Source: Lingula anatina
Lineage: Eukaryota; Animalia; Brachiopoda
Direction of reading: 5' to 3'
Assembly: GCA_051362555.1 (NCBI GenBank)
Contig: CM120647.1
Coordinates: 13,926,651 to 13,990,650 of the forward strand
Length of the DNA: 64,000 nucleotides
Shown one piece after another: positions 1 through 64,000 of this stretch. The position numbers were made by a program, and so were the translations under genes. The notes under the pieces were generated by a model. That model had not been told where the DNA came from. It saw only the letters and a program-made list of their open reading frames with translations, and searched no databases. Positions within the stretch are counted from its first letter, which is position 1. Each line of letters begins with the position of its first letter.

Positions 1-510
1 GCTAAAATAGAATTGATACCAATGAGTTATACTCTTTAGTAGTAGGAGATGACCAATGTATTTGCATGACAAACCATTCGACAATTTTATAATGGTTTGA
101 ATTGTGTCTTTGGTTTTCAATCAAATTCGTATTGAACAATCCAGAAAAATATCACTCACCGGGCATACATAAGCCTGTCATTTCGGATACAGCTTCCCCA
201 TAACCACAAGCCAACTTGCCAGGTTCGTATGTTGCATCTACTAAGTTAATAGCAGGGCAATCTTTGGTAGCCTCCATCTCCCACGCAGCTATAGACATAT
301 TGGACATTGCTTCCCTTCTGAAATACTCTAACATGTTTTGGCCACAGCGTTCAACATGGTGAGCCAGAAGTGTCGTGTCATCATCCTCGGCATACAACTT
401 CATTTTCATCTTCAATACCAAGTTGACCTAAAAAGGTTAGGACATTATGCTTAAAACACTGCTTTCCATAGGTAAGACCTTCAAAATTAACCAACTTAAG
501 TCAGTGTTGG

Positions 511-604
<94 letters not shown>

Positions 605-3600
605 CTGAACACGGAGATCGGAAGTAGTTTGAGCCCTTGACATTAAATTGCTTGACAGTGGGTGTATTTCTTTTCAGCACTCGCCTTACACATAATGCCA
701 ATAACTTACATAATTGCCTTCTGCCATTGCATACACTCCAGTGACCATGCTGTGAGTAGACAGTTCTCCCTCACACACGTACTGTGACAACTGTGTCATG
801 TTTTGGCTCATGTCATTGGTGGCAAACCACATTTTTACACCTTCCTCCAATGATCCAAGGCAGCTTTGAGATACATTTGTTCCAGCATCAAGCTTGATGT
901 GCTGGGTTACCAAAATGCCTGAAACATAATTTGATGATCAGGAAAATTGCCCACTTTTCCATATTTTACATGTCAAAGGTAATGCTTTTGTTACAAATTG
1001 TTCAAATGTACAGAAAGCATTTAAAATGTTGAAAGGAACTGATTAAACTGCCGTTTTCTTAAATGCATACCTGGTGTTTCTCCCTTTGGTTCAACATTTG
1101 ACCCTGGAAATACAAAGATCATTTCAATACCATTGCCGATTCAAGGTCAATAAAATGCACCAACATGTTCAAATGTTTACGTGGGTACCAATGGAGCGCT
1201 CACTACAATTTACTTCAATTAAGCCTCATCTCAAAGACTGCGTGTATTTTGTCAATAAGTCAAAGTGTGGATACTATCACAATACTCTTTACTCTTGGCA
1301 AACATCGACTTAAACCTATATCTGAATGGTGTTATGTTTGTCAAAAAAATACTTACGGCTTTCATTGCAGAATCGGCCAAAGTAGCCATCATAGCATTTA
1401 CAGGAATAATCAACTTCACCCCTTGGCATACATTCACCCATGACACATCGGTTGGCATGACAAGCTCTTGGCCCTAAAACATCCATTTTGAATGTTTACA
1501 GTAACTATAGATCAAAAGTTTATTCACTGACTCGTTACTTCTTTCATGGCTTTTTGCATTGACAAGAGTGCAGAGATCAATTTTGAATGTAGATAACAAA
1601 CGGATTCGAACTTACTAAAATGACATTTGTCAGTCTTTTCCTCATAAATGTATCCTCTGGCAGTGCAGTTCTTTAAACCAGTGTAGTATTGGGATGGGCC
1701 AGAACTTCGTAGATCTGGGCATTTACCAGAAGTTGCATTGCCCATTCCTGAAACATTCATTAAACTCAATTAAAAATGCTTCGAAGTGTATCATTTGTGT
1801 CCCTTTAATATGACTTGCTGTCATCTATACATGACAGACGTGCTAACGGCCTTTCAATGACTCGTCTACACTCGATAAAATGAAATGTTCTATTTATATG
1901 TCATTATCTAATATTTCAATCTTCACCTGCTATTTGCAGTTGCACTTGTCCTATACTATTTTAAAATTATAAACTTAGTGGTGTCCTCAAAGGACCCATC
2001 ACTATTATTTTACATTTTGAGTTGAAACTCAAAACGATCTTTATTACCTCCAATGAGGTCTTCTTTTGGCAGGTTCGCCTGGAAGGCCTTTGCAAATTTA
2101 TTCAGGCAATCATTGTAGTCATCCTCAGAAACGGTTCCATTTTGAAGCACAATTCCAGATATAATCACCTTTGACTGAAAAAGTTCAAAAGTCGGTTACA
2201 AAGAAATAACAGCATCTACGTGCAATCAAGTAAGCCATTTTAATTTGATATCAATGTTCTTATTTGCTTAAACACAGAAGGATATGACAAAAAGACATAG
2301 CTCAAAATAAATTGCTTACCATGTGCCCAGAGGTCTCGAGGTGAACAAGCGGCCATCCTGGTACCCCCGTAATTACCATTTCATCAGAGTAGCAGGTCAC
2401 CATCAGCAAGTGATTGATAGCCTTGGCATGCTCTTCAATGCGCATGCTCATAATTGAACCATACGACATACTGCACTCTTCAGATATAGAAGTGTTCCTG
2501 GCACTGCTTGCATTAAACCACAGCACCACTATATTGGAGGGCGCTAAAATAGAATTGATACCAATGAGTTATACTCTTTAGTAGCAGGAGATGACCAATG
2601 TATTTGCATGACAAACCATTCGACAATTTTATAATGGTTTGAATTGTGTCTTTGGTTTTCAATCAAGTTCGTATTGAACAATCCAGGAAAATATCACTCA
2701 CCGGGCATACATAAGCCTGTCATTTCGGATACAGCTTTCCCATAACCACAAGCCAACTTGCCAGGTTCGTATGTTGCATCTACTAAGTTCATAGCAGGGC
2801 AATCTTTGGTAGCCTCCATCTCCCACGCAGCTATAGACATATTGGACATTGCTTCCCTTCTGAAATACTCTAACATGTTTTGGCCACAGCGTTCAACATG
2901 GTGAGCCAGAAGTGTCGTGTCATCATCCTCGGCATACAACTTCATTTTCATCTTCAATACCAAGTTGACCTAAAAAGGTTAGGACATTATGCTTAAAACA
3001 CTGCTTTCCATAGGTAAGACCTTCAAAATTAACCAACTTAAGTCAGCGTTGGTAATATATATATATATATATATATTTTTTTTTTTTTCTGAACACGGAG
3101 GTCAGAAGTAGTTTGAGCCCTTGACATTAAATTGCTTGACAGTGGGTGTATTTCTTTTCAGCACTCGCCTTACACATAATGCCAATAACTTACATAATTG
3201 CCTTCTGCCATTGCATACACTCCAGTGACCATGCTGTGAGTAGACAGTTCTCCCTCACACACGTACTGTGACAACTGTGTCATGTTTTGGCTCATGTCAT
3301 TGGTGGCAAACCACATTTTTACACCTTCCTCCAATGATCCAAGGCAGCTTTGAGATACATTTGTTCCAGCATCAAGCTTGATGTGCTGGGTTACCAAAAT
3401 GCCTGAAACATAATTTGATGATCAGGAAAATTGCCCACTTTTCCATATTTTACATGTCAAAGGTAATGCTTTTGTTACAAATTGTTCAAATGTACAGAAA
3501 GCATTTAAAATGTTGAAAGGAACTGATTAAACTGCCGTTTTCTTAAATGCATACCTGGTGTTTCTCCCTTTGGTTCAACATTTGACCCTGGAAATACAAA

Positions 3601-6600
3601 GATCATTTCAATACCATTGCCGATTCAAGGTCAATAAAATGCACCAACATGTTCAAATGTTTACGTGGGTACCAATGGAGCGCTCACTACAATTTACTTC
3701 AATTAAGCCTCATCTCAAAGACTGCATGTATTTTGTCAATAAGTCAAAGTGTGGATACTATCACAATACTCTTTACTCTTGGCAAACATCGACTTAAACC
3801 TATATCTGAATGGTGTTATGTTTGTCAAAAAAATACTTACGGCTTTCATTGCAGAATCGGCCAAAGTAGCCATCATAGCATTTACAGGAATAATCAACTT
3901 CACCCCTTGGCATACATTCACCCATGACACATCGGTTGGCATGACAAGCTCTTGGCCCTAAAACATCCATTTTGAATGTTTACAGTAACTATAGATCAAA
4001 AGTTTATTCACTGACTCGTTACTTCTTTCATGGCTTTTTGCATTGACAAGAGTGCAGAGATCAATTTTGAATGTAGATAACAAACGGATTCGAACTTACT
4101 AAAATGACATTTGTCAGTCTTTTCCTCATAAATGTATCCTCTGGCAGTGCAGTTCTTTAAACCAGTGTAGTATTGGGATGGGCCAGAACTTCGTAGATCT
4201 GGGCATTTACCAGAAGTTGCATTGCCCATTCCTGAAACATTCATTAAACTCAATTAAAAATGCTTCGAAGTGTATCATTTGTGTCCCTTTAATATGACTT
4301 GCTGTCATCTATACATGACAGACGTGCTAACGGCCTTTCAATGACTCGTCTACACTCGATAAAATGAAATGTTCTATTTATATGTCATTATCTAATATTT
4401 CAATCTTCACCTGCTATTTGCAGTTGCACTTGTCCTATACTATTTTAAAATTATAAACTTAGTGGTGTCCTCAAAGGACCCATCACTATTATTTTACATT
4501 TTGAGTTGAAACTCAAAACGATCTTTATTACCTCCAATGAGGTCTTCTTTTGGCAGGTTCGCCTGGAAGGCCTTTGCAAATTTATTCAGGCAATCATTGT
4601 AGTCATCCTCAGAAACGGTTCCATTTTGAAGCACAATTCCAGATATAATCACCTTTGACTGAAAAAGTTCAAAAGTCGGTTACAAAGAAATAACAGCATC
4701 TACGTGCAATCAAGTAAGCCATTTTAATTTGATATCAATGTTCTTATTTGCTTAAACACAGAAGGATATGACAAAAAGACATAGCTCAAAATAAATTGCT
4801 TACCATGTGCCCAGAGGTCTCGAGGTGAACAAGCGGCCATCCTGGTACCCCCGTAATTACCATTTCATCAGAGTAGCAGGTCACCATCAGCAAGTGATTG
4901 ATAGCCTTGGCATGCTCTTCAATGCGCATGCTCATAATTGAACCATACGACATACTGCACTCTTCAGATATAGAAGTGTTCCTGGCACTGCTTGCATTAA
5001 ACCACAGCACCACTATATTGGAGGGCGCTAAAATAGAATTGATACCAATGAGTTATACTCTTTAGTAGCAGGAGATGACCAATGTATTTGCATGACAAAC
5101 CATTCGACAATTTTATAATGGTTTGAATTGTGTCTTTGGTTTTCAATCAAGTTCGTATTGAACAATCCAGGAAAATATCACTCACCGGGCATACATAAGC
5201 CTGTCATTTCGGATACAGCTTTCCCATAACCACAAGCCAACTTGCCAGGTTCGTATGTTGCATCTACTAAGTTCATAGCAGGGCAATCTTTGGTAGCCTC
5301 CATCTCCCACGCAGCTATAGACATATTGGACATTGCTTCCCTTCTGAAATACTCTAACATGTTTTGGCCACAGCGTTCAACATGGTGAGCCAGAAGTGTC
5401 GTGTCATCATCCTCGGCATACAACTTCATTTTCATCTTCAATACCAAGTTGACCTAAAAAGGTTAGGACATTATGCTTAAAACACTGCTTTCCATAGGTA
5501 AGACCTTCAAAATTAACCAACTTAAGTCAGCGTTGGTAATATATATATATATATATATATTTTTTTTTTTTTCTGAACACGGAGGTCAGAAGTAGTTTGA
5601 GCCCTTGACATTAAATTGCTTGACAGTGGGTGTATTTCTTTTCAGCACTCGCCTTACACATAATGCCAATAACTTACATAATTGCCTTCTGCCATTGCAT
5701 ACACTCCAGTGACCATGCTGTGAGTAGACAGTTCTCCCTCACACACGTACTGTGACAACTGTGTCATGTTTTGGCTCATGTCATTGGTGGCAAACCACAT
5801 TTTTACACCTTCCTCCAATGATCCAAGGCAGCTTTGAGATACATTTGTTCCAGCATCAAGCTTGATGTGCTGGGTTACCAAAATGCCTGAAACATAATTT
5901 GATGATCAGGAAAATTGCCCACTTTTCCATATTTTACATGTCAAAGGTAATGCTTTTGTTACAAATTGTTCAAATGTACAGAAAGCATTTAAAATGTTGA
6001 AAGGAACTGATTAAACTGCCGTTTTCTTAAATGCATACCTGGTGTTTCTCCCTTTGGTTCAACATTTGACCCTGGAAATACAAAGATCATTTCAATACCA
6101 TTGCCGATTCAAGGTCAATAAAATGCACCAACATGTTCAAATGTTTACGTGGGTACCAATGGAGCGCTCACTACAATTTACTTCAATTAAGCCTCATCTC
6201 AAAGACTGCATGTATTTTGTCAATAAGTCAAAGTGTGGATACTATCACAATACTCTTTACTCTTGGCAAACATCGACTTAAACCTATATCTGAATGGTGT
6301 TATGTTTGTCAAAAAAATACTTACGGCTTTCATTGCAGAATCGGCCAAAGTAGCCATCATAGCATTTACAGGAATAATCAACTTCACCCCTTGGCATACA
6401 TTCACCCATGACACATCGGTTGGCATGACAAGCTCTTGGCCCTAAAACATCCATTTTGAATGTTTACAGTAACTATAGATCAAAAGTTTATTCACTGACT
6501 CGTTACTTCTTTCATGGCTTTTTGCATTGACAAGAGTGCAGAGATCAATTTTGAATGTAGATAACAAACGGATTCGAACTTACTAAAATGACATTTGTCA

Positions 6601-8020
6601 GTCTTTTCCTCATAAATGTATCCTCTGGCAGTGCAGTTCTTTAAACCAGTGTAGTATTGGGATGGGCCAGAACTTCGTAGATCTGGGCATTTACCAGAAG
6701 TTGCATTGCCCATTCCTGAAACATTCATTAAACTCAATTAAAAATGCTTCGAAGTGTATCATTTGTGTCCCTTTAATATGACTTGCTGTCATCTATACAT
6801 GACAGACGTGCTAACGGCCTTTCAATGACTCGTCTACACTCGATAAAATGAAATGTTCTATTTATATGTCATTATCTAATATTTCAATCTTCACCTGCTA
6901 TTTGCAGTTGCACTTGTCCTATACTATTTTAAAATTATAAACTTAGTGGTGTCCTCAAAGGACCCATCACTATTATTTTACATTTTGAGTTGAAACTCAA
7001 AACGATCTTTATTACCTCCAATGAGGTCTTCTTTTGGCAGGTTCGCCTGGAAGGCCTTTGCAAATTTATTCAGGCAATCATTGTAGTCATCCTCAGAAAC
7101 GGTTCCATTTTGAAGCACAATTCCAGATATAATCACCTTTGACTGAAAAAGTTCAAAAGTCGGTTACAAAGAAATAACAGCATCTACGTGCAATCAAGTA
7201 AGCCATTTTAATTTGATATCAATGTTCTTATTTGCTTAAACACAGAAGGATATGACAAAAAGACATAGCTCAAAATAAATTGCTTACCATGTGCCCAGAG
7301 GTCTCGAGGTGAACAAGCGGCCATCCTGGTACCCCCGTAATTACCATTTCATCAGAGTAGCAGGTCACCATCAGCAAGTGATTGATAGCCTTGGCATGCT
7401 CTTCAATGCGCATGCTCATAATTGAACCATACGACATACTGCACTCTTCAGATATAGAAGTGTTCCTGGCACTGCTTGCATTAAACCACAGCACCACTAT
7501 ATTGGAGGGCGCTAAAATAGAATTGATACCAATGAGTTATACTCTTTAGTAGCAGGAGATGACCAATGTATTTGCATGACAAACCATTCGACAATTTTAT
7601 AATGGTTTGAATTGTGTCTTTGGTTTTCAATCAAGTTCGTATTGAACAATCCAGGAAAATATCACTCACCGGGCATACATAAGCCTGTCATTTCGGATAC
7701 AGCTTTCCCATAACCACAAGCCAACTTGCCAGGTTCGTATGTTGCATCTACTAAGTTCATAGCAGGGCAATCTTTGGTAGCCTCCATCTCCCACGCAGCT
7801 ATAGACATATTGGACATTGCTTCCCTTCTGAAATACTCTAACATGTTTTGGCCACAGCGTTCAACATGGTGAGCCAGAAGTGTCGTGTCATCATCCTCGG
7901 CATACAACTTCATTTTCATCTTCAATACCAAGTTGACCTAAAAAGGTTAGGACATTATGCTTAAAACACTGCTTTCCATAGGTAAGACCTTCAAAATTAA
8001 CCAACTTAAGTCAGCGTTGG

Positions 8021-8119
<99 letters not shown>

Positions 8120-11100
8120 CTGAACACGGAGATCGGAAGTAGTTTGAGCCCTTGACATTAAATTGCTTGACAGTGGGTGTATTTCTTTTCAGCACTCGGC
8201 TTACACATAATGCCAATAACTTACATAATTGCCTTCTGCCATTGCATACACTCCAGTGACCATGTTGTGAGTAGACAGTTCTCCCTCACACACGTACTGT
8301 GACAACTGTGTCAGGTTTTGGCTCATGTCATTGGTGGCAAACCACATTTTTACACCTTCCTCCAATGATCCAAGGCAGCTTTGAGATACATTTGTTCCAG
8401 CATCAATCTTGATGTGCTGGGTTACCAAAATGCCTGAAACATAATTTGATGATCAGGAAAATTGCCCACTTTTCCATATTTTACATGTCAAAGGTAATGC
8501 TTTTGTTACAAGTGTTCAAATGTACAGAAAGCATTTAAAATGTTGAAAGGAACTGATTAAACTGCCGTTTTCTTAAATGCATACCTGGTGTTTCTCCCTT
8601 TGGTTCAACATTTGACCCTGGAAATACAAAGATCATTTCAATACCATTGCCGATTCAAGGTCAATAAAATGCACCAACATGTTCAAATGTTTACGTGGGT
8701 ACCAATGGAGCGCTCACTACAATTTACTTCAATTAAGCCTCATCTCAAAGACTGCGTGTATTTTGTCAATAAGTCAAAGTGTGGATACTATCACAATACT
8801 CTTTACTCTTGGCAAACATCGACTTAAACCTATATCTGAATGGTGTTATGTTTGTCAAAAAAATACTTACGGCTTTCATTGCAGAATCGGCCAAAGTAGC
8901 CATCATAGCATTTACAGGAATAATCAACTTCACCCCTTGGCATACATTCACCCATGACACATCGGTTGGCATGACAAGCTCTTGGCCCTAAAACATCCAT
9001 TTTGAATGTTTACAGTAACTATAGATCAAAAGTTTATTCACTGACTCGTTACTTCTTTCATGGCTTTTTGCATTGACAAGAGTGCAGAGATCAATTTTGA
9101 ATGTAGATAACAAACGGATTCGAACTTACTAAAATGACATTTGTCAGTCTTTTCCTCATAAATGTATCCTCTGGCAGTGCAGTTCTTTAAACCAGTGTAG
9201 TATTGCGATGGGCCAGAACTTCGTAGATCTGGGCATTTACCAGAAGTTGCATTGCCCATTCCTGAAACATTCATTAAACTCAATTAAAAATGCTTCGAAG
9301 TGTATCATTTGTGTCCCTTTAATATGACTTGCTGTCATCTATACATGACAGACGTGCTTACGGCCTTTCAATGACTCGTCTACACTCGATAAAATGAAAT
9401 GTTCTATTTATATGTCATTATCTAATATTTCAATCTTCACCTGCTATTTGCAGTTGCACTTGTCCTATACTATTTTAAAATTATAAACTTAGTGGTGTCC
9501 TCAAAGGACCCATCACTATTATTTTACATTTTGAGTTGAAACTCAAAACGATCTTTATTACCTCCAATGAGGTCTTCTTTTGGCAGGTTCGCCTGGAAGG
9601 CCTTTGCAAATTTATTCAGGCAATCATTGTAGTCATCCTCAGAAACGGTTCCATTTTGAAGCACAATTCCAGATATAATCACCTTTGACTGAAAAAGTTC
9701 AAAAGTCGGTTACAAAGAAATAACAGCATCTACGTGCAATCAAGTAAGCCATTTTAATTTGATATCAATGTTCTTTTTTGCTTAAACACAGAAGGATATG
9801 ACAAAAAGACATAGCTCAAAATAAATTGCTTACCATGTGCCCAGAGGTCTCGAGGTGAACAAGCGGCCATCCTGGTACCCCCGTAATTACCATTTCATCA
9901 GAGTAGCAGGTCACCATCAGCAAGTGATTGATAGCCCTGGCATGCTCTTCAATGCGCATGCTCATAATTGAACCATACGACATACTGCACTCGTCAGATA
10001 TAGAAGTGTTCCTGGCACTGCTTGCATTAAACCACAGCACCACTATATTGGAGGGCGCTAAAATAGAATTGATACCAATGAGTTATACTCTTTAGTAGCA
10101 GGAGATGACCAATGTATTTGCATGACAAACCATTCGACAATTTTATAATGGTTTGAATTGTGTCTTTGGTTTTCAATCAAGTTCGTATTGAACAATCCAG
10201 GAAAATATCACTCACCGGGCATACATAAGCCTGTCATTTCGGATACAGCTTCCCCATAACCACAAGCCAACTTGCCAGGTTCGTATGTTGCATCTACTAA
10301 GTTCATAGCAGGGCAATCTTTGGTAGCCTCCATCTCCCACGCAGCTATAGACATATTGGACATTGCTTCCCTTCTGAAATACTCTAACATGTTTTGGCCA
10401 CAGCGTTCAACATGGTGAGCCAGAAGTGTCGTGTCATCATCCTCGGCATACAACTTCATTTTCATCTTCAATACCAAGTTGACCTAAAAAGGTTAGGACA
10501 TTTTGCTTAAAATACTGCTTTCCATAGGTAAGACCTTCAAAATTAACCAACTTAAGTTAGCGTTGGTAATATATATATATATATATATTTTTTTTTTTTT
10601 TCTGAACACGGAGATCGGAAGTAGTTTGAGCCCTTGACATTAAATTGCTTGACAGTGGGTGTATTTCTTTTCAGCACTCGCCTTACACATAATGCCAATA
10701 ACTTACATAATTGCCTTCTGCCATTGCATACACTCCAGTGACCATGTTGTGAGTAGACAGTTCTCCCTCACACACGTACTGTGACAACTGTGTCAGGTTT
10801 TGGCTCATGTCATTGGTGGCAAACCACATTTTTACACCTTCCTCCAATGATCCAAGGCAGCTTTGAGATACATTTGTTCCAGCATCAAGCTTGATGTGCT
10901 GGGTTACCAAAATGCCTGAAACATAATTTGATGATCAGGAAAATTGCCCACTTTTCCATATTTTACATGTCAAAGGTAATGCTTTTGTTACAAGTGTTCA
11001 AATGTACAGAAAGCATTTAAAATGTTGAAAGGAACTGATTAAACTGCCGTTTTCTTAAATGCATACCTGGTGTTTCTCCCTTTGGTTCAACATTTGACCC

Positions 11101-13050
11101 TGGAAATACAAAGATCATTTCAATACCACTGCCGATTCAAGGTCAATAAAATGCACCAACATGTTCAAATGTTTACGTGGGTACCAATGGAGCGCTCACT
11201 ACAATTTACTTCAATTAAGCCTCATCTCAAAGACTGCGTGTATTTTGTCAATAAGTCAAAGTGTGGATACTATCACAATACTCTTTACTCTTGGCAAACA
11301 TCGACTTAAACCTATATCTGAATGGTGTTATGTTTGTCAAAAAAATACTTACGGCTTTCATTGCAGAATCGGCCAAAGTAGCCATCATAGCATTTACAGG
11401 AATAATCAACTTCACCCCTTGGCATACATTCACCCATGACACATCGGTTGGCATGACAAGCTCTTGGCCCTAAAACATCCATTTTGAATGTTTACAGTAA
11501 CTATAGATCAAAAGTTTATTCACTGACTCGTTACTTCTTTCATGGCTTTTTGCATTGACAAGAGTGCAGAGATCAATTTTGAATGTAGATAACAAACGGA
11601 TTCGAACTTACTAAAATGACATTTGTCAGTCTTTTCCTCATAAATGTATCCTCTGGCAGTGCAGTTCTTTAAACCAGTGTAGTATTGCGATGGGCCAGAA
11701 CTTCGTAGATCTGGGCATTTACCAGAAGTTGCATTGCCCATTCCTGAAATATTCATTAAACTCAATTAAAAATGCTTCGAAGTGTATCATTTGTGTCCCT
11801 TTAATATGACTTGCTGTCATCTATACATGACAGGCATGTGCTTACGGCCTTTCAATGACTCGTCTACACTCGATAAAATGAAATGTTCTATTTATATGTC
11901 ATTATCTAATATTTCAATCTTCACCTGCTATTTGCAGTTGCACTTGTCCTATACTATTTTAAAATTATAAACTTAGTGGTGTCCTCAAAGGACCCATCAC
12001 TATTATTTTACATTTTGAGTTGAAACTCAAAACGATCTTTATTACCTCCAATGAGGTCTTCTTTTGGCAGGTTCGCCTGGAAGGCCTTTGCAAATTTATT
12101 CAGGCAATCATTGTAGTCATCCTCAGAAACGGTTCCATTTTGAATCACAATTCCAGATATAATCACCTTTGACTGAAAAAGTTCAAAAGTCGGTTACAAA
12201 GAAATAACAGCATCTACGTGCAATCAAGTAAGCCATTTTAATTTGATATCAATGTTCTTTTTTGCTTAAACACAGAAGGATATGACAAAAAGACATAGCT
12301 CAAAATAAATTGCTTACCATGTGCCCAGAGGTCTCGAGGTGAACAAGCGGCCATCCTGGTACCCCCGTAATTACCATTTCATCAGAGTAGCAGGTCACCA
12401 TCAGCAAGTGATTGATAGCCTTGGCATGCTCTTCAATGCGCATGCTCATAATTGAACCATACGACATACTGCACTCGTCAGATATAGAAGTGTTCCTGGC
12501 ACTGCTTGCATTAAACCACAGCACCACTATATTGGAGGGCGCTAAAATAGAATTGATACCAATGAGTTATACTCTTTAGTAGCAGGAGATGACCAATGTA
12601 TTTGCATGACAAACCATTCGACAATTTTATAATGGTTTGAATTGTGTCTTTGGTTTTCAATCAAGTTCGTATTGAACAATCCAGGAAAATATCACTCACC
12701 GGGCATACATAAGCCTGTCATTTCGGATACAGCTTCCCCATAACCACAAGCCAACTTGCCAGGTTCGTATGTTGCATCTACTAAGTTCATAGCAGGACAA
12801 TCTTTGGTAGCCTCCATCTCCCACGCAGCTATAGACATATTGGACATTGCTTCCCTTCTGAAATACTCTAACATGTTTTGGCCACAGCGTTCAACATGAT
12901 GAGCCAGAAGTGTCGTGTCATCATCCTCGGCATACAACTTCATTTTCATCTTCAATACCAAGTTGACCTAAAAAGGTTAGGACATTATGCTTAAAACACT
13001 GCTTTCCATAGGTAAGACCTTCAAAATTAACCAACTTAAGTCAGCGTTGG

Positions 13051-13138
<88 letters not shown>

Positions 13139-16100
13139 TTTTCTGAACACGGAGATCGGAAGTAGTTTGAGCCCTTGACATTAAATTGCTTGACAGTGGG
13201 TGTATTTCTTTTCAGCACTCGCCTTACACATAATGCCAATAACTTACATAATTGCCTTCTGCCATTGCATACACTCCAGTGACCATGTTGTGAGTAGACA
13301 GTTCTCCCTCACACACGTACTGTGACAACTGTGTCAGGTTTTGGCTCATGTCATTGGTGGCAAACCACATTTTTACACCTTCCTCCAATGATCCAAGGCA
13401 GCTTTGAGATACATTTGTTCCAGCATCAAGCTTGATGTGCTGGGTTACCAAAATGCCTGAAACATAATTTGATGATCAGGAAAATTGCCCACTTTTCCAT
13501 ATTTTACATGTCAAAGGTAATGCTTTTGTTACAAGTGTTCAAATGTACAGAAAGCATTTAAAATGTTGAAAGGAACTGATTAAACTGCCGTTTTCTTAAA
13601 TGCATACCTGGTGTTTCTCCCTTTGGTTCAACATTTGACCCTGGAAATACAAAGATCATTTCAATACCACTGCCGATTCAAGGTCAATAAAATGCACCAA
13701 CATGTTCAAATGTTTACGTGGGTACCAATGGAGCGCTCACTACAATTTACTTCAGTTAAGCCTCATCTCAAAGACTGCGTGTATTTTGTCAATAAGTCAA
13801 AGTGTGGATACTATCACAATACTCTTTACTCTTGGCAAACATCGACTTAAACCTATATCTGAATGGTGTTATGTTTGTCAAAAAAATACTTACGGCTTTC
13901 ATTGCAGAATCGGCCAAAGTAGCCATCATAGCATTTACAGGAATAATCAACTTCACCCCTTGGCATACATTCACCCATGACACATCGGTTGGCATGACAA
14001 GCTCTTGGCCCTAAAACATCCATTTTGAATGTTTACAGTAACTATAGATCAAAAGTTTATTCACTGACTCGTTACTTCTTTCATGGCTTTTTGCATTGAC
14101 AAGAGTGCAGAGATCAATTTTGAATGTAGATAACAAACGGATTCGAACTTACTAAAATGACATTTGTCAGTCTTTTCCTCATAAATGTATCCTCTGGCAG
14201 TGCAGTTCTTTAAACCAGTGTAGTATTGCGATGGGCCAGAACTTCGTAGATCTGGGCATTTACCAGAAGTTGCATTGCCCATTCCTGAAATATTCATTAA
14301 ACTCAATTAAAAATGCTTCGAAGTGTATCATTTGTGTCCCTTTAATATGACTTGCTGTCATCTATACATGACAGGCATGTGCTTACGGCCTTTCAATGAC
14401 TCGTCTACACTCGATAAAATGAAATGTTCTATTTATATGTCATTATCTAATATTTCAATCTTCACCTGCTATTTGCAGTTGCACTTGTCCTATACTATTT
14501 TAAAATTATAAACTTAGTGGTGTCCTCAAAGGACCCATCACTATTATTTTACATTTTGAGTTGAAACTCAAAACGATCTTTATTACCTCCAATGAGGTCT
14601 TCTTTTGGCAGGTTCGCCTGGAAGGCCTTTGCAAATTTATTCAGGCAATCATTGTAGTCATCCTCAGAAACGGTTCCATTTTGAAGCACAATTCCAGATA
14701 TAATCACCTTTGACTGAAAAAGTTCAAAAGTCGGTTACAAAGAAATAACAGCATCTACGTGCAATCAAGTAAGCCATTTTAATTTGATATCAATGTTCTT
14801 TTTTGCTTAAACACAGAAGGATATGACAAAAAGACATAGCTCAAAATAAATTGCTTACCATGTGCCCAGAGGTCTCGAGGTGAACAAGCGGCCATCCTGG
14901 TACCCCCGTAATTACCATTTCATCAGAGTAGCAGGTCACCATCAGCAAGTGATTGATAGCCCTGGCATGCTCTTCAATGCGCATGCTCATAATTGAACCA
15001 TACGACATACTGCACTCGTCAGATATAGAAGTGTTCCTGGCACTGCTTGCATTAAACCACAGCACCACTATATTGGAGGGCGCTAAAATAGAATTGATAC
15101 CAATGAGTTATACTCTTTAGTAGCAGGAGATGACCAATGTATTTGCATGACAAACCATTCGACAATTTTATAATGGTTTGAATTGTGTCTTTGGTTTTCA
15201 ATCAAGTTCGTATTGAACAATCCAGGAAAATATCACTCACCGGGCATACATAAGCCTGTCATTTCGGATACAGCTTCCCCATAACCACAAGCCAACTTGC
15301 CAGGTTCGTATGTTGCATCTACTAAGTTCATAGCAGGGCAATCTTTGGTAGCCTCCATCTCCCACGCAGCTATAGACATATTGGACATTGCTTCCCTTCT
15401 GAAATACTCTAACATGTTTTGGCCACAGCGTTCAACATGGTGAGCCAGAAGTGTCGTGTCATCATCCTCGGCATACAACTTCATTTTCATCTTCAATACC
15501 AAGTTGACCTAAAAAGGTTAGGACATTTTGCTTAAAATACTGCTTTCCATAGGTAAGACCTTCAAAATTAACCAACTTAAGTTAGCGTTGGTAATATATA
15601 TATATATATATTTTTTTTTTTTTCTGAACACGGAGATCGGAAGTAGTTTGAGCCCTTGACATTAAATTGCTTGACAGTGGGTGTATTTCTTTTCAGCACT
15701 CGCCTTACACATAATGCCAATAACTTACATAATTGCCTTCTGCCATTGCATACACTCCAGTGACCATGTTGTGAGTAGACAGTTCTCCCTCACACACGTA
15801 CTGTGACAACTGTGTCAGGTTTTGGCTCATGTCATTGGTGGCAAACCACATTTTTACACCTTCCTCCAATGATCCAAGGCAGCTTTGAGATACATTTGTT
15901 CCAGCATCAAGCTTGATGTGCTGGGTTACCAAAATGCCTGAAACATAATTTGATGATCAGGAAAATTGCCCACTTTTCCATATTTTACATGTCAAAGGTA
16001 ATGCTTTTGTTACAAGTGTTCAAATGTACAGAAAGCATTTAAAATGTTGAAAGGAACTGATTAAACTGCCGTTTTCTTAAATGCATACCTGGTGTTTCTC

Positions 16101-18072
16101 CCTTTGGTTCAACATTTGACCCTGGAAATACAAAGATCATTTCAATACCACTGCCGATTCAAGGTCAATAAAATGCACCAACATGTTCAAATGTTTACGT
16201 GGGTACCAATGGAGCGCTCACTACAATTTACTTCAATTAAGCCTCATCTCAAAGACTGCGTGTATTTTGTCAATAAGTCAAAGTGTGGATACTATCACAA
16301 TACTCTTTACTCTTGGCAAACATCGACTTAAACCTATATCTGAATGGTGTTATGTTTGTCAAAAAAATACTTACGGCTTTCATTGCAGAATCGGCCAAAG
16401 TAGCCATCATAGCATTTACAGGAATAATCAACTTCACCCCTTGGCATACATTCACCCATGACACATCGGTTGGCATGACAAGCTCTTGGCCCTAAAACAT
16501 CCATTTTGAATGTTTACAGTAACTATAGATCAAAAGTTTATTCACTGACTCGTTACTTCTTTCATGGCTTTTTGCATTGACAAGAGTGCAGAGATCAATT
16601 TTGAATGTAGATAACAAACGGATTCGAACTTACTAAAATGACATTTGTCAGTCTTTTCCTCATAAATGTATCCTCTGGCAGTGCAGTTCTTTAAACCAGT
16701 GTAGTATTGCGATGGGCCAGAACTTCGTAGATCTGGGCATTTACCAGAAGTTGCATTGCCCATTCCTGAAATATTCATTAAACTCAATTAAAAATGCTTC
16801 GAAGTGTATCATTTGTGTCCCTTTAATATGACTTGCTGTCATCTATACATGACAGGCATGTGCTTACGGCCTTTCAATGACTCGTCTACACTCGATAAAA
16901 TGAAATGTTCTATTTATATGTCATTATCTAATATTTCAATCTTCACCTGCTATTTGCAGTTGCACTTGTCCTATACTATTTTAAAATTATAAACTTAGTG
17001 GTGTCCTCAAAGGACCCATCACTATTATTTTACATTTTGAGTTGAAACTCAAAACGATCTTTATTACCTCCAATGAGGTCTTCTTTTGGCAGGTTCGCCT
17101 GGAAGGCCTTTGCAAATTTATTCAGGCAATCATTGTAGTCATCCTCAGAAACGGTTCCATTTTGAATCACAATTCCAGATATAATCACCTTTGACTGAAA
17201 AAGTTCAAAAGTCGGTTACAAAGAAATAACAGCATCTACGTGCAATCAAGTAAGCCATTTTAATTTGATATCAATGTTCTTTTTTGCTTAAACACAGAAG
17301 GATATGACAAAAAGACATAGCTCAAAATAAATTGCTTACCATGTGCCCAGAGGTCTCGAGGTGAACAAGCGGCCATCCTGGTACCCCCGTAATTACCATT
17401 TCATCAGAGTAGCAGGTCACCATCAGCAAGTGATTGATAGCCTTGGCATGCTCTTCAATGCGCATGCTCATAATTGAACCATACGACATACTGCACTCGT
17501 CAGATATAGAAGTGTTCCTGGCACTGCTTGCATTAAACCACAGCACCACTATATTGGAGGGCGCTAAAATAGAATTGATACCAATGAGTTATACTCTTTA
17601 GTAGCAGGAGATGACCAATGTATTTGCATGACAAACCATTCGACAATTTTATAATGGTTTGAATTGTGTCTTTGGTTTTCAATCAAGTTCGTATTGAACA
17701 ATCCAGGAAAATATCACTCACCGGGCATACATAAGCCTGTCATTTCGGATACAGCTTCCCCATAACCACAAGCCAACTTGCCAGGTTCGTATGTTGCATC
17801 TACTAAGTTCATAGCAGGGCAATCTTTGGTAGCCTCCATCTCCCACGCAGCTATAGACATATTGGACATTGCTTCCCTTCTGAAATACTCTAACATGTTT
17901 TGGCCACAGCGTTCAACATGGTGAGCCAGAAGTGTCGTGTCATCATCCTCGGCATACAACTTCATTTTCATCTTCAATACCAAGTTGACCTAAAAAGGTT
18001 AGGACATTTTGCTTAAAATACTGCTTTCCATAGGTAAGACCTTCAAAATTAACCAACTTAAGTTAGCGTTGG

Positions 18073-18160
<88 letters not shown>

Positions 18161-18599
18161 CTGAACACGGAGATCGGAAGTAGTTTGAGCCCTTGACATT
18201 AAATTGCTTGACAGTGGGTGTATTTCTTTTCAGCACTCGCCTTACACATAATGCCAATAACTTACATAATTGCCTTCTGCCATTGCATACACTCCAGTGA
18301 CCATGCTGTGAGTAGACAGTTTTCCCTCACACACGTACTGTGACAACTGTGTCAGGTTTTGGCTCATGTCATTGGTGGCAAACCACATTTTTACACCTTC
18401 CTCCAATGATCCAAGGCAGCTTTGAGATACATTTGTTCCAGCATCAAGCTTGATGTGCTGGGTTACCAAAATGCCTGAAACATAATTTGATGATCAGGAA
18501 AATTGCCCACTTTTCCATATTTTACATGTCAAAGGTAATGCTTTTGTTACAAGTGTTCAAATGTACAGAAAGCATTTAAAATGTTGAAAGGAACTGATT
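1..18599 (-). repeat. Intragenic coding tandem array, unit 2481-2546 bp, about 7.4 near-identical copies
   Basis: Unit starts at 1, 2543, 5027, 7511, 10057, 12541, 15082 and 17563; identity ends at 18599. Exons in the first copy: A 918-710 (209 nt), B 427-160 (268), C 2543-2320 (224), D 2174-2048 (127), E 1747-1616 (132), F 1473-1357 (117, EGF: CHANRCVMGECMPRGEVDYSCKCYDGYFGRFC), G 1103-1071 (33). The sum is 1110 nt = 370 aa, all with AG/GT borders. Confidence 0.97.
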
Positions 18600-21500
18600 T
18601 ATCTGCTTGTTGAGATACTGATAAACAACACTGTTTCACTTTCATGATATTGGTTGTTGATTTCATCATCATCATCATCATTATAATAATAATAATAATG
18701 ATGATGATGAACTTTTGTCTGTATTATAGAACTGTTTCAATAGCTCTTTGTTCCTACTAGCATATGGTTTTTGAGCTGTATGCATACCTGGCGTTTTTTT
18801 GTCTTGTCCATCTATTTGACCTATATTAATTGACGAAAAAAGTGAAAAATAGAATTATCAAATGAACAAAAACATATAACCTCATTTTCTCATAAGTCCA
18901 TGTCACCAATGAGGCCTTAAGGAAGTTGTAAGAAGGCTGAGAATTTCTGTAACAACGGTTGGGCTTCTAAAAATACATCAAGTACCATCAACAATACAGA
19001 ATACACCATGCTTGAAATTTGCTATTTGAATACAGCATACTTGCGTACTTAGGGTAGTAATTCATCATTAAAAATCCATCTGAACGTTACTGAACCAAAA
19101 TCAAAGAGCTATCTTTTGTAACAAACGGAATTGAAATGCACATATTAACTTCCCATGATGATGACTTGGTGCTGGATTATGTACATTTTTGAACTGATTT
19201 ATAGTTCTACTTCATTCCTAATATTTAACATCAGTATTTATGTCATATACAGACTTGACATTTAATATGGAATATTTCAGTTTCGAAGGTATGCCTAGGT
19301 AAAAATGCATTCTTTTTTCAAAAAAACTCCGATCTCATATAAGATATTGCATGGAGAGGTGTGTAGTCAGGTTTGTCGCTTCCAATTAACTGAATACCAG
19401 GTTTGTTGCGCTGCTGCATTATGTAATATGCAGTGATTTAATTGGGTAGTGCTCCTTTGGGCAGGTCAAAGCTTGGCTTTGGCAAAGCATGGTTCTGTCA
19501 AAAAAGTATCCATATGTCGGGAACTACTGCATAGAAGAATTTGAAATTTTGCATGCAAGTGGTCGGTTTTGCAAGGTGTAAAATGAACTAGCGGTGCTCT
19601 GCAAATTTATTAATCTGTGGCAGAAGTCAGACATTGCAAGACAGATAATTGCGCCAAACGAAACAGTCCGCACAGTTTTATAGAGTAATGCCCAGACTGA
19701 TGTACCTACACAGAGTCCACCACCAATGTATTGAAATCTTACCACCAGGGTACAGGACCCACTGTCTGTCGGGATATGCTGTTGCAACTAAGCAAAAACT
19801 ACCCAGACCGTTCAGAATTAGGGGTAAATTGCCACTAAAACGCATTTTTCAAGGCCCTTAGCGAACACCAAACTGGTTTTACCTGGTTAGAATACCAGAC
19901 GAGCTCAGGGGAACCCACTGTAAACAGCAAAACATCGTTATATGTTTCTCTAATGAATTGGGGACCCTGATCGTTTCCGAGTTGAACACTGAAACCTCGT
20001 GGCTTTCTTTATTGAGGTCAGATTTCAGCTGTACCGCTCAACCAGTCAAAACAGAGTTTACAGACATCCAGAAGAGGCCAACGACTAAGCGTGTGCCGCG
20101 TCTAAAGTGACTAAGGTCATTAACAGCGTCAGTAATTGGAGTAGATACCACATTGGTGCCAAAACGCCAAAACACCAATGATGGTCATCCACGAAAACCT
20201 GAACCAGATCAAATAAAGGAATAATCTGGGAACCACTTGACTATCATTTGATAGGGGGCACCTTAGGAACAATTTTAGGTTGCACGGTGAAATTGCCGGT
20301 ACAAACATAGCACTTTTAATAGCAGATTACTTACAGAACCAAGGGAATGAGCAGCTACCTTGGTAATCAAAATCGCCATATTGGAACCACACAGACAATA
20401 TGTGGATAGGCCATTACTCGCCGAACCAATGGCCTACATGTCCTACAACAAAACTGGACCAAATTGGACAGAGTTTGACCGATGCCTTCCAGATTATTCC
20501 AGATTGAACTCTAAAAACTTAACCCAAGGAATGCCTTACCACTTGAGAGCGCTGGTAGCAGACAGAAGAGGTCAAGCGTACAGCCACCGTTACTGTGCCT
20601 AGACACTGACATGGGGGTTCTTTGTGAAGCGTGTATCTCTTTTACATAAAAAATAATTTGAAAAATATGGAGATCCAAAATATCTCTTTTAATTGTTGTC
20701 GTATGACATAGAATAGGCAATGTGTTTTTGTTTGCTTCTCTGGCAAATTCCATTAATGAACTGATGTCACAATGACATCAAAGAGATAATTAAAAGTTAT
20801 TAAAACACGATTTTAATCCTTATTTTCATTTATCAGTCAGCAAAATAGGAAAAAAATGATGAAAAATGATTTGGAAAAAAATATTCCATATTAAATGTCA
20901 AGTCTGTATGATCATTATTTAACACAAGATAAAACAAATGTTATGCTGTTTGCTATATCATCTGTCAGGCAGTGGGTAACAACTGACGTTAGAAAGCTGA
21001 GAGGTAACCTTTAGCTACACTGCAAGCTAATGGTATGAAAACATTTTCAACTTGTGCTCAATAAGTAACATCTATGATCCAAATACCAAGCAAATGAACA
21101 ATTTTGCTCATTATTATTTATAGTTTTAACCAATCCTGGTGTAGTATACCTGGGCCGTCAGTTCCATTTATGGGCATTGATGTTGTTGTTGTCGTTGTTG
21201 CCTGAGTGGGTTTTGGGGTAGGTTCCACTTCACACGTTTTCCCACTGTAACCACTGTTACAGTCACAGCGGTAGCTATTAAGCAGGTCTTCACATGCCCC
21301 GCCATTTTTGCATGGTTTCAGACGTGCACAGTCATCGATATCTGAAAGGAAAGAGTTGAAAACTTATAAATCAGGTGTGAAGGAATATATATCTGAGCGC
21401 ACCAGGAATGGCGGTATCGATTCTGTACCCCCCCCCCCCCCTTCTTATGGCTTCCTGCTCTTGTGACTGATGTTCTTTAAAAACATCCCTGCCCTTCCCC

Positions 21501-21942
21501 CGCTCACCCCCTCCCCTCCTTGCTCCTGTGTCTTAATATTATCATGCATATAAACGCAAGGAGGTATTTCATACACATAATAGAATAGAAATAATATGAA
21601 ACAAATCAAGCCAATAAACTATGAATGGTCAGCATGCACTGCTTTAGTTAATATAATGACGGTGATATTTATATATTTAATGTTATGGTGATATTTAGGT
21701 ATTTGATATTTATATATTTAATAATTTGATAATGTACACATGAACCGAGAGTCGGTGGAGCGTGAGTTCCCAGAAACGCATGTAAACCACTACTATTAGT
21801 TTCTTATACGACTTCAATAAATTCGACATACCAAGGGATAAACTAAATAAATCAAGCGATCTACCACAAAGGAGCTTTAAACTGCTCCTTTCTTCAGAAT
21901 TTTGGTCGTTAGTTTAACCTACTCACCTGACCTACTTTTTTG

Positions 21943-22020
<78 letters not shown>

Positions 22021-25000
22021 AGGAAGCCAGCAGATAATCTGTACAAAAACATAGTTTTTGAGGTAATATATTAAACGTATTTTAAATGTACTTTGGTAAT
22101 TCTCTTAGTTATACTATTGGAAACTATATGCTGGCATTCGGTCGACTTTTGTGGCAACAAAATAAGCTTCATATGCATCTTTAATAATACCTGATAGGCA
22201 GTCGTCGTCAGGATCATACCCAGGGACACAATCACAGCGGTATTGTTTAGCCAGATTTTTACACGTCCCACCGTTATGGCATGTCACTCCCTCGCAGTAG
22301 TTCACCTCTACAAAAATAGATTGATCCACTCATCACCGATCTCTTTAACAAAAAAAATCCGTTTTTAATACAAAGTTGCTTCACACATGAAATATAGCCC
22401 TATGTAACTTTAACAGTCTGTAACAAAAGCAGTGCTAACACAACAATGATGTACAATACATGCTTTCCCAACGCATCTATAGCTACTACTAATGCCCTCT
22501 TTAAAACACGCAAAAAAAAGAAAATAAAAAAAATAATAAATTTGGAAAAGGCTGAAAAAACACACTGTAATATGTTTAATGTAAAATTCTACAAACAAAA
22601 TATGCAATATATCATCAATGGTCTTCGGAATTTTTAAGCAAACTTGGTTAATTCTATAGTAGATTGCGTTTTTGTCTAATGTATAACTTGCCTTCCACTT
22701 TCACAGACTCTTTGATGACTTTCGTGAATATGTTAGCTAGCGTTCCTATCAGCGACGGCTGTTCAGTGGAGGTAGCATTGGTGGAGGCATTCTCGGCGGC
22801 CTTCATGTCTTGCTCTATTTTTATAATAGCCTCAATGATAACATTGGCAACTAAGTTGACGAAGTTAACCTAAAATGAATAAAAACCGTCATTGTTAATA
22901 ATACAAGTTAATCAAAAAAGACGTTGACCACTTAGAAGACGAGGTTAACCCAAAATAAAAAAAAAATTAATAATAAACTGTCACCGTTATTAATGCAAGT
23001 TAATCAATAAAGCCGTTGGCTGCTAAGTGGACGAGGTTACCTGAAATAAAACCCTGTTAACTTTTGGTGATAGGAATAGCTTAGGTGTACAATTTTCACG
23101 TGCATGATACGTAATCAACCATGCAATGTCGCGGGGATGGTGCAGGTGTAACGAAACTGAAGGTCTGTGTAACAGAAGGCCCGCCCTCCATTTCGTTATA
23201 ATGGTTAGGGTTAGCCTGATATAAGAGGGACAAAATCTAGGGCGAGGCCTATCTGTACAAATGCATGGGGAAGGGACTCTCCATCATGGGGACACTCTGT
23301 CACGTTACACCGGTGCATTGGCCATCAGCGTTATCAACGATATCATGCCGTACAGAGCGAAACATTGCACCACCTGCCGGTGGCTGATTTCACAGCTGTG
23401 AGAATAAACTTCAACCTCATTCTCACCCCCACCCCACCCCGAGCGGACATTCCCTACCGTGTTCTTTTCTTTTGAATGTGCCCCACATTGCAAATTATGG
23501 CCATTTTACGTGTCATCTTACTTTAAAATAAACGGATCAAGTTATGTTTTTCTTGATTTACACTGAAATTTAGAATTATATTACAGACTTGACATTTAAT
23601 ATGGAATATTTTTTTCCAAATCATTTTTATCAATTTTTTTTCTACTTTGCTGACTGATAAATGAAAATAAAGATTAAAATCGTGTTTTAATAACTTTTAA
23701 TTATCTCTTTGATATCATTGTGACATCAGTTCATTAATGGAATTCGCCATAGAAGCAAACAAAAACACATTGCCTATTCTATGTCATACGACAACAATTA
23801 AAAGAGATATTTTGGATCTCCATATTTTCCAAATTATTTTCTGTAAAAGAGATACACGCCTCACAAAGAACCCCCATGTCAGTGTCTAGGCACAGTAACG
23901 GTCGCTGTTACGCTTGATCTCTTCTGTTTGCTACCAGCGCTCTCAAGTGGCAAGGCATTCCTTGGGTTAGGTTTTTAGAGTTCAATCTGGAATAACATTC
24001 CAGGCATCGGTCAAAATCTGTCCAATTTGGTCCAGTTTTGTTGTAGGACATGTAGGCCATTGATTCGGCGAGTAATGGCCTACCCACATATTGTCTATGT
24101 GGTTCAAATATGGCGATTTTGATTACCAAGGTAGCTGCTCATTCCCTTGGTTTTGTAAGTAATCTGCTATTAAAAGTGCTATGTGTGTACCGGGAATTCC
24201 ACCGTGCAACCTAAAATTGTTCCTAAGGTGCCACCTATCAAATGATAGTCAAGTGGTTCTCAGATTATTCCTTTATTTGATCTGGTTCAGGTTTTCGTGG
24301 ATGACCATCATTGGTGTTTTGGCACCAATGTGGTATCCACTCCAAATACTGACGCTGTTAATGACCTTAGTCACTTTAGACGCGGCACACGCTTAGTCGT
24401 TGGCCTCTTCTGGATGTCTGTAAACTCTGTTTTGACTGGTTGAGCGGTACAGGTGAAAGCTGACCTCAATAAAGAAAGTCACGAGGTTTCAGTGTTCAAC
24501 TCAGAAACGATCAGGGTCCCCAATTCATTAGAGAAACACACAACGATGTTTTGCTGTTAACAGTGGGTTCCCCTGAGGTTGTCTGGTATTCTAACCAGCT
24601 AAAACCAGTTTGGTGTTCGCTAAGAGCCTTGAAAAATGCGTTTTGGTGGCAATTTACCCCTCATTCTGAACGGACTGGGTGTTTTTTGTTTAGTTGCAAC
24701 AGCATATCCTGAAAGACAGTGGGTCCTGTACTCTGGTGGTAAGATTTTAATACATTGGGTGTGGCCTCTATGTAGGTACATCAGTCTGGGCATTACTCTA
24801 TAAAACTGTGCGGACCGTTTCGTTTGGCGCAATTTTCTGTCTGGCAATGTCTGTCTTTTTCGCGCCATTCTGCCACAGATAAACAAATATGCAGAGCACT
24901 GCATAGCTCATTTTACACCATGCAAAACCGACCACCTGCATGCAAAATTTCAAATTCTTCTATGCAGTAGTTGCCGACATATGGATACTTTTTTGACAGA

Positions 25001-26366
25001 ACCATGCTTTGCCAAAGCCAAGCTTTGACCTGCCCAAAGGAGCACTACCCAATTAAATCATTGCATATTACATAATGCAGCAGCGCAACTAACCTGGTAT
25101 TCAGTTAATTGGAAGCGACACACCTGACTACACACTTCTCCATTCACATATCTTATATGAGATCGGAGTTTTTTTTTAAAGAATGCATTTTTACCTAGGC
25201 ATACCTTCGAAACTGAAATATTCCATATTAAATGTCAAGTCTGTAGATAACGTTTTCTATATACATGTGCAAAAAAAATCTTTCAAACATGAGGGAAAAA
25301 GCGTTCTTATTCAGCTCTAAAACATATCCACTTATGATCACTCGGAAAGTAATCTGTTCATGACACGGCATTACTTTTTACACTCACTTCTGTCTGCGGT
25401 GGCGCTGCCGTGGCATTTGTATCATTACTAGGTGGTGCCACAGTAGCGTTGCTAACAGGTGCCGTGGCTTTAGCTACCTCCATAAATGCTGCCTTTGCAA
25501 ATGCCAGTAAATACTCCAATATCAGACTCCCATTTCTGAAATATTGAAAAAAGACTGATACTTAAAAAAAACATTTTCTATAAAAATGCTTAGTACTCTC
25601 GGGGAATGGCAAGATCAGCCAACGATATTTGTAGGGCTTCAATTTTTTTTTTTTTTTTTTTTTTTGAAATATGTCTCCAAGATTAACAGATCAATCACCC
25701 CACACATGCTTGCATTGTTGGTCATAAAAAGTACATAAGTTAGCTCATACTTTTCTTGATATATACTTTAATATATGTCCCACACATATCAAAAAGACTG
25801 ACCTAACTGCCGTGACTTCACATGATTGGAAAGATCCATTTAACGAACTGCTTTGATAGATAGATTGAATCTGAAATTAGATGCCATATAATCATTGCTA
25901 CATTAAATTAATTTGTTATTGGTTTATGCGAAGTTCACCTTCGTAAATGACACAACGTTATAATTCTTGGAACAGATATGTGGGTAGAATACACAGAGAG
26001 AGAGAGAGAGCGAGAGAGAGAGAGAGATGGATTAATCAAATCTACAAATAACGATATAGAAAGAACTCTTTACAGAAAAAAAGGTACGCGCGAATGCACA
26101 GAGGATGTTTGGCCCTCTGTATTTACCCTCACATGCACAGTTTTACATTATAGTTACCACTAAAACAAGCAAAGAACTAGCACGTGTACACTGACAGCGA
26201 TGCACCATGACGGAAACACATGAGGCATACGACCAAGACATGTACTCACCCCATTACAGAAAGACACAGTGAGATTGATATACTCGGGAGAAGAGGTGTT
26301 GGCCAACTCGGGAGTGTAATCAGAATTCACAGTGAGACTGTTGTTAAAGACGGCTGAAAAAAAGGA

Positions 26367-26432
<66 letters not shown>

Positions 26433-29400
26433 TAAATAAATAAATAAACACGAGACATGTGTGAACCCCATCTATGAGTTTCACGGACAGACCAATAGGG
26501 TAAGTCCGATCATTAGGAGAAGTTTATTTAAAATCTTAAATAAATAAATAAATAAATAAATAATAAATAAATAAATAAATAAATAAAGCTATGTAAGGCA
26601 TAGCTTCAATTCGGTGTGAAAAGTGAAACTTTTAATCTTATAACACATTTTTATTTCTATATATTTTTATATTTTATAGTTTTATCATATTACCCACAGT
26701 ACATACTGTCATAATATTGTTCACTGACATGCTAATGATATCAATGTAATCAAATTATATAAAAAAATGACCTTGTTCTGGTTCGGGCGCTACAGTCGTT
26801 GTGGGAACTTCAGTTGTCGTAGGGGCCTCCATCGTTGTCGAAGCTTCCGTGCTTGTCCCTTGAGAAGTTGTCAGCTCAGCAGAAGTCTGCGGCTCGATGG
26901 CGATTGTGGTCGACACTCCTGCGGTCGTTTCATCGCCTGCCTGTGCCGTTGTCTGGGCCACGGGGCCAGCAGTCGTGACGCCAGGAGTTGCTGCCTGGGT
27001 CATTGTCGTCTGCTCTGGTGCTGCGTTCGTCGTAGTTTGCGCAGGCGCGGACTCGGTGGTCGTACTTTGTGTTGTAGGAGCTTGAGAAGTGGTTGATTCC
27101 GGGGCTGAAGGAGCGGCGGTAGGCGCAGTAGTAGTCGTTGGTGTTGTAGTAGTCGTGGGTGTAGTAGTAGTCGTGGGTGTAGTAGTCGTGGTTGTAGTGG
27201 TGGTCGTGGGTGTTGTAGTCGGCGTAGTAGTGGGTGTTGTAGTAGTAGTAGTCGTCGTTGTCGTTGTCGTAGCTGGGGCCACTAAATAATCAAATAATAC
27301 GCCATAAATGTACAGTCATTTCCCCAAATTGAATTATTTGTGGGTTTGGTTCATTTCGTTTTATTCATTTCATTATTCATAGGTTTGATCCATTTCGTTT
27401 TGAAATGTAAAATAATTGAACATCTGGTTATTTTCAGAAGTTTCTACAGCTGGACGTGGCTGAGAATTAAGATTTCCTTTTTTTTTTTTTTTTTTGATCG
27501 AATGACTATTATAATAGTAACCTCAACTGGATTGGGTTGAAATTTAAAAAGTAAAATACAATATAAAAAGATCGGATACTCGCCTTCGAACTGTATACTG
27601 GCCGGCAGTATAACTATTCCTCCAAACACAGCCGCTCCTGCCGCATTGGTCCTCGAGGTCGCAGCCTCTTTTATGATCGCTGCACCTTGGGCCTTTAAGG
27701 TGGCGACATCTACAGTCCCCGAACCAGACGAAAACAGCACTGTGTAATCTACAATGACGCTTCCAGCCCTGTGAATTGTGACAGATTGGTTAAGATATAA
27801 AAAACGTCGTGTGTATGATATAACTATTGCTTAGAATTAACATTAAAATTGGCATGAAAAAAACTCACATCATAAAATGTAAAGTGAAATTTTGATAAAC
27901 CCTAAAAGCGCATTATAACTTTCGTCGAGGAGCCATACTGCTATTTATTAAACCGTTAGTGTATAAGTCTAATGTTTCAATTCAAAAAGTTATGCAATAC
28001 ACGTAACATATTAAAGAAACTTGACTTCCCATTATGCACCATGGTATTTCCCATTCAAAATGTAAAAAAAATGAATCAATAAATAAAAAAGTACGATCTA
28101 TGTATGTGTTTAATTACCAGGCTCCACAAAGGAGGTTACGTTTATACCTCCGTTTGTACCGGTAATGTGTGTTACGTCAACAACCTAACTCAAAACGTTA
28201 TAGATGGCATTTGATGAAAATTTCATAAAATGTCAGAAATGGGTTAACTTCTAAGTGATCCTTTAATTTATTAATTAAAAGTTAATTATCAGTCAATCGT
28301 ATTCTTTTGTGGAGGTCTGCGCTCTCATGGAGCTTTTCTGGTTGTACCTGAATCTGTCAACTCTGCAGCTGCTATAGGACCCGCTAAGCTGACTAGCTTG
28401 GACGGATGACTCCACCTACAAAAGCAACAAAAGCCTGGACTATAGTCTGATCAAGTGTGTTTTCGTTCAATTAAAAGACATATGGTGATTGCAAACGTTG
28501 ATGAGGTTGTTTTCATCGCTATTTTGGAGGGTGGGGGTCAGATGTAACTTATACTGTAAAAGTAAACTAATGATTAACTGTTTCTGTCCATTTACCATTT
28601 ATTGTTAAATTTTTACTTAATTTGGTACTTAACTAGGCACAATTTTATAACTCAGACAATGCAGACTTCCAATGCAATCTAGTTAATAATAAGTAGAGAA
28701 TTGACTGGGACGAAACTAGATGAAATCTCAGACAATCAACCATTTTCGAATAATTTCCAAAAATGTTGTTGGTAAAGCCCCCTTTACATTGGACGGCGTC
28801 CTTTCTGCGTCCTTTGTGCGGCCATGAAACTGGCATCGTTGTGGTCGTAGAAAAGAGGCACAAGCATTGGTTTGGTTTCAGAATGAATGCTCAATGACAG
28901 GCCAGTTGTCGGCAAGTAAAGAATTATTATTTTTTAATCTCAAACGGTGGGGGCCGTGCTACGGGACGCAGAGAGGACGCCGTTTAGTGTAAAGGGGGCT
29001 AAACCTACTTACCCCTTTACAAAACTCCGTCTCAAGTGCTATAAATCGTGCGGATGTCCTATCTGCCAGTGCAGTGGAATAATTTTGATTTGATATGGTC
29101 ATCTGACCGGTAAGAGATATTGGTTGAACTGAAAGTATAATTTTAATATATAAAATGCATTAAAATAGTACCCTTGACGTCAAAACTAGAACATAATCAG
29201 GTTAAATACTTTCTTGAGCACACTTAACCTGAGAGAAACAAATCTGTACTTACGTAATTTATTTAAAATATTGTGGGTTGTCAAATGACCTTATCTAACT
29301 GGTCTATATGACTACTTTTGGGCAATTATCCAGTCTATTTTTCTCATTAAACGTTAACCAAGTATTAGCCAAAATCAGATTTCACATTGAAGGCAGCAAT

Positions 29401-30702
29401 GTATGCTCATCATTTGTCGTTATGGCAAGCTGTCAGCTTTAATTGATCAATTTAGTGTGAGAGCACATGTGAAGTCACTAGGAACCACTAAAGCCACTTA
29501 CCTGACCCTGTGTATGGCATTTCACTTCGCGCTGAAAATAGAATTTAAGATAAAAAAATACATAATTCGTGAAAAATTAAAAACATGAACAGTAATGGTA
29601 CTTCAGTGTGTGCATCGTTATCATCCTTGTTGTGTTGTATTAATTTGAAATTATGTTATCCGGCATAGGTCCCTAAGGGATGATCCTTAAGGGAAATGAT
29701 CATACTAGTTAATTTAGATTAGAATACATAAGTTGCATAAAACATCACAATATCAGCGTGGAACCCGCTAAAGAAGAAGACAAATTAATATACACCAGTA
29801 GATCTATGATAAGAAACGTGTGTGTGGGGTCGGAGTTAACCCCCCCCCCCCCCCCCCCCCGAAAAAATAAGGCTAACATTTGCAGACGCGTCCCGAAATC
29901 CTACTCTTCATGCCAAGTGTCCGTATATAAGCTACTATGGATCAAGCTACTATGATCATGTCATAATGACACGATTACGTTTCCATGTGAAACACTAAAA
30001 ACCACCGCAACCAAATAACAGCCCTTACTTGCGAAATAGACAGCGGCGGCCACGATACCGCCTATAACAAGCAGAGCTATCAATATGGGTATAACGGCAG
30101 AGGGTGAACAGCTCCTCTTGTCTTTCTTTTTCTTCTGTCCGAACACCTCCTGGTAGCTGTCAGAGCCGGAGGATGTGGAGAGAGGGGAGCTCTTGCCTTG
30201 TTCCGCGAAGTACCCATCTTTCACGGCATAGTATGCGAGGACCGGCTGATGACGGTATTCTCCCTGTGGCCCCCTTGCTGTGGGCACCGTGTACCCCCAT
30301 TCGTCGTACCGCGGGCCTGTAAAGGCGGCGTTGTCTGTCGAGCTGCCCTGACATTCACCAAAAATAAAAATAAATAAATAAATACTGTTGATTTTTTTTT
30401 TGTTTACTGTGAATCCGGTATTAATTAGCATCCTCCCCCATTAATGCACCCTCTCAAATGTGCATTTATTTATTTATTTATTTTATGGTTATTTATATAT
30501 TTATGTAGGCCTATTTATTTTTGTTCGGCTGCCACTGGACTGATAAAAGAGAATATAAGGAAGCTCGCGTTATTAACAAACAGTAAGTTAGCTCGTTTTA
30601 GCAGGAAATTCTGATTACGAATAGCTACACAAATATACCAATGACATTCCTTACCTCGTCAACCTCATAAGGCGCTCTTCTTGATCTCTGGTCACGTGGC
30701 AT
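1..30702 (-). CDS. Giant type II transmembrane mucin-like protein (TM-SEA-Thr-rich-SEA-EGF-cbEGF-[370-aa module]x>=7.4); 3' end lies outside the window
   Basis: Phase-compatible exons with canonical splice sites: 30702-30655 (ATG, in-frame TAA upstream), 30347-30029, 29531-29502, 29128-29013, 28415-28348, 27768-27584, 27281-26772, 26353-26250, 25870-25803, 25535-25388, 22869-22692, 22307-22191, 21341-21150, 18820-18788 (2116 nt in total). Then 7 exons per tandem unit from 18474 down to 1. The spliced frame stays open, about 3450 aa in the window. Confidence 0.88.
18788..18820 (-). CDS. 33-nt linker exon (GQIDGQDKKTPG), diverged paralog of repeat exon G
   Basis: tatag|...CCAG|gtatgca; phase 1-1; same length and same donor context as exon G (RSNVEPKGETPG). 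Confidence 0.75.
19250..20906. mobile_element. Non-autonomous TIR DNA transposon (Tc1/mariner-like TA target), copy 1
   Basis: 28-bp TIR CAGACTTGACATTTAATATGGAATATTT at both ends, TA on both flanks, 1657 bp, no transposase ORF. Confidence 0.9.
21150..21341 (-). CDS. Calcium-binding EGF exon plus short Thr/Pro linker
   Basis: DIDDCARLKPCKNGGACEDLLNSYRCDCNSGYSGKTCEVEPTPKPTQATTTTTT; 192 nt, phase 1-1, AG/GT. Missed by the ORF track. Confidence 0.93.
21945..22017. repeat. (AT)n microsatellite
   Basis: Pure TA run in the intron between the two EGF exons. Confidence 0.95.
22191..22307 (-). CDS. EGF-like domain exon
   Basis: EVNYCEGVTCHNGGTCKNLAKQYRCDCVPGYDPDDDCLS; six Cys; 117 nt, phase 1-1. Confidence 0.93.
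22692..26353 (-). CDS. Second SEA domain (4 exons)
   Basis: VFNNSLTVNSDYTPELANTSSPEYINLTVSFCNG / IQSIYQSSSLNGSFQSCEVTAVR / NGSLILEYLLAF... / VNFVNLVANVIIEAI...KESVKVE. SEA-like Y-x-x-x-L-x-N-x-x-S-x-x-Y pattern and GS-hydrophobic strand; the last exon ends in a GC donor (AAG|GCAAGT). Confidence 0.8.
22842..23050. repeat. Three diverged ~80-110-bp tandem copies spanning a splice acceptor
   Basis: ctaagttgacgaagttaacctaaaat / cttagaagacgaggttaacccaaaat / ctaagtggacgaggttacctgaaat; the first two are each followed by ...aat[a/g]caagttaatcaa. Confidence 0.75.
23584..25243. mobile_element. Non-autonomous TIR DNA transposon, copy 2, inverted relative to copy 1
   Basis: Same 28-bp TIRs and TA flanks, 1660 bp; the interior is the reverse complement of 19250-20906 with scattered substitutions. 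Confidence 0.9.
26367..26424. repeat. (AT)n microsatellite followed by (TAAA)n
   Basis: Direct inspection. Confidence 0.9.
26772..27281 (-). CDS. Thr/Pro/Ala-rich mucin stalk exon (170 aa)
   Basis: VAPATTTTTTTTTTTTPTTTP...; 510 nt, phase 1-1, AG/GT; mixed Thr codons argue for coding sequence rather than a simple repeat. Confidence 0.92.
27584..29128 (-). CDS. Membrane-proximal SEA domain (3 exons) with autoproteolysis motif
   Basis: SLTGQMTISNQNYSTALADRTSARFIALETEFCKG / VESSVQASQLSGSYSSCRVDRFR / AGSVIVDYTVLF...ILPASIQFE. FRxGSVIV matches the SEA G|SVVV site; GC donor at 27583. Confidence 0.9.
28112..28343 (-). mobile_element. Helentron-associated (HINE/DINE-1-like) interspersed repeat, diverged inverted relative of 32114-32322
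   Basis: ggaggtctgcgctctc..gagcttttctggtt is close to the reverse complement of aactagaaaagcactc..gagagtgcagacctcc. Shares the tttgatgaaa core and the aaggaggtt end. Family call from memory. Confidence 0.55.
28776..29000. mobile_element. MITE, PIF/Harbinger-like
   Basis: ~37-bp imperfect TIRs AGCCCCCTTTACATTGGACGGCGTCCTTTCTGCGTCC / GGACGCAGAGAGGACGCCGTTTAGTGTAAAGGGGGCT; TAA and AAA flanks. Confidence 0.8.
30029..30347 (-). CDS. Cytoplasmic tail and signal-anchor TM exon
   Basis: ...QKKKKDKRSCSPSAVIPILIALLVIGGIVAAAVYFA; a basic cluster directly before ~22 hydrophobic residues implies N-in (type II) topology. Confidence 0.9.
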
Positions 30703-32113
30703 TTTGTTTCTATGGAAACTGGGAAAGTATTACCAGTAAGTGTGAAATGTTGCGAATTTTCCTGACCGACCGTTAGACGTCAAAAAACAGCCATGTTGTA
30801 TATTTCTCTGTTTTTGAATTAGTATGTCCTCGTCTTAAAAAGGGTTACCTGAAAAGAAATTACAAACGTGAGCTCATTAAGTCAATAAGTAAGACACGAA
30901 CAGAGCTTTTTTATAAAGCTGACTTAGCTTCCCAGACTCGTTGCAAAACGACCTTTACCAAGATCAAATAAATTTTTTCCTTGTTCATCTGGATTTTCTG
31001 TGCATATTTTGTACTCTCTAGCAAAATAGATGAAAAATAAATACATGAAAAATAAGTTAGTAAGTCGGCTTATCATCACTATGTATGGCCATTATAAATG
31101 TCGTAGATCGAGTCTCGAAAGAAGTACCAAATTGGTGCATTAAATACCACCCTCATCACACACACGCACACACACACACACACACACTTGTAAGAAAAAT
31201 GCAAAACATATTTGGCAGAGCCCAAGTGGCTCTAACTACAAAACTGCCAGTACACATGCTGGTAATGGCTGAAGCACAATCCCTTTTATATATTGGAATT
31301 AAGGCTAAGCAGAGATATTTGGCAAGAGTTATCATATGTACTAGTAGCCTGTAACACAAATGTTAAAAAGCAGTGTGATTTCATATAGTATTTTAAGGGG
31401 TCCTGATATTAGAGGGTACACCACCAACTACACCACCACCAGAGTGCACTTCCACCCAAATGCCACGGTGACACCGTGCGCCAATATCATATGGTCCCCC
31501 ATTGTGGCTATTATTTGTAAGCTTAGAACTCGCGTACTGTCTACATTCCGAAAGAGATATCTGATCTCTGAGGTGAACTGGAGATCTTCCACACAACAAG
31601 CGGTAGCACTATTGTTCAACAACACTACAGTGATAGGGGGCTATTGTGAGAAAGCACGTGATGGTTTTGCGTTATTTGCTGAGCGTGCTGTGGACACCAC
31701 TTCGTATCTTCGTCTGACCAAGCCTGTGTTTTCTTGGTCTGACCTTCACATAGACGGTAGTAAACATGTAGGGTAAGGGTTAGGATTAGGATTTTTGACC
31801 GCCTGTCTTTTCATATTTTAGAATATGTCCAGTAAGACTGTAAAAAATATGATACACTGTGTCAGTCTAGAAAAAGGGTGGAACAGTTCGCGAGATTTTC
31901 TGTCTGGATCAGCAGCTTTCCCCTTTCTTTTTTTTTCTTTTTTTTTTCATTTATAGTCGGACCAAAGCTGATAGGGGGTAATTAACTAGCGCTTAGCAAC
32001 TTCAGTAGGTGTGTCAGACATCTAAGCCGCTTAAGCTGAAAGCAATTTAGCGAGAAACCCTTCGGAGATCGATCTAGGTATGGGAATGGGGTGTAAGTAC
32101 ACTAAATGAGATA

Positions 32114-32322
32114 ACTAGAAAAGCACTCCGAGAGTGCAGACCTCCGCCAATTTTTTTATTATTATTATTATTATTATTGATTATTAATTGATTTTTGATC
32201 CAGATTACCACCAAAAAATTTCATCAAAATCGGTCCATAACTTTTTGAGTTATGTTGATGACAGACAGACAGACAAACAAACAAACAAACAGGGGTGAAA
32301 ACAACCTCCTTGGCGCAGGTAA
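32114..32322 (+). mobile_element. Helentron-associated (HINE/DINE-1-like) non-autonomous repeat
   Basis: aactagaaaagcactc...gacctccgcca; core aaatttcatcaaaatcggtccataactttttgagttat; (GACA)n(AACA)n microsatellite; 3' hairpin aacctccttggcgcaggt. Family call from memory. Confidence 0.6.
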
Positions 32323-33770
32323 CAATGGGTTACCGTCGTTCCTAAGATAGCAGTCGGGTGTAACGCCGACGACCAGTGCCTGATCCACAGAATGAATCAC
32401 ACACACAGTAGTAACAAACTTCTAGGAAGAAATTGAGAAATAAACAAACCTGTCTATATCGAGTGGTGAAGGGGGGGGGGGGGGGGGGGGGCTCTCTCTA
32501 TCACGGTGGCAGATGATATAGGGAGAAATGGAAAAAGCCAAGTGACTTTCTATTTATCTAGAGACATATCCATGAATATCTGTGAAAAATCAATCTGTCG
32601 CCTTGGTAGAGGGTAGGGGGATCGATGTTCCAAAAGCGTGTGCATTTTATTTCTGAAAATGCAGTACCGGGGGGGGGGGGGGGGGGCAATCCGCCTTGAT
32701 GAGCTTCCAGTAATTTCTAAAACTAAAACTCTTATCCGTCCAGTTGCACAATATGTTTGACAGCACTTCTACTAATTAAACAAACACCCACTTAACCCAC
32801 GTTAACGACTGCCCAAATATACTAATTATAAGTACTAACACCAGAGGATAGGCCGGCGGGATTAAGCCGGGTACATCCTTGAAGTACTCAAATAAGGGAA
32901 AAATATGCCCAAACAGACCAAAAATTAGGTAGCATAAATGTTACCCTTTTGATAGATAAAATGCATAAATTGACGCTCAAAGGTATGCATTTCATTCAAT
33001 GCTTGGTAAGTTCCTGGCAGTATATCGTATTCGTGACAAGTTGGGGGGGGGGGGGGGGGTTATAATTAGTGATGTGAAAACCTTGAACGTAGTAATTGTT
33101 GTAGTTTTGTTAAAGCTGATTTTCAAAACCACAAATACAAGACAAATGGCTATTTAAAATCTTGTAAGTAAAAAACTAAGACAGTATTTGTACCTCAGCG
33201 TAATTAAAAGCCCCTCACCCCAGTCTTCACATTAAGACTAGTGCCTTAGGATCTTTTACAGAGTTGACAACGTTGCAGTATTCCAATATACTTGAATAAA
33301 AATCGACGAGTATTTTCTTATGTCTTTTCAGCAAACCAGATGACACGTACGCAATAAGAATACACAAAAAAATGCGCCGAACTGCCTTCCAGACCACATT
33401 TTGGGACACTCTTATAGACCACCTTTGGTAAAAAAAAATCAACCTAATTACGATTTGGAATCCCTATTAGCAGCAATACTTCGTGTTAATTTGATATCCT
33501 CAGCATAAACCTGACGAACTAACACTGGTATGAGAGTCTACAGAAATAGACCATCCGCAATAGAGGTCTACATTCCCAAGTTAAGTGTATAACGTCCCAA
33601 TTCTCTCCGTCTTATTGTTTGTGGACAGGTATAACAACTTAAGTAGCAGCGTCCACTGAACGCTTAACAATCTGATGATGACCACGTCTTTGAGAAGTTA
33701 TGCAATAGGCAACAACAGAATCCCCACAGACGCTTGATTCTATTATTGATCACACCTTTAAGCCAGACGC

Positions 33771-34290
33771 CACCCTTGGCTTACCTTAAACCTGGCTGCT
33801 GTAAGGTTATAAATGTACATGTATATATGTGACCCACAAGCATGCCTGTATAAATATACGAAATTTCCTTAGGCACACTTGTATAATAATTTGTAAGTTT
33901 ATTTTAGATTTTTTAATGAAACGCCGTGTGGTACACGTACTTTATGATATGAGCACTGTTCTCGTACATGTACAAAATTTATATACCAAAAGAAAAACTA
34001 TATATAGTACATCTGTCTCTTTTGCTTATGAGAATTATCAGCTTACCACCCTTGGCTTACCTTAAACCTGGCTGCTGTAAGGTTATCAATGTACGTGGAT
34101 ATATGTGTGCCTCTAAATACGAACATTTCCTAGGGGACATTGTAGAATTATAAGTGTTTTTTTTTAAAGATTTTAATGTCGTGTGGTACACGTACTTTAT
34201 GATTTAATTACTGCTGACGTACATGTGCAAAATTTATGTACCCAAAAGATATAGTGTACCTGTCTCATTTGTTTATGAGAATAATCAGCT
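33771..34290. repeat. Two-copy tandem duplication, period ~276 bp
   Basis: cacccttggcttaccttaaacctggctgctgtaaggttat at 33771 and 34047, with collinear diverged downstream sequence. Confidence 0.85.
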
Positions 34291-34856
34291 GCTGCCCCGT
34301 ATAGAGGGGAGTTCGTGGGGGAGGGCACCCTAGATTACTACTTGATGTACCGGTAGACTCTGTGTGAAAGCTGAAGTCGGACTAGTCGATTCGGGTTAAA
34401 TGAGGTCGTAAAAAAGTCCACTAAAATTTATCCCTCTCACCCCACCCCCCTTTGGAATTACTGGATACAGGTTGGACCTGTATACACTTTCAAACTAGAA
34501 GCACAGATGTATTAGTCCGCTAATTACAAATGTCGCTATTCTACATAAACTAAGGGTAACAAGGCCACTGCCACTAAATAACTGTACGATACCAGTAGTT
34601 TGGCTTTGTTTGCAAATTCTACCTGAACCTGTAATTAAAACACTTTCACAAAGCAGTGTCCGAGGTTAAAATGAACAGGCGCTTTCCATTGCCTTAAAAA
34701 GCTAATTATTTTGATGGCTTCGTCTTCTGGAGATATCTATCTATAGTCACCTTACGCTGTCACCTTTAATTTCTGCAGGTATTAGTGCATTGTAAGTCTC
34801 ATATTGGTGGGAAACGATCAGACAATTACACCATCACTTACTTGGTCACATGATTT

Positions 34857-34907
<51 letters not shown>

Positions 34908-36056
34908 TTTTTTGTCGTTTAATTCTGAACAGCACTAGCACTTCTGTAATATTTTACCTTACGAATTTATAATAAAAGAACTACTTTGTCACCACATTTT
35001 AATCAATGTGATCATATCAGTATATGAAGTTAATATGCAGTTACTTTACATGTATGCACCATTGATTCTATTTTTCTTCAAATAACAGTATGAAATTAAT
35101 ATACTGTGTATTAATGTATAATTTAACCAAAAACTGTCGGATTAAGTTATCCCGTAATCTTTGTAGCAAAAGTTCTGGCTCTATATTACACGTGTATCAT
35201 GCATGCAGCAACCAATGCACTGGTGAGCCCAATAATAAAAAAGGTCGATATACGGAGAAAGGACAACACCCAAAGAATGTACATTGTTCAGTACCTTGGT
35301 ATACTATTGTTGAATTGTGATTGCGAAATCTACATGTCCTGATACTTCGAAGAACCCGTAATTTAATTTAATTTTGGAATTTAATGGGATTTCCAGGTAA
35401 AATTGTTTGCCTGTCTCTAATGTGTTTAACAACCGTAGCCTGTGTCCTGTCCGCCCCTAATTTTAGACGTGTAATATATTGCTTGTTAAATGGAGAAGTG
35501 CCAATAATCGGTCGATACTACTGTAGTATTATGATAGCGACAGCACAATACAGGTGAGGAGCTGGTCTGTAATTAATGCACACCTTGCTAACTCCCTGAA
35601 AATAGCTCCTACTCAAAATTAAAAGGTTCATGGTCTCTCCGTGTCGGATATGAAGAACGGGAAAGATAAAATACACTGGACAGTATGCATGATAGCCTAC
35701 GGAACACCCACATCCCCCCTACCCCGCTTACACTTCTATCTGACTGAAACTGCTATCAATTGTGTTTGGCTGGTTCATTACGATGTTTAGCAAGTCCAGT
35801 CTAAAGTAGCTAACAAAAACTTAAGCAATGGCTTATTCATCGTGCTCAGTTTTTTTGAAACAGCGAGCAATTGCGTTAAGGCAGAGGATTGCATTCAAGC
35901 GGCTCTGTAGCTATGTGACTGCTGTGCGTTCCTCTGTTATACCTGCGTCAAGACAACGCTGATACATGTATTGTCTCTTCACCGAAATCAACGTTAGCGT
36001 TAAATACAGCAATTACACCAATTAAGCAATTAAGTTAACACGTTTTTAACACCTAC

Positions 36057-36296
36057 CTGTCCAGTTGAGAGTAAGAGGGTCGGGGTGTCCGGTCGTAGTC
36101 ATTGAAACAGGGTGACCACTGGCCTAGTTATTGACGCCGTTCACACAACACAATACAATGCCGCTTGGGTGGAGTCAGTGAAAAGTAAGCATGTATGAAG
36201 GGACTACAGTTTACACATGTGCTTAAAACCCATCGTTCAGGTTACTCGCTATGTGTACACTCTCCTGTGTCCTCCTTCTACTTTAACCTTTTTATA
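36057..36296 (-). promoter_or_regulatory. Candidate TATA box and non-coding first exon of the SEA/EGF gene
   Basis: Minus-strand TATAAAA at 36296-36290 and a CAG|GTAGGT donor at 36057/36056. The ATG exon has an acceptor at 30849, so an upstream exon is expected. Tentative. Confidence 0.3.
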
Positions 36297-36887
36297 CAAC
36301 AGAAAACCAATTATATCAGATTCTATGTAAGTGCTATGTACATGTATATTTATTGTCTCAGACCTTAATATTTGGACAGCGTCTGCTTTATAACCCTATA
36401 CCTAATTTTTTTTATGTTTCTGTCCCTGCAAATATCTTTATGTTTCGTGACTTAAATTATTCACAACCTAAACATGATTTTTAAAGAAAAAATATTAACA
36501 TTTCAAAGAGGTGAACGTCGACAATGATCAGGCTCAAGTCTCCTATTAAATATTTACATGCATATTCATTGTAAAGGGATATTTTGCGAGGTGCTTACCT
36601 AAATAAAATGGAATGCTGGACGGGGAGCTAACACAAAGGGCGGTAATATAAGCGGCAGGGTTTACCCACGACTTGTAGGCCTACACTCTCTAAAAGAGGC
36701 TATGACTTGGCATAACTCACCATGTGACGAAGTAGACCAAATGGATAGAAAAATAATCTTTATCAAAAAATCAGCGCCGAGTATTTTTTCAGCATTCTGT
36801 CCAGAGGTGACACAAGCATTAAACTATTTTCGAATAGAGGAAACATTGATTGTTATTATTTTTTAACTTAATTTTTATTTATTTATT

Positions 36888-36923
<36 letters not shown>

Positions 36924-37644
36924 TATTTATTTATTTTTTTTTTTGAAATATACACAGCACAGAAATAAATAAATGCATGGTGGTATCTGGAAAGTTAAGA
37001 AATGCGTTGACTAGGAGGAGGGGAGCACCATTCAAACTATTGCGAAACAGCGAATAAGAAGGGGGGGGATACATGAAGTCTTTTCTAATAATTGCTTGCT
37101 TCATAATGAATCTCATTTGAAATAATTGCGAAATTGCAGTTACCAGTACATTCTCATATAGCATACTTAGTCTTTTCACGAACAGGAAATTTTCGACACT
37201 TACAAATCATTTTAATGCTTAAATGCATTGAACCATTACCCTATTCATTGTCTTTTCATTATTGAAAGTATGAATCACGTCATGATCAGTCACGACTCTT
37301 ATTTTGAGAAAAAATGATGAGAGTTTAAACAGTTTAACAGTGTAAATAAAGCCAGAGAATCGCAAAGTACGTTATGCACTTTGACAAGTTGCCCTGGACT
37401 CTCTCTCGGATACGAGCACGTACACATACAGAGACAGGAAGCCTATAGGTGCATATGTTAATTTTCTGTCTATGGCGCTATGTTTTAGAATAGAACAGAA
37501 TATCATCATATCATATCATATCATATCTCAAGGTTCTTTTCGTTCTTTCTTTCATAATATGAGAAGTCATGTACCAGTGTGTACGATTAAGGGTATTTAA
37601 TTGTTTAAAGGTGTTTAAAACGCTTGTATGAACGTTTTCTTCAA

Positions 37645-37687
<43 letters not shown>

Positions 37688-37891
37688 AAAGGAGAAGTTT
37701 AAAATTAGAATTATATTAAACTTAAAATAAAACTAATAAATAGCTGTATTCGAACAGCAAAATCTTCAAACTAAAAAAAAAACGTTTTTTTTTCTTTTTT
37801 TTCTTTTTTTTGTATGCAGAAAACTATTATATACCGGGGTACATCTATACAATCGAAACCGTTTGTTTGTTGAAACGTTTCCTTTGCACAT

Positions 37892-38176
37892 CAGTGGCAG
37901 ATTTAGAGGGGGGGAAGGTGGGGTTTAGGGGGGTCCTGACCCCCTTTCGATTTCTGAAAAAAACGGAAACGGATGGACTCCTCTTGAAATTAGAATTTTG
38001 ACTAGCTGAATCATAGTGCTAACCCGTACTAAATGGCACCGTTCGCCCTCTAAAATACCAAAAATATTCGGGGCCCTTTAGCGGGCCCCGGACCCACGCC
38101 AAGGGGGTGGGAAGGATCAGCTTCCCATCGGCTGACACCCCCCCCCCCCCTTCAAATAATCCTTAATCCGCCCCTG
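37892..38176. mobile_element. hAT-like MITE
   Basis: Termini CAGTGGCAGATTTAG / TTAATCCGCCCCTG, GC-rich interior; second copy at 59849-60089; TSD not clear. Confidence 0.65.
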
Positions 38177-38617
38177 CACGCTATACTTTTTTTGACGTCA
38201 TTTTGCACCGGTATATAACTATTTCCAGGGTTTGAGATTTTTATATGTATACATACTTATGTATGTCTTAAATAACGCAAGCCTAATAAACACCAAGAGA
38301 CGTCGCCAAGCACACAGCCTAACAAACGCTAGCGTCAAGTATACCGAGTAAATTTGTATACCCTTTATAAGGCGATCATTCCTATGGCTCGTGACAAAAG
38401 TGAACAACTGTCAAACAAGAACAGTAGGTTTGTTTGGAAAGGTTTCATAAGTTGCACCTGTTTGCGCATTAAGTTAGTATTCAAATATAAAGGGTACATT
38501 TACTAGTTTATGATTCAGCCACAGGAATGTTGACCGCGCTGCAGCCTTCGTCCCCCTCTGTTAGAGATTACCGGTATTTCATTTTCATGCATTGGCCCGA
38601 ATGGATGTATATTGTAC

Positions 38618-38620
<3 letters not shown>

Positions 38621-38686
<66 letters not shown>

Positions 38687-38760
38687 TAGAATATTGGCTG
38701 TGAATGTGTTTGTATATTGATGTACATGTGTGTGTGTGTGCTTGTGTGCGCGCGTGAGTG

Positions 38761-38808
<48 letters not shown>
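38621..38808. repeat. (GA)n microsatellites with a short (GT)n
   Basis: Direct inspection; these explain the SLSLSL ORFs. Confidence 0.95.
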
Positions 38809-38811
<3 letters not shown>

Positions 38812-39994
38812 CAGACATTTTCTAGGTGGTCTTTTATTTACAATACATTATTCAATCTCACGTTAAACTAAGACCCCAACCAATGACAATACAATACTTC
38901 GGATCGAACATATAAATATCGGTATAAAAGTTAAAAAAAAATTAGGACATACGAGGCGGGAGCACTTTATGCCTTTATCCTACCGTTTCTAATTCATTAT
39001 TTTAATTTTTATCGATCTTTTTAATTTTAATTTATCAATCATCAGAACAAAAAGAATGCTTATAATGAAATTATGTTGATTAAAATCAATAATAATAAGA
39101 AGATCAACAACAACAACAATAATAATAATGATAATGCTATTTTGTTCTGTTTGTTTATGCATTTTTATTTATCTATTTTCCTCTGTAGTGGGCCTCTATT
39201 TTCACAATTGTGTTAGGTGGGACACATCTCACCTAGCACAGCTGACATTATTGTGGTCGTTATCTGGTAACCATTCCATGTCCTGAAATCATGTGTATAA
39301 TGTTTGTGATTGTGTGAATACGTGTTTTTATGTTTTTTGTACAATAGTAAATGTGCGTTGAAATGTGTTTATACTTCGTCAGTTAACAAGAACCTGGATA
39401 GCCTCATTCCCTGATGAAGAAATACTGGAGGTAAACTAAATGTATTTCAGTATTAAGCTCTTGACTGAAGAAAAAATTGACTTTATTTAAAAGATTACAC
39501 ATACCAACAACTCTCCCATCAAAGAATATTTTATAAACGATTCAATGAAGAGAAGATCACGATGGCATCCACGACTCACTGAGATGAAAACTACAAAAAC
39601 AGAGTTAACAAGAATTTCAGCACATAGATGGCGCCTTTGTAGGTCTAATGCACGAATTTGAGTCTACCTCTACACTTAAGAACGTTCGGCCATATCTGTT
39701 CCTCACGAGGGTTGAGTTCAGACCATGAATTCTAGAGACTAAATACCCGGGTTCTTATTAGAGGGACAGGGCCTTGTCAGTTAGTGCCGCGGTCAAGAAG
39801 GCTGGCCAAGAAAATTCGTCCAGCAGTGGACTGTGAGAGAGAGAGAGACACATGCTCAACCCCTCGACCCCCTGCCTCGAAACCGGCTTTTCACAGATAA
39901 AGGACATTTAGGCATGTACCTGGCCCTGTAAGGGACATATCTTTATAATAATTAAGCAACTGTGAGTAGATAAAGAAAAGCCCAAGTAGCCGTA

Positions 39995-40747
39995 ATGAAC
40001 AGGAGAATGGCGTACCAAAAGCTGGATGAAACCAGCGTTGTCTGCCACAGTCTGCAAGACTATAACGTGTTCATTGTGGGGTACAAGGGACACGGCAAGT
40101 CAGCCGCTATGATGAACATTATTCGGGACGTAGATTATAAGGGAGCCGCGAGCTACAAAATAGAGGAGAGAACACACGAGAAATGTACATTCTATGATAC
40201 GCCAGGTTTCGGCTCACTGGACATAACGGACACGCACGTGCAGCGCGTGATAAACGCAAAAGCCCACGCGGTCGGTGAAGTACACGCTTTGTTATTCGTG
40301 CTGCGTTATTCGCGCATCACAAGCTCCGTGATTACTTTAATACAACAACTTAAGGATGCATTCGGGCAAGACTACCACAGACGCACCATCATAGTCTTTA
40401 CTTTCACTAACCATGAAGCCGAATTAAAGTTAGCCGACTATTTGAATGACAGTCCGCCGGAATTTCAGAAATTTGTCGGCTCGTGTAATGGCAGGGTGAT
40501 CATGTTGGAAAATTCTGACTTCCAGACTGGGGAAAATGCTGCCTCACAAATTGTGGACATGATAACGAACAGAATGCATTCAGAGCCATTGATAGTTCCA
40601 TGGTCTAGAGTAAGTAATCTTATTGACGCATGTCAGTTGTTTAGGTAAATAGAAAAATAAGAAATAACGGAATTAATGTTCAGAAAATAATAATGAATGA
40701 ATAAATGAAAAAAAAATATGCGAATGAATGAATGCATGCTATTGTGA

Positions 40748-40824
<77 letters not shown>

Positions 40825-41130
40825 GGGGAGGGCGGGAGAGAATAAGTGAGAGAGGACGTGAGAGAATGAGAGAGAGAGTGAATGAAAGAAAAAAAGTACG
40901 GTTTGAACCATTCTTATGATATTTTAACAGGTCTGGGTCAGACAACGTTTGCATCGACGAATGAATAAAAGAATAAGCTTACAAAGAATTATTATTTATT
41001 TATTTATTTATTTGTCTCGTTCCAGTTGCACGCGTGTTTGTGGGCGTGTCTGGACCTCGTGGTGTTCGTGATTTCCAGTGTATGGCAGGGCCTGTGTCAC
41101 CTGTACAGGGTCGTAGTAGGACGGAGGTGA
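39995..41130 (+). CDS. AIG1/GIMAP-family GTPase A, tail-anchored (239 aa)
   Basis: Exons 39995-40609 and 41026-41130. G1 GYKGHGKS, G3 DTPG, conserved box VHALLFVLRYSRIT, IIVFTF; tail LHACLWACLDLVVFVISSVWQGLCHLYRVVVGRR*. Confidence 0.88.
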
Positions 41131-41924
41131 TGGGAAAAATTGGACAGTCTAAACGTTTTGTATAAAAGAAAATACGTGCTCTAAGTATGACTTTTTAAAA
41201 ATTTAGTAGAAAAAGTAAGAAAGGGGACTGAAGTGGGGTGCAGGTTTTCATTTACAAATCAATAAATAAATTAATTAATAAATGGCTTGTGCAAGTTGCA
41301 TTTCCATTTGTATGAATATTGTGTATGTTTCTTAAGAAGAGAAAGTAGATAATATTTTTTTCTAGGGAACGGTTGTTATTTGTCCAAACTGGATTTTTCT
41401 GTAGGTAATAGATGAGATCGTAATGCGGTCAACCACTTTTTTTCAATCTCACATGTAGACTTTTAGACTCTAAAAGCAGGATAATCGTGATATTCAAACA
41501 ACTATTAACGTTCACATTACATTGTAGCTGTATTTTTAAAGAGGTTAAATGGTGCATGTGGTGAAATATACATGAATAAATTAAATTAAATGTCGAATAT
41601 CGTGTTAGTTTATGAAGCAGTTTTGTCTATAACTGCTTATCTTTTTTATTTCTTTTTTTAATATATCCTGTGTTTTATTTAATTTACCTATTCTTGTTAG
41701 TAATTAATTAATTTAATGTATCTCAGCGTGTTTGACTTTTTTACTTTTCTCTGCGTACGCATCGCGTTTTAAACATTTGTTTACATCAGACTAGAAACTG
41801 AAATTTAAAACAAATATTTGTATCCATCATTTTCACACGTAAAATTGCGGCCCACCTCTTGCTACAAACAGCGCACGTCTACTTCCCCCCCCCCCCCCCC
41901 CATTTCCGCCCGCTTCTAGCTTGC

Positions 41925-42500
41925 AGAGAAATAAATTCCCTGTTTTGAAAAATAATGCATATTGATTTCCTGCTGTTTATATCTCGACTAAATTGTGCGG
42001 AAAATTCATTACCAGTTGTTTCGATTATACGAGCTATTTTAAGGTGGGATTTTCTGTGTCCACTTTTAGTTTCGATTCATCTTCCTGGAAAACCCGCGTT
42101 CCACGTAAAACCTCAGAAGTGAGTCAGAATGCGGTCAATCACGTTCTGCACCGCTCACTAACAAGTTTAGGCCCAGGAAGTAGAGCATTTCATCAACAGG
42201 CTACATTTTTATGCTCCTCACATACAGAGAAATAATTTCCCCTAACAGCCGATTCGAAAGTAAATGCATATTAATTTCCTGGACTTTCCTGTGGTTATTT
42301 CTTGATTAGTTTGTTCAGAAAGTTCAGACTCGGTTGTTCTTATAAAAAGAGCTTTCTTCAAGGCGGGGTTTTCAGTGTCAACTTTTAGTTTCGATTCATC
42401 TTCCTGAAACCCCACGTTCCACGTAAAGGGTCAGAATGGAGTCAGAATGCTGTTTATTCTGAACCTCTCATCAACAGGAGGAAGGGCATTTCATCATCGG
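41925..42500. repeat. Two-copy diverged tandem duplication, period ~300-320 bp
   Basis: aatgcatatt[g/a]atttcctg and acttttagtttcgattcatcttcctg...cgttccacgtaaa...gagtcagaatgc each occur twice in the same order. Confidence 0.8.
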
Positions 42501-43279
42501 GTTACAAGGTGCATTGCATTTCAGACACAAAGGGTGTGTCCATAAACTAGCTTAGATTGAAATTTCAATATTACAAAAGAAGCGTAAAGTAAATGTCATT
42601 GTAAAAATCGTTAAAATGCATTAAACGCTGTGTTTTTTTTTTATCTCTTGATGATCTTTAATGAGCAAAGAAAAGATTATAGAAAGCTGGAGCTATCAAC
42701 GTGTGTTTTGGCAGCGCCCCTTGCAGAGTAAGGAGGACCTGAAAGTCATGAGATAAAGATGTAGGTGTCTCGCCTACATACCATAAAATTTATCGTTCTC
42801 TGTGCAATTGGGACATAATTTGCTGCACCGAAAAGGTCAATTAACGACAAATGGATTGAAGTGCCTCGCCTCTTATCGTGGACCGAGGTAGGCACGGCAG
42901 TAGGATGGGGAAAGTGCAAGGTGGGCTGGTTGCAGGAAGCGCTTTACAGCCAACAAGTAACCTCACTAAATAAAAAACGTGAAATGGGGATGGGGGTGCT
43001 CGGTCGGAAAACAAATCATTTCACCTTTGTTTGGTGATTTTTCATCAATGATGACGAAGTTTTTAATTATACAAGCCATTTTGTATTTTTATGTTCGTAT
43101 CATGTTGATCATAAGTGTCTCTTCAAGTTGTATGGTTATCTAATATAGCTGTTTCTTCGGAAACACTTGGACACAAGCTGGAAGTTTTACATTGAGTGCG
43201 TACACGGCTTCGTAGTCAGAAGTCGAAAATTGCCCTCATTCACTAAATTATAGCTTCTGCAATGTCATATCTACCTCTC

Positions 43280-43453
43280 GGGGCCGTAGCAATAGTCCGA
43301 AGGTTCAATAGTCCGAAGGTTCATTGGTCCGAATATTCACTATAGAACCTTCAGACCAATGAACCCTTGAACAAAAAATTGATGAAAATGTTACCACTTT
43401 TCGGACCAATGAACCTTCGGACAAATGAACCTTCGGACTATCGAGACGCCCCC
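43280..43453. mobile_element. Mutator-like MITE with 9-bp TSD
   Basis: CTACCTCTC on both flanks (43271-43279 and 43454-43462); arms built from ~15-bp units gtccgaaggttcaat / atgaaccttcggac in inverted orientation. Confidence 0.85.
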
Positions 43454-44696
43454 CTACCTCTCATTATAAGGTTATTTTCGGGGTGTATCAAGAACAGTCA
43501 AGGAATCTTGTATTGTGGTGAATTAAACATTGTGCTTCCTATAATCTTAAATTTTCCTGTTAAGGATAATCAAAAGCGATATTTATCATGTAATATGTTT
43601 TTACTTTATTTATGAAGATATTCACGTAATATTTCTGCCGTAATACTGACATTTCAATCTACCTGGTAATGTTTTATTCTTGAAAGTCTAATTTGACCAG
43701 GGCCAATATACAATTGACTGAATTTTAATCTGGCCTGCGACATATTAATTTTATCTGTGACCTAGACAAGCAAGACGGCTGGCGTTTGACCTTGCGCCCT
43801 GAGTGATTTGATTACAGTCAGCTGGTTGAGAACGGAACGTCAATATAGAAGAGATTATTTTTAACTCGATTACAATGCATAAGCAATGTAGAGTAAATCA
43901 ATTAAACCGCAAGTCTTGAAAAATACCGAAATGAACTCTGCAAAGCCTGCTGGAGAAGCACGTGATGTGATGTTTTCCTCTTTCTTTTTACATGCTTTTA
44001 TCGTTAATATAACCCGTTCCAGTCTAAACATATACACGAAAACTTTCCATCTCTTCCAAGAACTGTTGATGTCATTAGTTCTAAATATAACCTTCCCGCT
44101 TGGACACGAACGTACTTGAGATATACAGAATTGGGATATTTAACGTTGTTACAGTGCGCTGTATCCTGGTATTATTTCTTAAATAAAAATATTTTTCTTA
44201 ACAGTAAGCAGTATTAAAAAACGTCATGTGGGCTTTCTTTTCTCTCCTTCTCTGTCTTTCTCTACTCTTCTGTTTTACAAGACCTAGTTTCACTTTGAAT
44301 GGATGCATGAAAACAATTTAATATCAACATGGAAATATGATCAGCGCCGTTGCATTTTTATCAGGCACGTTCACTGATACGTTGAAACAATGATGTTTTG
44401 ACTCACTCCCAGCGCCCGAAGCCCAAACAAAATGCATTTCAATCTTATTTCAAACTAGCCGAGAGAGGTCTCTTTATCATATGTCCCTACTATATGGCAG
44501 TAACTATTTCACTACTTCCATTTTGATATCAATAATCTTTTATTTAAATTGCAAAAACTCAGTTTTTGGAATACGTCTTCCTGATGAATATGTTGTTCAT
44601 GACATTGCACATCTGTAATGTATTCTTTTCAGTTTGGTATTTTAAAAATCCCTGATTCTTAAGTCGATTTTAACTCAAACAAAAGGGGTTAAGTCT

Positions 44697-44864
44697 TTAA
44701 GTAAACGACAATTCTCTCGCTAATTCTTCAGTGGAATAGTTGCTGTCCTTGTCGCCATCTATCCCTTCAAAACTAAAAAATCTAAGCAGAGACGACCATC
44801 TACTCTGAAAAAAAAAACAATATTCAAGGTGAAAGGCTCAATCATCATCATCATCATCATCATC

Positions 44865-44905
<41 letters not shown>

Positions 44906-47423
44906 TCTGTAACGTCAGTGTCGAGTATACTGACCTTTCACGAGAAAAACATTTTTCAAAGGATTATAAGGGAAATTAAAGCAATAAATAAAAGAGAAAA
45001 CTGACGTGAAATGTAAGTGGACAATTTATAATCAATTCCGAACAGAACTGATATAATACATATTGCAAAAAAAAAAAAAAATTATATATATATATATTCA
45101 CGTTTCAAAATTTAAAGCTTTATGTAAGAATATGGATTCTAATTTCTTGAAAACGTGTATCACTAGCTGGAATGTCTGAATTGTGTGTCATTTTAGTAAT
45201 TATTAAAATGAAGCCTACCTCTAATTGGTATACCTTGGTGCCCTCTACAATATTTTTAATAAAGTCTTGTATGAGTTTAATTTTTGTGTTATTATCGTCA
45301 TTCTTTGGTTTATTGTCTATGACGACAACTCTGTTGTCAGCTTCTTTAACCTTGTCTCTGAAAGTCTCGGGAAATCTCTCAATGAAGTCTTGAGTCAACA
45401 GCCCGGGATATATGTCACCATGCGTAAATACAAAGACTGTGCTTTTTAGAAAATCCTCAAATTGAGACTCCAACAGGTTTAAGGTTACGATTTCATAATC
45501 TGTGATTCTCTTACTGCAGTTCATAACGTAAATAAACGCATTCACGTGATCAATACCGTTGGCCTTTCTTTTTATTGTTGTCATAACTTTCTCGTCTGAA
45601 TATGACAATGAACCAAACCCGGGCGTGTCTACTATCCACCATTCCCCCTCGTTCTCAGGGTACCATCGATATGTCTTCTGACAGCAGTCCTTCTTTTCAG
45701 ACAAATGGTTGTTACGGGTGAGAGTGCTCACGAGGGCCGTTTTGCCTTGGTTCACACGGCCCACAACCATGACCACTGTTGGCCCTGAAAATACATAATT
45801 ACCTCTTAGTCTCGCTTAATCAGATTGTTATTGAAATGAGACGATTTCATTCGGACTCTGTACAAAGAAAGCAACATTCCTTCTACAGATCAGTCCGGGA
45901 GCCCAGGCCTAGGACAAAGCAAGAGGCAAATGTATTCACGTCTTATCTGACGGTAAACCAAAAGTCATCAATTTCATTTATCTTTTAAACTTACAATATG
46001 AAACAACTTCAACGGAATTGTAATGGATATATTAAGGAGAAACTGTCGGTCACTCTAAGAGTCCAAACTTTCAACAAGGAAAAGGCAGATATTTATATTA
46101 AAATAAGTGCATGTAGAGGAACTGACACTCATTAAGTTCAATTCATAATCTATGCTTTCTCTTTTGATGAACACCCTATCCTGAAGTTTCCTTTGTAAGG
46201 ATTATTTTGATATAAACATGTACCCCCCCCCCCCTGAAAAAATTAACACCGATTAAAACAACCTCTTTTGTTTACCAGAGATTTAAGACTTTAATTATTA
46301 AGTACAGTCTGTTCATATCATATATAATAATAATTATTATTATCATTATTATTATTAAGTCTATGAAGTTCAGTTTAATTTCAATGTTAAAACTTTTACA
46401 TATTAAAAAATTAAAACAATATACAAAACCGCAGTTGATGCATTCTATTAAAGGGGACATTTTAAATTACACTGATCGTTTTTTACATTAAGGCACGTAC
46501 ACTAACATATTTAAAGAAAGCTCTGAGTAATTAAAAAAAAAAATCATTCTTTGACACTATTTGGCATAAACTGAGTGACAGCATGTTCCATTCCACTGGA
46601 GCCGACACTTAAAAAGCTTAGATGTCATACGTTGTTAGTCTGTTCATTATCAGGAGGGTCGGAATTAATGTTCACTATATAGTATCAGTGACAACAGACA
46701 CGGTCTAGACATAGCACTTATGTAATCTTCTGTAAACAAATTCGGCTCCAAAGTGTCCATAAATAATATTTACTTATCTTATCTAAATACAGATGGGGTT
46801 TATTGCCCGCTTTTACAACGTGAAAATATATGATAAAACCAAAAATCATTCCCAGGGAGACTGGTGTGTGTTTGTGTTTACGTGTGTGTGTGTGCGTGTG
46901 TGTGTGTGTTTATGTGTGCGTTTATGTGGGTGCGTTTGTGTGTGCGTGTGTTTAGGTATGTGTTTGTGCGTTTGTGTGTGCATTTATGTACGTGTGTGTG
47001 CGTTTGTTTATGAGTGTGTTTATGTGTGTTTGTGCATTTTTGTGAGCGTTTGTATGTGTGAGTGCGCTCGTGCGTTCATACGTGCGTGTGTGACACACGG
47101 TCGATGGTTTGGCCCTTTGTCCATATAGCTAAATACTTTATCAACACTACACAAGAGACATACATGTAGCAACCTAGGTCAACGTGTAATAAATCTGGCT
47201 ATACTCATCTTTTCCAACTTGATACACAGAAAAACCTATTTGTCTTTCACTTATATAATTGAAATCTACAGTTCCTTGCTAGATATATTACTTTTTTTTT
47301 CTTTTCTTTTTTCCGGGGGTATTTTTTTATTAGTAGGATTGTAGTAGGATTGTTTGGCAATTCATGCTCAACAAACCGGTGTCCTTTGTTACAGTATAAG
47401 ACCCTTTTCCTTTTGTGAACGCA

Positions 47424-47454
<31 letters not shown>

Positions 47455-47666
47455 TTGATCTCTCTTAATTTTAATAAAACGGAATCTTGGCGGCATTGTG
47501 TTGACATTCTTCACGTCAAGCTCTTCCCCCTTTTTCTATTGAGTGCCATTGTTCTGGGTGCGTGACAAGCTTAAAGGGATAATAACTCTTCGTTTTAGCC
47601 AAAAAAATTATTTTTCCTGGAGTAAACAACAATTTTCCCATACTTACCAATGGTTAATGAATCCAT
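44697..47666 (-). CDS. AIG1/GIMAP-family GTPase B (230 aa)
   Basis: Exons 47666-47648 (MDSLTI, tentative), 45784-45219 and 44804-44697. G1 GRVNQGKT, G3 DTPG, box [16 protein letters not shown]4 THGD, G5 IDN; tail [35 protein letters not shown]. Confidence 0.85.
46862..47092. repeat. Degenerate (GT)n microsatellite
   Basis: Direct inspection; explains the Cys/Val ORF 46793-47128. Confidence 0.9.
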
Positions 47667-49690
47667 TTTTACATTCAAAGTTAGTCCCTGTTTTTTTTTT
47701 TTTTTTTTCTAAAAAGTTTGTCTTTTTGTTATAATCTCCTAAGAGATTATAACAGAATATAATCATCAATGGAGGTCACGTGGTCTAAAGACAAACTCAG
47801 ATATCAGAATAATAGCCATAACTGGCGTTTTATAATTTTTTTTTGGTAAAACAGAATATATTATATGTCTATGAGTTGTTCACAATGTTTTTTAATTGTG
47901 AAATGTAGATCTCATACGAAGAGTTGTTATCCCTTTAAGTTTCTCCACGTTTTAATTTTATTTTTGTCTGCCTTTACATTCAGATAAGATACCAGTAAAC
48001 ACACCAAAAACAATACATACAGCACGAGGTTTAGCCACTCTTTTAGGCCCACTAACCAAACAGTAGTTCGCTTAGCCTACCGCAAGGTTACTTATGCTAT
48101 TAGGTCTGCTGTAAGAAGCAGCTACATCAGTGCACGGTGGGATCAGGATATGGGGGATATCGCTTGGGGGGTCAAAGATAAAAACGAATGCCTCACAAAG
48201 TAAAACAGTAAACCACATATTTACATGCATACTATACTATTTATGACACAGGGTTAGAAAATGCACTTGGTTTTGTCTAAGTCCACTCATAATAAATTTT
48301 AGGGTCATTATTTTATTAAGTGGAGGAGGAAGTAGACAGGTCCATGGGAAGCGAGTAAAAGTCGATGGTATACCTTGCTTTTGTTTACAGCTTTGCATGC
48401 AGGACAATAACCGCAGGCAAGGGCTCATATCACCGTGTGGTTTAAACACTTGAGAACCTGTTTTTCTTCAGTTGTACCGGTTGTATCATTCATGAAAACC
48501 GAGACAAGAGTTCACCATGTAGGCCTACATATTACATTCCTGTAAATGTGGGGCATTATAGAGATGGAAACCAGGAGAAACAAGCAGAGGGGAAGATGTT
48601 TCTTGTATCACTCACCTTTGGCGGTCATTCCACTTTCCTTTTATGTATTAACCTCCTGTGATTAACCAAGTGAAGCTTAATAAAATGGCTATCTGGGAAG
48701 TGCCTATATCCAACTACAAAACTTACTGTACTGCCAATGCGCATGTGCAAACATGCGCTGATATTTTTGTCCTTCTTATAAAGGTTAACCCTTTGAATCC
48801 CCCCCCCCCCCCCCCCATATAGCGTTTTTATCTTATGTTTGAAAAACATAACATATGGTCTTAATAAAGCTTAGTTACAGATCGGAATGATTGTCTCCTG
48901 TTGCACCGCACGTTAATTGACCAATAAACTACATTGATTGCCATTTTTTGTATTTTTGATTTAATAATTAATGTAAAATTGTATTAAATTATTAATTTAT
49001 TTCTATTTATGAATGAATATTTAATTTTCCTTATTTCTTTATTATTTATTTATATATTTTTTATTTTCGTTCTTCCGAATAAAATTACGAATTTATCCAA
49101 ATAGTTATGTGTGATTCTTTGAAAAAGCATGCAGATCCCACTACTTTCTATCTTCTAATTCGGAACTATCTTTTTATAAATCCAGCAAGTTATCAATTGA
49201 ACCAGTTTGCAACCGTTTAGAAGTGCATTTATTGTCAACAAATTTATCAGTATATACATATATTGCATGCATTAAAACCAATAACACAATGCTTTTTTTT
49301 TTCTAGATTATCATGCATTCAACTTATGAAGCCCTGGCTTACATATATTTCAATGTAGTGACGACAACGAAGCTTGAAAAACTGAACTAGTTATGAAGAT
49401 GTCGTAGGTTCTCCAAATATTTAAAAACTAACCAAATCAGACCTTTAAACCGTCTCCACTTTAACCCACAGTACCTTGCATATTGAGTCAGATCCGGGAG
49501 CAATCAAAGTCGTTGAAAAATGCCCATTAAAAAAAAGGATCATGAACGTCATTTAGGAACATATGACAACTACGGAACCACAGCGGTTATTTCAATGTCG
49601 CTATTTAGAATATGCCCTGATTGCTGAAGTGAAAGTAAATACTGCTCTTCTGCATGGATCAGTTCAGTAGCTTTTGACCAGTATAAGTAT

Positions 49691-51807
49691 TTAACTATTG
49701 GTGACAGCAACGCCAACCGCGACGGCAACAGCGATGACAACAGCACCAACGATAGCAACAGTGACAGCAATGCACACAGCACTTTTTCCACAGCAAATCA
49801 CCTGGAATAGAAATAATTACAATAACTTTAAAAAAAAACGCATGTGTGGAATGTAATGAAATCAAGTTATGTTAACAGGAACAAAAAATCCCTTCCTCAT
49901 TTATAACAAAACATGCACGACATGAGTTCGTGGAGAAAATCAAAGTACGTAGAAAAGATGTGCATTTAGTCCTGTTATATTAATCTTTTTTTTTTTTTTT
50001 TTTTTCGGGAATTATCGGATACGGCTGTTTGACGTTATCACCGCCTTATCCAGTGGTTAGTTTTGCTTAAAATCATGAACTGAATATATATGACAAGACA
50101 TGTTCAAAATGTTTTTTTTTTTTTTTTTTTTTTGGCTCATATCACCATGGCCCCCTTTAAAGTAATAACGTATGCAATTTTCAAATGTATTTGTCTTTCT
50201 TTACGCACACCGAAACAATTAGTCGAAGGTGATAAGGCAATGTTCAATACATATAACAAATAAAGGAAGCGACCATTACCCTTCCAGCACCGGGGATTTT
50301 ATACGGCACCGTTTCAACAGATTTTATCAGCTCTATTAACTCTTCTTGGTTCTCTTCTCGGTCTTCCCAGTCACTGTTTTCTACACACCATATTCGTTCA
50401 CCGCATTTTTTATAAAGGCTCTGAAATGTCTCTGGCGAATTGGCTAAAAATTCTCCGATGGAAGTGTTTTTCTGTTTTACGGCATCAGCAAATGTGAGGA
50501 CAATGATGCTTTTTTGAAGAAAATTGTCTCCGAAAATTTTGCAGAACTGATCTACTGCTTTTATTTGAGTGTTTTTAATTCGGTCCGTTTTAAACACAAT
50601 CAATATTGCGTCCACGTGCTGCAGACACCTGGCTTCGTTATATATTCTGTCCAGTATCTTATGGTCTGATGTGGCCAGGGATCCTAAACCAGGTGTGTCC
50701 ACAACATGAACAGTCCACGAGCTCGGTTCCTTGAGCCTGAAAGTCTTGCGTGTAATTTTGCCATCTTTTCCTTTATAATTAGGGTCCCCGGATAGTTTCA
50801 TTACAGTTGCAGATTTCCCTTGCCCCTGATAGCCGACGACAATGACGTTGTAGGTTTTGGTGGTCGTCCTGGGAAAAAAATTGGCAATGTGTTATGAAAA
50901 ACTAAACTTAGGAAAATCGCGGCGGAAACAGTCAGAAAAGTAAAAAATAAAATCTAAATGATTTTATTTATGGAAAGAGCTTGTCCGGTTTTGAAACAGG
51001 ATTATATATATATATATATATATTTTTTCGATCTGTCTGTTTCAGTATTTAGTGCTGTGTCTTCATGCCAATAAATTCTTCTTCTTCTTCTTCTTCTTCT
51101 TCTTATTATTATTATTATTATTGCAATGGTGTACAATATTAAGTTTAAAAGATCAAAAGTTTATAACATACAATCTAAGCTTATCATATGCACAATTAAA
51201 GATTCTAAAACATACCAACTTAAATCCCCATAATGTTATTTTAGACAATTGCCAAGGTATCGATTATAGACCCAGTTATGACTATAGCCTGTTCTTGATA
51301 ATTTCCATGTGTGTGAAATCGAGTACAGTTTACATTAACCCTTTATAACTCTGACAGTTGAACTGAAACTACTGATCCGTTTCTTTGGCCTGAAACTGAC
51401 TCCACGCTCAACTCACTGTTATCTACCTTCATTACATTAGTGACTTATCATTACACGTGAATGTATACTTACATTGCTGTTCCTATTTGGAGATAATAGA
51501 GGATCTAGCGAAGTGTTACTACTGCTGTTTTCTGCTTTGGCATGGAAGTGTTGGAGATTTGCTATAAATGCCAAACTGCGCATGCCCTGGTAATTCGCGG
51601 GACCTTCACAAAGTTCCAAGATTTAACAAATTCAAGGGGAAATTGTTAACATATATCAGTTCTTTTTTATTATTTTCCCGCTATTAGCCCTTCCCTTTGA
51701 TCTTCCTGTCATTATAGTGTATAGTTGCCGTGTTCAAATTGTAACTCGTATATGTATAAAACACGATAAATCATTTACTTTCAAACTCACCCAAAACAGC
51801 AACACAT
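49691..51807 (-). CDS. AIG1/GIMAP-family GTPase C with C-terminal TM and probable N-terminal Cys cluster (238 aa)
   Basis: Exons 51807-51791 (MCCCFG; the only phase-2-compatible candidate I found), 50868-50280 and 49801-49691. G1 GYQGQGKS, DTPG, VDAILIVFKTDRIK, TFAD, VEN; tail VICCGKSAVCIAVTVAIVGAVVIAVAVAVGVAVTNS*. Confidence 0.86.
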
Positions 51808-52402
51808 ATTTAATAACCTGGACACTTTATTGATGGTATTCTGTTTGCGATTCTACAACTTAAAGAAAGTGGGAAACGGGCACTTTGCCACATTATTCAC
51901 ATCAGTGGGAAAACATAGTTTTCTTTATCCTCTTTTGTTTTAGCCAGAAATAAGTTAAAGATGTTATGAGACGCCCCCTGAGCTCTTGACCTCCTAGGCG
52001 TTATTGATTTGCATATCAGCGGCACGAGGTAACATCCGCCCAGCCAGCCTCAACTCACGTCTTTCAGATACTCGCACAGCGTACAGCAACTGATGTTGAT
52101 AGGCAGGAAGTCGTCGTTACCAAACACATACTCTGCTCATGAAGTATAGTCGAACTAACAATCTCAACAAGGTAAAGGGTTGATATTCTGCACTGAAATA
52201 TTTACTTTAAAATCAACAGGGTAGTGCGTTATCAAATTCCTTTAAAAGAGAGGACAGGAAAGCGTTTTAATCTGGTTAACTTTGGCGAAAGTAAAACTTT
52301 CAAAACTGGCACGCTGCTAGCAGAAAAGACTTCACACACACTTGAACATAATATAGACAGTATAGTTTACTGGGGCACAAACAAGCAAAGATAGACTGCA
52401 CC

Positions 52403-54077
52403 ATGAATTCAAGCGACCCACACTGGATTAAATGCCACGCTGACTTGCAAATAGGAGATGGATACAACTTTGATACCATGGAAAAAACACAAGCCATAAT
52501 TGAGGGCATAGAAGAGGATAGTTTGGATTTCACTAAAGATCGGGATATAAAAATTCGCCAATTTACCGGGCACTTAACCGAGCGCGATACTCAGACCAGC
52601 AGCAGTGAGGGTTTTGTGAGGCTCAAGGCAAAAGCTTTCGATTTGACTATTCCTGGGGTAAACATGGGGTTGAAGGCTGAGGCAGGAGCAAGTGCTAGCT
52701 GGAAAGGAAGTGGGGAAAATACAACGAAGGGTGATGTCACCACACTGCGCCTGTCTATTCGTATGCAAACTGTGAGTTTTTATTTCTTTTTAAGAAACCA
52801 GATCAGGTCAAACATTTCTCTGAAAAGATTTTAGAAGATTTAATCAAATTACTTCAGATTTAATCAATTAATTTGCAATGAGATAAAAAAAGAAACAAAT
52901 GAATAAATTCATGCATGGATCAATGATTAAGGAAATAATTGACTAGATATAAATGAAAAAATAAAAGCAAACGTTCAAGAATATAATTATAATATAGTTA
53001 TTCAGTTTTTGTTTGTTGACATAACTATCTGAATAAAAAATGCAAAAAAAAAAACAGAAATAGTAATGTTCAACTGTAAATTGTAAAATGTTTACGAATA
53101 TCAGTGTTGTGTATCACAGGTGTGTTTTACAGTTACCCTTTCAATCCATGCCTTTACGCTTATTCCGTGTGTAATTTGTACTGGCGAGAATGATTTTTTT
53201 TGCGACATATCGGGGGAAATAATAATAATAATAATAATATTTTTGTCTCTCAGGGAATTAAGCGCCTGAACGACCGAAGACGCGGAAGTGTGAGACGAAA
53301 ACCTGGGGTTCATCCTACACATTATGTGTCATCTTTAGCCTACGGTGGCTATCTGACCATCGACATAACAGCGCGCGTGAACAGTCGCAATGCGAAGGAG
53401 AACTTTGAACGGGACATGGGAGCAAACGCAGAGTTCAAATTTAAAGAATATGGCGCCGATGTAAGTGCTAACAGTAAACTGAATAACATCGAAGATTACT
53501 TGAGGAATACTCAGGAATGCACAGTGAACGTTGACTCGAGTGTTTCAGAAATGCAGTACGACGTCCGCGAAACAAAATCAAGTGATCTCAGCAATTTGCA
53601 GAAGCTGATAAATCGCTTCGTAGAAAAAGTCGAGGAACAAAATGGCGGCAAAGGCAAGCCGATGCTGGCCAAAATTGCTCCTTTATCCGAACTTGATAAT
53701 TCTGCAGAGCCATATGAATTCGAAAACAGACTGGGGAACCAGATTAAAGATCTGGAAGACAGGTATGACGACATTTGTTCAGCTTTGGGGTTTCTACGCA
53801 CCTTCTTCCAAGATCACCAAACTCAGGTCCAAGACCTTCCCCATGATATAATTAAGCTTGAGAAGGATCTTGAAAGTTTACGAGACACATTCACAGATAA
53901 TATACAGGGACTCACTCACAGAAAGGCTGACCATGCGAAAAATAAAGAAATCGTTCGACATTTAGAGGCAGCGTACACGGAATTCAGCCCTACTGCTGTT
54001 GGTCTAAGGAGATGCATCGGTAGAGTGAGGCAAATGACCCAGAAATATATCAAGGTGAATAACTTCGTGCTCTCTGA

Positions 54078-54114
<37 letters not shown>

Positions 54115-55702
54115 CACGTCGGTTAAATGAGGCGAATAGCTTAACACTATAGCAAGGTCAACACTCTAGTCCTTTATTTTTCAGATATTGTGCAAATGTC
54201 CTAGAATTATTGAGGACATCCCTTCATGACAATGTGTTATAAGCTTTTGAATTTAAACAGATTGGTTATATTATGGGCATCTATTACAGGTAACTGATAC
54301 ATATGAACAACTACCAGAAGCTTATGCTAAGGGGAAGCACACCAACATAGTCGCCGTCGGGAAGATGGGGACCGGAAAGAGCTCCACCTGTAATATGATG
54401 GTCGAAAAAGAAGGGGTTTTCCGAGCAGCTTTTTCCTCGGACGCTGTAACGAAAGACCTGTCATCGCACTGTGCTAATGTGGGTGGCCGTGATTTGCGAC
54501 TCATTGATACTCCCGGCCTCTTAGAGGCTGTGTCGACTAAGGCACGGTTAGATATTCTGCAGAAGCTGGCGAATTGTATTAGTTTGCTCGAAGGCGAGGA
54601 CGGTATCGACGTGTTCTTGTTTGTCATTCGCTGCGACGAAATGCCATCTCAAGAGGAATTGGGCGCCGTGATTCAGCTAGGTACGTTGTTTTCGGAAGTC
54701 ATTTTTGAATATATGGTTGTTGTAGCTACTCACAAGGACGAACTTGAGAACAACGGAAAATCAACAGAAAGTTTCAGAAGCAATCTTCCCGACAAAATGA
54801 AGACGATCCTTCAGAAGGCCGGTGACAGGATGGTGTTCATCAACAGCGTCACTAAAGACGGGAGAGAGCGTAGAGGCTACATAAAATCCATCATACGTCA
54901 CGTTGATGACATAGCAAAAGCTCATCAGGGTGAGAAATTCTCCCATAATGCAATCAACGTAGCACGCGACAAGAGACAAGTGCTGAAAGCAAAAAACCCT
55001 AAATTGAGTGATGTTGCTATACAAAACAAGTTGGAAAAAGAAGTCGAGCAATACATAACATCACAGTACTACTGTTTCGACGGCTCTTCCACTGTGCGAC
55101 TTAGCAATGGGTCAGTCACACCAATGGCCAAACTATCTCCCGGTGACAAGGTGCTTTGTGTTAGGGACGATGGCTCGGTCGGATTCGAGGAAATATTCTG
55201 CTTCGGCCATGCGGATTCCAACTGCCAGACTATATATGTCCACTTGGAGACCTCAACTGGGCAACGCCTTATCCTCTCTGAAGGTCATTATATCCAGGCT
55301 GTCTCCAAAACTTCACCGTTCCCATTTTTCCTGAAAGCCGCCCGTGATATCCGAGTTGGAGATGCGGTGTTCGTTTATCACCCTGCGACTAATGCCATGT
55401 TTATGGATGAAATTGTGGCAACAGGCAGTAAGAAAGTCACCGGAGCCTTTTGTCCCCACACCATGAACGGCACCATCATCGTCAATGATATTTTGGCGTC
55501 GTGTTACACCGACGCCGTAGAGCCCCTAGTGGCGAGAAAATTGCTTATGCCAGCCTGGTTCCTGTACGAAATGCTTCCACTGCGTGTGTCTGAGCCAGTG
55601 CTAAAAGATGGCGTCTCAAATGCCTGTAAACTTTTAAGCGCGACGAAACAATATTTTTCACGTGTTTACTACAGCAGCGCATTCAAAAACCATTATTATT
55701 AA
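52403..55702 (+). CDS. Stonustoxin-like MACPF/CDC - helical - AIG1/GIMAP GTPase - Hedgehog-type Hint fusion protein (gene D, 860 aa)
   Basis: Three phase-0 exons: 52403-52771, 53254-54054, 54290-55702. SNTX-like motifs IGDGYNF, PTHYVSSLAYGG, GKPMLAKIAPL. GTPase motifs GKMGTGKS, SSDAVT, DTPG, THKD. Hint motifs CFDGSSTV..LSPGDKVL..LSEGHYI..GAFCPHTMNGTIIVNDILASCY. Confidence 0.88.
55073..55699 (+). other. Hog module: Hint domain (55073-55507) plus SRR-like tail
   Basis: Begins at the predicted nucleophilic Cys652 (YY|CF); block-B SEGH; ends ASCY as in Hedgehog; followed by the amphipathic VARKLLMPAWFLYEML. Confidence 0.9.
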
Positions 55703-57298
55703 CTCAACTTGTCTTGAAAGAAGGGAAACTCAGCTGATAATTAAGATTGATAAAATGCCATCTCTATGTTCATGTACGTAACCTGCGACTAGAGTTCAAT
55801 TCTTGTACGACTAAGACTATGCTGATAAAGTTTAATTTAGCATATCTCTATTTTATATCTGTTCATTGCGTTCAATTTGGACATTGCTATTGGCAACATT
55901 TTATGATTTGATTATGTGATAGTGTTGTTATTACACAGTATATACCTATTAGTAGAGCTTTTGGAAAAGAGAATAGCACAAAATAGCCCCGGCCCATTCT
56001 GCTTCCTCCTCCCCCATGCACACATCAGTGATTGCTTAATTTTCACGATTCCTTCTTGTTATGGTGTGTATCTGAAATTCTTTTTTAGAATTTGTATTTT
56101 TGTACATAGGTATTTTATCTTTGAAAGTGGCAGACACGTTTTATCCTTTCTATTTGAGGCAACATCAACATTAGAAATTCCACTGTATGCCAAACCGTGT
56201 TCATCAGCGTCAGACAATTACAGTTCCTAAATCATGATATAAGTCATGGTGAAATTTCATAATGTTTCATACTACAATCATAGTTATGATTACATTATAC
56301 TTTTTCATTAGACGGGCGAAAATCTTTTTGGTAGAACGTTTTTCTTATCCAGCTGAATGGGTTGTACGACTGATGTTATGGGATGGAGATGTGATTGATA
56401 TTGCACAAGTTAATATTTCGTTTATTTAGATTTATATCCTATGTATTAAGATTTGAAGGACATTTACAGTGTTATTGACGATATAATAGTTTATTATTAT
56501 CATTATAATTATTATGTCTGAACACTTAAAGGTCAAACAATGTGAATTCTTTAATGTTTTAACAAATGATGCGACTCATTTTTGTAATTAAGTCCAAGAG
56601 AATTTTGACACCACAATATATGGCACGACCAAAGGTATTGGGTTAAGAGATTTTTTGACGATTTCTAATTTTTCTGGAGAATATAGCAACTTTTTCCTAC
56701 CCACGTATCATTTATTAATTGCCTGGTCCAACTATTCAGCTCCCTTTTTGTAAAAAAAAAAAACTGTTTTTTTCGTTCTTGAAGTGTCTAAGATTGGAGA
56801 GATCTTAACTTTTCAGAATATTTAGCTGTATATTTAACTTTTTTTAAATTTTGAACGCGTAGATAACTCATTATAAACTTAATAATTGAAAAAAAGCAAA
56901 ACTGTAAAGTTTGAATAATAAATAAAATTTAATTGGAGATGAAAAGCACAAAGAGATTTCATTAATGTTCATATTATCTCTAAACTTGCAGCACATCAAC
57001 TTCCCACAAGCAGTATATTTGCCTAAAAGGCGAAGTACTGGACTTGTAGCTGTTATAAACCTTTAATACACGTTTTGTAACACGTTTAATGCACGTTTTT
57101 GTTATTCTATAAAGCTAGTTAAGCAAACGAAACAATATGACATATGACTAAACATATTTTTTAATTTCTTTTCTTATGAAATACTGGTGTTGTCCTCAGT
57201 TCTGATCAATTTTGAAGATTAATTTCTTTTGTAATATTAAGGGATCATCACAAGAAAGAATAGTTTAATTTTGAAAGCTGCCAAAGCTTGCTCAACTG

Positions 57299-57459
57299 CA
57301 GGGCCGTAGCCTGAGCAAAATGCCAGGGGGGGCAGTAAGCGGACATGAGGGGGCGAAGCCCCCCAAGGGGGGGGGGGGGTCCCCCTATCACGATGTGGAA
57401 AATTCCAAATTCCAGGGGGGGCAGCTGCCCCCCCTGCCCCCCCGGAGGCTACGGCCCTG
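57299..57459. mobile_element. hAT-like MITE with 5-bp TSD
   Basis: Perfect 14-bp TIR CAGGGCCGTAGCCT / AGGCTACGGCCCTG; AACTG directly repeated on both flanks. Confidence 0.85.
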
Positions 57460-57690
57460 AACTGTGAGTGATATTGGTCTTATGATAATTTATCTGCCCC
57501 AGAGATTTCCCTGTATTTTCCTCTGACACCATGCGCGACCTTCAAAATTCATTTTAGTTTATGATCACTTGAGATTTCCATGATTTCTTTTCAATGGAGT
57601 CAAACTACCGAAGTGATCAATTCACAGTTTACAACGGTTTTTGTTGCACACGGGCTTTTGTTTGTCTATGGCATCATCCATTACACATGG

Positions 57691-58968
57691 TCACTTTTGA
57701 TTACTGACGACAACTTTGACCCACGTGCCAACTTTGGAGTCCACATCTTCAAAGTCGACAACGAAGAAATCATCAAAGTCGTTTCCTTCGTTTCCAGACT
57801 GTCCATTAGTGAAATATTCAAGCACGGAGATGTACTGGTAGATGTCCCACAACGAGGCTTCCTCCTTTAATAAAAAATATACAGCAGACATAAAGGCTGC
57901 AGTCATATAAATAATAATAATAATAGTAACGCTTTCTATTTATTTTAGATGATATCTAAAATATTTATAAAACCTTTACAAATGTACAGAAAAAATAACA
58001 AAATAACCAGAATAAACAAATTAAGAAAAAATAAATATCAAATTTGCCTTAAAAATCATTTTACCAGTGTCCTAGAAACACTTGGGGAGAGGAAAAATAA
58101 TGCCCAGCCCATTTTTCTGGTATAAAAAGCATTTGAAAGAATTGTAGCAATCATTACCTTCAGAATGCACGGTTTTTCTTGTTCACGCATAATCTCTCGG
58201 ACCATTCCTCGCAGGTCCTCCAAAAAACATAGTATGCTATTTGGTTCAGCAGTGCCGACTAAACAAACACGATTTCCTGCCAGTTCTGCTTTCTCCTTAA
58301 AAGTCTTTGGTAGCGAATCCACGAAATTTTGCTTTTGTTCACTGTTGAGAGCTGTTCTACCGTCATGGATAAACACAAAGATGGCCCTCTTCAAAAATGT
58401 CCCGAAGAATTTATCTTCCAAGAGGTCTATAGCCTCTATTTCTGTTGATCTGACTCTTAAGTTATATCTTAACACGTATAAAAATGTGTCGACTTGCTGT
58501 ACACCTTCTCGTTGGCGACGGATGACCTCTACGATGTGCTCTTTGGTAAAATCTAAATCTCCAATTCCAGGGGTATCTATAAGTGTTAATTTCCAAGTGT
58601 CATTCGCAGAGCTTTTTATGTCTCCATGAAGTACACAGCATTCGGTCTGGTCGGGGGAATCTGATTGGGCAAGAAGAGCACGAGCCAGAGACGTTCTTCC
58701 GTGCCCCTTTCGACCGACAAGCATCACGCTTAAGTGTTCAATGTAATCTGAAAAATAATACAAACACAAATCCATTTATCATAAATGGAAATTATCAAAT
58801 ACAGACCGAAATATTTTTCTGGTCTTACCTTGGCAAGGCAAGGGAAATATATTAACGAGAAGAGGGAGAGGGAAAGGGGTATCAAAATATGGAGCCAGCG
58901 ATTTACAAATAGCGAGAAGATGGTGGGGAGAAAATATGAAAAATGAAAAATATTTACCCTCTCTATAA

Positions 58969-59004
<36 letters not shown>

Positions 59005-59422
59005 TATTTGTGCACACATTCACATGCTTCGGTTAAATAGCATTAAGCGTCGTTGAACATATACATGCCATTATCTGAATGTAATTTAAGCACTGCTTAA
59101 AACAAATATTCAGGTTAATCGAACAAATTGCCTTGCCCAATCCTGTCCTAGTAGATCATAGTTCACAATATATACATGTAGGCCTATACATCATGTAAGC
59201 ATTATAGGCCTACTATCATAAATCGTCCTACTGCACACACGCTTGGTCTGTCTTCTATTGTGATCATTATGTTATATATTATAATGCGTCGCACTGTACG
59301 AAATGATGAATGTAATGCACAAATTAAAAGCATAATGCAATTATTTTAAACAGATTTAAGTGATGATAATGTGTTAACAAAGGAATGCACTGCGTCTTAC
59401 CATCAGCTGTAGGTTCCGCCAT
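57691..59422 (-). CDS. AIG1/GIMAP-family GTPase E, degenerate P-loop, acidic tail (261 aa)
   Basis: Exons 59422-59401 (MAEPTAD), 58747-58158 and 57864-57691. G1 GRKGHGRT, DTPG, VDTFLYVLRYNLRVR, G4 position IHDG; tail EEASLWDIYQYISVLEYF...NDFDDFFVVDFEDVD. Confidence 0.85.
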
Positions 59423-59848
59423 CTTTGTTATTTACGTCTGTGACCTTTCAAAATATTGCTTCCTACAGTACATGCGCCAATGCATACAACATCGACCCCG
59501 TTAACGGTACAACCGCATTATCAGGTCCAAGGCAGCGATGGGGCCTATATTAGCCACGTGGGTTTACGTTTCATGGAAGAGAGACGTGATCTTTTATATC
59601 TAACAACTACTGAGCTATGAAAGCGAAAGTACGTCAAATGAAAGGTGTTATTTTTCGTATTATGCACATAGCTAACTTTGAAGACAAATAATGTCTGTAT
59701 CCATAAATATTTACGAAATATTACAAATAGCAGGTTTTCTTTAACGATTAACCCACGTGCACTCTTTAATTGACATGGCCAATGTCACGATGTTCTTTTT
59801 GATAAGTGCTACCACCTATCGCCATATATACATATTAACGTATTATAC

Positions 59849-60089
59849 CAGTGCTGATTTAAGTGGGGTGTCAGGGGTCCTGTCCCCCCTCTTCGATTTC
59901 TGAAAACAATTACGCCAATATTAGACCCCTCTTGAAACTAGAAATTTATCTAGCTGAATCATAGTTCTTAAACCCACCAAATGGCACCGTTCGCCCTCTT
60001 AAATACCAAACCGAACCCCACGACTAGGAGGGAAAGGGTCGGCTTTGCATCCGCTGACCCCCCTTCAAATAATCCTGAATCCGCCTTTG
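59849..60089. mobile_element. hAT-like MITE, relative of 37892-38176
   Basis: Shares ttcgatttctgaaaa, ctcttgaaa.tagaa, ctagctgaatcatagt, aaatggcaccgttcgccctct and cccttcaaataatcct.aatccgcc. Confidence 0.7.
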
Positions 60090-61073
60090 ATATAATGCTG
60101 TACTTTCTCGTTCCATGATGCCCGCGTTTTATGTCTAGTTTTATTTTATTTATTTATTTTTTGGGGTGAGGGGGGCATAAACTGGTATAAATATATATTT
60201 TAATTAGGACAATGAGACGTGACCATCGTCGATTGGCCTAAACGCGGTGGCAGTGGTGGAATTTAAACCCACGCCTCAGCATTAACTCCATTTAATTCAC
60301 TAAGTGAATTGTTGCTTTTAATATCGAGGTTTTCGACAGAGTGACAGTGACAAGCCCCACAATTAGCACAGTTACAACAATTTACACCTTGCAATCGGTC
60401 GTAAGGTACAGACTGCCACTGACAGAGTCATGTACACATTTACATATTTGAGTGTTCGGTAAGAAGTGTTACACGGTATTATTATTATCATCATTATTAT
60501 TTTTAATGTTGCTGTGGTTGTTGTTACTATTATGATATCATTGGGCTTTTCACTTTGATTTTTTTTTTTTTTTTTTTGTTTTTCTTTTTAATGTCTTTCC
60601 TCTTTGACTTGAACATTTATTTTCTTAATTGTGTTAGGTGGGACACCTCTAACCTAGCACAACTGACATTATTCTGCTTGTTATCTGGGGCTACAGCAGA
60701 TAAAGCAATCATTTTATATGTCTTGAAAGCGTCTGTACAGTGTGTGCGATTGTGTAAATAAATGTCTTTGAGTATTTGTGTACGTTTCTTTTTTTATTTA
60801 TTTTAAATTTGTGTAGAAACGTGTACGTATGTGCGCACCTGCTAAAGTGAATGCATAAAAAATAAAATATGCCTACGCGTGATGAGGGCTTTGAAATCGT
60901 TGAGACATTGGAGAGTTTATGTTACTCATGCTTTATTTTAAATGTTCAGTTCAGTAACCATTCACATCGCTTATGTCAGTACAGTAAATGGACTAGTCAG
61001 CAGGTCAGCATGTCAGCATGACAGCAAGCAAGCAAGCAAGCAAGGTACATAATCTAAAAAAAAAACAAAACAA

Positions 61074-61116
<43 letters not shown>

Positions 61117-63396
61117 AGGAAACTATATAAATACTTATGCATCAAATACATAGGCCTAAGTATAATTTACTAGATATATGGAACATTACATTACATTAAT
61201 TCGGTTATATATAGCGAGACTTGAAATTTGCTATATCTATACAGTAAACAGAAATGATATGAAGTTTACCTTATAATGCAATAATCATAATTAAAACGTT
61301 ATATACTGAATTACAGTAAGGGTTTTGCAGTTGATAATTAAACCAATGCGTTCTCATATTATCATTTATCGTACTTCATATTAATTACCACACCCTACCA
61401 GGTGCTCTATCTTATATACACGGTACCTATTTTTTCATCTTTATAATTTATACAGAAAACTTATAAATACACATTTGATAGTATAAACACTTACATTATG
61501 ATTTCTCCCTTTGAACTGTTACAATACACTATACTACGTTGGGAAATACGGTTAGCTGCAGGAGAGACCCTTCTTGTACGGATTCTTGTAGCGTTATGAC
61601 CCAGTAGCATTCAAATAAGCGCGCTACTCACACAAGTAATGAAAACTACTCATAACTGTTATAGCTAAAACAAGGAATCTGTACTTACACCTTGTTTATA
61701 TAAAACAGGGAATCTGGCACTTACAAGGGCTATGATGTAATATTTTAAGTTTTTACATCATTTGTTTTGATCATGCAATATTTCCAGTTCTGTTTTTTTT
61801 CTACCATTTTTTATTATTCATTCAAGATACATTGAAAATTCTACAGAACAAATGTGTATGTTAAACTCAATCATCATCATAATAATAATCATTATTATTG
61901 TTATGCTATTTTTCACTATTTATTACTATTTGTGTGTAGGGATGTGTCCGCATGTGCAAATTAAAGTATGTTTGTATTTCACATAGCAACACTTGTCACA
62001 TCAATAAATGTTATAAATGTTTCAATAAAAGAAGATAGCGTCCAAGTGAAGAATACAAAAACACAGATAACAAGAATTTCAACATATAGATGGCGCCTAT
62101 GCAATGTACCAATTTGAGATTACCCACGCACTAATAAATGGTCGGCCATATCTGTTCCGCATGAGGGTTGAGTTAAGGCGATGACTTCTAGAGACTAAAT
62201 TCTAGAGACTAAATACCCAGGCCACAGGTTCTTATAAGAGCGACAGGGCCTTGTCAGTTATTGCTGCGGTCAAGAAGCTGGTCAAGAAGATTTGTCCAGT
62301 AGTTGACTGTTAGAGACACACACGCTGAACCCTTGGACCCTCTCCCTCGAAACCAGCTGTCACCCTGATAGAGGTCATCCAGACAGGTCTCTGGTTCTGT
62401 AAAGGTTACAAGTCTTCATAACTATTAAGCAACTGTGAGTAGTTAATTAAAGCCCAAGTAGCCGTAATGAGCAGGAGAATGGCTTATCAAAAACTGGAAA
62501 AAAACAGCATTGTACGCCACAGCCTGCAAGACTATAACGTGTTCATAGTGGGGTACAAGGGACACGGCAAGTCAGCCGCTATGATGAACATTATACGGGA
62601 CAAAAATTATAAGGGAGCCGCGGGCTACAAAATAGAGGAGAGAACGCACGAGAACTGTACATTCTATGATACGCCAGGTTTCGGCTCACTGGACACAACG
62701 GACTCGCACGTGCTGCGCGTGATAAACGCAAAAGCCCACGCGGTCGGTGAAGTACACGCTTTGTTATTCGTGCTGCGTTATTGGCGCATCACAAGCTCCG
62801 TGATTACTTTAATACAACAACTTAAGGACGCATTCGGGTCAGACTACCACACGCGCACCATCATAGTCTTCACCTTTTCTAACCATGAAGCCGACCTGAA
62901 GTTAGACGAATATTTGGAGGAAAGTCCAAGGGATTTCCAGCATTTAGTCCGGCTGTGTGAGCACAGAGTGATCATGTTGGAAAATTCTGACTACCAGACT
63001 GGGGAAACTGCTGCCTCACAAATTGAGGACATGATAACAAACAGGATGCATTCAGAGCCGTTGGTAGTTCCATGGTCCAGAGTAAGTGGTTTTTGAAAAA
63101 ATAGCGAGGTCAATATGTAGAAAACAGATAGAGTAATGAATAAGCTCAAAAATATGCGAATGTATGAATGGGTGTGGGTGTGTTTTTGCGTGTATGGAAG
63201 AGAAAGAGAGGGAGACGATGAATGAAGTAGAAACGTCCCGTTTGAACTATTTTTATGATAAGGAAACTTTTCTGGGTGAGACAACGTATGAACCGACGAG
63301 TGAATGAATGAATAAAAGCACAAATAATTACTCATTTTTATTTGCCTATGAAAAATTATAATCAACAGTAACAGGACCAACGCTTGTGCAATTCAA

Positions 63397-63438
<42 letters not shown>

Positions 63439-63519
63439 TATCTCGTTCCAGTGTTACACGTGTCTGTGGGCGTGTCTGGACCTCGTGGTGTTCGTGATTT
63501 CCAGTGTATGGCAGGGCCT
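59849..63519 (+). repeat. Segmental duplicate of ~37.9-41.1 kb (GIMAP A and its upstream region)
   Basis: Collinear shared blocks: the MITE, ttgtgttaggtgggacac..ctagcaca.ctgacattatt (39208 and 60629), ~400 bp of proximal upstream sequence, the CDS, intron segments and the start of exon 2. Confidence 0.85.
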
Positions 63520-63556
63520 CTCGCACGAAAACGCAGTAGATACTCCAGCGCAGTAG
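62467..63556 (+). CDS. AIG1/GIMAP-family GTPase F, recent paralog of A with a replaced C-terminus (239 aa)
   Basis: Exons 62467-63081 and 63452-63556; same motifs as A; tail CYTCLWACLDLVVFVISSVWQGL-SHENAVDTPAQ*. Confidence 0.85.
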
Positions 63557-63800
63557 ACTACTGCAATCATACTGCAAACATGCTTCAAATCTGCTTCGAT
63601 TTGGGAGCTAATTAGCATATTTGAAACATGCTTCTATCATGCAGCTAATCTACTGCATTAATGCTCCTCCCTGTACAAACCTATGTACTTTTGGAGTAGA
63701 ATTGCAGTAGGCTATATTGCATTTCTACTGCAAATATGCTCCTCACCACTACTGCGTTAATGCTTCTTTGCTACTTCGATACTACTGCATTTTGTTATAT
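63520..63800. mobile_element. Unclassified insertion interrupting GIMAP F exon 2
   Basis: Homology to gene A stops abruptly at 63519. The following sequence is rich in direct and inverted GCAGTAG/CTACTGC and ATGCT motifs, like a transposon subterminal region; the other end is not seen. Confidence 0.5.
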
Positions 63801-63804
63801 TTTC

Positions 63805-64000
63805 TATTCCAAGTCTTGTGCCAGGCTTTTTTTTTTATCCCAGGCAGTCGAAAAGGGCAAATCTGGCCACTGAGGATCTAATAGTTATATATCAATCAAT
63901 AATTAGATCAGTCCTAGAATATGCATGTCCTGTGTGGGAGCCTGGTCTTACAGCCGAACAATGCGAATGCTTAGAATCTGTTCAAAGGAGAGCTTTTAGA
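63805..64000 (+). mobile_element. LINE (CR1/L2-group) reverse transcriptase C-terminal fragment
   Basis: RQSKRANLATEDLIVIYQSIIRSVLEYACPVWEPGLTAEQCECLESVQRRAFR, a typical non-LTR ORF2 post-RT motif; frameshifted at a poly-T upstream; truncated by the window edge. Confidence 0.85.

Follow-up and report, generated by a model that had tools for sequence, protein, structure and literature searches.

Human LPA contains an intragenic multi-exon unit, KIV-2, that is repeated head to tail together with its introns in near-identical copies, and KIV-2 variants have become common to several copies via duplication or gene conversion (PMC4378929). According to the same text, the unit is 5.5 kb long, its 2 exons encode one kringle of a secreted protein, and populations carry from 1 to >40 copies. 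MUC16 is described with 19 SEA-containing repeats, a count that was long wrong (PMC10829539, PMC6491460), and MUC1 is cleaved in its SEA domain and shed as a releasable decoy (PMC6491460). The SEA cleavage motif reported for enteropeptidase is GSVIV (PMC2958558). Of the egg-coat proteins VERL (abalone) and EBR1 (sea urchin), the former has ZP-N repeats of 153 aa, with repeats 3–22 homogenised by concerted evolution, and the latter has CUB/TSP1 repeats on an ADAMTS-type backbone (PMC9265791).

We analyzed a 64,000-nucleotide stretch of the Lingula anatina genome (the window), which contains an apparent 2.5-kb satellite. Our preferred explanation, to which we assign as a whole a probability of about 0.55, is that this satellite forms the repeated central part of a single spliced Lingula gene; the gene's module would have been multiplied through recent unequal crossing-over, and the protein made from it would be a type II mucin-like surface glycoprotein, with a first SEA domain (SEA1) that self-cleaves and a sheddable stalk that serves as barrier or decoy. 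As in LPA KIV-2, a multi-exon coding unit with near-identical introns stands in tandem, but the Lingula unit is 2.5 kb long, has 7 exons and three domains, and belongs to a protein with a predicted membrane anchor. No description of the gene or of its accessions was found in the literature searched (mostly papers outside subscription, main texts without supplements).

The tandem array and its seven-exon module

The array (1..18606; minus strand, as are all features given below) holds 7.4 units of 2481–2547 bp, encodes aa 706–3454 and is open at the left end of the window. Each 2.5-kb unit comprises 7 GT-AG exons on the minus strand that sum to 1110 nt (370 aa) and that run, in transcript order, B, C, D, E, F, G and A (209, 268, 224, 127, 132, 117 and 33 nt), with entry phases 1-0-1-0-1-1-1. 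Exon B (18266..18474, phase 1-0; further copies start at 15937, 13456, 10915, 8433, 5886, 3402 and 918) encodes the first half of orphan domain 1, is covered by RNA reads and is present in the RefSeq model. Exon C (17722..17989, phase 0-1; further copies start at 15508, 12967, 10483, 7937, 5453, 2969 and 427) adds the second half of that domain and a Cys hairpin. The first half of orphan domain 2 is encoded by exon D (17340..17563, phase 1-0), also in the RefSeq model; exons E (17068..17194, phase 0-1) and F (16634..16765, phase 1-1) follow, the latter with RNA reads and the Cys hairpin of domain 2. Exon G (16375..16491, phase 1-1) encodes an EGF domain, and exon A (16089..16121, phase 1-1) the linker to the next module.

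The window holds 51 array exons (8 B, 8 C and 7 each of D, E, F, G and A), all 51 with AG/GT borders. When joined, they gave 2748 codons with 0 stops, versus 21 and 26 stops in the alternative frames of one unit, and each of the 7 full modules has 370 aa, 18 Cys and 9 sequons. A preliminary description of this DNA had proposed a seven-exon, 370-aa in-frame coding module in at least 7.4 units, with these borders, this phase cycle and these Cys and sequon counts, and all of it was reproduced. The interval given there, 1..18599, covers the array in the window but leaves out the 5′ part of the gene (18788–30702).

The GC content was 0.455 in array exons and 0.326 in introns. With a splice-site matrix trained on the unique upstream exons only, the 7 module acceptors ranked 1, 2, 3, 4, 6, 10 and 13 among the 143 AGs of one unit, and the 7 donors ranked 1, 3, 5, 9, 11, 27 and 28 among its 152 GTs. 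Exon G matched Pfam EGF with an E value of 4.4e-05, which passes the cut-off. The GC contrast, the splice-site ranks and this match confirm that the array is more than chance.

RNA reads on the locus numbered 2, 4, 0 and 0 in four runs, the two runs with 0 reads being no test. All bases of the 6 reads fell within exon bins to ∼2 bases, with exons making up 45% of the stretch. Read depths fitted the G-A joint (2 reads), the A-B joint, which connects one module to the next (2 reads), and the E-F joint (1 read); these joints were deduced from bin depths below the listing threshold, and the junction table gave none. The F-G joint had no direct read among the 6 and is absent from the RefSeq-derived protein P0002, too. 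Spliced reads had been proposed as a check on the module, and such reads fit three joints, but there are just six, in two of the four runs; together with the RefSeq model, they weakly show splicing of the array exons. DNA words of the locus were present at 0.64–0.80 in 7 runs from 4 samples and 3 studies.

In RefSeq, the same Lingula anatina locus is annotated as uncharacterised (LOC106179617 / XP_013418787.1; P0001 shares 96% identity across 247 aa). P0002, the longer cluster member of this locus, shares the N-terminus of the gene and contains its first three exons, a portion of the mucin exon, three exons of the second SEA domain (SEA2) and the A′-B-C-D-E joints. The RefSeq model has 0.75 of a module, once, and is without SEA1, both EGFs and the array; its C-terminal end is an amidase that replaces exons F, G and A, apparently through a fusion in the annotation. 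Repeat masking had been predicted to hide the gene from annotation, but RefSeq did not lose it altogether; the state of the model looks more like an array collapse or a mis-join than like masking. When the model was compared with the window, 8 of 275 module residues differed from every window copy, and the unique part had 1 difference among its 350 residues (Fisher p 0.013).

Divergence among copies and the number of units

Differences between copies reach 0.8% and follow a position-graded, recombined pattern. Variable columns were alike in exons (12/1110) and introns (20/1368; Fisher p 0.48), and units that lie further apart in the array were more divergent (Spearman 0.79, permutation p 0.0024). 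Variable columns were common to two or more units in 19 of 25 cases, and the four-gamete test was failed by 32 of 171 informative pairs. The array shows homogenisation as in concerted evolution, and the view that it is very recent, taken earlier from the likeness of exons and introns, is supported. Most likely, the 370-aa module was multiplied together with its introns via recent unequal crossing-over. Each module begins and ends in phase 1, so that gain or loss of a whole unit preserves the frame.

Substitutions among copies were 9 non-synonymous and 3 synonymous (pN/pS 0.8), with no signal of purifying selection in this comparison. The 4 indel sites are all intronic, in agreement with the preliminary description, but chance alone would give this with p ∼0.09, and two of the sites are within homopolymer or (AT)n runs; we rejected the avoidance of exons by indels as coding evidence. 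The pN/pS value and the non-significant indel pattern would suit satellite DNA that codes for nothing, or a duplicated gene fragment that is dead, with a frame that is open merely through the youth of the copies. That reading is largely refuted and receives next to no weight here, given the in-frame connection to an intact 5′ gene, the spliced polyA reads, the strong splice sites and an exon C relative (P0003) that is 57% identical and keeps 4 of 4 Cys.

Units 1–4 and 5–7 form two groups, with 12–19 differing sites between groups and 1–10 within them, so that two joined haplotypes are possible. The gene would then be real, with its copy number inflated by an assembly that placed two haplotype arrays end to end; the heterozygosity of 1.6% given for Lingula (PMC4595640) and the presence of less than one module in the older RefSeq model agree with this. 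We consider it very unlikely, however, because no two of the 7 full units are the same, unit 5 combines both groups as a mosaic, unit 8 reverts at several sites, and RNA reads fit the module-to-module joint. Even then, 3–4 copies would remain per haplotype.

The unique 5′ part and the predicted protein

Upstream of the array, 14 unique exons are joined to it in frame from an ATG at position 30702, and the frame is open for 3454 codons within the window, the C-terminus lying beyond the window's left end. The predicted domain order is cytosolic tail, N-terminal membrane segment, SEA1, Thr-rich mucin stretch, SEA2, two EGF domains and array. The first coding exon (30655..30702) begins with this ATG, is free of a signal peptide-like segment and has an N-terminus identical to that of P0002. 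The anchor exon (30029..30347) encodes the N-terminal tail, a Lys-rich patch and a hydrophobic segment at ∼aa 98–122, a predicted type II anchor; it is the one strongly hydrophobic segment in the 3454 aa and precedes both SEAs. A 30-nt juxtamembrane exon follows (29502..29531).

SEA1 (27584..29128) is split over three exons (29128–29013, 28415–28348 and 27768–27584, the last with a GC donor) and carries the motif GSVIV at aa 196; the Pfam SEA score of its first exon (E 0.0019) is below the cut-off. The mucin-type exon (26772..27281) encodes a Thr/Ser/Pro-rich stretch of 170 aa (64% PTS), which is short for a mucin. SEA2 (22692..26353) has four exons (26353–26250, 25870–25803, 25535–25388 and 22869–22692), of which the last has a GC donor and an open reading frame, and carries the motif GSLIL at aa 485. 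Its Pfam SEA match, scanned as P0002 256–326, is above the cut-off (E 7.7e-12). The alignment score of SEA1 and SEA2 (110.5) was reached by 0 of 500 shuffles, and a homolog search with the SEA2 region retained 0 of 75 candidates. An EGF exon (22191..22307; Pfam EGF E 2.1e-07) and an exon with a second, Ca-binding-like EGF and a Thr-rich linker (21150..21341; Pfam EGF E 1.3e-08) come next. Exon A′ (18788..18820, 33 nt), which is in P0002, bridges the unique part and the array; 19 of its 33 nt are identical to exon A, of which it is a diverged older homolog.

The exon chain, the open frame, the domain order, and the close identity of the copies and their mosaic pattern are read directly from the DNA. 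The hydrophobic segment behind a Lys patch, with no signal peptide, predicts an N-terminally anchored (type II) mucin-like membrane glycoprotein, a topology that comes from hydropathy and charge alone. The motif suggests that SEA1 would self-cleave at G/S. Under this predicted topology, aa 123–3454 follow the membrane segment within the window, in line with the ectodomain of >3000 aa foreseen earlier. They would likely form a very long stalk above the cell, disulfide-braced, N-glycosylated and sheddable, which by analogy to MUC1/MUC16 might be a barrier or a decoy. With these mucins, as described in PMC10829539 and PMC6491460, the protein has in common SEA domains, a PTS-rich stretch, one membrane segment, a G/S motif and a giant repeated ectodomain. 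In contrast, their anchor is C-terminal, and that predicted in the 3454 aa of the window is N-terminal; the Lingula repeats also differ from those described for MUC16 in being Cys-rich, N-glycan-rich, EGF-containing and, by sequence, not recognisably SEA.

A short N-terminal tail, a type II anchor and a membrane-adjoining SEA with GSVIV are also the layout described for type II transmembrane serine proteases such as enteropeptidase and TMPRSS6 (PMC2958558). The array could be a spacer for a head beyond the window, on an enteropeptidase-like type II membrane protease (or lectin) with an extremely long, length-variable stalk; the distal end of type II proteins is the C-terminus, which here lies beyond the window. 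In the 3454 aa, however, a mucin stretch and a repeat array stand instead of CUB, LDLa and protease, and the exons scanned with Pfam matched neither CUB nor LDLa nor trypsin, the distal gene part being beyond the window. A mucin stretch and >2700 aa of repeats are absent from the available part of that family description (PMC2958558), and the amidase that ends P0002 appears to be a fusion, as stated above. We regard a protease or lectin stalk as possible but doubtful. With the C-terminus beyond the window, a catalytic or binding head may nonetheless be the real business end.

Module domains and a possible role in recognition

The module consists of an EGF and two orphan domains, putatively related to each other and Cys-bridged by a proposed three disulfides each, which a structural model weakly predicts to be ferredoxin/SEA-like. 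When domain 1 was aligned globally with domain 2, 22 of 2000 shuffles attained the score, and the phase-0 introns of both aligned; BLASTP found no significant similarity between the two domains (E 8.7), and for their Cys hairpins hhalign returned an E value of 0.1. Of these comparisons, only the shuffle-tested global alignment speaks for an internal duplication. The module is nearly orphan, with 2 matches among 1.84 billion representative proteins. A homolog search with exon C retained 1 of 17 candidates, and a profile of exon C plus P0003 returned P0003 alone (1 of 6).

The module model is of low confidence (pLDDT 42, pTM 0.36), and the fold of exon C with P0003 reached a pLDDT of 50. The top fold matches of the low-confidence model were HMG-CoA reductases (Z 7.0), within the background range; Foldseek gave 0 matches at E 0.001 and HMG-CoA reductases at E 0.06 or worse. 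Among the ferredoxin-like chains matched by this model was the MUC16 SEA domain 1ivz (Z 5.4, rmsd 3.5, 100 aligned), which stands among unrelated rows; PCDH15 MAD12 (6eet) was matched with Z 5.7, rmsd 3.8 and 94 aligned. By sequence, the module domains showed no likeness to the gene's own SEAs (scores reached by 34 to 430 of 500 shuffles), and Pfam SEA had no match in the module. ESM Atlas searches with P0002 448–724 and 448–606 gave no usable match, and the PDB sequence search gave 3 rows (E 0.68–1), all unrelated. Our impression is that the domain-plus-Cys-hairpin layout may be similar to that of the ferredoxin-like/GCC2_GCC3 region in SVEP1-like proteins of invertebrates.

The preliminary description had likened the array to VERL and EBR1. 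The analogy stands for the mode of evolution: the Lingula protein is also very large, extracellular by prediction and built of tandem repeats, with a VERL-like homogenisation. It fails for the parts, which are SEA, mucin and EGF in a predicted type II protein. Compared with the VERL repeat, the 370-aa unit contains an EGF, and its other two domains have no Pfam match and a low-confidence alpha/beta model. Pfam gave no ZP match in the exons scanned, and no EBR1-type CUB or TSP1 match at E up to 1–10 in the module exons, the upstream exons or P0001/P0002. Nothing in these data supports the membership of the Lingula gene in VERL/EBR1.

A receptor for gamete or self/non-self recognition in the manner of VERL/EBR1, whose homogenised repeats would lead to multivalent, species-specific binding, is quite unlikely. 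Homogenisation as described for VERL repeats 3–22 (PMC9265791), the nearly orphan module and the excess of module differences to the older RefSeq model would agree with it, but a comparison between different array copies or alleles would be expected to give such an excess as well, and VERL and EBR1 are described as egg-coat proteins with other domains. So small a number of reads from the 4 runs would fit restricted expression; on a collapsed unit, it is hard to square with a coat that is abundant and general to epithelia. An unlikely reading, but one worth stating, is a type II recognition receptor of a new class in brachiopods. In it, the orphan Cys-bridged domain pair, multiplied as a seven-exon cassette that spread across the array one allele at a time, would provide a binding surface that changes fast and varies in length; its targets would be sperm, self/non-self or microbes, and SEA self-cleavage would free it. 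This would be a VERL-like solution that arose independently on a mucin scaffold.

Under the preferred reading, a repeated gene for a mucin-like type II glycoprotein, these data suggest that (i) a near-identical (98–99%) 2.5-kb 'satellite' can make up most of a protein-coding gene, with the public model of the locus being a collapsed fragment joined to a neighbour; and (ii) the Lingula gene adds an invertebrate seven-exon, three-domain example to the intragenic arrays of LPA and MUC16. The amplification itself is of a known kind (LPA KIV-2, MUC16); the predicted type II mucin layout, which is unusual, and the orphan domain pair set the Lingula gene apart. If tissue or allele data indicate gametes or immune cells, the gene would become a directly testable recognition-receptor candidate in brachiopods.

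Coding structure and splicing of the array

The tandem array occupies bases 1–18606, in units of 2481–2547 bp that are 97–99% identical to one another (self-BLAST). The unit counts of the preliminary description, which had read this 2.5-kb 'satellite' as an amplified coding module, are correct: on the minus strand each unit holds seven exons with AG/GT borders (B, C, D, E, F, G and A in transcript order; 209, 268, 224, 127, 132, 117 and 33 nt) totaling 1110 nt, with entry phases 1-0-1-0-1-1-1, and all 7 full modules encode 370 aa with 18 Cys and 9 sequons. The 51 array exons in the window, when joined, gave 2748 codons without a stop; as a control, the remaining two frames of one unit contained 21 and 26 stops. 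GC content was 0.455 in exons vs. 0.326 in introns. With a splice matrix trained on the unique upstream exons only, the 7 module acceptors all ranked in the top 13 of the 143 AGs of a unit, and the 7 donors in the top 28 of its 152 GTs. Indels had been said to fall only in introns; all 4 sites are intronic, but this is weak as an argument (p about 0.09). Taken alone, the exon-intron gene structure is very likely and a non-coding array is extremely improbable. We consider the coding nature of the array to be real.

Reads matching one unit numbered 2, 0, 4, and 0 among the 12.4, 9.5, 11.1, and 8.4 million records of four RNA runs, and splice joints were read from bin depth converted to bases. 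Every matched RNA base fits exon bins to a tolerance of ~2 bases, and bins made up of intron alone were empty (exons are 45% of the stretch used for matching). A read pair of run X12 gave full double coverage of exon A, double coverage of the G end next to it and single coverage of the start of B, consistent with G-A-B splicing. The first mate of this pair is on the plus strand, as most stranded libraries would give for a minus-strand transcript. The four reads of run X18 comprise one compatible with A-B, one compatible with E-F and two internal to B and C. The A-B joint, with exon A and not A' (its diverged relative before the array), fits a joint between successive modules, which would also arise from a back-spliced circle. 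Of the 7 junctions for which spliced reads were sought, bin depths thus fit G-A, A-B and E-F, and no joint reached the listing threshold of 3 reads in these four runs. Support for B-C, C-D and D-E comes from the public protein P0002, and for F-G from sequence alone.

Divergence among copies and public models

Variable columns made up 12/1110 exonic and 20/1368 intronic positions (p 0.48), hence introns are about as similar between copies as exons, as first proposed. No selection is visible among copies at this divergence depth, because the exonic variants comprise 9 non-synonymous and 3 synonymous changes (pN/pS 0.8). All 7 full units are distinct (1–19 sites pairwise), and 19 of the 25 variable columns are common to two or more units, so the variants are not scattered errors. 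Unit divergence follows distance along the array (Spearman 0.79, p 0.0024, 5040 orders), and 32 of 171 informative column pairs show four-gamete incompatibility. Unequal crossing-over and conversion would be expected to leave such a pattern. Alternating long and short (AT)n tracts in units 1–6, with identical exons in units 2 and 4, suggest a two-unit duplication step. Every unit starts and ends in phase 1, so whole-unit gain or loss preserves the frame.

The split between units 1–4 and 5–7 could be two haplotypes joined by the assembler, given a reported heterozygosity of 1.6% (PMC4595640), and copy number would then be inflated; joined haplotypes would still leave 3–4 copies each, and we hold inflation to be quite unlikely. 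Module DNA words were present at 0.64–0.80 in 7 runs (4 samples, 3 studies), one of them possibly the window's own source.

Exon C has a match in XP_013418787.1, an uncharacterised Lingula anatina protein of 290 aa from LOC106179617. P0002, a longer member of its cluster (1076 aa), starts with the same exons as the window gene, includes a portion of the mucin exon and 3/4 SEA2 exons, carries A'-B-C-D-E one time and then continues into an amidase; the public model is without the array, SEA1 and both EGFs. P0002 also contains a 30-nt juxtamembrane exon twice. The run from exon E into the amidase and the doubled exon are probably chimeric annotation, and we infer that the public model reflects a collapsed or mis-joined assembly. 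Compared with P0002, 8/275 module residues are unlike all window copies vs. 1/350 in the unique part (p 0.013), an excess that hints at fast change or allele-wide sweeps and is not a test of selection.

Module domains, unique 5′ part and neighboring genes

Exon G encodes an EGF domain (Pfam), and the rest of the module had no Pfam match above cut-off. Outside the EGF, the module matched only 2 of 1.84 billion representatives, XP_013418787.1 and P0003, an unnamed 85-aa ORF that is 57% identical to exon C, keeps 4/4 Cys and ends just beyond the corresponding exon border. Domains 1 (B+C) and 2 (D+E+F) appear from their sequences to be ancient duplicates: their phase-0 introns align, each has six Cys, and their global alignment score was attained by 22/2000 shuffles; local methods detected no likeness between them. 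In a single-sequence model of B–E (pLDDT 42), domain 1 runs strand-helix-helix-strand-strand-helix, and the model matches ferredoxin-like chains (HMG-CoA reductase, Z 7.0; PCDH15 MAD12, Z 5.7; MUC16 SEA, Z 5.4; Trop2, Z 5.3). Since all fold matches are below Z 8, a 'SEA-like' reading is a lead only, with domain 2 barely covered by the comparison. From the spacing of the module Cys, we propose that they may pair into nine disulfides.

Fourteen single-copy exons, from the ATG at 30702 to 18788, join the first exon B in frame, and the entire chain within the window has 3454 codons, 0 stops and 78 sequons. A tail of ~97 aa, bearing two YxxPhi motifs and one Lys-rich patch, precedes the single strongly hydrophobic segment (about aa 98–122). 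SEA1 follows, with GSVIV at aa 196 and a weaker hydrophobic peak (1.7) at aa 236–257, and then a mucin-type exon (170 aa, 64% Pro/Thr/Ser), SEA2 (GSLIL), two EGF domains, exon A' (33 nt; 19/33 nt identical to A) and the array. Because basic residues precede the hydrophobic stretch and no signal peptide-like segment was found at the N-terminus, an N-in, C-out (type II) topology is predicted. In both SEA domains the final exon ends in a GC donor of equal phase (27584 and 22692), which suggests that SEA1 and SEA2 derive from an old duplication retaining a GC-AG intron. Two decayed 92-bp tandem copies (22872–23051) just upstream of exon 22869–22692 resemble its acceptor and start. Two introns of this mucin-like gene hold oppositely oriented copies (19242–20916 and 23574–25251; 93.5% identical) of an element of 1.7 kb that is bounded by terminal inverted repeats and lacks any ORF >95 codons, likely a non-autonomous DNA transposon.

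Beyond the gene, 39974–63096 contains six AIG1/GIMAP GTPase exons (Pfam AIG1, E 1.5e-14 to 1.7e-38), at 39974–40648, 54257–55702 and 62443–63096 on the plus strand and at 45120–45815, 50244–50891 and 58056–58775 on the minus strand; 39494–40615 and 61976–63087 are duplicates (82% identical, self-BLAST). Within 52352–55702 (plus strand), one ORF joins an AIG1 GTPase to a Hint module at its C-terminal end (Pfam E 3.5e-32). The preceding ORFs, 52352–52834 and 53194–54126, are MACPF/stonustoxin-like by eye only and had no such match in Pfam; if they were spliced to the GTPase-Hint ORF, the product would be a pore-former-like, GIMAP and Hint protein.

Known systems and proposed working of the protein

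Literature searches on the locus accessions, on a type II SEA/EGF mollusc protein and on brachiopod concerted evolution (the last giving one unrelated paper) found no description of this gene; supplements of the Lingula genome papers, on expression or shell proteome, may record it with a different identifier. The array is amplified in the manner of LPA KIV-2, whose 5.5-kb unit is described as having two exons and 1 to >40 copies (PMC4378929). With VERL and EBR1 (PMC9265791), the analogy first drawn, repeat evolution is shared and nothing beyond it, and a gamete or self/non-self receptor is unlikely. The predicted C-terminus lies beyond the left edge of the window, the 3454 codons being part of the protein, and a stalk bearing a protease or lectin head there is a less probable reading. 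In how the protein works, membrane SEA mucins such as MUC16, for which 19 SEA repeats are given (PMC10829539), are closest, but their topology is not that of the predicted type II protein.

We favor, with a probability of roughly 0.55, a type II, SEA-cleaved, releasable mucin-like stalk protein. Its anchor would hold SEA1, where GSVIV would serve as an enteropeptidase-type cleavage site, as this SEA motif is described in PMC2958558. Cleavage would keep the ectodomain non-covalently attached yet releasable, as in MUC1, presented as a releasable decoy barrier in PMC6491460. Together with the mucin stretch, the braced, N-glycosylated modules (at least 7.4) would form a long stalk, whose length would shift in 370-aa steps.

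What the first reader, a model, noticed from the sequence alone, without database searches (positions are those of the whole stretch)
160..2543. Unrecognised ~160-aa six-cysteine domain present twice per module
Seen: exons A+B and exons C+D+E encode sequence-divergent domains with the same skeleton. Cys order is SQSC/EEC, YVC/VTC, ERC/NDC, KDCP/GKCP, LACGYG/KNCTARG, TGLC/TDKC. Both have a phase-0 intron before the central strand (GNY|VNLVL; GHM|SKVII). Inference: an ancient duplication of a strand-helix-strand-strand-helix-strand (ferredoxin/SEA-like) domain with three disulfides and no GSVVV motif. It may be an unnamed extracellular domain family.
Basis: partly seen in the sequence, partly recalled or inferred. 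Interest (0 to 1): 0.7.

Follow-up and report, generated by a model that had tools for sequence, protein, structure and literature searches.

The report
Six-cysteine repeat domain in brachiopod mucin
A spliced, transcribed gene matching a Lingula brachiopod protein encodes a predicted membrane mucin whose outer part repeats, at least seven times, a pair of likely related six-cysteine domains that match no catalogued family and are likely disulfide-stiffened, non-self-cleaving cousins of the SEA domains found in mucins.

The parts
710..918 (-). Exon A1: first half of domain A (Cys1, Cys2; predicted strand-helix-helix-strand); phase 1 in, phase 0 out
   Evidence: splice joints; secondary structure from low-confidence model
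160..427 (-). Exon A2: second half of domain A (Cys3-Cys6); phase 0 in, phase 1 out
   Evidence: relative P0003 57% identical with 4 of 4 Cys kept
2320..2543 (-). Exon B1: first part of domain B (Cys1, Cys2); phase 1 in, phase 0 out
2048..2174 (-). Exon B2: central strand and helix of domain B (Cys3); phase 0 in, phase 1 out
   Evidence: strand then helix in both low-confidence models
1616..1747 (-). Exon B3: end of domain B (Cys4-Cys6); phase 1 in and out
1357..1473 (-). EGF-like exon of the module
   Evidence: Pfam PF00008 E 4.4e-05, 24.1 bits over cut-off 21.5; spliced in
1071..1103 (-). 33-nt linker exon between EGF and the next domain A
   Evidence: 56 and 53 junction reads in X6
1..18606 (-). 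Tandem array, period 2481-2546 bp, 8 A and 7 B copies, 51 exons all AG/GT, open for 2748 aa; runs off the window's left edge
   Evidence: copies differ 0.47% in exons, 0.62% in introns
18788..18820 (-). Unique first linker exon, spliced to the first A1
   Evidence: loose ends of 9 (X6) and 5 (X8) reads at A1 match it; present in P0002
21150..22307 (-). Two predicted EGF exons (22307-22191, 21341-21150) ahead of the array
   Evidence: Pfam PF00008 E 2.4e-07 and 2.4e-08; phases fit; splicing not seen in reads
25388..26353 (-). SEA domain 2 (three exons), motif RNG^SLIL
   Evidence: PF01390 E 7.7e-12, 45.7 bits over cut-off 26.4 in P0002
26772..27281 (-). Thr/Ser/Pro-rich mucin stalk exon (63% T+S+P over 171 aa)
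27584..29128 (-). SEA domain 1 (three predicted exons, one GC donor), motif FRAG^SVIV, next to the membrane
   Evidence: PF01390 E 0.0037 on first exon, below cut-off; similar to SEA2, 0 of 1000 shuffles; not in P0002, splicing not seen in reads
30029..30702 (-). Start exon and exon with about 100-aa tail, basic patch and one transmembrane helix (aa 101-119): predicted type II topology
   Evidence: same N-terminus in P0002

Best explanation
Domains A and B are likely old duplicates of one extracellular module, predicted to be a divergent SEA-like (ferredoxin-type) fold held by three inferred disulfides, that would act as uncleaved, stiff, N-glycosylated spacer or docking units in the long outer arm of a predicted type II membrane mucin. 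Shown: the exons, splicing, strand, the array, the cysteine pattern and the absence of the G^S motif. Inferred mechanism: the protein is anchored by its N-terminal helix; the two ordinary SEA domains near the membrane would self-cleave at G^S and hold the ectodomain non-covalently as a force-releasable tether; beyond the Thr-rich stalk, repeated (A-B-EGF) units, which lack the cleavage motif and are predicted to be stapled Cys1-2, Cys3-4, Cys5-6, would project a glycocalyx or adhesion arm whose length is tuned by recent unequal crossing-over.
Confidence: 0.55

Rival explanations
1. A and B are homologous but form their own cysteine-stabilised fold, not SEA-like; the ferredoxin model is what AlphaFold2 builds by default from an alternating strand/helix pattern.
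For: No family hit anywhere; the second model differs; no sequence or intron link to SEA1/SEA2.
Against: Model 1 places seven elements in ferredoxin order over 145 residues and matches ferredoxin-like chains across the whole domain; the host protein already uses SEA domains.
Confidence: 0.22
2. A and B are fast-evolving members of an already described invertebrate extracellular domain that these searches cannot reach, for example the cysteine-bearing alpha/beta region that precedes the C-x-x-G...C repeats in SVEP1/Uninflatable-type proteins (resemblance recalled, from no call).
For: The Cys5-Cys6 tail (C-G-Y-G...TGLC-P; C-T-A-R-G...TDKC) looks like the short disulfide hairpins that follow such regions (recalled); 23 of 40 shown read variants change the amino acid, so the domain drifts quickly.
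Against: phmmer over 1.84 billion representatives gave 2 hits at E 0.001; Pfam gave nothing at E 10 on P0001; a paper search linking SVEP1/uninflatable and SEA listed nothing on such a domain (listing only).
Confidence: 0.13
3. A and B are unrelated domains whose cysteine counts and lengths agree by convergence or by the reader's pattern-matching.
For: 18% identity (27 of 148), local alignment 301 of 2000 shuffles, hhalign E 0.32; B has an extra phase-1 intron that A lacks.
Against: Spacing test, shared phase-0 intron, equal length, and all 7 inter-cysteine segments scoring above their shuffle means.
Confidence: 0.1

Closest known systems
Lingula anatina LOC106179617 (XP_013418787.1, P0001, 290 aa; older 1076-aa model P0002)
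   Same: Same gene: 93% identical to exon A2; P0002 has the same N-terminus, stalk, SEA2, A and most of B with the same splice joints.
   Different: Named 'uncharacterized'; both database models hold one partial module and then run into amidase sequence, so the array and exon B3 are missing from them.
SEA domain, Pfam PF01390 (MUC1, MUC16, enteropeptidase)
   Different: No profile hit, no G^S[VIL] at the hairpin, six cysteines, about 160 aa, different intron pattern from the gene's own SEA domains.
Divergent SEA-like domains (Notch HD, PCDH15 MAD12, EpCAM/Trop2)
   Different: Those described in these passages are juxtamembrane switches; A and B are distal, paired and repeated at least seven times, with a six-cysteine pattern not seen in any hit.
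MUC16 tandem-repeat region
   Same: Membrane mucin with a long array of 156-aa SEA-containing repeats with conserved cysteines (PMC10829539 passages).
   Different: MUC16 has two cysteines per repeat, a P/S/T linker and a C-terminal membrane anchor; this protein has six per domain, alternates A, B and EGF, and is predicted to be anchored at the N-terminus.

Membership tests
SEA domain (PF01390) | Match to the Pfam SEA profile | tested here: not met
   No SEA hit on exons A1, A2, B1, B2, B3 at E 1, on P0001 at E 10 or on the A/B part of P0002, while SEA2 of the same protein passes the cut-off.
SEA domain (PF01390) | G^S[VIL] autoproteolysis motif in the beta2-beta3 turn (PMC3886910 passage) | tested here: not met
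   Hairpins read AEGNY|VNLVL and TSGHM|SKVII; the only GS[VIL] lie in the first predicted helix. SEA1 and SEA2 do have the motif.
SEA domain (PF01390) | Sequence or intron kinship with the SEA domains of the same gene | tested here: not met
   119 to 918 of 1000 shuffles reach the observed scores; hhalign E 0.27 or worse; intron phases differ.
SEA-like structural class | [quoted passage not shown] | tested here: inconclusive
SEA-like structural class | Extracellular part of a glycosylated cell-surface protein | tested here: met
   One TM helix at aa 101-119 after a basic patch, no N-terminal signal-like stretch, Thr-rich stalk, EGFs, 9 sequons per module; topology is a prediction from sequence.
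SEA-like structural class | Force- or protease-gated cleavage within the domain | not testable with these tools
   Needs protein work.
   Six Cys kept in all 8 A and 7 B copies, 4 of 4 in P0003, 0 of 40 shown read variants at Cys codons (about 2 expected, not significant alone); pairing itself not reported by any tool.
Type II membrane mucin (host protein) | Single TM, PTS-rich stalk, SEA domain | tested here: met
   the 5' exons SEA1, 22869-22692 and the two EGFs are predicted, not read-confirmed.

The most novel reading that the evidence does not exclude
A and B define a new, unnamed six-cysteine extracellular module, born by duplication in the lingulid lineage, that is either a separate fold or so far from SEA that it deserves its own family, and whose recent tandem expansion builds a giant, sample-restricted surface receptor with a binding function of its own.
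Probability: 0.3. Interest if true: 0.55.

Novelty: new variant of a known kind. Interest (0 to 1): 0.35.

Why it matters
It adds an uncatalogued extracellular module and corrects a database gene that is truncated and joined to an amidase. If the SEA-like reading holds, one protein carries both self-cleaving SEA domains near the membrane and disulfide-locked, non-cleaving cousins far from it, a natural pair for asking how cleavage and mechanical weakness are switched off in this fold. Reach is limited: only one relative outside the Lingula locus was found and no function is shown.

Tried and rejected
No whole genome is held for this window, so paralogues outside the window were not searched; inside the window tblastn found no A or B relative beyond the array at E 1. 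The run index listed no RNA holder; of the 8 of 9 listed runs laid, X1, X4, X5, X7, X2 and X3 had next to no reads on the module exons, so the 5' splice joints remain unconfirmed. Word-based searches: 1 hit among 17 candidates, 0 among 1025, 1 among 6. ESM Atlas: no usable hit for A or for B1+B2, which shows neither absence nor novelty. PDB sequence hits (MPP8 chromodomain, RAD51C, a designed helical repeat; E 0.003 to 1) cover one helix and lack the cysteines: rejected. NCBIfam MbpA (E 0.008-0.09, far under cut-off 90): rejected. Metagenome scans: nothing among 178 stretches; L001 and L002 are chance matches, in L001 a short frame opposite a longer unrelated ORF and in L002 an unrelated ORF. 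A second fold with a six-row alignment was worse and was not used for a fold search. A complex prediction of B1+B2 with B3 gave no answer (score 0.00). HMG-CoA reductase as a functional relative: rejected, shared common fold only. Assembly stutter as the source of the domains: rejected, since reads join exons across modules; the exact copy number was not checked with DNA reads. Earlier scan notes: none by place or sequence; two Naegleria notes by words do not bear on this. Papers: the three accessions occur in 0 papers of the held library and in 0 of 1 supplementary file of PMC13425148; searches listed no description of this domain (listings only). Pei and Grishin 2017 on divergent SEA domains is not held and its lists may bear on novelty.

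Full report
Observation. The region is the minus strand of an intron-containing animal gene. Window 1-18606 is a tandem array with starts at 1, 2543, 5027, 7511, 10057, 12541, 15082 and 17563, 98-99.8% identical. Seven exons per unit (B1 2543-2320, B2 2174-2048, B3 1747-1616, EGF 1473-1357, linker 1103-1071, A1 918-710, A2 427-160) recur as 51 exon copies, all with AG acceptors and GT donors, and join into 2748 codons without a stop; the module is 370 aa, with 8 copies of A and 7 of B in the window. The array runs off the left edge, so the C-terminus is unknown.

The splicing is real. Of 9 RNA runs listed I laid 8. X6 (566 reads) and X8 (120 reads) cover only the exons; in X6 the joints have 56 (linker to A1), 53 (EGF to linker), 62 (B3 to EGF), 50 (B2 to B3), 15 (B1 to B2) and 17 (A2 to B1) reads with CT..AC ends, and 63 reads join A1 to A2 as a 'goes back' joint, as expected from how the stretch was cut. 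X6 is stranded with first mates on +, which by the tool's note means a minus-strand RNA. X2 had 0 reads and X3 had 1; X1, X4, X5 and X7 had depth of 0.3 or less over the module (other stretch and threshold). Expression is thus restricted to some samples; tissues are not known. Nine X6 reads join A1 to the unique first linker exon against 56 to the repeated one, in line with a multi-module transcript.

Are A and B the same skeleton? A is 158 aa, B 161 aa, each with six cysteines, spaced 29,49,29,17,13 and 27,47,29,18,14; 5 of 1,000,000 random placements do as well (post hoc, simple null). Global alignment puts all six in register, with 27 identities in 148 columns and 8 of 1000 shuffles as good (15 of 2000). 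With cysteines fixed and the rest shuffled, 62 of 3000 reach the observed score and all 7 segments lie above their means; the relative P0003 against B gives 46 of 3000. Both domains start and end at phase-1 introns and have a phase-0 intron between Cys2 and Cys3; B has one more phase-1 intron. Against: local alignment is not significant (301 of 2000; 155 of 1000) and hhalign gives E 0.32. Homology is likely, not proven.

The host protein. Fourteen further exons between 30702 and 18788 extend the frame to 3454 aa without a stop: a tail of about 100 aa, a basic patch and one hydrophobic helix at aa 101-119 with no N-terminal signal-like stretch (predicted type II topology), SEA1 with FRAG^SVIV, a 171-aa stalk of 63% Thr/Ser/Pro, SEA2 with RNG^SLIL, two EGFs, then the array. 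Pfam supports SEA2 (E 7.7e-12 in P0002), SEA1 weakly (E 0.0037) and the EGFs. SEA1, exon 22869-22692 and the two upstream EGF exons are my predictions (two use GC donors), absent from P0002 and not read-confirmed. The closest database protein is Lingula anatina LOC106179617, 93% identical over exon A2; its two models carry one partial module and continue into amidase sequence, likely an artefact of a collapsed array (inference).

Spread. phmmer with A plus B1-B2 against 1,835,955,588 representatives found 2 proteins at E 0.001: P0001 and P0003. P0003 is an unnamed 85-aa ENA record, 57% identical to exon A2, keeping 4 of 4 cysteines. Pfam, NCBIfam, PDB sequences, the ESM Atlas and two metagenome scans added nothing. 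These libraries hold few brachiopod-grade eukaryotes (my judgement), so the blank is not proof of a narrow range. Of 92 read variants, 40 were shown: 17 synonymous against 21% expected (p 0.002), none at a cysteine codon: purifying selection, yet quick drift. Array copies differ by 0.47% in exons and 0.62% in introns, so the expansion is recent or homogenised, unlike the old A/B split.

Mechanism. Shown: exons, splicing, array, cysteine pattern, no G^S motif at the hairpin, no R-x-x-R site and 9 sequons per module. Inferred: type II anchoring; self-cleavage at SEA1 and SEA2, which by established SEA biology leaves subunits non-covalently joined (PMC3886910 passage); A and B as uncleaved ferredoxin-like units stapled Cys1-2, Cys3-4, Cys5-6, forming with EGF a stiff glycosylated arm whose length changes by unequal crossing-over. 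I put this at 0.55; a separate fold at 0.22, a missed known family at 0.13, unrelated halves at 0.10.

Comparison and novelty. It works most likely like an SEA-like module but is not filed as PF01390: profile, motif and kinship tests failed. The nearest architecture is MUC16, with 19 repeats of 156 aa, each an SEA domain with two cysteines (PMC10829539 passages). Papers seen: passages of PMC6586460, 10.1101/460097, 10.64898/2026.05.06.723240, PMC7547225, PMC4595640, PMC13425148 (also its one supplementary file, searched by accession), PMC10829539 and PMC3886910; all others as search listings only. The accessions occur in no held paper. Pei and Grishin 2017 could not be read. Verdict: a real, expressed, uncatalogued domain pair, most likely a new variant of the SEA-like kind, narrow in known range and without a tested function; interest 0.35.

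Noticed in passing
window 39974-63096: Six ORFs on both strands match AIG1/GIMAP GTPases (Pfam PF04548 E 1.5e-14 to 1.7e-38): a local immune-GTPase cluster.
   Followed up: partly
window 54257-55702 +: One 481-aa frame joins AIG1 to a Hint module (PF01079 E 3.5e-32). AIG1/GIMAP papers that mention Hint domains were listed (listing only), so the fusion is probably known. Upstream frames 52352-52834 and 53194-54126 have no informative Pfam hit and may belong to the same gene.
   Followed up: partly
window 19247-20909 and 23582-25245: Two copies, about 1.66 kb and 90-96% alike, of an element with 30-31 bp terminal inverted repeats lie in opposite orientation in two introns of the mucin gene, enclosing three predicted exons; many reads from elsewhere map to them.
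   Followed up: partly
window 921-1615 (run X8): Four X8 reads join B3 to A1 through a variant linker and skip the EGF exon: some modules or isoforms lack EGF in that sample.
   Followed up: no
P0001, P0002: Both public models of this gene run from exon B2 into amidase sequence, and P0002 also has an amidase-like insert before the array; no amidase match lies in this window. Likely mis-joined models.
   Followed up: partly
window 27584 and 22692: Two predicted exons of the gene end in GC rather than GT donors; not read-confirmed.
   Followed up: no
window 428-709 and equivalents: The A1-A2 intron carries a (TA)n tract whose length change (intron 220-287 nt) accounts for most of the period variation in the array.
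   Followed up: yes
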